Source of the DNA: Eledone cirrhosa
Taxonomy: Eukaryota
Direction: 5' to 3'
Length of the DNA: 64,000 nucleotides
Assembly (NCBI GenBank): GCA_964016885.1
Contig: OZ024761.1
Location: 8,556,001-8,620,000 of the forward strand
The notes below the pieces were generated by a model. It made no database searches. It saw only the letters and a program-made list of their open reading frames with translations, and was not told the DNA's origin. Within the stretch, counting starts at the first letter, position 1; each line of letters starts with the position of its first letter. The position numbers and the translations under genes are program-made. Below are positions 1 through 64,000 of this stretch, piece by piece.

Positions 1-1607
<1,607 letters not shown>

Positions 1608-4600
1608 TCATCATCATCATCATCAACGTTTAACGTCCGTGTTCCACGCTTGCATGGGTTTGGACGGGGGTAGTCCCACTTGAGGCAAGAGTGATTGTCT
1701 TGCTCGCATAGGACTGTCTGGCAGGTTTTCTACAGTTGGATGCCCTTCCTAACACCAACCACATTTACAGTGTGGGTCTGGGAGGTTTTTACCGTGTTGC
1801 CTACACGGCCACATTACAGCGTGGACTGTGTGTTTTTTTGTCGTGACACCTACACGATCTCATTTGTTTCGGCCTGGATGGCGCGGCACCAACATAACTT
1901 TACATAGAACGGGGTGGTGTGGATGGGGTGGGGGTGGCGGCGGGAGGGGTGTATTTTGTTAGAGATGCCTACTGGCAAGGCGGGTCTTCTCTGTTACTGA
2001 GTACCGCCAAAGGTCACGGTCCAGTGACATTGTCTTGGAGAGGTGTAAGTGTGTGAGGTCGGAGTTTATCAGCTCATCCCATGTTTTTCTAGGTCTGCCT
2101 ATTCCGTGGCTACCGTCTATCTTTATTGCCCTGCACTTTGTAATACAGCTATCGACTTTCATGCGCATCACGTGTCCATACCAACGCAGCCTTCTCTCGA
2201 GTAAACAACATCTGATCCCTCTTATCTCTAATTTTTTCCTTAGTTCGTTTATGCTTTGCCGTTCACGTATATTACTGTTACACATCCAGCGGAGCATGCA
2301 AGCTTCGTTCCTCTCTAGTCTGCGTATATCCTCTGCACACAATGCCCAGGTCTCACTACCATGCAACATTGCTGTTCGTATGCAGGCATCGTACAACCTG
2401 CCTTTCATTTTTAGGGAGAACCCTTTAGCAGCTAATAGTGGTATAAGCTCTCTGAACTTTTTCCAACCAGTTCTGACTCTAGCTACAGTACTTTCAGAGC
2501 ACCCTCCCCACTGCTGATTTTATCGCCCAGGTAACGGAAGCTGTCCACTATTTCTATAAAACCCTCTGCGCAATTGAAAGAGCTAGTATTTTGTGGGCAC
2601 TTGCTGCTACTTATTGCACCAGAACACCGGCCACATGTAAAGTCTATGTTCTTAGTTAGCTTACCTGTGATCCCACTACATCTTTTATGCACCCATACTT
2701 TGCATTTAGGACATAAGATGGAGTTTCTACCTACGCCTTTCCTACATACCGAGCACGACCATTTCCCAGAAGGGACCGCCGCCTTGTTTTCTTTCCTACA
2801 AACTAGAACTTTGGTCTTAGCCAGGTTAATTTTAAGTCCTTTGACTCTAGGCCGTGCTTCCATGTTTGGAATTTCTTCTCTAGCTCGGCCATTGATTCCG
2901 CTATGAGTGTCAGGTCGTCTGCGTATAGGAGTTCCCATGGGCAGCCTGTCTTGAACTCCTCTGTTATAGCCTGAAGGGCAATAATAAATAGTAGGGGGCT
3001 GAGAACAGAGCCCTGATGGACGCCAACTTTTACGCTAAACTCTTCACTATATTCGTTGTTAATTCTAACCTTGCTGACTGTTTCTTTATACATGGCTTGT
3101 ATAGCCCTCACAAGCCATTCGTCAACGCCTAGTTTTCTAAGAGCCCACCAGATAATGGAGCGGGGGACTCTGTCGAAGGCTTTCTCCAGGTCGACAAAAG
3201 CTAAGTAGAGGGGTTTACCTTTAGCTAGGTACTTCTCCTGTAGTTGTCGTACTATGAAAAGAGCGTCTGTGGTGCTTTTGCCTGACACAAACCCGAACTG
3301 CATTTCATCTAGATCAATTCTCTCTCTGATTAGTTGCGCTATTACTTTTTCCGTGACCTTCATGACCTGGTCGATTAATTTAATGCCTCTATAGTTACTC
3401 CTATCTAGGGCGTCTCCTTTACCCTTATAACAGTTAACGATGATGCTGCTATGCCAGTCCTTCGGAACAACCCCATTCTGTACGACTTGGTTAACTATGC
3501 GGGTGACCATGGTGTGTCCCACCGTGCCAGATGCCTTCAGCATCTCAGCAACTATTTCCGAAGGCCCAGCCGCCTTACCAGTCTTCATATCCTTGATTGC
3601 CTTACTTATTATACTCCCCTCGACTAACACTGCTGGTCCCTCTATCGGGTCGATATGGGGGAGACTGTCTTTCTCCCATTTATTCTCCTCATTTAGTAGC
3701 CTTTCATAGTGACACTTCCAAGCTACCTTCTTATCAGTGTCGGTGATGGCAAGTATGCCATCATCGTTAAGTACACACTTCTCCCCGACAATATCACGGT
3801 TTTCCTTGACGCATTGCCTGGCAATCCTGAACACCTCACGTTTTTGGTCATCGCGTTGTAGAACATGCTTGAACTTTCTTTCCTCAGCTTCCCTTCTTGC
3901 TAAGTACACTTCTCTCCTAGCTTCCCTCCTGGCCACTTGATAGTCTACTCTACTTCCCCCATCCCGCCATACTTTCCAAGCCTGCTTTTTGGCTTAATTG
4001 ACCCCTCCACCTTACTGTTCCACCACCATGTTACTCTCCTCCTGCCTACAGGCCTGCTCCAGCCCACAGACTTCGTCTGTCGCCAACAGCAGGTTTAGCT
4101 TTCAGAAATTTCCACTGTCCCTCTATATTGTCCGATTCTAGATGCTCTTCCTTACTGTCGAAAGCATCAAGTAATATGCTTTGAAATTTATTTCTGGCTG
4201 TGGGGTCTTTTAGTTTCCATATTTTCCTCCTGAGGATAGTCCTCTTCTGCTGTCGGGTGCGTCTCGTCCTGACTATGAGGTCGCTAATTATCAGTCTATG
4301 TTGGAGGTGCATTCTTCATGGGGGAGGGATTTAGTGTTTACAACAGACACTCTGTCACGTCTTCTGGTAAGGATATAATCTACCTGGCTTGTGTGTTCCC
4401 CGGATCTATAGGTAATCAGGTGATTGTCACGTTTTTTTGAAGTTAGTGTTACAGATAGTTAGGTTATTTGCATCACAGTATTCCAGAATTCTGGAGCCTT
4501 CCTCATTTCTAGTACCAAACCCATAGCCTCCATGGATTTCGTCATAGCCGTCACAATGTTGTCCAACGTGACCATTTAGGTCGCCTGCAATAATTATATA

Positions 4601-5343
4601 GTCACTGTCAGATATTTGGGAGGTAGTTAGCAACAGTGTCTCATAGAATCTGTCTTTTATAGTGCCGGGCAGTCCGGATTGGGGTGCGTACGCAGATATT
4701 ACTGTCACCGTAGTTCTATTGAGGACAAGTCTTATTTTAATTATTCTGTCGTTCACTCTATTTACGTCTATTATCTNNNNNNNNNNNNNNNNNNNNNNNN
4801 NNNNNNNNNNNNNNNNNNNNNNNNNNNNNNNNNNNNNNNNNNNNNNNNNNNNNNNNNNNNNNNNNNNNNNNNNNNNNNNNNNNNNNNNNNNNNNNNNNNN
4901 NNNNNNNNNNNNNNNNNNNNNNNNNNNNNNNNNNNNNNNNNNNNNNNNNNNNNNNNNNNNNNNNNNNNNNNNNNNNGTCTTATTTTAATTATTCTGTCGT
5001 TCACTCTATTTACGTCTATTATCTTATCTGCCCACTTTTCTGCTACATGATTCCTACTCCACCCAGCCCATCGTCGTTTCCCACCCAGAAAAGCTTATAA
5101 CATCGTTTTTTACCCTCAATGAATCTAGCAGACCCACCCCTCCACCTGGTCTCTTGAATACAACAAACATCGACCTCCTTACGTTCAAGCATTTCTACAA
5201 CCTCGTTAGAGCGACCCTTTAGGGTGCCTACATTTATGGTACCAACTCTGAAGTTTTGGGTTGCGTTTGGAGGGTGGGGGTGGTGGGGGGCGGGAGGAGA
5301 TAGGGTTATGTTAGCCATCCGCGGACGAAACAAAGAGGAGTGC
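1608..5343 (-). mobile_element. Near full-length RTE-clade LINE (family a): AP endonuclease + reverse transcriptase, long 3' UTR, (ATG)n tail
   Basis: Minus-strand ORF pieces give APE motifs ([32 protein letters not shown]) and RT motifs (QFGF, AFVDLEKAFDRV, GVHQGSVLSPLLF, LLYADD, FRYLG). They also give a PHD-like Cys cluster and [10 protein letters not shown] / GRPRKTW. (TCA)n at 1608-1625 is the 3' tail. Both ends abut (TA)n. Confidence 0.95.
4777..4976. other. Assembly gap (200 N) with duplicated flanks
   Basis: About 48 bp (gtcttattttaattattctgtcg...ttatct) is repeated on both sides of the N run. Confidence 0.95.
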
Positions 5344-9085
<3,742 letters not shown>

Positions 9086-9671
9086 GTGGCTGCCAACTCG
9101 TTTTCGAGTACGGCCACTACTTTATATCCATGTAGGAGAACTCCTACCGATGCGCTGAACGAGTGTGACATTTTAGTCCAGCTAGCTACTTGAAAACTCT
9201 GGTACAAACACTACACCTGTGACAATTATTGACACATAGTGCTGGGCCCATGGTTCCATGTGACGACAAGTGCAGAGAGATCTCCAGATATAAAGCAATG
9301 CCTGTGCCGTGAAGCTTTTATAGTGAGCAAAGGCACTGCACAAAGCCAGTCCCACTCTCTTAATCAAGATGATATTTACCAAAAGAAGAACAAGTCAACA
9401 TCATTGGATACCATCAGGGTTGCAGGTGTTATATCAGAGTTTTCCTTCTCCTAGAATTCTGCCTTTACAAAGGCTAAGGGTCATCTCTCCCGGTGATTTT
9501 GGATGGCCATTGACTCTTTGACAGGTTTTGTTTTTAGTCCTGCAGGATGTCCAAGTCACCCTCCTCACCAAGAAACCTTGGTGGGGTTGCCAGTTTAGTC
9601 GCCAACGACCCGACCATGAGACAGGTTGTACTGGGATACATGTTACCAGTAGCACCAACTGGTGACCTGAC

Positions 9672-9672
<1 letters not shown>
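9086..9672 (-). mobile_element. Complex-sequence island in (TA)n, probably the 5' UTR of an RTE-type LINE
   Basis: Minus strand contains ctaaactggcaaccccacc and ctaggagaaggaaaactctga, which resemble RTE 5' UTR motifs as recalled. No coding homology seen. Confidence 0.4.
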
Positions 9673-12004
<2,332 letters not shown>

Positions 12005-13243
12005 TCATCATCATCATCATCATCATCCGTTTAACGTCCGTGTTCCACGCTTGCATGGTTTGGACGGGGGTAGTCCCACTTGAGGCAAGAGTGATTGTTT
12101 GCTCGCATAGGACTGTCTGGCAGGTTTTCTACAGTTGGATGCCCTTCCTAACACCAACCACATTTACAGTGTGGGTCTGGGAGGTTTTACCGTGTTGCCT
12201 ACACGGCCACATTACAGCGTGGACTGTGTGTTTTTTTGTCGTGACACCTACACGATCTCATTTGTTTCGGCCTCGATGGCGCGGCACCACATACCTTTAC
12301 ATAGAACGGGGTGGTGTGGATCGGGTGGGGGTGGGGGTGGTGGGACGGGGTGTATTTTGTTAGAGATGCCTACTGGCTGGAGTAGGTTTTACTATATATT
12401 TAGGTAAGGCGGGTCTTCTCTGTTACTGAGTACCGCCAAAGGTCTCGGTCCAGTGACATTGTCTTGGAGAGGTGTAAGTGTGTGATGTCGGAGTTTATCA
12501 GCTCGTCCCAGGTTTTTCTAGGTCTGCCTATTCCCGTGACTACCGTCTATCTTTATTGCCCTGCACTTTGTTATACAGCTATCGACTTTCATGCGCATCA
12601 CGTGTCCATACCAACGTAGCCTTCTCTCGAGTAAACAACATCTGATCCCTCTTATCTCTAATTTATTCCTTAGTTCGTTTATGCTTTGCCGTTCACGTAT
12701 ATTACTGTTACACATCCAGCGGAGCATGCAAGCTTCGTTCCTCTCTAGTCTGCGTATATCCTCTGCACACAATGCCCAGGTCTCACTGCCATGCAGCATT
12801 GCTGTTCGTATGCAGGCATCGTACAACCTGCCTTTCATTTTTAGTGAGAACCCTTTAGCAGCTAATAGTGGTATAAGCTCTCTGAACTTTTTCCAACCAG
12901 TTCTGACTCTAGCTACAGTACTTTCAGAGCACCCTCCCCCACTGCTGATTTTATCGCCCAGGTAACGGAAGCTGTCCACTATTTCTATAGAACCCTCTGC
13001 GCAATTGAAAGAGCTAGTAGTTTGTGGGCACTTGCTGCTACTTATTGCACCAGAGCACCGGCCACATGTAAAATCTATGTTCTTAGTTAGCTTACCTGTG
13101 ATCCCACTACATCTTTTATGCACCCATACTTTGCATTTAGGACATAAAATGGAGTTTCTACCTACGCCTTTCCTACACACCGAGCACGACCATTTCTCCG
13201 AAGGGACCGCCGCCTTGTTTTCTTTCCTACAAACTAGTACTTT
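12005..13243 (-). mobile_element. 5'-truncated RTE family a copy in (TA)n
   Basis: Nearly identical to the 3' part of the 1608-5343 copy; ORF 12518-13180; (TCA)n tail. Confidence 0.95.
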
Positions 13244-13251
13244 GTATATGT

Positions 13252-13449
<198 letters not shown>

Positions 13450-13456
13450 GTATATA

Positions 13457-13561
<105 letters not shown>

Positions 13562-13574
13562 GTGTGTGTATATA

Positions 13575-15300
13575 TCATCATCATCACCGTTTTACGTTCC
13601 TTCTTCCACGCTAGCTTGGGTTAGACGGGTTGTCCTGTTGTGGGCAGTGTCCGGTCGGTTGACCTTGTCTTGTTCATACGGGAACTGATTCTGGGTGCTT
13701 TTTGTCCATGGCGCCTACACGTCTACTTTACAGTGTGGGCTGGGTGCTTTTTTGCCGTGGCACCTCCACGACCTCTTTGCAGTGGGAGGGTGTGGGGGCA
13801 TATTGTCTATATGCTTCAGCTTCGGCGTGTACCCGTGGGGAGTAGGGTCTTCTGTATTACTTTGTGACACCAAAGGTCACGGTCGTGTGTCATCGCCTTT
13901 GAGAGGTGTTTTTGGCTAAGGTCGGCTTTTATCATGTCATCCCAGGTCTTCTTGGGTCTCCCCACTCTGCGGTTTCCATCGACTTCTAGTACTCTGCACC
14001 TTTTTATGCAGCTGTCATCCTTCATGCGCATCATATGTCCATACCAACGCAACCTCCTCTCCTGCCCACATTTGATTCCTCTTATGCTCAATCTCTCTCT
14101 CAATTCATTTATGCTTTGCCGTTTGTGTATATTACTATTACACATCCATCGGAGCATGCAGGCTTCATTTCTTTCTAATCTACACAAGTCTTCCACTGTC
14201 AGCGTCCAGGTCTCACTACCATGTAACATTGCTGTTTGTATACACGCACCATACAGTCTGCCTTTCATTTTGAGGGAAAAGTCTTTTGCAGCTAGCAGTG
14301 TTAGTAACTCCCTGAACTTCTTCCATCCCATTCTTACCCTAGCATGGCCTCAGCCGGATGGCTGGAGCAGGTAAAAGAGTAGTTATTGTACTTTCCAAAC
14401 ACCCACCTCCGCTGCTAATTCGGTCACCTAGGTAGCAGAAGCTGTCTACTGTTTCTACAGAGCGCTCCCAGAGATTGGTGGTACTTGTTTCCTGCTTACT
14501 GTCCCAGCACAGCTGCTACATATGAAGCCTACATTCTTAGTTAATCTTCCTGAGATGCTGCTACATCTCTTGTGTACCCATTGTTTGCATTTGGAGCAGA
14601 GAATGGAGTTCCTACCTTTCCTACATACTGAGCAAGGCCATTTCCCTGAGGGGATCTGGGTTGTGTTTTCTCGTCTACTTACAAGAACCTTAGTCTTTGT
14701 CAGATTGACTTCTTCTCTAGTTCTACCATAGATTCAGCTGTAAGTGCGAGGTCATCTGCATACAGGAGTTCCCATGGGCATCCGGTCTTAAACTCCTCCG
14801 TTATTGCCTGCAGGACTATGATGAACAGGAGAAGACTAAGAACAGAGCCCTGGTGGACCCCAACCTGTACGCTAAATTCCTCGTTATACTCATTGCTAAT
14901 CCTAACTTTGCTGACTGCTCCCCTATACATGGCTTGTACAGCTTTCACAAGCCATTCATCTACTCCTAGTTTTCTAAGAGCCCACCAGATTATAGCACGT
15001 GGAACTCTGTCAAAGGCTTTCTTGAGATCGACAAATGCCAGGTAGAGTGGCTTACTTTTAGCTAGGTACTTTTCCTGTAACTGTCTCACAAGGAAGAGGG
15101 CATCAGTGGTGCCTCTTCCTGGCACAAACCCAAATTGCATCTCATCTAGTTTCACCCAGTCCCTAATCAACTGTGCTATAACTCTTTTTGTTACTTCCAT
15201 GACCTGGTCCATCAGCTTTATACCTCTATAGTTTCCTCTATCTAGTGCATCACCTTTAGCTTTGTAGCAGTTGACAATGATGCTACTGCACCAATCCTTT

Positions 15301-15302
<2 letters not shown>
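13575..15302 (-). mobile_element. 5'-truncated RTE family b copy (different 3' UTR), flanked by (TA)n
   Basis: ORFs 14700-15212 (RT core, YADD) and 13816-14331 (C-terminus); (TCA)n tail. Confidence 0.93.
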
Positions 15303-15361
<59 letters not shown>

Positions 15362-15370
15362 ATATATATA

Positions 15371-16041
15371 TGTGTTTTTTTGTCGTGACACCTACACGAC
15401 CTCATTTATTTAGGACTGGATATTGTGGTACCAACATAGCTGTCGAAAGGAGTGGTGTAGATGACGGTGGGGGTAGGGTTAGTGGGATAGGGGTGTATTT
15501 TGGTTAAGAGGTGGCTACTGACTGTAGGTTTCACTTTGTACTTAGGCAAGGCAGGTCTTCTGTATTACTACGTAGCGCCAAAGATCTCGGTCCAGTGACA
15601 TTGTCTTGGAGAGGTAAGTGTGTGAGGTCAGATTTTATCGAGTTTTTCTGTGTCTGCCTACTCCGTAGCTACCGTCTATTTTGATCGCCCTGCACTTTTT
15701 TTATACAGCTGTCGTCTTTCATGAGCATCACGTGACCATACCAACGTAGCCTTCTCTCTCGAGTAAACAGCATCTGACCCCTCTTATTCCTAATTTCTCA
15801 CTTAGTTCATTTATGCTTTGCCGTTCGCATATATTACTATTACACATGCAACGGAGCATGAAAGCTTCGTTTCTCATCAGTCTGCATAGATCCTCTGCAC
15901 ACAAGGCCCATGTCTCACTGCCATGTAACATTGGTGTTCGTATGCAGGCATCATACAGCCTGCCTTTTATTTTTAAAGAGAAACCTTTAGCAGCCAATAG
16001 TGGTATAAGTCCTCTGAAATTTTTCCATCCCGTTCGGACTC
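15371..16041 (-). mobile_element. Diverged RTE family a-like 3' fragment
   Basis: ORF 15728-15997 matches the RT C-terminus; partial 3' UTR. Confidence 0.88.
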
Positions 16042-16406
16042 CTTATATATACATATATATATATATATATACATATATATATGCATATATACATACACAT
16101 ATACATACATATATACATATGTGCATATATATACATATATACATACATATATATATGCATATATATATACGCATATATACATATATATATATATGCATAT
16201 GTGCATATATATATACGCATATATACATATATATATACGCATATATACATACATATATATATATATGCATATATATGTATATGCATATATATATATATAT
16301 ATACATAAATATATATATACATATACATATATACACCCCGTATATGTATATATATATATATATACATATATATAAATACATGATGATGATGATGATGATA
16401 TATATA

Positions 16407-16732
16407 TCATCATCATATGTCCGTTTTTCCCTGCTTGCAAGGGTGGAACGGGAACTGATTCTGGCTTGATTTCTACAGCTGGATGCCCTTCCTAACACCA
16501 ACCTCATTTACAGGGAGTGCTGGGTGCTTTTTTGCCGTGGCACCTCCACGACCACTTTGCAGTGGAATGATAGGGACCCCTGCCCCTATCATCTCATTTC
16601 TACAGCTGAGTAAACTGGAGCAATGTGAAATAAAGTGTCTTGCTCAAGGAAACAACATATCACTCGGTCTGAGAATTGAACACATAACCTTTCGATTGCA
16701 AGGAGAGTTCTCTAACCACTAAGCCATGTGCC
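16407..16732 (-). mobile_element. tRNA-derived SINE with CORE/Meta-like central domain and RTE family c-type 3' tail
   Basis: A-box TGGCTTAGTGG, degenerate B-box, CCTTGAGCAAGACACTTTATTTCAC domain, and a tail matching the LINE end at 39738-39822. Confidence 0.88.
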
Positions 16733-16742
16733 TACATATACA

Positions 16743-16878
16743 TCCGCCGAGGTTTACTTTGCCTTTCATCCTTACGGGGTCGATAAAATAAAGCGGTGGT
16801 CGATAAAATTACGGGGACGATAAAATGCCAGTAATGCACTGGGTAATTGCTGGCCTTGTGCCAAAAGTAGAAACAATT
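16743..16878 (+). mobile_element. 3' half of a Nin/Deu-domain SINE
   Basis: GCCTTTCATCCTTACGGGGTCGATAAAAT domain and GTAGAAACAATTAT tail, as in the full copies. Confidence 0.8.
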
Positions 16879-16919
16879 ATATGTATGTATGTATGTATAT
16901 ATATATATATATACATATA

Positions 16920-17123
16920 GCGAGGGAAAAGTGGTAAGGAACCAGGTGGACCATAACGCACCAAAGTACTCAATACTTAGGGTAGTAGAGTGGGTAATAG
17001 GAGTAAGTAAGACCCCGACGGCTGAGCTCAAGCCGTTTCGACGGCTAATTCTGTCTGTACTCAGAAGTACAGAATTAGCCGTCGAAACGGCTTGAGCTCA
17101 GCCGTCGGGGTCTTACTTACTCC

Positions 17124-17126
<3 letters not shown>
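16920..17126 (-). mobile_element. Fold-back element family A, copy 1 (58-bp perfect inverted repeat plus ~77-bp unpaired tail), PLE-terminus-like
   Basis: Arms 16997-17054 and 17069-17126 are reverse complements; GTCGAAAC motif; flanked by (TA)n; homologues at 20638 and 21483. Confidence 0.85.
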
Positions 17127-17170
<44 letters not shown>

Positions 17171-17218
17171 ATATATATATACATATATATATATACACAT
17201 ATATACCTATATATATAC

Positions 17219-17251
<33 letters not shown>

Positions 17252-17711
17252 ATGGTGTGTATGGAATTAAAAAAAGCACTAAAAGCAATTATTCTAAAAC
17301 CGATACCGGTCACCAAAAGATATGTTAAAAAAAAAAAATGTTTTAAAATGTTTAAATGTTTAAAAAATAATAAAATAAGGTATAAAGAGGAGAAATCAAA
17401 ATATAATCCAATAAAAGCCGAATATTTCCATAATAAAAAAAAATTGATTTAATATAAAGTGTTGAAGTTAGGAATGAATTTTTGCTTGTTAATTTCTATT
17501 TATTAACCGCGATATTTCTATAGAGGAAGGATGAAGGTGATGTGAGACTGACAATAACATCTTGACGAATAAAGAAAAGGTGAACAAATGTTCAAGCTCG
17601 TTATTATATATATATATATATATAATAAATGTGTATATATATAATATATATGTATATACATAGGGTGTCACAAAAAAATGTAGACAGACTTTGATTATTT
17701 TGCGGGCACAT

Positions 17712-17743
<32 letters not shown>

Positions 17744-17757
17744 AACATACACACGCA

Positions 17758-17833
17758 CAGGGTGTCCCCAAAAAACGTATACACACTGATTAGAATTATG
17801 TTAAAGTTTGTATACATTTGAGGGGGGACCCTG
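17758..17833. mobile_element. Tiny Tc1/mariner-type MITE (CAGGGTGTCCC-type TIR); decayed sibling at ~17661-17714
   Basis: cagggtgtccccaaaaaacgtatac ... gtatacatttgaggggggaccctg followed by TA. Confidence 0.6.
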
Positions 17834-18218
17834 TACGTATAATATATATATATGAAGTTAGCTGACATTTTTACTAACCGTAGAAACAAAGATTAATTAA
17901 ATCTACTACTACACAGATGTATTTATGTGTACCTCTGTATATATATATAGTATACACACATATCGGTGATGTGTACCTATGTATATATATCATACATTAT
18001 ACATACATATCGGTGAGGCACACACCAGGAAAATTTCCACAGAATCTGTTAACGGTAGAAGCCTCCTTTAATATGTATATATGTATATATATGTATGTTT
18101 GGAAATGTGGGAATACCAAAAGCAGAAAAGTAACCAACAACAGTCGATCGTTATAAATTATAGCTTAGAAAATCATGTAAAATACCCCTAGAGACGGACT
18201 TAAAGAACAGCAACCGCT

Positions 18219-18247
<29 letters not shown>

Positions 18248-18249
<2 letters not shown>

Positions 18250-18441
18250 ATATAGAAATGGCTTCTACAGGACTAGAACTGTTTCATTTGAAGGAAATCA
18301 CCAGGAGGGCCCTGATGACTTCCTTTGAATGAAACAGTTCTAGTTCTGTAGGAACTATTTCTATATTAAATATTGTATATACTGTTATGTATTGAGTACC
18401 TTACTTACTGTGGTTACCCCCCGATTGAACCCGGGATACTC
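18248..18441 (+). mobile_element. Fold-back element family B with hammerhead core and unpaired tail
   Basis: Imperfect inverted arms 18248-18305 / 18311-18368. CTGATGA-cttcctttgaat-GAAACAG-ttctagtt-CTGTA. Tail contains TATTGAGTAC; (TA)n on both sides. Confidence 0.8.
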
Positions 18442-18800
18442 ATATATATATATGTATATATATTAATGTGGTTCATAAAACCCCCCAAACCAAGACAGCT
18501 AGGGGTTATTCTTCCTTTCCTTTACTCCGTTTTCGTAATCGATATGAAGTATATGAGTAAACATTTACGGTAAAAATGCAAGATCAATGAGCTTACTATA
18601 TATTCGGAGTTTTTTTGTTTTTTTTTCCAGTTTTTTGTCTTTCTTTTACCGAAAAGATAAGCAATGAAAGGTGAATGTACAAATAATAGAGAATCAACGC
18701 CACTACTAGAAGAAACATCGAGCTTTCGTTTCAATCATGGAATTTGTACACTGAAATATAAGGATGTATAGCGGCATCTTCTGAATATATGTGTATGTTG

Positions 18801-18887
<87 letters not shown>

Positions 18888-19076
18888 CACACACATATAT
18901 ACACATATATATACACATATATACACATATATATATATATATATATACACATATATATATATACATATATATACTCATTGTGTTAATGTTTGAACATTTT
19001 GTGTACACTACTATTTAAAACAATCCCTCGTCGTTGTTGTTGTTGTTGTTGGTGTGTGTGCGTGCGCGTATGTATG

Positions 19077-19113
<37 letters not shown>

Positions 19114-19143
19114 GTATATGTATGTGTGTGTGTGTATGTACGT

Positions 19144-19257
19144 AAAATGTTCGAACATTAACTGCATTAGCACTCAATACATGTGAGCAGTATGAAATTT
19201 ATTTTTCTGAAGAAAAAGGTAGCAGAAATTTTGAAGTTTCGGGGAATGCCTCTTCTG
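19144..19257 (-). mobile_element. Decayed PLE-terminus-like unit
   Basis: Minus strand reads cagaaga-gg-cattcc-cc-GAAAC ... AATAAA ... TATTGAGTGC, between microsatellites. Confidence 0.5.
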
Positions 19258-19273
19258 TGTGTGTGTGTGTGTT

Positions 19274-19318
<45 letters not shown>

Positions 19319-19849
19319 AAACACACATATACATATATATATATATATATATAATATATATATTTATATATATATATATATGCTCGTTTTGCTTTGTGGT
19401 AGATGAAATATCCTAAGATTTTGTATAGGAAATGTGTAGTACAACAGCTCAAATATGACACGTGCAAGTGGAATGTGGTAAAAGCAAAAAAAAAAGGGAT
19501 ACAAAATGAGAATTTGGAGCTTTGTTTAGTCTGGAATAATTGGGATGAGGGCTTAGAATGGAATAAAAATATAATTTCAAAATAAATAAATGAGAAATTA
19601 TCTCGTTTAGAGCTACTCCAGCTACAACTACCACCACCTCAACCTCCGGCATTTCAAGTGTTTTAGAAAGCAAAGTATTGATGACAGGACACAAAGTCGG
19701 GGATCAAAGGTTGGCCCCTCACTTTATGACCATCATGGCAATAAAAATCCTGAGAACATATTTTCGAGATATACACACATACATACATATATATACATAT
19801 ATATGTGTGTATATGTACCTATATACATAAACACAACACAACTACTTAC

Positions 19850-19903
19850 TGCTTTATCATCCAGATCCTCCCAACTGTCCAGTACTTCACCGTCGTCAGC
19901 CAT
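19850..19903 (-). CDS. Probable first coding exon (MADDGEVLDSWEDLDDKA) of an SZRD1-like SUZ RNA-binding domain protein
   Basis: ATG followed by 18 codons ending at a perfect GTAAGT donor (19849-19844). The peptide resembles the SZRD1 N-terminus as recalled (MEDEEVAESWEE...). Downstream exons were not identified in the window. Confidence 0.55.
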
Positions 19904-20403
19904 AGTTCAATGTAACTGGAGTCAACTGGATGTTTCGAATGCTAGAAACATTGGCTTAATAATCTTCTCAGACAACAACAAAAAAAGTATAATGTTTTTA
20001 AAAAAAAGAGATGAGAGAGAGAGAGAGAGAAAGAAAGAGACAACTCCTCTACAATTTTTCACGGTGGAAAAACGTAAAGTAGTTGTTTCTTTTGAAAAAT
20101 ATTTCTGTCTTAAAACAAAGGACCGATAACCTAAGACAGACAAATTACCTCCCCTGATAAATTAAAATAGCACCTGCCGGGACCTTGCTTGCAAAAAAAT
20201 ATATATATGGTTCACTGCCTTGGTGTCTTTTATTTATTTGTTTTTTCATCTTCTATTTTGGTAGTTATTCCAGCATTTAATGTTTTCCCTCCCATCAAAC
20301 ATTTAAAAAAATTGCTTTCATTTTGGAAATAACAGCCGAGAACATCTGTAGTCTTTAAAAAATTTCGGATTTAACAAAAAAGTTAAAAGCTTTATCTTTC
20401 TCC

Positions 20404-20469
<66 letters not shown>

Positions 20470-20637
20470 GTATATATATATAAATAGAGAGAGTATATAT
20501 ATATATGTATGTATATATAGTATATATATATATAGAGAGAGAGGGAGAGTATATATATATATATTTATATAGAGTATATATATTATGTATGTATGTATGT
20601 ATGTATATATATATATATATATATAAAACAAAGCAAT

Positions 20638-20820
20638 TGTGGTAACGAACCAGATGGACCATAACGCACCAGAGTACTCAATACTTAGGGTAATGGAGTG
20701 GGAAATAGGAAAAAGTATGACCCCGACGGCAGAGCTCAAGCCGTTTCCACGGCTATTTCTGGACTATAATAGCCGTCGAAACGGCTTGAGCTCTGCCGTC
20801 GGGGTCATACTTTTTCCTAT
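20638..20820 (-). mobile_element. Fold-back element family A, copy 2
   Basis: Arms 20705-20757 / 20768-20820 (1 mismatch); same unpaired tail as copy 1; ends at CCTAT-(AT)n. Confidence 0.85.
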
Positions 20821-20852
20821 ATATATATATGTGTGTGTGTGTGTATATATAA

Positions 20853-20909
<57 letters not shown>

Positions 20910-20910
<1 letters not shown>

Positions 20911-21135
20911 GAAGTATTTCCGTAGTAAGGGTAAAGGAAAGGAGAGTGCTCTATGTAAGCTACAGAGCTATTTAATTATGTAATAAACAACATAAGACAA
21001 TTATTCCATTTACCAAAGGTTTCACGAATTTAATATATTAAATTTTCATTCTGATGAGCGATTTCAGATGTCTGTCTTCGTGAAACCTTTGGTAAATGGA
21101 ATAATTCTCTTATGTTGTTTATTACATAATTAAAT
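20910..21135. mobile_element. Fold-back element family C, copy 1
   Basis: Arms 20970-21028 / 21078-21135; tail 20910-20969 is homologous to the reverse complement of 24770-24832; in (TA)n. Confidence 0.85.
21044..21101 (+). ncRNA. Type I hammerhead ribozyme motif
   Basis: Stem I tttcatt/aatggaa; core CTGATGA; stem II closed by gcga/tcgt; GAAA; stem III acc-ttt-ggt; GTA cleavage triplet. Confidence 0.75.
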
Positions 21136-21178
21136 ATATATATATATAGGATAAATATATATATATATAGAGAGAGAG

Positions 21179-21235
<57 letters not shown>

Positions 21236-21269
21236 ATATAGAGGTTACGCATATATTTATATTTTCTCT

Positions 21270-21378
21270 CAGTCTCTGAGGATATGATGAAGCTAACATG
21301 TATTTTAAATTGAGTGGCACTACTTTCAGTGTTTAGCAGTTTTTAGACACCTCTATCAGTGAAACAATTGTCAGACTG
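21270..21378 (+). ncRNA. Type I hammerhead ribozyme motif with long stem II region
   Basis: Stem I cagtct/agactg (6/6); CTGAGGA; ~78-nt stem II region with weak pairing; GAAAC-AATT-GTC with palindromic stem III; AATAAA directly downstream. Confidence 0.7.
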
Positions 21379-21482
21379 TAAATAAATCTCCTTTTTTGTA
21401 CTGTTGACCATGTTATTCTCCACTTTTTCAATTTTACATATATATATGTGTGTGTGTGTGTGCGTGTGTGTATATATATATA

Positions 21483-21666
21483 ACGAAGGAAGTGTGGTAA
21501 GGAACCAAGTGGACCATAATGCACCAGAGTACTCGATACTTAGGGTAGTAGAGTGGGTAATAGGAAAGGAGTCAGGACCCCGACGGCTGAGCTCCTCCCG
21601 TTTTGACCGCTAGATCTGGCTGTCAAAATGGCCGGAGCTCAGCCGTCGGGGTCATGACTCTATTCC

Positions 21667-21669
<3 letters not shown>
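21483..21669 (-). mobile_element. Fold-back element family A, copy 3 (more diverged)
   Basis: Imperfect arms from 21560 to 21669; same tail; ends at CCTAT before (TA)n. Confidence 0.82.
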
Positions 21670-21744
<75 letters not shown>

Positions 21745-21776
21745 TGCACACACACACACACATATATATATATAAA

Positions 21777-21916
21777 TGTGGTTGGCGTTAGGAAGGGCAT
21801 CCAGCCAGAGAAAACGTCAGAAACACCCCTATTCGAGCGAGACACGGTCACCCAACGCAACTTGCCTTAAAATAGGACCCATCTAACCCATGCTGGTGTG
21901 GAAGACAGACGTTAAT

Positions 21917-21950
<34 letters not shown>

Positions 21951-21990
21951 AATGATGATTGTGATGGTGATGGTGATGATGATGATGATG
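21777..21990 (+). mobile_element. RTE/SINE-type 3' end with long (GAT)n tail
   Basis: GGTTGGCGTTAGGAAGGGCATCCAGC module, then ctaacccatgctggtgtggaa and (TGA)n. Confidence 0.7.
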
Positions 21991-22156
21991 CTTATCTAGG
22001 GCAGGTAAAATTCTAGAAATCCATGGACGAGCTCTCTCCAGCGGTCTCTGTCCTTCATCATCACCGCTATTCCCCGCGTCCCCACTGTATATAAATATAT
22101 ACATGCATACAAGTAAGCAGGAATGAAGTCAAGGGCGTACCATAAATGAACTTTAT

Positions 22157-22248
22157 TGCATATGACAATTGTTTTGATATCAATCAGCTCAGGATTTAAT
22201 CATAATGTTCAAGGCCTGACTCTGCACTAACATCTCATCAAAGATGCA
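22157..22248 (-). ncRNA. Degenerate type I hammerhead motif
   Basis: Minus strand: tgcatct-TTGATGA-gatgttagt...attgatatc-AAAAC-AATT-GTC-atatgca-ATAAA. Stems are intact but there are two core substitutions. Confidence 0.55.
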
Positions 22249-22286
22249 TTTGTAGGTGCCTCCATGTATATATATATATATATACA

Positions 22287-22637
22287 TGGAGGCACATGGC
22301 TTAGTGGTTACAGCATTGGCCTTGCAATCAAAAGGTTGTGAGTTCAATTCTCAGACTGGGTGATGTGTTGTTTCCTTGAGCAAGACACTTTATTTCACAT
22401 TGCTCCAGTTTACTCAGCTGTAGAAATGAGATGATAGGGACTGGGGTCCATATCATTCCACTGCAAAGTGGTCGTGGAGGTGCCACAAAAAAGCACCCAA
22501 CACTCACTGTAAATGAGGTTGGTGTTAGGAAGGGCATTCAGCTGTAGAAATCAAGCCAGAATCAGTTCCCGTCCCACCCTTGCAAGCAGGGAAAAGCGGA
22601 CGTAAAATGAAATGATGAAATGATGGTGAATGATGAT
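22287..22637 (+). mobile_element. tRNA-derived CORE/Meta-like SINE, family c-type tail
   Basis: A-box TGGCTTAGTGG, B-box GAGTTCAATTC, central domain, and CCCACCCTTGCAAGCAGGGAAAAGCGGACGTAAAATGA tail. Confidence 0.9.
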
Positions 22638-22647
22638 ATATATATCT

Positions 22648-22915
22648 ATCTAGGGCGGGTAAAATTCCCGAGATCCATGGACGAGCTCTCTCCAGTGGTC
22701 TCTGTCCCTCATTATCGCTGCCATGTCCTGTGTCTCCAACAGACCAGCGTCTGTCGTTAGGGCATCAACATATGTTAACCTTGGTCTTCCTCTTCCAGTG
22801 TGTCCATGTAGGGGCCCACAGGAGCACTGAGTGCAATGTCAACTCTGGATGTCGGTGAGCATGACCAGCTAACCTCAGTCTCCTCTGTGTCACTTTTGAG
22901 CTGATTTTGGGAGCA
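22648..22915 (-). mobile_element. 3' fragment of another non-LTR retrotransposon family (shorter copy at ~21993-22085)
   Basis: QRRLRLAGHAHRHPEL is a typical LINE RT C-terminal motif; the sequence is duplicated at 21993-22085. Confidence 0.7.
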
Positions 22916-22993
22916 TATATACATATATATGTCCCAAGGCTCTGATGCAATCAACACCATATACACAGAGCTGGCATATCTAAGAACTGACTA

Positions 22994-23049
22994 ACTGCCT
23001 GATGAGGTCATAGCCACTCAATGGCTATCATCGAAATATATATAGCAGT
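22994..23049 (+). ncRNA. Minimal type I hammerhead ribozyme motif, intact core
   Basis: Stem I actgc/gcagt; CTGATGA; stem II ggtcatagcca-ctcaa-tggctatcatc; GAAA; palindromic stem III ATATATAT; ATA cleavage triplet. Confidence 0.8.
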
Positions 23050-23102
23050 AAATACAGGATTATGAGTTCATGCAATTGACTTATATTTCGTCACTATATA
23101 TA

Positions 23103-24284
23103 TCATCATCATCATCATCATCATCAGCGTTTAACGTCCGTGTTCCACGCTTGCATGGGTTTGGACGGGGGTAGTCCCACTTGAGGCAAGAGTGATTGTC
23201 TTGCTCGCATAGGACTGTCTGGCAGGTTTTCTACAGTTGGATGCCCTTCCTAACACCAACCACATTTACAGTGTGGGTCTGGGAGGTTTTTACCGTGTTG
23301 CCTACACGGCCACATTACAGCGTGGACTGTGTGTTTTTTTGTCGTGACACCTACACGATCTCATTTGTTTCGGCCTCGATGGCGCGGCACCAACATAACT
23401 TTACATAGAACGGGGTGGTGTGGATCGGGTGGGGGTGGTGGGACGGGGTGTATTTGTTAGAGATGCCTACTGGCTGGAGTAGGTTTTACTATATATTTAG
23501 GTAAGGCGGGTCTTCTCTGTTACTGAGTACCGCCAAAGGTCTCGGTCCAGTGACATTGTCTTGGAGAGGTGTAAGTGTGTGATGTCGGAGTTTATCAGCT
23601 CGTCCCAGGTTTTTCTAGGTCTGCCTATTCCGTGACTACCGTCTATCTTTATTGCCCTGCACTTTGTTATACAGCTATCGACTTTCATGCGCATCACGTG
23701 TCCATACCAACGTAGCCTTCTCTCGAGTAAACAACATCTGATCCCTCTTATCTCTAATTTATTCCTTAGTTCGTTTATGCTTTGCCGTTCACGTATATTA
23801 CTGTTACACATCCAGCGGAGCATGCAAGCTTCGTTCCTCTCTAGTCTGCGTATATCCTCTGCACACAATGCCCAGGTCTCACTGCCATGCAGCATTGCTG
23901 TTCGTATGCAGGCGTCGTACAACCTGCCTTTCATTTTTAGTGAGAACCCTTTAGCAGCTAATAGTGGTATAAGCTCTCTGAACTTTTTCCAACCAGTTCT
24001 GACTCTAGCTACAGTACTTTCAGAGCACCCTCCCCCACTGCTGATTTTATCGCCCAGGTAACGGAAGCTGTCCACTATTTCTATAGAACCCTCTGCGCAA
24101 TTGAAAGAGCTAGTAGTTTGTGGGCACTTGCTGCTACTTATTGCACCAGAGCACCGGCCACATGTAAAATCTATGTTCTTAGTTAGCCTACCTGTGATCC
24201 CACTACATCTTTTATGCACCCATACTTTGCATTTAGGACATAAAATGGAGTTTCTACCTACGCCTTTCCTACACACCGAGCACG
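23103..24284 (-). mobile_element. 5'-truncated young RTE family a copy in (TA)n
   Basis: Uninterrupted ORF 23497-24276; nearly identical to 12005-13243. Confidence 0.95.
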
Positions 24285-24308
24285 GTATGTATGTATATAT
24301 ATATATAT

Positions 24309-24339
<31 letters not shown>

Positions 24340-24346
24340 TATTTAT

Positions 24347-24832
24347 TTATGTAATAAACAACATAGCATAATTTTTTCATTTACCAGTGGTTTCTTGAAG
24401 GCAGATGTTGTGTCTGTCTTCAGTCGTCAGAATGAATAAATAACATGGTGTTTTTATTAAATAATAAAAACACCATGTTATTTATTCATTCTGATGACTG
24501 AAGACAGACACAACATCTGCCTTCAAGAAACCCCACTGGTAAATGAAATAATTGTTTCTACTTTAGGCACAAGGCCAGCAATTACTGGTACTTTATTTTA
24601 TCGACCCCGTAAGAATGAAAGGCAAAGTCAGCCTCGGCGGGATTTAAACTCAGATGGTAAAGGGACGTAACTATGCTGGAAAGCATGGCGTCCGACCCTC
24701 TACCGATACTGCCAATCCACCACCTTTGGTAAATGAAATAATTATCTTATGTTGTTTATTACATAACTAATTAGCTCTGTAGCCTACATAGAGCACTCTT
24801 TTTTCTTGTACCTTTCCGATGGAAATACTTCA
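24347..24832. mobile_element. Fold-back element family C, copy 2: palindrome centred at ~24460 with a hammerhead on each strand, interrupted by a SINE
   Basis: Plus strand 24485-24547: ttcatt-CTGATGA-ctgaagacaga..tctgccttcaa-GAAAC-cccact-GGTA-aatgaa. The mirror copy with CTGACGA lies on the minus strand at ~24375-24435. The arm resumes after the SINE. Confidence 0.87.
24554..24726 (-). mobile_element. Nin/Deu-domain SINE with 17-bp TSD
   Basis: TSD tggtaaatgaaataatt at 24537-24553 and 24727-24743. Confidence 0.88.
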
Positions 24833-24847
24833 TTTACACACACACAC

Positions 24848-24881
<34 letters not shown>

Positions 24882-24910
24882 GTATATATATATATACATA
24901 TACATTTACA

Positions 24911-25043
24911 TTCATTTAATGACTAAGTGGTGAGCCTTGTTTAACTCTGGAGTTTCACCTGCGCACTCATCTGACAAGACTGTGAGTGTGCAGGGGAAAT
25001 GCCATCAGAGTAACAAGACTCACCAATTAACAATTAAATGAAT
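24911..25043. mobile_element. Diverged fold-back element (family D)
   Basis: Blocks pair in nested order: ttcatttaat/attaaatgaa, tggtgag/ctcacca, actctg/cagagt, tttcacctgcgcactca/tgagtgtgcaggggaaa. Confidence 0.7.
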
Positions 25044-25124
25044 ATTTAAAGTCTACTTTGGGATTGATCCCTTTTTCTCATGTCTGTCAATATATATTTT
25101 CATGTAAATGTGTTGATTTGAGTC

Positions 25125-25215
25125 CACGTGTCTGATGAGCTAATTGATGCCAAGTCAGGTCTATCACATCAATAAAGACCTAGAGCCAATCATCTGTGAA
25201 ACATATGTAATGGTT
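25125..25215 (+). ncRNA. Degenerate hammerhead motif
   Basis: CTGATGA (25132) ... GAAAC-ATAT-GTA with palindromic stem III, then AATAAA; stem I is poor. Confidence 0.45.
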
Positions 25216-25267
25216 GATAGGCAATAAAAACATTTAGTGTGAAACCATGTGGTCTCATACTTCATAT

Positions 25268-25535
25268 CATCATCACCGAGTTGTCCTGTTGTGGGTAATG
25301 TCAGGTCAGGTGACCATGTCTTGCTCATACAGGAACTGATTTTGGCTTCATTTCTACAACTGGATGCCCTTCCTAATACTAACCTCATTTACAGTGAGTA
25401 CTTGGTGCTTTTTGTCAATGTGCCTACACGACCACTTTACAGTGGGAGGGGCTCAGGACATACTGTATATATGCTTCAGCTTTGGTCTGTACCCGTGGGA
25501 AGTCGAGTCTTCTGTATTACTGTGTAATGCCAGAG
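25268..25535 (-). mobile_element. RTE family b 3' end/UTR fragment
   Basis: Homologous to 13575-13870. Confidence 0.8.
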
Positions 25536-25550
25536 ATCTCTTTATATGTA

Positions 25551-28030
25551 TCATCATCATCATCATCATCATTTTATGTCCGCTTTTCCCGCTTGCAAGG
25601 ATGGGATGGGTCCTATTCAACACAGCATCTCTCCACTCGTCACAGTCCTTCGTCATCTCCCCATGTGAACTTTAGCGATCTGAGGTGTGCTCTCACCACC
25701 TCCTCCCATGTTTTTCGTGGTCTTCCTCTACTGCATCTTCCTTCTACTGGGATAACTTGGCACTTCTTTATCCAGCGGTCATCCTCCATGCACATCACAT
25801 GTCCATACCTTCTCTCCTGCACACTACAACTTATCCCTCTTATACACAGTTTCTCTCTCAACTCATCTATGGTTGGTCGTTCACGCACATTTACACTGCA
25901 CATCCAACGGAGCATGCTTGCCTCATTTCTCTCCAGCCGTCACATATCCTCTGCAGTTGCTGCCCATGTCTCACTACCATGCAACATTGCGCATCTCACA
26001 CAGGCATCATATAACCGGCCTTTCGTACGCAGGGAGAAACCCTTCTTTGTCAGCAGAGGAAGCAGCTCCCCAAACTTCTTCCAACCTGTCCTTACACCAC
26101 CCCTCCATGCTAATCTGATCATCTAGGTACTGGAAGTTATAAACCACTTCTATAGAACCCACCTGCATTTGAAAAATATGTCTATCAATGCGACTTTTAC
26201 TGTCAACTTCCCTGTACATCTACTGCATACGTATTTCTCCCTACCTGTTAGTTTGCCTGCTATCCCACTACATCACTTGTGTACCCAAGATCTGCATTGT
26301 GTGCATTTTATAGAATTTATGCCAGTTCTGCATATCGAACATGGCCATTTCCCTGACGGAATCAGAGTTTTGTCCTCTTTTCTACTTATCAACACTTTTG
26401 CCTTAGCTAGGTTCACTCTCAGTCTTGATTCCACCTGCTGTTTCCATAGCCAGAATTTATTCTCTAGCTCCTCTACTGATTCTGCTATAAGAATCAGATC
26501 ATCAGCATAGAGAAGTTCCCATGGACAGCCAGTCTTAAACACCTCTGTTATGGCTTGAAGGACTATAATGAACAAGAGCGGACTGAGTACCGAACCCTGA
26601 TGTACTCCTACTTGTATCTAGAATTCCTCACTAAACTCCATTCCTACCCTCACTTTACTGACAGCACCCCTGCTTGCACTGTCCTCACAAGGCATTCCTC
26701 TTTACCTTTGTAGCAATTTATGAGAATACTGCTGCACCAGTTTTTGGGTATGACACCGCCATATATAGCTTGATTAATGATGCATGCAACTAGTTTAGTG
26801 CTTACTTCTCCTGATTCCTTCAGCATCTCAGCAACTATCCCTGACAGTCCAGCGGCCTTACCATTTTTCATTTTCTTAATTGCCTCTTGTACACTATATT
26901 CGTTAATCTCAATAGCTGGTCCCTCTGACGGGTTTACTGGGGGTAGTTTCTCTCTCTCCATTCGTTCTCCACATTCATCAGTCTCTCATAATGACATTTC
27001 CAGACCTCCTTTTTCTGATCATTAGTGACACTAAGTACACCAGCATCATTCCGGACACACTTATCTCAAGAACATCCTGATTTACATTGACACACTACTT
27101 TGCAATGCGGAACACTGCCCATCTCTGATCTTCCCGTCGCAGAACATTGGCAAACCTCCTACTCTCAGCCTCCCTGTGTGCTAAGTACACCTGACGTCTA
27201 GCTTCTTTCTTAGTGGCTGTGTATCCTTCTCTACTCCCACCATTTTTCCAAGCCTTCCATGCTAGTCTTTTGTCTCTAATGCCCCTATCTACCGTGCTGT
27301 TCCACCACCAGGTCACTCTCTGTCTGGTCGGAGCTCTTCTCCAGCCACAAGTTTCTTCAGTAGCCTGCAGTAAGTTGTCATGTAAAAAATTCCAGTTATC
27401 ATCTATGTCATACAATTCTAAAACATCTCCTTTTTCGTCATACTCATCTTGAAGGGCTTTCCTAAATTTATATTTTAGTGAAAGGTCTTTTAGCTTCCAG
27501 ACCTTCCTGTATGTCTCATTTGGTCTCTTGCTTACTGAGATGTCACTAACGACTGACCTATACTGTGGAGTACATTCTTCCCCGGGGTATGCCTTAGTAT
27601 TTGACACCATCTGTCTGTCTCGCTGCCTAACTAGCAAGAAGTCAATCTGGCTTATGTGCTCGCCTGATTTGTAGGTTATTAGGTGGTTGGTAGGCTTCTG
27701 GAAGTTAGTGTTGCAAATGGTTAGTGCACTTGCACCACAAAATTCAAAAAGCCTCACTCCTTTTTTTTTTAGCCATAACCATGCCAACCGTGTACCCCAG
27801 TGTATCCATCCTGGAGCTCTCCAACATGATCATTGAAGTCCCCTATTAGCATAATGATGTCTCTATCCTCAGTCATTGTGGCTGTTTCTAAAAGTTGCTC
27901 ATAAAAGCAGTCATTCTCTTCTTTACCTAGGCCTGCCTGGGGAGCAGAGGCAGAGATGATTGTCAGCAGTCTCTTGCCCACAACTAATGTAATCTTAAAT
28001 ATCCTAATACTGGCTCTAACCACCTCTATT
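25551..28030 (-). mobile_element. Older, internally deleted RTE family c LINE
   Basis: Frameshifted APE (SASAPQ, IGDFNDHVG, SQIDFLL) and RT (YADD, GRPRKTW) pieces; short 3' UTR and (ATG)n tail. Confidence 0.9.
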
Positions 28031-28387
28031 ATCTATGGATAATAGAGGTATCCATAGATACCTCTATTAGTGTTGCCTGCTAGCAATTGGTGGACAGGTC
28101 ATCATAGAATCAGTACTTAATCAGAGCTCCTGATCTTTCAGACTATCCCATGACATAACTGAAGAGATCCCTTGACCCTTTTTGACATCATTTCTAAAGA
28201 TGGATGTACTTCACATCACCAACCACCTTATATGGTCTTCTTCTTGTCATGTCCACCTTGGTGTTCCGTAGCTTTTGTAGCTTATAACTGTTGCTTGTGG
28301 TGGTGATAGGATTGTTGATCTAGTTGACCTTGTCGATCTTATCGATACTCCCAAGGCTGCGGTGTGGATGCTCTTATCCTGACCCCC

Positions 28388-29226
28388 ACCTTATATGGTG
28401 TGTTTTATTGTGGCACCTTATATGGTGTGTTTTATTGTGGCACCTTATATGGTGTGTTTTATTGTGACACCTTATATGGTGTGTTTTATTGTGGCACCTT
28501 ATATGGTGTGTCTTATTGTGGCACCTTATATGGTGTGTCTTATTGTGGCACCTTATATGGTGTGTCTTATTGTGGCACCTTATATGGTGTGTTTTATTGT
28601 GGCACCTTATATGGTGTGTTTTATTGTGGCACCTTATATGGTGTGTCTTATTGTGGCACCTTATATGGTGTGTCTTATTGTGGCACCTTATATGGTGTGT
28701 CTTATTGTGGCACCTTATATGGTGTGTTTTATTGTGGCACCTTATATGGTGTGTCTTATTGTGGCACCTTATATGGTGTGTTTTATTGTGGCACCTTATA
28801 TGGTGTGTTTTATTGTGGCACCTTATATGGTGTGTCTTATTGTGGCACCTTATATGGTGTGTCTTATTGTGGCACCTTATATGGTGTGTCTTATTGTGGC
28901 ACCTTATATGGTGTGTCTTATTGTGGCACCTTATATGGTGTGTTTTATTGTGGCACCTTATATGGTGTGTTTTATTGTGGCACCTTATATGGTGTGTTTT
29001 ATTGTGGCACCTTATATGGTGTGTTTTATTGTGGCACCTTATATGGTGTGTTTTATTGTGGCACCTTATATGGTGTGTCTTATTGTGGCACCTTATATGG
29101 TGTGTTTTATTGTGGCACCTTATATGGTGTGTTTTATTGTGGCACCTTATATGGTGTGTTTTATTGTGGCACCTTATATGGTGTGTCTTATTGTGGCACC
29201 TTATATGGTGTGTTTTATTGTGGCAC
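28388..29226. repeat. 27-bp minisatellite, ~31 copies (CACCTTATATGGTGTGTYTTATTGTGG)
   Basis: Directly visible; two unit variants (T/C). Confidence 0.97.
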
Positions 29227-29282
29227 CAGCACGAGTCAGTTTGTTGGCCACAGACTCAGCTGAAGGGTAGACTTTACACTAT

Positions 29283-30607
29283 GAGGGGTGTTGTTGGGTG
29301 AGGATATGATAGGGGGGGGGTGAGAATATGATGGGGAGGGGTGTTGTAGGGTGAGAATATGATATGGGGGGGGTTGCAGGGTGAGAATATGATAGGGGAG
29401 GGGTGTTGTAGGGTGAGAATATGATAGGGGAGGGGTGTTGTAGGGTGAGAATATGATGGGGGAGGGGTGTTGTAGGGTGAGAATATATGGGGGGGGTTGT
29501 AGGGTGAGGATATGGGGGGAGGGGTGTTATAGGGTGAGAATATGATGGGGGAGGGGTGTTGTAGGGTGAGAATATGATGGGGGAGGAGTGTTGTAGGGTG
29601 AGAATATGATGGGGGAGGGGTGTTGTAGGGTGAGAATATGATGGGTGAGGATATGATGGGGGAGGGGTGTTGTAGGGTGAGAATATGATGGGTGAGGATA
29701 TGATGGGGGAGGGGTGTTGTAGGGTGAGAATATGATGGGGGAGGGGTGTTGTAGGGTGAGAATATGATATGGGGGGGGGGGTTGTAGGGTGAGAATATGA
29801 TGGGGGAGGGGTGTTGTAGGGTGAGAATATGTTGGGGAGGGGTGTTGTAGGGTGAGAATATGTTGGGGAGGGGTGTTGTAGGGTGAGAATATGTTGGGAG
29901 GGGTGTTGTAGGGTGAGAATATGTTGGGGAGGGGTGTTGTAGGGTGAGAATATGATGGGGGAGGAGTGTTGTAGGGTGAGAATATGATGGGGGAGGATAT
30001 GATGGGGGAGGGGTGTTGTAGGGTGAGAATATGATGGGTGAGGATATGATGGGGGAGGGGTGTTGTAGGGTGAGAATATGATGGGTGAGGATATGATGGG
30101 GGAGGGGTGTTGTAGGGTGAGAATATGATGGGTGAGGATATGATGGGGGAGGGGTGTTGTAGGGTGAGAATATGATGGGGGAGGATATGATGGGGGAGGG
30201 GTGTTGTAGGGTGAGAATATGATGGGTGAGGATATGATGGGGGAGGGGTGTTGTAGGGTGAGAATATGATGGGGGAGGGGTGTTGTAGGGTGAGAATATG
30301 ATATGGGGGGGGGGGGTTGTAGGGTGAGAATATGATGGGGGAGGGGTGTTGTAGGGTGAGAATATGATGGGGGAGGGGTGTTGTAGGGTGAGAATATGAT
30401 TGGGGAAGGGTGTTGTAGGGTGAGAATATATTGGGAGGGGGTTGTAGGGTGAGAATATATGGGGGGGGGGTTGTAGGGTGAGAATATGTTGGGGAGGGGT
30501 GTTGTAGGGTGAGAATATGATGGGGGAGGGGTATTGTAGGGTGAGAATATGATGGGGGAGGGGTGTTGTAGGGTGAGAATATGATTGGGGAAGGGTGTTG
30601 TAGGGTG
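29283..30607. repeat. G-rich ~32-bp minisatellite (GGGTGAGAATATGATGGGGGAGGGGTGTTGTA)
   Basis: Directly visible, with half-unit variants. Confidence 0.95.
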
Positions 30608-31050
30608 GGGGGAAGTGACAAGAGGTGTGTAGGTGTGGGGGGGGAAGTGACAAGAGGTGTGGAGGTGTGGGGGAAGTGACAAGAGGTGTGGAGGTGTGGG
30701 GGAAGTGACAAGAGGTGTGGAGGTGTGGGGGAAGTGACAAGAGGTGTGGAGGTGTGGGGGAAGTGACAAGAGGTGTGGAGGAAGTGACAAGAGGTGTGGA
30801 GGTGTGGGGGAAGTGACAAGAGGTGTGGAGGTGTGGGGGAAGTGACAAGAGGTGTGGAGGTGTGGGGGAAGTGATAAGAGGTGTGGAGGTGTGGGGGAAG
30901 TGATAAGAGGTGTGTAGGTGTGGGGAAAGTGACAAGCGGTGTGTAGGCGTGGGGGAGGTGACAAGAGGCGTGTAGGTGTGGGGGAAGTGACAAGAGGTGT
31001 GTTGGTGTGGGGGAAGTGACAAGAGGTGTGAGGTGTGGGGGAAGTGACAA
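30608..31050. repeat. G-rich ~29-bp minisatellite (GTGTGGGGGAAGTGACAAGAGGTGTGGAG)
   Basis: Directly visible. Confidence 0.95.
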
Positions 31051-31259
31051 GTTTGATGTCTTGAGTATATAAAACACACATGGAGTGTTCAGGTGGAGAA
31101 GAGAAGGGTTGAGAAACATATGTCAGAGATGTATGACAGGTATGGTGGTGTTTGAGATGGTGAGGAGATCTGGGGTAGAATAGGAGGTGTCTACCAGGAT
31201 GCTGAGAGTCATTTCTAAGAAGGATGCTCAGTTCATATTTCTATCCTGGCAGGTAAGTT

Positions 31260-31890
31260 TTCTCCAGCATCACATGTCACCAATCCTTGCCAAATCTATC
31301 ATGTCTTCTGATGGTCAGCCATTATTACTTCATCCGAATATCCTAGGTACACCTCTTCCACAACTCACATCCACTGAAATTTCTTTGTATTTCTTTAATC
31401 AGCTGTCATCTTCCATATACATTCCATGTTTTCTTCCTTGTACCCTACACCAGACCACTCCTACACAGAGATGTCTTCTCAGTTCATACTATGCCACCCA
31501 GGCACACTACTAACATTACACATGCACTGGAGCATGCTTCATTTCTTTCTAGACTCCACAGGTCCTCTGCAGTTAAGGCCAATGTTTCATTGCCACGTAG
31601 CATTGCAGTTCCCACACATCCTGGCATCACAGTCTACCCTTCCCTCTAAGCAGAAATACTAGCTCAGTAAATTTCTTTCAGCCCATTTTCATTTTGGGTA
31701 TCACACTTTCTGAGCATCTTCCACCACTGTTGATTAGGTCACCTTAGAAAAACTGCCAATAATCTCTAGAGAGCATCTGAGGCAATTGAAGCATGATTTA
31801 GTTCTTATTTCTTCTGAGTATCTGCTGTATACAACGTCTATCATCTCTGTTAATATGCCTGCAATCCCAATACACCTTTTGTGCGTTCAT
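31260..31890 (-). mobile_element. Highly diverged RTE 3' coding fragment
   Basis: Recognisable similarity to the RT C-terminal region of the other copies. Confidence 0.65.
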
Positions 31891-32243
31891 AGATTTCATA
31901 GTGTATCACCATCATCAGCGTTTTACATCCACGCTAGCAGAGGTTAGATGAGTTCTCCTGTTGTGGGCAATGTTAGGTCATGTTACCATATCTTGCTCAT
32001 ACAAAACTAATTCTGGCTTGGTTTCTACAGCTGGATGCCCTTCCTAATGCCAATCTCAATTACAGTGAGTACTGGAGGTTTTTTTGTTGTGACGCCTACT
32101 CGACCACTTTACAGTGTGGGCTGGGGGCTTCACTGGATGTATTTACTTTGGCCCGTTCTCATGAGTTAGAGTTAGAGTTAGTGTATATCTTAGCAAATTT
32201 CTGCCCACCCCTTACCTGATGGTAACAGATTTGTACATATCAA

Positions 32244-33157
32244 AACTTAGAAAACTAGGAGTAGGTGAGTGGCTTGTGAGGGCAGTACAAGTCATGTTAT
32301 AGAAGAACTGTCAGCAATGTCACAATTAACAATGACTATAGTGAAGAATTTAGCATGCAAGTTGGGGTCCATCAGTGCTCAGTTCTTAGCCCTCTCCTGT
32401 TTATTATCGTCCTGCAGGCTATGACGGAAGAGTTGAAGACTGACTGCCCATGGGAACTCCTGTATGCTGATGACCTAACTGTTATAGTTGAATCTATGGC
32501 TAAATTAGAGGAGAAATTCCAAACCTGGAAGCATGACCTAGAATCAAAAGGTCTTAAAGTCAACATAGCAAAGACTAAAGTTCTAGTAAATAGAAAGGAA
32601 AACAGGGCCCAGATCTCCTTAGGGAAATGGCCCAGCTCAGTGTGCAGAAAAGGAATAGGTAGAAATTCCATCCTATGTCCCAAATGCAAAATGTAGTTGG
32701 ATCTCAGGTAGGCTAACAAAGAATGTAGGTTTTACATGTGGTCTGTGCACAGGGGCAGTAAGTAGCAAGAGCTCTCAGGATACGATCTCCTTTAAATGCC
32801 AAGAGGGCTCTGTGAAGTAGTAGATAGTTTCTATTACCTGGGTGACCAAATTAACAGTGAAGGAATGTGTTCCAAAAGCACAGTAGCCAGAGTGAGAACA
32901 GGATAGAGAAAGTTCAGAAAGCTAATACCACTGCTAAAAAAAGTGTTTTCCCTCAAAATGAAAGGCAGACTGTATGATGTATGTATATGAACAACAATTA
33001 TGCACTATTGTGAGTCCTGAGCACTGCATGAAGAGGACCTGCGAAGATTGGAAAGAAATGAAGCTTCCATTCTTCGATGGATACATAAACGGCAAAGTAT
33101 AAATGAACTGTGTGAGAAATTAGACATAAGAGGGATCAGATGCAGTGTGCAGGAGAT
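32244..33157 (+). mobile_element. RTE internal RT fragment
   Basis: ORF 32355-32696: VGVHQCSVLSPLLF...LLYADD. Confidence 0.88.
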
Positions 33158-33159
33158 TG

Positions 33160-34490
33160 TGTTGATATATAAACCCGCCAGGAACAAGCTACAATTACCG
33201 TCCATTCGTATGCCTCTGAAAACGTTACCTGCGAATGTGCTGTAAGAATTATCCACTATAAACTGGCCCACATGCATGAGTTTTAACTTTGTTCAATTAG
33301 TGTATCTGTTGTACCTTATTCTAATCATGACGCCCTTGCCATTCTTGAAGGAAACATACTTGAATTTATTACCGACAACCAGGTCTATTATACTACCCAC
33401 CCCCTTTTTTAAAAACTAAATCCAGCTCTAAACTAGTAAAAAAGGTGGGAAATCATACATGTGCATAGTTTTTATCATCTTCAATCTATTCAATCTAGTT
33501 AAAAAATCATCAGTAGATCCTATACTCCACCTCATCTCCATTCCACTATTTACAACAATTGTACCACAATATCATCAGTAGATCTTATACTCCACTATTT
33601 ACAACAATTGTACCACAATATCATCAGTAGATCTTATACTCCACTATTTACAACAATTGTACCACAATATCATCAGTAGATCTTATACTCCACTATTTAC
33701 AACAATTGTACCACAATATCATCAGTAGATCTTATACTCCACTATTTACAACAATTGTACCACAATATCATCAGTAGATCCTATACTCCACTTCATCTCC
33801 ATTCCACTATTTACAACAATTGTACCACAATATCATCAGTAGATCCTATACTCCACTTCATCTCCATTCCACTATTTACAACAATTGTACCACAATATCA
33901 TCAGTAGATCCTATACCCCACTTCATCTCCATTCCACTATTTACAACAATTGTACCACAATATCATCAGTAGATCCTATACTCCACCTCATCTCCATTCC
34001 ACTATTTACAACAATTGTACCACAATATCATCAGTAGATCTTATACTCCACTTCATCCCCATTCCACTATTTACAACAATTGTACCACAATATCATCAGT
34101 AGATCTTATACTTCACTATTTAAAACAATTGTACCACAATATCTATCAAAAGTCTCTTCAACTACTACTAAAGCTTTGTTAACTAAAATAGCTATTTGTC
34201 TATTTGTACACTTACTAGCTCTGGCTATAAATCTACACTGGTAGCCACTCAGATCCTCTATTTCACACTTAAGCTTTACTATTAGATGATTAATATTCCA
34301 CCCAACTCCCTAGCTAAAACTGACAGGTAGTATTTTTTGTATATTATAACAAAATTACCTGTTGCTTTATCCGCCAGTGCTATGATATATACCTATGGCA
34401 AACTCCATTCAAAAACTGCTTTACCTCAGTCCCATTTGGTTTAGACGGCCCAACCATCTTAACCCACTATTTGCGAAGCTAACAAATCTC
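33160..34490 (-). mobile_element. Decayed Penelope-like element RT, Naiad/Nematis-like
   Basis: Manual minus-strand translation gives, in order, ADKATGNFVIIYKKYY, RFIARASKCT, YCGTIVVNSG, MYDFPPFFTSL and FIVDNSYSTFAGNVFRGIRMDGNCSLFLAGLY. These match PLE RT motifs as recalled. Confidence 0.72.
33508..34141. repeat. 49/64-bp tandem array inside the PLE RT sequence
   Basis: Unit ATCATCAGTAGATCTTATACTCCACTATTTACAACAATTGTACCACAAT, with or without a 15-bp insert; ~11 copies. Confidence 0.93.
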
Positions 34491-34723
34491 TTTTTATATG
34501 GGAACTACGAAGAAGGAAAGAAATGAAGCTTGCATGTTCCGATGGATGTGTAATAGTAACATACATGAATGGTAAAGTGTAAATGAACTGAGAGAAACAG
34601 AGTATAACAGGGATCAGATGCATATGAAGGATGACAGCTGTATAAAAAGGTGTAGAGCGCTCAAAATTGATGGAGCCTGTGCTGGGACACTTGCTCCAAG
34701 TTATATTAAATCGATTGTATTGT

Positions 34724-35098
34724 GAAGGCGCATGGCTTAGTGGTTCGAGCATAGGGCTTGCAATTGAAAGGTTGTGAGTTCAATCCTCGGACCGGGTGAT
34801 GTGTTGTTTCCTTGAGCAAGACACTTTATTTCACGTTGCTCCAGTTTACTCAGCTGTAGAAATGAGATGATAGGGACTGGGGTCCCTATCATTCCACTGC
34901 AAGGTGGTCGTAGAGGTGCCACGGCAAAAAAGCACCCAGCACTCACTGTAAATGAGGTTGGTGTTAGGAAGGGCATCCAGCTGTAGAAATCAAGCCAGGA
35001 TCAGTTCCTGTATGAGCAATCCATGGTCAGCTGACCAGACAACCTGTTTAACCCATACTAGCGTGGAAGAATGGACATAAAGCGGTGATGATGATGAT
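34724..35098 (+). mobile_element. tRNA-derived CORE/Meta-like SINE with RTE family b-type tail
   Basis: A and B boxes, central domain; the 3' end matches the reverse complement of 13575-13690. Confidence 0.88.
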
Positions 35099-35271
35099 TG
35101 ACTGAGTACTTACTTGAAGCCTGTTATACTTATCTGGTGAAAAACTAAAGGCAGGTAATCTGTTTTTTGGTTTTCTTCTTTTTGCTGAGAGATAACTCCC
35201 TTCGACAAGAACACCACAATGTATTCTACCATGTACAAACAGTACTTTCTTTCGCCTTTGCATTGATATAA

Positions 35272-35445
35272 GGCCTCCATGCTTCCCAAGATTCGCCAAC
35301 ACTTCACCTAATGTTCCCCCTCCATACACATACATAATTCACTTCCCTGACATTTGTGTATTATTCTATGTACTATACATGCACCTTTGACGAGTTGTAG
35401 TGCACCTGAGCACTGTACACAATAATTTCATTATATCTTCATTAT
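35272..35445 (+). mobile_element. CR1/L2-like LINE 3' end fragment
   Basis: Homologous to the reverse complement of 58440-58650. Confidence 0.65.
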
Positions 35446-35499
35446 ATCCCGTCTCACCCTTGCAAGCAGACGTAAAATGAAATGATGATGATGATGATT

Positions 35500-36690
35500 C
35501 ATAAACAGGCAACTACAAAATGGAAGCTTATAGGTAACTCCGGAACCCTCTCTTCTACTACCTCAATGTCACCAATCCCACTCCTCAGTACCAGTAACAA
35601 GTCAAATCTACTATACACCAGCTCATCACCTTCCTCTCTTCTTCCCCCACCCCCCTCGGCTTCCATCCTCATCATCCACACTCCAGGGACTTCTACTTCC
35701 TCCCCAAATTACACAAGCCTGACAACCCCATCGTCTTAGCGTGTAATTGCCCCACTGAACTTGTTTCAGCCTTTCTTGATATCGTCTTCTTCCCTCTGGT
35801 AGCTACCTTACCATCTCTTGACTCCCTTCATTTTCCCACCTGGCTCCCCGTCCTCAACATCCCCTATAAACTGTCATCCCCCATTCCGAAGGTCTCCTGG
35901 CCCTGCAACACTTCCTTAACCAAGTTGGTCCTCTCCATCAACTGTTTCTCCTTCTCGAGTGAGATTTACCAACAGACGACGGGGCTGGCCATGGATACAA
36001 GAATGGGCTCCCAGTTACGCCAACTTATTTCTTGGCTATGTTGAGGCTCAGATCTTTTCACAATACTCTGGCCCCACCCCTGGGTTTGTACAGTCGGGTC
36101 CGTACATCGACGACTGTTTTGACACCACGTGTCTCACCCGAGCCCAGCTCGACCTCTTTTTTGTTCTTTCTTCTGCTCCTTCCACCCCGCCCTCCATTTC
36201 ACCACCCCTATATCTCCACTTCTTCAGTTAACTTCCTAGATATCTCTGTAACCATTCACCCTTCCACAAGACAATTCTCCGTCTTTTCCACCCCCTACAG
36301 TCTGATCCCTTCACCTCATCCATTTTCTCCCCTACCTTCATTCGTGTTCAGAACCTTCTCACCCACAACACCAATACTCGACCCCCCCCCCCCCCAACCC
36401 TGTTGCCATACATGCAGCTTTATCTCCCACACCGCCAACCTTTTCCGTCTCGATGACCAGTCCTCCCAGGTTAGGGACTCCTTCAGCTGCACCTCCACCA
36501 GCCTTGTTTATGGACTCCGGTGTACTCTGTGCTGAGCTATCTACCTTGGTCAAACTGGCCGACAGATTAACTGAACACCTTTCGGACATCCGAGTCAGCA
36601 ACCCAATTCCAATCCCCTACCTCAGTGTCTTCGGGCTTACACATTGTGCGTGACCCTCCGACTCATGTTGGCAGAGAGAACAGCAACTTA
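35500..36690 (+). mobile_element. Decayed Penelope-like element, Neptune-type (RT, Cys linker, GIY-YIG endonuclease)
   Basis: Frameshifted motifs FYFLPKLHKPDNP, ACNCPTELVSAFLD, PSYANLFLGYVE, YIDD, VNFLDISV, PCCHTC, FSCTSTSLVYGLRCTLC, IYLGQTG, RLTEHLSDIR. Confidence 0.85.
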
Positions 36691-36745
36691 TTTTCTCCTG
36701 ACAAAGCTTTCTTCCACTTCATCTTCATGTGCCACCCATCTTCCT

Positions 36746-36952
36746 TTAACTCTTTAATATTCAAACCGGCCAAAATTCTCTACCTCTTTCTGTTGAAACT
36801 GGCTCTAAGTGGTCACTCATACTGATGTTAAGGTATTGTTCTCAAAATAAATACTTTCAAAATCTCATAGATTTGATATTATCTGAGATAAAGCCTTTAC
36901 CATGAAAATATGTATATATATATATAGGGTAATGTAAATGCTAAAGTGTTAA
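36746..36952. mobile_element. piggyBac-type MITE (~205 bp)
   Basis: TTAA flanks and decayed CCCTTTAGCATT...AATGCTAAAGGG TIRs; five copies in the window. Confidence 0.8.
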
Positions 36953-37268
36953 TCTGCTCTGTCTTACATTCTCTATCACACACATATATCACAGTTAGAT
37001 ACCTTACACGTACACATTATAAACTTCAACATACATACATACATTAAAATTTATCATACACTCACACATACTAATCCACTCTTCTCACAGACATACACTA
37101 CACTACCGATACTTTTTACATACACACAAAATTACTTCAACGCACATATACACACATTCACTCACACATACATGTCCTCTACCACATGCATATACACATA
37201 CACACACTATCTTTGATACTTAACACATATACCTTTAAAAATCACACATTTATATATACTCACACATA

Positions 37269-37625
37269 TCATCATCATCATCACCATCACCGTTTTACAT
37301 GGGTTAGACGGGCTGTCCTGTTGTGGGCAGTGTCTGGTCGGCTGACCTTGTCTTGATTTCTACAGCTGGATGCCCTTCCTAACACCAACCTCATTTACAG
37401 TGAGTGCTGGGTGCTTTTTTTTCCGTGGCACCTACACGACCACTTTGCAGTGGAATGATATGGACCCCAGTCCCTATCATCTCATTTCTACAGCTGAGTA
37501 AACTGGAGCAATGAGAAATAAAGTGTCTTGCCCAAGGAAACGACACATCACCCGGTCTGAGAATTGAACTCACAACCTTTCGATTGCAAGGCCAATGCTC
37601 TAACCACTAAGCCATGTGCCTCCAT
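37269..37625 (-). mobile_element. tRNA-derived CORE/Meta-like SINE with family b-type tail
   Basis: Same head and body as 22287; tail matches the RTE family b UTR. Confidence 0.88.
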
Positions 37626-38061
37626 CATATATATATATATTTATTATTAGTACAGATTAAAGTTTAAGCAAAGAATTTCAGCTTTCACCCTATTAAGGGA
37701 TCTTATGAAACTCGTTGTTTCAGAAGATATATATATATATATATAATTTGAATTCAGAATGCACAGATTTGAAACAGATACCATAAAGCATCTAATCTGA
37801 CACTTTAACAGTTCCACCAATTCATTTATTGAGGGCAACTCATTTGAACTCAGAGTTCAAGAGAGCAAGAGCAGATACTATACTCTGCCAATCTGCAGCT
37901 ATACAATTTTAAGTAAAAGAGAATGTGTGTGCGCGCACCTGAGATTCCACTAATTAGCCAAATCCCTCGCACCACATTTATAAAATCCAGGGCTGTAAAT
38001 TTCAAATATCCCCATTTCCTCTCACCTACAAATCCAAGGTTTCATGTTGGGTTATCTAAAA

Positions 38062-38332
38062 CAGCGGTCGCCAACAGGTGTTATTTTATAACACCCCTAA
38101 AAAATGTTTCTCCTCGGTAAAGAACTAACACCCATGAAAGAATTTTACACATATGTATCACCTATTGACAATATGACACAGGTACACTTCAGTATTGTTT
38201 AAAAAAATGGAAGTTCTCTGATCATTATTTTACAAATGTATTTATCTTTTTTAAAAATTCATATTAATGGTCCGATGGGTTTAAAATTATGAATTTAGTG
38301 GTCCATCAGGTCTGAAAGGTTGTTGAACACTG
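38062..38332. mobile_element. hAT (Charlie-like) MITE
   Basis: 8-bp TSD ATCTAAAA (38054-38061 and 38333-38340); imperfect TIRs CAGCGGTCGCCAAC / GTTGTTGAACACTG. Confidence 0.8.
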
Positions 38333-38542
38333 ATCTAAAAATTAATCAAGAAATCAAAATAGGCCAGGTTTACTATAATCAATATATATATCAATATTGT
38401 ATTTATCAAGTAAAGAAATCATTTTTACAACATAGAGTACATTTTACAAGAACATGGGACAAATTGCTCAAATGGACAAATTAAAAATATTTATATATAT
38501 ATATATACACACACATATATATATATATGTACACACATATAT

Positions 38543-39035
38543 CATCATCACCGCTTAATATCCACTTTTCCATGCTAGCATGAGTTGTTCTGTTGTGAGA
38601 AATGACGGGTCAGGTGACCATGTCTTGCTCATACAGAACTGATTTTGGCTAGATTTCTACAGCTGGACGCCCATCCTAATGTCAACTGCATTTACAGTGA
38701 GTACTGGATGCTTTTTGTCGTGACACTTACACGAACACTTTACAGTGTGGACTAGGTGTTTTTTGTTGTGTCGCCATCACAACCACTTTACAGTGTGGGC
38801 TGGGGACTTTGGTGGGAGAGATTGGGGAGGTGGGTATTTGGGCATGTGTGAGGACATGGGAGGTAAGTGGTGCACACTAGATGTATTCTTCAGCCACTGC
38901 TCATGGGAGGTGTATGGAAGAGTGGGGGTAGGGTGGAGGTGAAGGTGGTGTATACTATGTATGTTTCGCCATGTGCTCATGGGAAGGTGGGTCTTCTGTA
39001 TTACTACATAACGCCAGAGATCTGGGTCATATGTC
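38543..39035 (-). mobile_element. Diverged RTE 3' end and UTR
   Basis: (TCA)n tail, shared UTR module and RT C-terminal codons. Confidence 0.72.
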
Positions 39036-39039
39036 AGAA

Positions 39040-39225
39040 TCCAGCCAGAATTGTCTCACTTCTTTCTGTTCAAACTGGCTCTAACAGCTGCTCATACTGA
39101 TGTTAAAGTATTGTTCTCAAAATAAATAATATAAAAATCTCATAGATTTGATATTATGTGAGATAAAGCGTTTACCATGAAAATACAATAGTATATATAG
39201 AGTAATGTAAATGGTAAAGGGTTAA
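39040..39225. mobile_element. piggyBac-type MITE lacking its left end
   Basis: Homologous to 36746-36952; ends AAAGGGTTAA. Confidence 0.78.
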
Positions 39226-39414
39226 TATTTACAACCACACTTGCATTGTAGCAACTTCTCAGACTTAAACACTTTTATATATTTATATCTGAAAAGAAGC
39301 TGAGCATGAGTGTCCAAGTTTTATAACACGTATAGTATTTTATTTGGGGACAACAGACTATATTAAAACACACACATTATATAATGCTTTGTTTTTTATA
39401 TATATATATCTCAT

Positions 39415-39777
39415 AAAATGAGACAAGCATGCTCCGTTGCATGTGCAGTGTAAATGTGGGTGAACGACCCAGCATAAATGTGTTGAGAGAGAAACTGTGT
39501 CTGAGAATAGAATGTAGTGTACGGGAGAAGAGACTGAGGTGGTATGGACATGTGATGCGCATGGAGGATGACCGATGGGTGAAGAAGTGCCAGGAAATGC
39601 CAGTTGAAGGAAGACGTGGTAGAGGTAGACCACGAAAAACATGGGCGGAGGTGGTGAGAACAGACCTCAGATCATTGAAGCTCACGGTGGAGATGACGAA
39701 GGACCGTAACGAGTGGAGAGATGCTGTGCTGAATAAGACCCGTCCCACCTTTGCAAGCAGGGAAAAGCGGACGTAAA

Positions 39778-39823
<46 letters not shown>
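39415..39823 (+). mobile_element. RTE family c 3' end with (GAT)n tail
   Basis: ORF 39429-39776: [10 protein letters not shown]...GRPRKTW. Confidence 0.9.
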
Positions 39824-39826
<3 letters not shown>

Positions 39827-40866
39827 CAAAAATATGAATGAGAATTTGTTAGTGTCTGGGACATTTTTAAAGCCTTGGCAGAGCCCATCTCCTCTCCAGG
39901 TATGAACATAGCTGATTTCTTCCACAGGAGAGATAGATAGATAGACAGGAGGAAGGATGGACGGACAGAAATAAAATGTTAAATGCCTACAAAGCCCTCG
40001 AAGGGTTTGTTGCTCTTTTTTGTTAAGAGATAGTTCCATAGTATCAAGTAAATGCGAGATAAATTTTCCCCTGGATACAATGTTAGCATACCTTCAGTGT
40101 AAACACATACAACAGAATGCTTTCAGCTTGTCCATTTTGCTTCAACTTGATTGGTCAGTTGTTGCTGTTGTTGTTGGTGGTGGTGGTGGGAGAGAGGTGT
40201 CAATCGTCAGATCTGATCAAGGAAAATAATGTCTTCCATTGCTGATACTGTCTGTCAGTCATAAATCCTGGCGGGAAAGACATGAGATTTGAAACCAGAT
40301 CAGATATCTCCTTGCCCTAATCCCCCCGGCAAAGTATCCTACTGTTTGCCTGACTCTTTAACAATTCTGACAGTACGATACTTCTGCTCGGCTGATATTC
40401 TATTTATCTTAATAGGTTGACATTATTTACATTGGACATGTGTGACCTCCTCTGTCTAGGATGCTGTGAATTGATTTTCGTCGGAATCATGGCTGACTGA
40501 CAATATCTGTCAGATGTCTTTCATCGCTGTGCATGGGAAGAAAACAACTGTTCATGATACATAATACAATGGTATCACTGATTGGGGGTCAGCATATATG
40601 GTGTCTGTTGACCACATATGGATTTTAAGATGCCTGTGATTACCATGCATAGATTGGCCCCGGTTCATGATCCTGATAAAATAGTTGGATCTTGAGCTAA
40701 CATCTGGTCTTCATCATATATGGTGCCTGCTGCTGGGATCATGACTGGCTGACAATATTTGTGGTTGGTTGGTTGCACCCCAACCCCTCCAGGGCAAACA
40801 GAGTCACAAATACAATTACAGAATATTTAGTTTTCTTGCTGCTGTCAATTGTCGATGTTAAATAAT

Positions 40867-41037
40867 TGTTTCGACTTTAGGCACAAGGCCAACAATTACC
40901 CCAGTACATTACTGGTGCTTTATATTATCAACGCTGTAAGGATGAAAAGTAAAGTTAACCCCGCCAGGATTTGAACTCAGAACACAAAGGGCCATAACTC
41001 TATGCTGCAAAGCATGGTGTCCGACACTGCCAATCCA
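40867..41037 (-). mobile_element. Nin/Deu-domain SINE with 15-bp TSD
   Basis: TSD tcgatgttaaataat at 40852-40866 and 41038-41052. Confidence 0.85.
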
Positions 41038-41237
41038 TCGATGTTAAATAATAAACATACACACACACACACACAGAGGTTTGATTTGGAACTACAGGAA
41101 AATAACATACAGAAAACAGTTTTATTTGGTCTACCTACATACAACGGGCTTTAAATAGCTTTCTCTCAGCCAACATCCCATCTAGGTACTAAACATTAAA
41201 AACACATGCAGGTTTGACTTTTCCTTCTTGACAACCA

Positions 41238-42207
41238 TTAACCCTTTAGCATTCAAACCAGCCATACCTGGCCAGAATTCTCTCACCTCTTTCTGCTCAA
41301 ACCAGCGGCTCATACTGAGATTAAGTTATTGTTCTCAAAGTAAATAATATCAAAATCTCATAGATTCAATATTGTGAGGTAAAGCCTTTACCATGAAAAT
41401 ATAATAGTAAATATAGAGTAATCTATACATACATTGAAATATAGAGTAATCTATACATACACTGAAATTGTCTGTGCGTCCTAATTCTGGCAAAGTCTAT
41501 ACAAATCCACATTTCTACTCCGTTTGACTTCAAACTTGCATTTATATATTCCTTGCGGTCTAAAGATATTAACTGCAGCTTTTATTTTTCAATTTTCTGC
41601 TGTTAAAGGCGTTTTTTTCACTAAAACTTTAAGCCCTTTTTGTCAGTTCAGTTCGGCAATTTACAATGTTCAAGAGAGACAACTTTTTAGTATTTTGAAA
41701 GAGTTACCTCTCTTTATAGACTATATTACCCTTACCTAAACGTACATCCCTTGAAATTGTTGATGGTGACCCCAATAGTAACCCCGAAACGTTCGGCATC
41801 CAATATAACAGTTCGGTCTATATCAGATTGGGTAGATTTTTGTAACCTTCAAAGTATCCAACTAAATTCCTTCATGCTCTCCACCACTGCAGTCCCACAT
41901 GCTTACTGCTCTGTAACTTTCATTGTACCATAGCACAACAAATACATGTTCGGTTTGTCGAATGCCTTTTTACTTAACCCTATCGTCTTGGCTTTCGTGG
42001 GTTGAACATTTTACTCTCAGGCACCTGAAACCCTGGTAATCTACGACGAATTTTTTTTATAAGCACAAAATGTAGACACCATCCCCAGGCCGAAGTATTC
42101 CGTACTTCTCTGTACTGTTTCAGAAAGGAGGGATAAAAATGCCAATCTATGTTTAGAAGCCCGAGCAACGCCGGGCCATTCTGCTAGTGTAAATACTAAA
42201 GGGTTAA
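41238..42207. mobile_element. piggyBac-type MITE split by a Helitron
   Basis: TTAA-CCCTTTAGCATT at the left and AATACTAAAGGG-TTAA at the right. Removing 41422-42187 restores gtaa|tgtaaat. Confidence 0.85.
41422..42187 (+). mobile_element. Non-autonomous Helitron
   Basis: 5' TCTATAC; 3' hairpin gcccg-agcaacgc-cgggc followed by CTAG; inserted between A and T with no TSD. Confidence 0.85.
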
Positions 42208-43642
42208 GCATAGTGGCACTCCCCAATTTACCACAGTTCAGCATGGATCCTACAGCATCAACTTTGTTGTGGTTATTTCCTTGGTGTGTAAGGAGCTAAC
42301 ATGGGTTTCTAATTCCTTGTCTGTTTATAAATTAAGAATTTCCCTCAAAGGACACTCTACCCACGACAAACTCACCACTTTAAGGCCTCTAATTAACCCT
42401 TTAGTACTGAAATAGCCCCGTCCCTGTCACATCATCAAGCTTTCAGGGCAGCCAAAATAAGGTCATCATGTCACCAGAGGTTGCAAGAAATCAAATGAAT
42501 CATTGATATATTTAAAAAGAAATTTTTTAAATTAAATTCATTTTTTTTTTAATGTGGAATGATTTGACTTTTAAACGGTTTTTCTCCCCCCTTTCCCCCA
42601 CCAACGTTAATCAAACAAAAATCACAAAATGAAGTAAAATAAAATATTTTCTTCTTCACCCCACTTATTTCTGAAAGGGTTGTGGGGGGGGGGGGGGCAG
42701 AGTCCTCAAACACTCCAATAAGAACAGGGGTTGATTTAAAAAAAAAACCCCCACCCGTCTTCAAATTGCTGGCCTTGTGCCTAAAGTAGAAACAATTATT
42801 ATTGTTAAATGAAAATACAATGTTGTCACTGATCAATACGAAGTGAGAGCAGCGCATCTGAATACATACAGAAATGAGAAAATTCATCAGCTTTTAGCTG
42901 TTAAAACAGTTAAATGCTGTCAAAAATGACTAAGAGGACTGGGAGCAGCGGCCAGTGGTTGTTATGGTGGTCAGGTTGGATCTGTGGGGATTCTCAATTA
43001 GCCTTAGGGTTTATTCAGCTCTCTGTACTTGTTACTGAAATTTTTTTTCTCATTTCATTTCCACGTAAACCCCCCCCCCCCTCCTCCTATAGATTGGCTT
43101 TGTAATGTCAACTTCATTCAAGGCTCCCTCGTGGCACAAATAAAAGGAATCATAATTATTATTAATGACGGTGTCCCAGCATGGCCTGAGCCTATTGACT
43201 GGAACAGGTAAAAAGATTATACAAGTATTATTAGTGTATTTTTTTTTAAATTAAAAACTTCCTTTTTGCTTTATAATTTTCAAAATTCTCATACCCACAT
43301 TACCACCACCACCACCACCAACAACAACAACATGAAAGAGAGAAAAACTTAACCTGTTGACTGCTGTGTATATTTTACACAGCTACAGTTGCTGTGCCAA
43401 TTTTTTTCAGTAAAATGACTTATTTTTAAAACAAACATTTATTAACACATATCAGAATGATTGACAAACGTCACATCAATAAACTAGTAACGCCATCTAG
43501 CTGTGAAGTTATGAACTGTTAAAAAAGAGTTATTTCGTCTACAGCACTGAAGAGGTCAAGACAATTGGGCCCCTGAGTATGCATGGGTGCGATTGAGCTA
43601 GAGTTATCTTCTCTTGGCTGATCAAATACACACAACACATTG

Positions 43643-43757
<115 letters not shown>

Positions 43758-43861
43758 TGTATGTATATATATATGTGTAAAACCCAATTGGGCTCCACTC
43801 CTAAGGCCAGTCGTGATAACACATATAAATACATACACAAACTTCCGTTTGTGTATGTATT

Positions 43862-43907
<46 letters not shown>

Positions 43908-44697
43908 CACATACATTTACACATATGTATATGACGAAGGACACTAAGCATCCTAGTGCTGTAATGAGGTAATGCTGGGGCCAAAACAAAAGCATCCAGT
44001 CCACCCTGTAAAGTGATAGTGCTGGTGCCACAATGAAAAGCTCCCAGGCCACCCTGTAAGGTGGTAGTGTGCCAAAGTTACAATAAAATGCTCCCAGTAC
44101 ACTCTGTAAAATAGTTGGAGTTAGGAAGGGCATTCAGCCATAGACAGCATACTCACAGTACATGATGTATAGTAGTTGGTTTTAGGAAGGGTATCCAGGT
44201 GTAGAAATCAAGCCAAAACAAAGCATGCGAGCTAGATCTTGTCACCTGAACAGCTGGACCTCACCATGTGGCACCTCACCTGCTAAACCAAGCAAGCATG
44301 AAAAAAGGGTGATGATGATGATGAAGATGATAATGATGATGATGATGATATATACACACACAATACAGTTAAATATATATACATATATATTATGGTTGAT
44401 TTGGTTCAGTAGGGAAAAGTGGTGAGCCATATTTTGTTTTGTTTCCTTGGTAATAGTTTTATCGAAAACAGTCTAGCTAGAAAAATGTTTGGGGGCCACA
44501 GGATAAGGTGAAGTGGAAAGGAAAAAAAATTATACACTAAAGCTCACACTTATGTAGATTTCTCAAATATTTCAATGAAAGGGGCCCCAGTTCTATCATT
44601 GTATATATACACACATGTATATATATTCATATATACATACATATACTTGTATGTATATATATATATATATATATTCACACACACACACATATATATA

Positions 44698-44734
<37 letters not shown>

Positions 44735-44747
44735 TCACATATACACT

Positions 44748-44789
<42 letters not shown>

Positions 44790-45628
44790 TATGACCATGC
44801 TGTAAAATGGAGGGGTAGAGAGGGCCCTTGAGTCTAGTAAGACATCCTCTCTAGTGCTGGTGGCACAAATAAAAGCACCCAATCCATGCTGTAAAGTGGC
44901 GCTGGTGTTAGGAAGGGCATCCAACCAGTGTATCAATGCCAAAACTCTTATCAGCACAGCAACAAATATATATATAAATCTCTCTCTATATATATATACA
45001 ATGTTGTTTCAGTTCTCACACACCCATGCAAGTTTAGTTATGAGGTTTATTAGGTGTATATAACGATAGGGGTCCAAGTCCTTACAGTTTACATTCTGTA
45101 GGTTTAGCCAAACTTCTATGAATTTGCATCTCATAGGAGGTTTCTTGGGTGTTTTAATGAAAGGGTTCCCAGTCCTTAAAGCAACATGAAATGATATGTC
45201 TTGTCAAGTAAGCGAACCTACGACAAAAAAAAAAAGATTTTGATTTATAATCGATTTTTTAAAATTCATTATCAGTTTTGTCTATATATTTTTTTTTATT
45301 TGTTAAAACCATGAATGCTGCACGCACATACATACATATATACACTTCCATAAATGCACACATACTAACACACACATATATATAGAGATATTTCTGAAGC
45401 AAAAGAAAAAAAAAAAATTTTTTTTTTTTTAAACTAAACTTTTCCTTGTAAATCCGTAAATCGATATCGACAATAATATTCATAATTTGAAAGGAAGCCG
45501 TGATCAATGGTAGGGGATGGGTGTCAGGGAGGCAGCTAAATAATGCCTGGGAACAAAAATGAGATTACATATGCACATTTGTGCGTAAAGTATATGTATG
45601 TGTGTGTGTATATATATATATATATATG

Positions 45629-45706
45629 CAGGGTATACACAAAGTCACTAGACAATTTTATATATATATCTGTATAATATTGTCTTGTGACTTTCGGGAC
45701 ACCCTG
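45629..45706. mobile_element. Tiny Tc1/mariner-type MITE
   Basis: cagggtatacacaaagtcactagacaat ... attgtcttgtgactttcgggacaccctg inverted termini. Confidence 0.65.
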
Positions 45707-45825
45707 CAAATATATATTATGAGCATAGTTCAGTGGTGAGCACATGACAGTCAAATTGGCGATGGTCACCCCATTGCTTCTTAAAATGTATTGAGTACTT
45801 TATGTGTATGATATATATATATTTC

Positions 45826-45868
<43 letters not shown>

Positions 45869-45881
45869 ATATCTGTATATA

Positions 45882-45947
<66 letters not shown>

Positions 45948-46007
45948 AATATATATATATGTATGTATATGCATATGTATATATATGTATGAATGTGTGT
46001 GTGTATG

Positions 46008-46039
<32 letters not shown>

Positions 46040-46065
46040 CATAAATATATATCTGTTGTGTATGC

Positions 46066-46264
46066 TTATGAGTAGAAATCAAACACTTCAGACTTATACG
46101 ATGTAAAAATATCCTGTAGCTTGACTCGAACGTTGAAAATGGTAGATAGCAGAACTTTGGAGTTGTTCTTGGTGTTGGTGTTTTTGTTGCTGTTGTTGAT
46201 GTTGATGTTGCTGTTGTTGGTGCTACTATTGTTGATGTTACTGTTGTTGATGCCGCCGCAGCTG

Positions 46265-46296
<32 letters not shown>

Positions 46297-46990
46297 GGTG
46301 ATGTTGGCACTGCTGTTTGTATTGGTGGTCTCCAGTTGGGTCTCTGGCAATGCAAGGATTGGCGGCAGAGTCGGGTTCGAAGAAGCAAGGAGGGCAAGCC
46401 CGATGCTCTTTTTCTCCTCTTCCTCCTTCTTGTTGCTGTTACGGCGGCACCTGTTAATGCAGAATTTCAGGTGCTGTTCGAATGCAATGAGCTGGCCAGT
46501 TTTATAAGTACAGTAGGGGCAGCAGTACTTCAGGTAGTCCGTCCAGAGTGCAGACACAGCGATGGTCGCAGATGCAGCAGTCAGTGTCAAACTGGATGTG
46601 CACGATGGCCACTGCGCAGCAGTGGGAGTGTTGACAGCAGAAGCAAAAGCGAAAGCTGGTGTGGTAGTAGTATTAATGTTGACATCAGAAATAGTAGGTG
46701 CAGCAGCAGTAGTAGTAGTAGTGGTAGTGGTAATAGTAGGAATAGCATTATTAGGATTAACAACAACATCAGTAGCGTTATTATCAGTAATAATAGTAGT
46801 AATAGTAGTATTTGTTGTAATAGTATCAACGGTAGGTGAAGGAGAATCAACTGGAGATTTATACATTTGGCAGCGTTTGGTAGAAATAGCCTCAGGTATG
46901 TCTATCAGGGATTCATGACAAACAACAATAATGTTGATATCCTGTTTGTGTGTTCTTCGGTGAGTTTTGATATGATTCTCCATTGATTTT
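46066..46990 (-). CDS. Terminal coding exon of a large C2H2 zinc-finger protein
   Basis: Acceptor attttttcag at 47000-46991. The phase-2 join gives YQCSICSFKTYPR|[10 protein letters not shown], a complete finger. Also contains the C2HC finger [21 protein letters not shown]; stop at 46066. Confidence 0.9.
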
Positions 46991-47128
46991 CTGAAAAAAT
47001 TAAAAAAAATTTTTTTAAATGATTAATAAATAATTAAAAAAAGATCGAAAAGCTTTTTTTGATATTTTTTTGTCGTGACTTATGTTCCTCCAAAGGGTCT
47101 TTGAAGTAACGTTACTCAATACAGTGTG

Positions 47129-47820
47129 TAGCTCAGAGATGAGAGAGTCACTCCAGGTAGAGCTGCTACTTCTCCGAATTGAGAGATCACAGCTTTGATA
47201 CTATGGACATGTGGTTAGAATGTCTCAGTAAAGAATCACTGGACAGATTTGTAGCTCGGAGATCAGAGAGTCACTTCAGGTAGAGCTGCTACTTCTCCAA
47301 ATTGAGAGATCACAGCTCTGATATTATGGACATGTGGTTAGAATGTCTCAGGAAAGAATCACTGGACAGATTTGTAGCTTGAAGATCAGAGAATCACTCC
47401 AGGTAGAGCTGCTACTTCTCCAAATTGAGAGATCACAGCTCTGATACTATGGACATGTGGTTAGAATGTCTCAGGAAAGAATCACTGGACAGATTTGTAG
47501 CTTGAAGATCAGAGAATCACTCCAGGTAGAGCTGCTACTTCTCCAAATTGAGAGATCACAGCTCTGATACTATGGACATGTGGTTAGAATGTCTCAGGAA
47601 AGAATCGTTGGACAGATTTTACGGGCAAAACCAATGGGTAGGAGACCCAGAGCAAGATGGTCGGTTAACATCCATGAGCTTGGTTGGTCACGCTTGGGGG
47701 ATCTGTCCGGATCAGCTGGAGACGGTTGCTTCTGACAGGACCTGCTGGAAGGAGTGTCTGAGGACTCTGCCCCCCACGACCCTCTCAGGAATAAGTGGGC
47801 GAAGAAGAAGAAGAAAGAAG
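47129..47820 (+). mobile_element. Intronic RTE (Expander/Rex3-like) 3' fragment with a 4 x ~123-bp tandem amplification and (GAA)n tail
   Basis: Units start at ~47128, 47251, 47374 and 47497 and translate to ...YYGHVVRMSQER...; the sequence continues to ASDRTCWK. Confidence 0.8.
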
Positions 47821-47891
47821 TCTTAGATATGGCTCGGCCATATCATACCAAGTAAATTAAACTTAACTACAATATTTGTAATCTTAACATC

Positions 47892-48106
47892 TTAAATGTT
47901 AGCATTTAAACCGGCTGAATCTGGTCAGAATTCTCTCACCTCTTTCTGCTCAAATCGGCTGTAACTGGCCGCTCATACTGATGTTAAGGTATTGTTCTCA
48001 AAATAAATAACAACAAAATCTCATAGATTCGATATTATGTGAGGTAAAGCCTTCACCATGAAAATACAAAAGTAAATATAGAATAATGTAAATGTTAAAG
48101 GGTCAA
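47892..48106. mobile_element. piggyBac-type MITE, intronic
   Basis: Homologous to 36746-36952. Confidence 0.8.
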
Positions 48107-48238
48107 ATGAAGATATATATTACATCAAAGTGAGACTAACGATTTTAAGAGGGAGAAGGAGAAGAAAGTAGAAGATGAAGACGAAGAAGAAGAAGAAGAC
48201 GAAAATGAAAAAGAAGACAAAGGTAGTTTTGGCATTAC

Positions 48239-51200
48239 CTTGGGTAGGTCTTGAATGAACAGATGGAACATTGGTAAACTTGGCGGTAGTGTTTGGTAAC
48301 ATGTTCGAAAAACAGCTTCTGACTCAACAGCTGCAGAGAACATATGGTGCACGTGTAGAGCATGACGTGGTTCTTGGTGCAGGACGACTTCGCATACAGA
48401 CTCCTATAATCTGTGGTCACATGAATGTCAGAAGATTTAGGCCTAGGAGCCACAGTAGGGGTATGGAAGATGTGCTGAGAGTTATTATATACATCTGGGG
48501 GTAATGCTGGTTGTGGTGGTGGTGGTGGTGGTGGGTGTTCGTTTTTTATAATTACATTGCCCATGTCTGGTTTCATTGAATTACTGTTAGTATTATTATT
48601 AGTATTGTTATTGTTGTTGTTGTTGTTAGGGAGGCAGTTGTAAAGGTCATCGGGAGGTCGTTGTTGCTGGTGGTGGGAGAGGTGCTGGTTATCGGCTGTT
48701 GACATGCAGCAGCTGTTGTTGTGCAGTGTCTGTGCATGCTTCAACATCTCACCCTCAAACCAACTGAAGTAAGGGCATTCCAAGCATCTATGCACCTCTA
48801 GCTCCAGGTGGTGCATCCTAATATGATCAGCGACCTTGCGATGACTTCTTGACCTCAGCTGACAAAAAGGACATTTGAAAAGTCCAGAACCATCCGACTG
48901 ATACGATATCATCCGCATCACTGACAGCTGTTGCTGGTCAGTGAGGCAGTTTGAGATTTTCATTTGGTCGTCATCGTAACTCCAGCTGAATATGCAGTCA
49001 ACATCTTCTTCATCCTCATCATCACCATTGTCGTCTTCTGTAAAACCTTCGGCAAGCAACACAGAGATGTCTGTGATATAGTAACCCATCTCCTCTTTGT
49101 CATTGGCCACCGTTTCGTAGTAATTCCCAGACTTTCGCAATGTAGACGGAGACTTGTTTTCGGTCAGCCCAAATGCCGCGGCAGCTGCCGTCCATTTATT
49201 CACATTTAATCTCAGTTTATTTGAACCTGTCCTCTTCTTCCTTGACTGCTTTCTCACTTTGTAAGGGTCTCTCTTTGGTTTCGGGGTTTCAGCTTTCCGT
49301 TTTGCATTCATAGTACCCCGAGGCTGAGCAGCAATAGGTACAATGATCTCTGGACGTCTGGTTTTCTGTCGGAAAATTTGGAAATTCTGGCAAGGTAGCT
49401 CCGAGGGATTTGCAGACTTTTTTGGGTGCATCTGCAGAATGTGTTGCCGTGCTTCTTCTGCAGTGGCCATGCTGGTAATGCAGAAATTGCAGAGGTAGGT
49501 ACCATCATAAGTTTTGAATATATATCGGTTGTAAATATCCATATCAACTTTCTGTAATTCCGGCAATATCTCCATTGATCTGTTCCTTGAATGAAAGTCC
49601 GAGGTGCCTGACTCCACCTCATCACCCAACTTCTCACTCATATAAACTTCTCTGTTGTAGATAGTTCTCGGATAGGTATCGCGATTTGGTGAGTTTTCCA
49701 ATGAGTTTTTTTCACTAAAGTTACCTTCATTTGAATTCTGTTTGAGTCGTTTTTTGGGGACACGGTTTTGAGTAGGGCCACCACTACGCTTAGCTGGGAG
49801 CAAATAAGAATCATAATCCTGCTCTTTGTCATAACCTTCCTGAAAACCATCAGGACTCATTTCATGATATTTTCGTGACATTGAATCCTCAGTGCCATCT
49901 TTTGGACTAAAGTTAGATTGTTCGCTGAATTTTTTTGACTGCCCTTTAGCCTTACGAATTTTGGCCGGTTGGTGTAGGTGCTTTGTAAGAAGCTGTGATC
50001 TTTTGGAATTCTTACGGCAGGACGACCCAGAGCCATCCTCTTTGGATTTCAACAAAATGCCAACGTTGGTTAATTCATCCGAGTGCTCCTGCCACATGTG
50101 TTTTTTTACTTCGTCAGCGGACATGTTCACTGAATTGCAGAACACACAGCGATACAAAGTACGCGGAGTAGATGCATCCACCACAGTGGCAGTGGAGTTT
50201 TGTTTTGACTTGCCAGAAGTCTTAGTGGTACCAGTGGTAGAGCTGCCTTCTAGCTTGTCACCGGAATTGTTGGCCGACAATAAACTGGATGGAGGAGAAA
50301 TTACATTCATCAGTGGAGATTGTAGACTGCCCTCCACACTCTTACCAAATGCACTGTGAATGTAAGAGATGTGCCTCAACACATTGGTCTGGTATATACT
50401 ACAGTAAGAACATACCGTACACTTAAAGAGATTTCCTGGCAGCTTTTCAATTTCAACAATCTTTGACTTGCTTGGATTTTTAAAATCTTCATCATCTTTC
50501 AATTTTGGTGACAAAGGCGGTGTTTTCCCCACTTCAACAGCAGAAGACTTGTAAATGGTATCAATGAGATTGGCATCAGTGGTGGGAGATGCAGGCTTTT
50601 TCGATGATTTTATTTCTGAAGCATTATTATTATTATTATTAGCCTTGTTGGTTTTGTTGGAAAGACATATGTTTATCTTTTTTTCCCAGTCTGGGATTCC
50701 GAGCCACTTTGCATATGGCTCGCAGCTAGCATGGTGACGTATGCAATGCCTTAGTATTTTACACTGCTGCAAATGTCGGTAGAAACAGTAGCCGCAGCGC
50801 CAGAAATGTATATTGAGGTGACCAGAAAGCAGATGCCGGTGCATGTAAGATGGAAAGTCAGATGAATAATCACAAAGGCTGCATTCCTGGAGCATACCCC
50901 TGACAGTGTAGAGTGAGGAGAGTTTAGAAGTCAGGAGGGGACCACCTAACTTGCAATATTCTTCTTTATCAATGGCACTTTCTGATGTTTTATTTGAGAT
51001 ATCTGCCTCAGATTGGACATGATCTGGAAGCGGGTTCAAGGATGTTTCTTCCTTGTTATTAGATTTGGAAACTTCATTCAAAGGGCAGACTTCAGAATTT
51101 TCTGTTGTTTTCTCAGGCGTCTCAGTGGTCAAATGTCTCGACTGATCCTTGTTTGTGGCTGCTTGTAATTCACTTTTGGAATGGACTGCCGATGCTGCTG

Positions 51201-53941
51201 AATCAGAGTCTAAAGTTTGAGGTAAGTCTTCAGTAGCTGCAGAAGGGTTGGTGATGTTGCTACCGGAGGGTGTTTCTGAATGTTTGTCATACTTGGGTTT
51301 GTGAAATTCATATTTCCGCCTTGTATTTATGCAGACGACCATGTCCTCATGCCTTTTGATGTGTCCGTAGAAACCCATCACACTCTGTGACTGGTACGAA
51401 CACCGAGGGCACTGGATGTATTCGGTGAAATGGTCCCCTACACCAAACTTTATAATTTCCATTTCTTGTACCTTGTTAGGTGTTTCAATTTTTTGTTCCT
51501 CTTTCTTTGTTTTTTCAAGTTCTTTAGGATCTGTACCTGACGGCGGCATATTGTCTGTTGGAGAAGGCTTTTCCTCAATAACTTCGGAATCATTACTTTC
51601 AATGGGCATGTCCTTCTGTACAAGGAGTTCATTGGTTGCCTGTTGTGATCGACCCCAGCTGCTACAGCGTTCCGAAGACGCCTTTTTCACAGCTTCACTG
51701 TCCAGCTTCTCAATCGGCTCAATGGTCTGGATAAGTTTCTTGTTGTTATCCTGCTGTACACGGAACTTTCTGGATATAATCTCAGGGGGCTCGTCTATGA
51801 GCAGGATACCGGACTTGCGTCCAAAATGTGTACGTTCAATGTGCTGCCGAACAACGAGCTGCGAGGACGACTTCATGTGACACGAAAGACACTGGTGCAA
51901 CGAGATTGCCTTGTTGTAATCATCCCGATGGCTACGAAATATGTGAATCTTCATTGAATTTATCTTTTCAAAGCTTTCGGAACAGTATGGACACATGAAC
52001 TTGTATTTATCGTCGACAATGTTATAAACAGAAGGACGAATAATACTTCGGTTCTTTTTACCTCTCACACTCAGAATTTTCTTCTCTACCACAATCTTCT
52101 TAGCTGTTGCTGTTGTTGTTGATGTTGATGATGGTAGTTGTGGTGGCAATGGTGGTAATGGTGATGATTCCAGAGTGCTCAATGGTATGTGTTTTCCATA
52201 GGGTTGTTTCGGAACGGTTTTCAACACGTCCTTTACATGACAATGATTCAAAAAGCCCTTCTTGCTGCTTGTTGCAAACGTGCACTCTTTACATTCAAAT
52301 TTCACCTCTTTCGGGTCGACCATGGTTTTCAGTGGGAAACAGACTTTCATGTGAGCTAGAAAGGCCTGTGCTGTGGTTGTACTAAAAACACAGTCTGGAC
52401 AGTTATACCAACGGCTTGAACTGCTATAACTCAAACTGCCCAACGAATTACACGATTCACTGTTGTTGTTGATGATGTTTTCAACAAAGTCCTCAGCATT
52501 ACAATTGTGGCTGCTTCTGTTGTTGCCGTGGGCTATGTTATCAATGGGAATGCCATTATTGGTATGCCTCTCAACAGTAATACTGTTATTTCTAGCTATG
52601 TCTTTTATATTCTCAATGCTACTACTACTAAGAGTTTCAACATCAATATCCTCTTCCTCAATGTTTTTATTCATATTATTACTACTACTACTACTACTAC
52701 TACTGGTGTTAGTCATGGAGGTGGCTTTTTTCTTTTTCTTCTTCTTTTTATGTTTAATAGTAATAGCAGGAAAATTAATATTGTTGTTATCATCATTATC
52801 ATTATGATGGTTACTATTATTGTTAGTTTCACCATTATTCAAAATGAATTTCTTCTTATTCAGTAAACTCACAAATGTCGCCTGGTTTTGTTCTTTCACC
52901 TCGGACGACAATGATACTGTTGATGGTGATAGTGATGATGACACAGAGGCTTCTACCTTGCCTCGACAAAGAAACATGCTACCTGCGATCACCCTCTGGG
53001 ACTCACCCGGATGCTCTGTGGAAATGTGTTGAAGGATTTCGGTTTTGCTCTTCTCTTTCAAATGGCAATGGGGGCACTTGACCCACGGGACAACAAAGTT
53101 ATCTTTGATGTGATCAAGGAAAGCTCCGAGGGAGTTCAGACACGCCTGGCACCAACGGCATTGGTATGACGACAGGTTGGCGTGATGTTCAGAGTAGTGC
53201 GTCCGGAACTCTCGGATCATGTTGGTGCCGAAATCACAATTCAATACGGAGCACTGGTGCAAGTAAACCTTCGAGCGAGGTGCAGTCGTGTGCGACTGGA
53301 CGTGCTGCTCGTAAGACAGCTGATCTGTGAGAACTGTACTGCATTGTAGACAAGAATAGAGAACATCCTCGTTTTCTTGCTTGATCACGGAAAGATCGGG
53401 AACATTCTCCTCATCCATCTCCTCCTCCTCCTCCAATAGATTTCTGGTAGGGGCTGGTTCAAGGCTGCTGCTGTCTTCGGCAGGATTAGAGGAATCGTTC
53501 TCTAAATGCCCAATGCTGTATTTAGGGTCCATGTCCAACCTAGACCATGTGGAATAATCAGCATCGGCAGTGCCATAGTCCTCGTTAACCTTAATCTTTA
53601 TGAAATCTTCGTAAGTGCCCCCGCCACCATCACCGTCGCCTTCTTTGTCCAACTGTTTAGTGTTATTGTCGTCTTCGTCTTCGTCATCGTTCCACATGTC
53701 GGCACTGAGGGAAAAAGCTGAGGTTATTGTCAAACCAGGTAAAACTTCCGAACTCTCCAAATCTAATCCTTCTGCTTCCAGTTCTCTTTCCGATTCCATT
53801 TTGCTTTCCTTTTCTGAGCGTGCCGGAGACACTGGTGCCACTGTGCCTTCTCCAAAGACACCGGTTGCTGAGACAACATCAACATCATCATTGGTCTTTG
53901 AAGTAATAGAAGAAGAAGAAGGCGGAGAAGAGGAAGAAGAA

Positions 53942-53994
<53 letters not shown>

Positions 53995-54725
53995 CGACGC
54001 AAAGTTGGAAATGGTTCGGATTCCTGCAAGTTTTACAGAGGCCAGTGGTTCCTGGAAATATTTTGGCGACGATGGAGTTGTGACAACATCGATCTCGGAT
54101 TCTTCACTGTCGCCCTCGCACTCACCTTCCTCTCCGACATCCACATCTTCATCATTATCATCATCATCTTTATCATCAGTAGCAGCGGCAGTCGTGGCTA
54201 GGGAGAATTGACTACCATTATCGTGATTCTCAAGCATCTCGCTGTCTCTGTGATTGCCGCCACCGTCATCAATGCCACCGATTCTCAATTCCTCGTCAAT
54301 GAGGGATTCCTGCAAACTGCCGCTATCCTTTCCAATGGGGCCGGCAGCTGCTACTGTGCTGCCACGAGCTGCCTCAGCGATCCTCCCACCGGAGATATGG
54401 AAGGTCTTATAATGCCTCATGTCAACCACATCGTCCATCGTTACAACATCGACTGGTGAAGACATGTCCTTTCTTCTACTACTACTACTACTACAACTAC
54501 CACCACCACCACCACCACTACTACTATTACTCCTTGCCAATGTCAGTCTCTCAGTTGAGTAGTGATCCGATAAGTGACCACCACCACTACTACTACTACT
54601 ACCACCACAACTGCTATGTATCTTAATCGGGTCCTTTTCATCCAGTAGTTCATACAAAGGCATAAAACCCTGCTGCCTGTATTTCTCAATAGATTTTTTT
54701 TTCAACATTACGTCATCCGTAACAT
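48239..54725 (-). CDS. ~6.5-kb coding exon of a multi-C2H2 zinc-finger protein (~18 dispersed fingers, low-complexity linkers)
   Basis: 2157-aa ORF with repeated CxxC-x12-H-x3-5-H motifs. The apparent stop lies inside the donor AG|GTAATG at 48238. Likely acceptor ttttttctgtcaagtctaag at 54726, or start at ATG 54708. Confidence 0.93.
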
Positions 54726-55351
54726 CTTAGACTTGACAGAAAAAATATGTCACCAAAGAGATTATTAATATCATTATTATTGTTATTATTAAAGCACCAG
54801 TAATGCACTGGGGTAATTGCTGGCTTTGTGCCAAATGTAGAAACAATTATTATTATTATTACTGGTAGTGTGCATTCATTTTTCCATGACTAGACAGAGC
54901 AGTGATGAATACATAGTTTCTAAGTTGCATGAGCCAGTATTTGTTGGGTCCTCCGCTAGTTCTGACAATAGGTATTCCAATTGTTTTAGCAATGGGACAG
55001 CTTGCTCATGAAATCAACGTGCCAAGTGGCTGAGTATTCCACAGACACCACACGTGTATCTTTAACATATTTCTCAAGGAGATGATTCAGTGCAACAAGG
55101 GGGGATAGGATAGCCTTTCCAATTACAGGTTCAACTCATAATTTTTTTTCTTTCTTTCAGTTGTAAATGTGAAATAATGTGTCTTGCTCAAAGACACAAT
55201 ATGCTGCCACAAACAGACAAATAGACAGACAGACAGACTCAGCTTACTAGTCCAGGAGAACAGGAATCACTGTAGTAACAGTGTAAAAAATAAAGAGAAG
55301 TGTGATATGACATGGTTCTGTTTTGAAGGTTTGGTGGGAGAGACGCAAGAG

Positions 55352-55684
55352 CCATTCTAGTGGTTATACTTAAAATATGATATTTGGGGGTTTATTGGGG
55401 AAAACCGAAGGACCATTCTAGTGGTTATATTTAAAATATGATATTTGGGGGTTTATTGGGGAAAACCGAAGGACCATTCTAGTTGTTATATTTAAAATAT
55501 GATATTTGGGGGTTTATTGGGGAAAACCGAAGGACCATTCTAGTGGTTATACTTAAAATATGATATTTGGGGGTTTATTGGGGAAAATAGAAGGACCATT
55601 CTAGTGGTTATACTTAAAATAAGATATTTGGGGGTTTATTGGGGAAAACCGAAGGACTATTCTAGTGGTTATACTTAAAATATG
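55352..55684. repeat. 61-bp tandem repeat, ~5.5 copies
   Basis: CCATTCTAG recurs at 55352, 55413, 55474, 55535 and 55596, with a variant at 55657. Confidence 0.93.
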
Positions 55685-56602
55685 TATTTGTTAATCTAGT
55701 TTATAATAATAATTTAGCACACCCTCAATTTTTTTCAAAGAGTTTGGTAATATTTAAGAATTTTGTTGTCAACATTGTATACTCTTTTGTTTTATTTTGG
55801 GAAAATGTAGCTGGGGTGGGGTGGGAAGACTTCTGGTGGTTGGTTATGCTCAAAATATTTAATACATGACAATAGTTAATTTATTTCATAATTTAGCACT
55901 TCCTACAAAAAATGTTTAATTATCTGGTAATATTAAAAAATGTTGTCAACATTTTGTGAATATTTTTGGTTTACAGTTTTTTTGTTTGTTTTGGATTCTT
56001 GTGTTAAACGTGATTGTTAGAGTAAATATAATCAATAATTTTTATAAATCTATTTCCTGATCATATATATTACAAAACTAGATCAATTATAGATTTTCAT
56101 TTGTTGATTAATTATGCTAAGACTTAGGGAGCTTTTTGTAAATTATAGCTTTAAACAAAGAATTTTAAAATAGGGGGTGGGGGTCATAAAATCACAGATA
56201 TTTTTTGGGTGGGTGGGGAGGAGACTAGATCAGCCTAAATAAGTTTTTAAAATGTTGAATTCTTGTTTTTAACCTTTTGTTGCAACTTCTCTTTCTACCA
56301 TTATAATTCGACTTTTACCCCTTTTTTTTTCTTCACTTGTTTCAACAAAACTGAATCATTTTTTGAGGATTTACAGACAAATTTCTAATGTTCAGAACAG
56401 TTCTTTCCTTCCTCATTTGTAGTCCATCTTTCTTTCCTTCCTTTCATCCTTATTTCTTTAGTAAACTGTTGTTGTTCTCATGAAGTATATCTCCTGTCAA
56501 ATATAAAAAAGGAAATAAAAAGAAACATTTTTTTTTTAATTATGGATGTGTGCATGTATGTGTATATGTGTATATATGTGTGTAGATATATATATGTTTG
56601 TG

Positions 56603-56640
<38 letters not shown>

Positions 56641-56645
<5 letters not shown>

Positions 56646-56990
56646 TCCTCCTGCATTCGCGGGGGTCACTTTCCTAGAGCACCTGCAAAGAGTGAAAACC
56701 CGCAAATATTGGACGAGGTTCATAAAAATACCTATAAACATCAAAATATAATTTTAAAAAAGAGGGCGCTGCGCGTCTTATGCGAAGGGGCATCCAACAG
56801 GGCAGCAAATACAGTATATTGTTATTAATAATTTAGCGTTAAAAATATATATTGCCACGAAAAAGGCCATAATAAAAATTGCAGAAGATATTTACGATTC
56901 CACAAATATGCGGTGGTTTCCATGAACAACTATAAGTTAGGTTCTATGGAAAATTCCATGAATAACCGGGACCGGGACTGCCGGGGGGTG
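56641..56990. mobile_element. Possible Tigger/pogo-type MITE
   Basis: Left end tagtgtcctcctgcattcgcgggggtcactttcctagag resembles Tigger termini; right end is decayed; sits in a microsatellite. Confidence 0.45.
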
Positions 56991-57040
56991 TGTGTGTGTA
57001 TGCGTGCATGTATGTATATATATATATATATATATATATA

Positions 57041-57320
57041 GTTATACTTGGGGAGGGTCATACTTGTGCAATATTGCCAGAATTAATAACAGAACACACT
57101 CACTGTTTGGTTGGTTTTCGCTTCTCGCTTCTGTGTCTTTTATATCGGTAATCTAAGTTAGATTACCGATATAAAAGACACAGAAGCGAGAAGCGAAAAC
57201 CAACCAAACAGTGAGTGTGTTCCGTTATTAATTCTGGCAATATTACACAAATATGACCCTCCCCAAGTATAACAATATTTGTTTCGACACACGATTTCAT
57301 ATAAAAAAACCTCGCAAAAC
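57041..57320. mobile_element. Fold-back element: 116-bp arms with a 1-nt loop plus ~47-bp unpaired tail, in (TA)n
   Basis: 57041-57156 versus 57158-57273, three mismatches. Confidence 0.9.
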
Positions 57321-57741
57321 TATATATATATATATAAGCAAAGGGATATATATAATATTATAACTCATGATTTAGCTAAATATTTTTTTAATTCTGGAAT
57401 CATATTCCACCATTCCAACAAACTTTTAATTCTTAACATTTCTATCTTTTTAAATTCACGTACATTGTAGTAATATAAATACAAGCTTTTCTTTCTTTCT
57501 CCTTCTTCTTTCTATATATACATATATATATCCTAATAATTATTTAAATCTACCTAGTGTCTAGAAATAACGTTTTTTTCAGCCCTAGCCTCAACCTCAT
57601 TTGCATATTCATCAAAATAATTTGAAATATTTGTTTTTTCCTCTCTTCCCCTTTGTCCCTTTTTCCTTTTACTAACCAGGTTAAACTTGAACCGTGAAGG
57701 TCTCATTCCTGGATATGTCAATATTTATAAAACAAACTTTG

Positions 57742-57802
57742 TATTTTATCTGACGAGGGCGTACTAAAGTTTTGGTACCCTTGAAATATATATAATAGAA
57801 TA
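57742..57802 (+). ncRNA. Minimal type I hammerhead ribozyme motif
   Basis: Stem I tattttat/atagaata; CTGACGA; stem II gggcgtactaaa/tttggtaccctt; GAAA; stem III ATATATAT; ATA triplet; AATAAA follows. Confidence 0.75.
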
Positions 57803-57845
57803 AATATGATTTTATAAATATAGTCTCCATTTATTAATATCATTG

Positions 57846-57876
<31 letters not shown>

Positions 57877-58038
57877 GTCTGCAGTACTGTGACTGGAAAG
57901 ACCACAAATCAAAGAAGTACTTGATACATGGTAGGATGCAGAATGGGTATATTAGTGAAAGTACAGGATCTAGTGCGAGTTACCTAACTAGCTGAAACCA
58001 CCAAGCTCATGGTAGATCCTCTACTTTCACTAATGTAC
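57877..58038 (-). mobile_element. Diverged fold-back element with tail motif
   Basis: Arms 57947-57972 / 58013-58038; tail carries GTACTTGATAC (57917-57927). Confidence 0.65.
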
Positions 58039-58091
58039 ACACACACACACACACATATATAGTGGGTGTCAAAACAATTGTCATATGTGAA

Positions 58092-58421
58092 TCATCATCA
58101 TCATTTTACGTCCACTTTTTCCCCGCTTGCAAGGGTGGGACGGGAACTGATTCTGGCTCGATTTCTACAGCTGGATGCCCTTCCTAACACCAACCTCATT
58201 TACAGTGAGTGCTGGGTGCTTTTTTGCCGCGGCACCTCCACGACCACTTTGCAGTGGAATGATAGGGACCCCAGTCCTTATCATCTCATTTCTACAGCTG
58301 AGTAAACTGGAGCAATGTGAAATAAAGTGTCTTGCTCAAGGACACAATACATCACCCGGTCTGAGAATTGAACTCACAACCTTTCGATTGCAAGCTCTAA
58401 CCACTAAGCCATGTGCCTCCA
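58092..58421 (-). mobile_element. tRNA-derived CORE/Meta-like SINE, family c-type tail
   Basis: Matches the reverse complement of 22287-22610. Confidence 0.9.
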
Positions 58422-58439
58422 TAAAGTTTATAATATAAA

Positions 58440-58715
58440 TATAATGAAATTATTGTGTACAGTGCTCAGGTGAACTACAACTCATCAAATGTGCATGTAT
58501 AGTACATAGAATAATGTGCATATGTCAGGAAAGTGAACAGTGTATGAGTCATGATATACACATAAATACATGCGTGCATGTGTATGGAGGGGGAATATCA
58601 GGTGTAGTGTTGGCGAATTTCGGGAAGCAGGGAGGTTTTGAAGGATACAGTGTCCCGACAGCTAACAACCGATGCAGGTAGTTTGTTCCATGCTTCAGCA
58701 ACTCTGAGCATGAAA
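58440..58715 (-). mobile_element. CR1/L2-like LINE 3' end
   Basis: Minus-strand translation LRVAEAWNKLPASVVSCRDTVSFK is typical of a CR1-group RT C-terminus. Confidence 0.75.
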
Positions 58716-58764
58716 TAGAGACTTAGTTCCTACTAACTTACAGATGTGTTTGTGTGTATTGACT

Positions 58765-59575
58765 TAACTATTTGCAAGACTAACTTTAGGAAACCAGTCA
58801 GCTATCTGATTGCAATCAGGCAAAAACACAAGCCACATTAATTTCTTACTTGTAAGATGAGATAAATGGACTATGATATATACTAAGACCTTCCCTGGCA
58901 AACAATGTGCTGCCCAACACAAATTAGTTATTCGTGACATTAGAATAAAAACAAGACAGAACAAGATATGCAGGAAAATATGGAAACAGAAGGTATGGAA
59001 GCTAAAAGACCTTTCCGTTAAAAATAAATTTATAAAGGCCTCACAGGATGTCATATGATGAGAAGGGAAACAATTTAGATGCATATGACAGAGGACAATT
59101 GGAAATTCTTACATGACAACCTACTGCACACTACTGAAGAGACTTGAAGCTGGAGAAAAGTGCTAGCCAGTCAGAGGGTGGATAGAGCCATTAAGGCCAA
59201 GAGACAGGAGTGGAAAGACTGGAAAAATGGGAGTAGCAGAAACCAATACCAGGTAGCTAAGAGAGAAGCTAGACGACAAGTATACATAGCTCAGAAAGAG
59301 GTTGAAAAAATAAAATTTGCCAATGTCTTGCACCATGAGGATCAGAGACATGAAGTGTTCCACATTGCAAGTCAGTGTGCCAGTGTGAATCAGGATGTTG
59401 TTGGGGAAAAGTGTGTTAGAAATGACATAGGTGCACTCAGCACCACTGTTACTCAAAAGAAAGAGGCCTGGAAATGTTACTATGAGATTGATGGATGTGT
59501 AGAATGAATGGGAGGAAGACAGATTACTCCCAATGTACCCAACAGAGAGACCAGCTATTGAAGTTGATGATGATG
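58765..59575 (+). mobile_element. Diverged RTE fragment (APE end to linker)
   Basis: ORFs 58873-59058 and 59160-59507 are homologous to the 3700-4400 region. Confidence 0.85.
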
Positions 59576-59901
59576 ATGAACACATTAAAACAAACAGGTA
59601 GTTATTCATTGTTTGATTTTTGTCACATGTATGATTAATTATTGATTTTTAATTTAGGCACAAGACCAGCAGATATGCAAAGATGGGCAAATTTAATTGA
59701 ACCAACCCCAGTTCATGACTGGTATATTATCTTATTGACCGACCCCAGAGGAAATGAAAGACAAAGTTGACATTGCTGGGATGTGAACTCGGGATGTAGA
59801 GTCAGACACAAATACCCCTATGGCATTTCATCTGACGCTCTACCAATTCTGCCAATCCACCACCCTCAACAGTACATGATTCATTATTCTAAGAACTATA
59901 A

Positions 59902-60099
59902 AGGGCGGTGGATTGGCTGGCAGTAATCAGTAGAGCGTCAGATACCATGCTTTGCAACATAGTGTTATGGCCCTTTACTTTCTGAGTTCAATCAAATCCT
60001 ACTGAGGTTAGCTCTGCCTTTCATCCTTACGGGTTCGATAAAATAAAGCACCAGTAATACACTGGGTTAACTGCTGGCCTTGTGCCAAAAGCAGACACA
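59902..60099 (+). mobile_element. Nin/Deu-domain SINE with TSD attattctaaga (an older inverted copy lies at ~59655-59863)
   Basis: TSD at 59883-59894 and 60100-60111; central GCCTTTCATCCTTACGGG domain. Confidence 0.85.
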
Positions 60100-60143
60100 A
60101 TTATTCTAAGATCAATTGCCAATTTTAAATTGTAATCAATAAT

Positions 60144-61237
60144 TGGGTGCATAAAAGATGTAGTGGGATCACAGGTAAGCTAACTAAGAACACAGATTTT
60201 ACATGTGGCCGGTGCTCTGGTGCAATAAGTAGCAGCAAGTGCCCATAAAAACACTAACTCTTTCAATTGCGCAGAGGGTTCTATAGAAATAGTGGACAGC
60301 TTCCGTTACCTGGGTGACAAAATCAGCAGTGGGGGAGGGTGCTCTGAAAGTACAGTAGCTAGAGTCAGAACTGGATGGAAAAAGTTCAGAGAGCTTATAC
60401 CACTATTAGCCACTAAAGGGTTCTCCCTAAAAATGAAAGGCAGGTTGTATGATGCCTGCATACGAACAGCAATGTTACCTGGTAGTGAGACCTGGGCATT
60501 GTGTGCAGAGGATATACACAGACTAGAGAGGAACGAAGCTTGCATGCTCCGCTGGATGTGTAATAGTAATATACGTGAACGGCAAAGCATAAACGAACTA
60601 AGGAAAAAATTAGAAATAAGAGGGATCAGATGTTGTTTACTCGAGAGGCTACGTTGGTATGGTCACGTGATGCGCATGAAAGACGACAGCTGTATAACAA
60701 AGTGCAGGGCAATAAAGATAGATGGTAGCCACGGAGTAGGCAGACCCAGGAAAACCTGGGACGAGCTGATAAATTCCGACCTCACACACTTACACCTCTC
60801 CAAGACAATGTCACTGGACCGAGACCTTTGGCGGTACTCAGTAACAGAGAAGACACGCCTTACCTAAATACAAAGTAAAACCTACTAGTCAGTAGGCATC
60901 TCTAACAAAATACACCCCCGTCCCACCCCATCCACACCGCCCCCTTCAATGCAAAGTTATGTTGGTGCCACAACATCCAGGCTGAAACAAACGAGATTGT
61001 GTAGGTGTCACGACAAAAAAACACACAGTCCACGCTGTAATGTGACCGTGTAGGCAACACGGTAAAAACCTCCCAGCCCCACACTGTAAATGTGGTTGGT
61101 GTTAGGAAGGGCATCCAGCTGTAGAAAACCCGCCAGACAGTCCTATGCGAGCAAGACAACCACTCTTGCCTCAAGTGGGAAAACCCCCGTCCAAACCTAT
61201 GCAAGCGTGGAACAGGGACGTTAAATGATGATGATGA
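60144..61237 (+). mobile_element. 5'-truncated RTE family a copy
   Basis: ORF 60292-60867, full 3' UTR and (ATG)n tail. Confidence 0.93.
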
Positions 61238-62273
61238 ATTGATAGGAAAAAGCAAACAAGGGTGTGTGTGTGTAAAATATCCTATCAAACATTTAATCAG
61301 TAAGTTTTATACTACTAATGTCAATACTACTATTACTGCTGTTGATACTACTACTATTACTACCACCACCACCACGATTATCACCATCACTGCCACCGCC
61401 ACCCCCCACCACCACCAGAAGCTTACCCAAAATAGACAAGATAATCCAAGCAACAATACAAAAAAAAACCTTGAAACTTGTTTAATAAACATAATTAAAC
61501 TGCATTCTTCTATCAAATTATTACAATTGGTTCTATTCATTTATTTATTACATAATTAACATGTCTAATTAATAATGTCCCTGTTTAATAATGAGTTTGT
61601 TTAACCCTTTTGATAGCACATTGTCTGAAACCACCTCTGCATCTATAATACTAAACTATTTATGAACTTGTAGGATTCCCCAAAACAGAAAGTAACTGGA
61701 ACAAGTCTTCTCTTTGCCCACTTATTCTTGAGAGGATCGTGGGGTCAGAGTCCTCAAACACTCCTTCCACTGGGTCCTGTCAAAAGCAACCATCTCCAAC
61801 TGAATCCCCTGTAACAACAGTCAATCACTATAAATAACTTGGAAGATTAGGTAAAGTACCCATAGAGATGGAAAAAAGAGGCTAGTAGTTGCTCTTTGTG
61901 TAATGTTAATGCAATAAGCTGGTATTCAAGAGATATAAGTTCGATTCTCCATGGCAACAGCCAGCTCTTCAAATATTTAAACTGATCTTCTAAGACAGTG
62001 GTTCCCAACCTTTTGTGTACCATGCTCCACCTCAACATCTCAAAAATTATTATGTCCTCTCCCCTTGATATGAAAACAGCGATGATCAACTGCAATGTGT
62101 AAGCAAATTGGTGTTTAGGTGGTGCCAGATGCATGATAACATAACCCTAACCCTAACCCTTTAGCATTTAAACTGGCTGTACCCGCCCAGAATTCTCTCA
62201 TCTCTTTCTGTTCAAACCGGCTGTAACTGGCCACTCATACTGATGTTAAGATATTATTCTCAAAATAAATAAT

Positions 62274-62460
62274 TGTTTCTACTTTTGGCACAAGGCCAGC
62301 AATTACCCAGTGCATTACTGGCACTTTATTTTATCGACCCCGTAAGAATGAAAGGCAAAGTTAACCATGGCAGGATTTGAACTCAGAATGGAAAAGGCCA
62401 TAACTCTATGCACCAAAGCATGGCGTCCGACCCTCTACTGATACTGCCAATCCACTGCCA
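62274..62460 (-). mobile_element. Nin/Deu-domain SINE with 16-bp TSD
   Basis: TSD tctcaaaataaataat at 62258-62273 and 62476-62491. Confidence 0.87.
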
Positions 62461-62553
62461 TCTTAACTAATGCAGTCTCAAAATAAATAATATTAAAATC
62501 TCATAGATTCGATTATTATGTGAGGTAAAGTGTTTACCGTAAAAATATAATAA

Positions 62554-63201
62554 TCTAAACTATAATAAAGTAAGGAGCGCGGGACTACGTACGGTTTATA
62601 ATTTTTTATCCCATTAGTAAAATAAGTTGGATTACTTTGAATAAATAATTGTTTCTACTTTTTGGCACAAGGCCAGCAATTACCCAGTGCATTACTGGTA
62701 CTTTATTTTATCGACCCCGTAAGGATGAAAAGCTAAGTTAACCTCGGCGGGATTTGAACTCAAAATGGCAAGGGCCGTAACTCTATGCGTCAAAGCATGG
62801 CGTCCGACCCTCTACCGATACTGGCAATCCACAATATTACATAATTTATCTACTAAATTTCGTGGCTGTTCATTAAATATATTTTGTTTATTTAAAGATT
62901 CACTTCTTTAAAATTTCTGAAATGTCAACACTTCCGGTTGGCCATCACTTAAATAAACATACTAATTTTCTCCGAATGCAGTTTATATATAATATTGTCT
63001 TTTTTAATGTATCATGGATTACGTTACTGATTAAATAAGACAGTGTAACACAGTCTTCATTCAATTTCTATGTATTATATATTGTCAATTACGATTTTAT
63101 TTGATGTATCATATCTACATGTATATATACCTGCATATAATATCAATATACAGACTACACATGATAGCAGAAAACCACCCGAAGGGTGGTTTTTCTGCTA
63201 G
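62554..63201 (+). mobile_element. Non-autonomous Helitron (second family)
   Basis: 5' TCTAAACTATAATAAAG after A; 3' hairpin aaaaccaccc-gaa-gggtggtttt then CTAG followed by T. Confidence 0.82.
62648..62832 (-). mobile_element. Nin/Deu-domain SINE nested in the Helitron
   Basis: Near-identical to 24554-24726 and 62274-62460. Confidence 0.87.
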
Positions 63202-63547
63202 TATATATAATGTAAATACTAAAGGGTTGAATATTCAAATTGCCCCAATGTGTGGTGTGCACCCCACATTGGAAATCACTGTTCTAATACACTGTTTACT
63301 AGCAGGACCTGTGGAAATTCCACGGAACGAAAAAAATTAAGAGGAGCTATTTAAGAAAGAAAGGATGATTTGCATTTTTATTTCATATAAATCTTATTGT
63401 TGCCTGTGCAATAAATGATACAAAAATATACAATAACAATCTATACAATACTTAATGTACATATCATTTGTTAATATTTAATTCTATTGAAGCTGCAGGA
63501 TCACTATATAATTGCACATTCCTTATTACACAATATTTTATCATAAA

Positions 63548-64000
63548 AGATGAACTAAGTGAGAAATTAAGAATAAGAGGGATCAGATGCTGTTTACTTG
63601 AGAGAAGACTACGTTGGTATGGTCACGTGATGCGCTTGAAAGACGACAGCTGTATAAAAAAGTGCAAGGCGATCAAAATTGATGGTAGTTACGGAGTAGG
63701 CAGACCCAGAAAAACCTGGGACAATTTGATAAATTCCGACCTTACACACTTACACCTCTCTAAGACAATGTCACTGGACCAAGATCTTTGGCGCTACGCA
63801 GTAATACAGAAGACTCGCCTTGCCTAAGTACAAAGCGAAACCTACAGTCAGTAGGCACCTCTTAATCAAAAATACACCCCTTTCTCTGTAAAGTTATGTT
63901 GGTACCACAACATCCAGTCCTAAATAAATGAGATCGTGTAGGTGTCACGATAAAAAAACACACAGTCCACGCTGTAATGTGGCCGTGTAGGTAACACGGT
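63548..64000 (+). mobile_element. RTE family a-like 3' fragment running off the window
   Basis: [10 protein letters not shown] / GRPRKTW and the start of the 3' UTR. Confidence 0.9.

Follow-up and report, generated by a model that had tools for sequence, protein, structure and literature searches.

The window analysed here is a 64-kb stretch of Eledone cirrhosa contig OZ024761.1, and the region referred to below is a nest of ~7 kb within it. The following features, assigned to families A to G, were recognised, with the basis of each given in brackets.

18250..18440, plus strand: family E, inverted arm and direct 3' end with tail; hammerhead core at 18312, predicted cut after 18350, the 5' strand of stem I being gone at the junction (sequence, alignment, fold)
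20912..21133, plus strand: family A, (TA)n on both sides, with a ~60-bp tail and inverted arm to ~21030 followed by a direct 3' end; intact hammerhead at 21044-21101 (core 21051), predicted cut after 21094 (descriptor, family alignment, fold)
21243..21437, plus strand: family D, truncated 3' end; hammerhead at 21270-21378 (core 21276), in which stem II is long and stem III contains the palindrome CAATTG; predicted cut after 21372 (descriptor, fold, family comparison)
22110..22262, minus strand: family G, degenerate copy with core 22241, cut position 22164 and two core changes (core TTGATGA and AAAA)
22931..23098, plus strand: family B, truncated 3' end; hammerhead at 22994-23049 (core 22999) with TATATA in stem III, predicted cut after 23044 (descriptor, fold, family comparison)
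24345..24832, plus strand: subfamily A2, two arms and a tail ending at ~24832; inverted arm 24345-24460 (core 24430 on the minus strand, predicted cut 24382) and direct arm from 24461 (core 24491, predicted cut 24541) (sequence, descriptor, fold)
24554..24726, minus strand: tRNA-like SINE within the A2 direct arm, so labelled from A-box and B-box-like motifs recognised by eye, with a 17-bp duplication at 24537-24553 and 24727-24743 (read from sequence)
25103..25270, plus strand: family F, old diverged copy; hammerhead core at 25132 with CATATG in stem III and a weak stem I of 3 bp, predicted cut 25209 (alignment, fold)
57321..57846, plus strand: family C, truncated 3' end of ~525 bp; hammerhead at 57742-57802 (core 57750), predicted cut after 57794 (descriptor, fold, family comparison)

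The type I hammerhead folds in the window are real. A strict type I descriptor was passed by three sites across the whole window (21051, 22999 and 57750), against an average of 0.07 per window shuffle (n=60), where no shuffle gave more than one, and by two sites in the region against none in 200 shuffles. With a relaxed descriptor, composed only after the family folds had been viewed, six sites passed in the window (21051, 21276, 22999, 24491, 24430 on the minus strand and 57750), five of them in the region, where again none of 200 shuffles matched. Three damaged sites (18312, 22241 on the minus strand and 25132) fail the relaxed descriptor, and intact cores are present in other copies of their families. 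With five intact and three damaged copies, the claim of at least eight folds within ~7 kb holds, as does that of a further intact fold near 57742, where 57750 passes both descriptors; folding also reproduced the five cut positions named beforehand (21094, 21372, 23044, 24541 and 57794). In evenly spread genome samples, hammerhead folds occurred at ~1 per 16 kb, an estimate from 400 kb of sampled sequence, and the genome total is put on the order of 100,000. Given this rate, six folds per 64 kb is ordinary; the density is unusual only in the 7-kb nest and not across the window, and the proposed cluster stands for the former but not for the latter.

Compensatory stem changes occur in the E lineage, where two pairs of stem I differ on both sides from one subfamily to another and still pair. 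Non-canonical pairs (G-U, U-U, C-A) adjoin the core in several hammerheads; ribozyme activity may be low for this reason, and the window copies may cut RNA at the sites predicted by folding. A sequencing-run search with family B showed no RNA run among those listed. No hammerhead was present among the 150 listed of 320 Rfam matches for the whole window, and no Rfam family reached its gathering score in 20950-25300; Rfam microRNA matches in the window were below threshold and were set aside as palindromes and microsatellites.

The family of each site is dispersed and yielded hundreds to thousands of candidates (2269 for A, 2493 for E and 531 for F) with short family queries, the best 40 candidates being scored per search, a procedure favouring short copies. 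The sites had been described as unrelated families of 100-300 bp; several families are indeed present, but 21051 and 24491/24430 are sister subfamilies, and the ~525-bp copy at 57750 falls outside the size range. Younger families have a constant 3' end within (TA)n and a variable 5' end that often abuts an inverted copy, and in family A the 5' junction differs in nearly every copy. The expected enrichment of (TA)n flanks was recovered, (TA)4 lying within 15 nt of the 3' end in 30/30 copies of B, 21/30 of D and 16/30 of C against a background of 7.7%, and within 120 nt in 28/30 copies of C against 18.9%. This preference is strong in A, B, C and D and weaker in E, F and G, and the 25132 copy has no (TA)n border at its edges here. 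AATAAA, said to follow several of the elements, is found after the cut at 21372, 57794, 25209 and 22164 but not at 21094, 23044, 24541 or 18350. The centre of the hairpin varies from copy to copy, with the tail on one arm. Another copy on the same strand lay no more than 1 kb away in 3, 0, 3, 2, 1, 0 and 0 of 30 loci for A to G, respectively (some of the 30 loci per family overlap), and tandem arrays of these families were not seen.

The window itself contains no Hydra-type open reading frame (ORF). Upstream of the ends represented at 22999 (B), 57750 (C) and 21276 (D), longer copies of these families lead into the endonuclease part of a Penelope-like element. For D, 23 of 30 loci retrieved with the D endonuclease as query (one being the query's own locus) have a same-strand D end within 1.5 kb downstream, 11 of the 30 have an inverted copy upstream, and the sequence was read from reverse transcriptase (RT) to endonuclease. 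For B, a Hydra-type thumb or endonuclease match lies 1.1-1.6 kb upstream in 13/30 loci found by the upstream UTR, and for C the endonuclease lies 1216 bp upstream in locus L297, which has 1613 bp in common with L152, reaching into the C end of L297. The A/A2 lineage (21051, 24491, 24430) flanks intact ORFs of 714-715 aa: in 5/5 loci, selected from 150 hits as having the longest open frames, such an ORF is followed downstream by an A-type hammerhead end, part or all of which also lies upstream in four of the five, and the tail continues into the 5' UTR. Family A proper matches the A-lineage 3' UTR at 67% over 384 columns; no own same-strand ORF was found within ~2.9 kb in 20 further copies of A proper, and the upstream sequence common to 17 scored copies is at most 233 bp. 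Weak endonuclease remnants accompany G (E 0.007 and 0.002 in L316; a 15-16 aa match in L315), and upstream extension of E (L386, L387) and F (L319, L320) reached no same-strand ORF. The link to a Penelope-like ORF is shown for B, C, D and the A sister and is weak for G, in agreement with the original suggestion that the sites are termini of several (TA)n-favouring Penelope-like elements (PLEs). RT and GIY-YIG endonuclease share one ORF upstream of the end in the A lineage and D, the endonuclease being seen for B and C; pseudo-LTR partial tandems, an inverted 5'-truncated copy, a one-sided tail and a type I hammerhead, as a fold, near the 3' end complete the PLE architecture.

A genome search with the Pfam GIY-YIG model returned mainly Neptune-type and some Penelope-type domains, and among 30 + 40 GIY-YIG loci none was tied to A-G at a constant distance. 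In one GIY-YIG locus, family C and its own endonuclease happened to be present. The endonuclease hits close to E and G in L225 were set aside, since they come from a different element that carries a hammerhead itself, and endonucleases of other families near C (L284, L311, L324), B (L339, L074) and E (nine loci, scattered distances) were rejected as chance neighbours.

Based on the motif definitions in section 11 of Craig et al. 2021 (PMC8557442), the A-lineage ORF of L382 contains RWK, DKT, YRDD, CxCx5C, CxxC and CxH and is devoid of the CX2-5CxxC linker and CCHH, and the Neptune clade was rejected on the latter grounds; Neptune-type elements do occur in the genome, none of those in the GIY-YIG loci above being tied to A-G. 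RWK and DKT were seen in the A-lineage ORF only and not in the B, C and D loci, most of which are too short there. Hydra-clade motifs were found for the A sister, B and D, and for C by reading of its matches. The A-lineage RT matches Neptune-type ORFs at 25% (E 1e-6). Since Pfam and PDB gave no significant match to the Hydra-type ORF, the clade call rests on the motifs and this RT match rather than on a tree, and by these the parent PLE families likely all belong to the Hydra clade.

The elements resemble the Hydra clade as presented in the part of Craig et al. (PMC8557442) that treats it, including Hydra-1_Obim of Octopus bimaculoides, in having a single RT ORF with C-terminal GIY-YIG, RWK, DKT and the CxCx5C linker without CCHH, a canonical 3' hammerhead with (TA)n preference, and partial tandems with a tail on one side and an inverted copy truncated at its 5' end. 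That members of this clade, one octopus element included, bear hammerheads and prefer (TA)n is already published there. At least four families (33-45% amino-acid identity over matched parts) are present here, in contrast to one octopus family in the supplement of that paper; the Hydra-1_Obim hammerhead given there is, by eye, unlike any of A-G; with 3' UTRs of ~0.8-1.8 kb or more, the elements exceed the Hydra norm stated there (<3 kb); and the tail is ~60 bp in family A as opposed to 30-40 bp. Like the metazoan PLE hammerheads of Cervera and de la Pena 2014 (PMC4209133), ours number in the thousands, are mostly single and belong to many families, with close opposite-strand pairs, a short or palindromic stem III and an extra base after the core. 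Unlike those, D and F have a long stem II (~60-80 nt), and several families close stem II by G-U or U-U, not G-C. Single metazoan hammerhead motifs were ascribed in that study to truncated elements.

Cumulatively, our findings strongly suggest that at these sites the 3' ends (pseudo-LTRs) of several PLE families, likely Hydra, lie in (TA)n, truncated on the 5' side and often inverted. The fallback of the original prediction, by which truncated ends of catalogued PLEs would lower the novelty but not the annotation, applies: the annotation holds and the novelty drops. The short ends would have been inserted by the reverse transcriptase and GIY-YIG endonuclease of their parents. The endonuclease would nick (TA)n, reverse transcription would begin at either of two fixed end points and in most cases halt within a few hundred bases, and the inverted arm would be left by a second event on the opposite strand. 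The hammerhead probably works for the full-length parent, releasing unit-length RNA from tandem or read-through transcripts. It would act as a monomer in the A lineage, whose stem III has 3 bp, and likely as a dimer in the families with a palindromic stem III (B, C, D, F, G). Read-through RNA of the inverted units is predicted to form a long hairpin burying the ribozyme, the hammerhead costing 41-88 kcal/mol relative to the hairpin in folds of such units (n=4). The short window copies are most likely dead by-products.

A different origin is conceivable for A proper, E, F and perhaps G, namely non-autonomous mini-elements whose ribozyme-cut short RNAs use Hydra enzymes. The many candidates with no own ORF found and the short upstream stretch shared by copies of A proper agree with this, and non-autonomous Penelope derivatives are known (MRC1, in the part of PMC8557442 that describes it, and those of the preprint 10.64898/2026.07.22.740005). 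We nevertheless consider it unlikely: nearly all 5' junctions differ, an E sister subfamily has ~870 bp upstream in common between two loci, the searches were biased to short copies, and the ribozyme is predicted to be buried in inverted units. A specific form, in which A proper, E and F are self-propagating Hydra pseudo-LTRs, hammerhead-cut, circularised and copied into (TA)n by partner enzymes, is doubtful to the same degree; if true, these families would represent a dispersed stage linking Penelope ends to tandem retrozymes.

Non-LTR retrozymes (Cervera and de la Pena 2020, PMC7229834; 10.64898/2026.07.22.740005), that is, tandem units of 150-450 bp expressed as circular RNAs, are likewise short, non-coding, of type I and pseudo-LTR-related, and tandem hammerhead arrays exist elsewhere in the genome (L417, 482-bp unit, 7.7 copies). 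Those arrays, however, are of other families, and the window families are dispersed, variably truncated and inverted. Because 5' ends differ per copy, ends join ORFs and same-strand neighbours occur in 0-3/30 loci, the originally suggested stand-alone retrozyme-like RNAs are unsupported and this reading, very improbable, is largely refuted. Least credible of all, and almost certainly wrong, is that chance motifs in palindromic or AT-rich DNA, or MITEs whose cores are incidental, account for the sites. Sub-threshold Rfam hammerhead models, three sites failing the descriptor and the MITE-like hairpins of A, A2 and E would fit; yet shuffles gave almost no matches, cores are kept across families with differing stems, and a shifting hairpin centre with a tail on one arm is unlike fixed terminal repeats.

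The window families are further examples of the known Hydra/PLE arrangement, not a new kind of element, and their significance is chiefly for annotation: the window ends are missed by Rfam and the tested ORFs by Pfam, while Hydra-type ends contribute hammerheads at roughly one per 16 kb. A literature search, with most subscription papers and Repbase outside its scope, found no paper devoted to octopus hammerheads and none on many Hydra families in one mollusc genome; in that of Eledone cirrhosa this little-studied clade has expanded into several. The young copies at loci L381-L385, full-length with two hammerheads and intact ORFs, represent a natural system for the role of the Penelope hammerhead and the origin of the inverted arm and tail.

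Judged by descriptor and folding models, the hammerhead folds of the window are real as folds, and the sites named in the original prediction proved correctly placed, descriptor matches being nearly absent from shuffled sequence. The cores are as follows:

18312, plus strand: family E
21051, plus strand: family A
21276, plus strand: family D
22241, minus strand: family G
22999, plus strand: family B
24491, plus strand, and its mirror at 24430, minus strand: subfamily A2
25132, plus strand: family F
57750, plus strand: family C

The strict type I descriptor was satisfied in the window by A, B and C, compared with a mean of 0.07 matches per window in 60 shuffles and none in the ~7-kb hammerhead nest in 200 (shuffled in 500-bp blocks). 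A relaxed descriptor, composed after the family folds had been inspected, was satisfied by A, D, B, A2, the A2 mirror and C, with five matches in the nest vs. none in 200 shuffles. Constrained folding recovered the predicted cut sites, and the minimal folds lay at most 1 kcal/mol from the optimum for A and both A2 copies, within 4–5 kcal/mol for B and D, and within 8.5 kcal/mol for C. The window copies of E, F and G are damaged, and intact cores are present in other copies of these families. Rfam calls none of the hammerheads in 20950–25300.

With the same descriptor, forty 10-kb stretches spread across the chromosomes yielded 25 folds, a few of which may be chance matches, vs. 0–2 per shuffle round (10 rounds); 12 of the 25 fall in three tandem groups. 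This rate of ~1 per 16 kb would put the 3.0-Gb assembly, in which the window is G000:C22:8556001-8620000, very roughly on the order of 100,000–200,000 folds. The proposed clustering holds for the 7-kb nest, where five folds represent ~10 times the average in a stretch picked after the fact and with two of the five belonging to a single insertion, and does not extend to the window, whose six folds in 64 kb are near the expected four.

A first-look search returned 2269 candidates for A, 467 for B, 1437 for C, 1879 for D, 2493 for E, 531 for F and 550 for G; 40 per family were scored and 30 fetched, including the window's own copy. Family A has fixed outer ends, with (TA)3 at the left in 28/30 copies and at the right in 27/30, and a centre that is unlike in nearly every copy: there a 3′ end in inverted orientation, bearing a 60-bp tail, is fused to one in direct orientation, and the point of fusion varies. 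In B, C and D the 3′ end is fixed, the tail may be present or absent, and the 5′ extent ranges from zero to more than 1 kb. The organisation of these families, A included, is that of the Penelope-like elements in PMC8557442. The anticipated (TA)n enrichment of the flanks was borne out: a (TA)4 beginning at most 15 nt from the 3′ end was present in B 30/30, D 21/30, C 16/30 and G 10/30 against a background of 7.7%, this count being void for E and F, for which the offset used fell short of the true end. Within 120 nt the figures were C 28/30, D 21/30, E 19/30, G 17/30 and F 14/30 (background 18.9%).

Extension of the copies joined D, B, C and a sister of A to open reading frames of Penelope-like elements. 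A long copy of D has a GIY-YIG-type frame 1 kb upstream, and a query with this endonuclease found, in 23/30 loci, a same-strand D end downstream and, in 11/30, an inverted D copy upstream. For B, queried with its upstream UTR, thumb or endonuclease lay 1.1–1.6 kb upstream in 13/30 loci; for C, the coding link was seen in two loci, and G showed only weak coding remnants, in two loci sharing 902 bp. From an ORF fragment adjoining an A-type end a young family was traced; five of its loci, picked for the longest frames among 150 matches, carry ORFs of 714–715 aa. The hammerhead end lies downstream in all five and, in part or whole, upstream in four, its tail there continuing directly into the 5′ UTR. 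The young family is sister to A and A2, with similar stems I and III and a stem II that differs yet pairs in each. The full-length A-lineage element (loci L381–L385) has long microsatellites in its 3′ UTR and, a few hundred bases past the stop codon, a second hammerhead-like copy (noted at L382:4109-5990), which is likely inactive because the cut position is G in the copies read.

The A-lineage ORF carries RWK, DKT and a CxCx5C linker and lacks CCHH; B and D share this linker, and that of C was found by reading. These features match those given for the Hydra clade in PMC8557442, almost all families of which are described there as inserting in (TA)n and carrying canonical hammerheads. An element from Octopus bimaculoides, Hydra-1_Obim, appears in the supplement of that paper as preferring (TA)n and bearing a hammerhead. 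At a threshold of E 1e-10 the A-lineage ORF has 1474 relatives, and the 120 listed are nearly all unnamed proteins of ~700 aa at 41–58% identity; Pfam and PDB searches with it returned nothing. Its reverse transcriptase is 25% identical to Neptune-type ones of the same genome, where Neptune-type elements have long open frames of 938, 1096 and 636 aa (L274, L276 and L277, respectively), the last family with its own small hammerhead ~390 bp past the endonuclease. From sequence comparison, the hammerhead sites very probably represent truncated ends of Hydra-clade Penelope-like elements, one of the two options originally offered, to which the ORF joins and the fixed 3′ and variable 5′ ends point; the families add members to an already known kind of element. 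In Octopus vulgaris, Penelope-like families are reported in PMC13282606, whose main text lacks the word ribozyme.

The other option, stand-alone retrozyme-like RNAs, implies tandem units and circular RNA, by which retrozymes are defined (PMC7229834; preprint 10.64898/2026.07.22.740005), and failed on tandem arrangement, a second same-strand copy lying within 1 kb at just 0–3 of 30 loci per family. Retrozyme-like arrays do occur in this genome in other families: at L417:1-3728 (G000:C11, near 15.0 Mb) a 482-bp unit, containing a type I hammerhead and internal (TA)n in every copy, is repeated 7.7 times at 99% identity, with single relatives in L397 and L411. A second tandem family, with units of ~525 bp, shows three cores at L403:6638-7750, two at L397:6464-7050 and a lone core in L406. 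In favour of a spread of A proper, E and F as non-autonomous mini-elements, which is improbable overall, no own ORF was seen within ~2.9 kb on the same strand in 20 further copies of A proper, no coding parent was found on extending E and F, and copies of A proper share up to 233 bp upstream (17 of the 20 scored). For one copy of A proper, an alignment of 384 columns with the 3′ UTR of the sister reached 67%.

For Penelope-like elements, PMC8557442 describes nicking of the target by the GIY-YIG endonuclease followed by target-primed reverse transcription. On the reading adopted here, most insertions would stop early, leaving these ends, and the ribozyme would matter to the full-length parent rather than the fragment. 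According to PMC4209133, metazoan Penelope hammerheads have low activity and likely act as dimers; they are proposed there to process precursor RNA, which may yield circles. The insertions extend through the cut site and stop ~40–110 nt past it, which fits equally a linear template left uncut and a circle closed by ligation. For the inverted units of A, A2 (both ways) and E, folding predicts a cost of 41–88 kcal/mol for the hammerhead relative to the hairpin.

Two hammerhead-free copies in (TA)n with a tail-plus-inverted-repeat form (20625-20815 and 21480-21665), common at other loci, are likely ends of another Penelope-like family, and 57040-57310 is a long near-perfect palindrome in (TA)n with a one-sided tail and no hammerhead, also copied elsewhere. 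Microsatellites and RT-coding LINE fragments are abundant in the window, and the repeat content appears similar to that of octopod genomes; the LINE fragments (1959-5050, 12518-16000, 23497-24280, 25676-27830 and 60229-60867, several with a (CAT)n end) we take to be RTE-like. A broken Neptune-type GIY-YIG remnant lies at 36404-36620, with RT-like text upstream near 35600-36040, and at 28387-31051 minisatellite arrays stand side by side, their periods being 27, 32 and 29 bp. On the minus strand, one uninterrupted frame (48235-54726; 2163 aa) contains many motifs resembling C2H2 zinc fingers and is likely a host gene exon.
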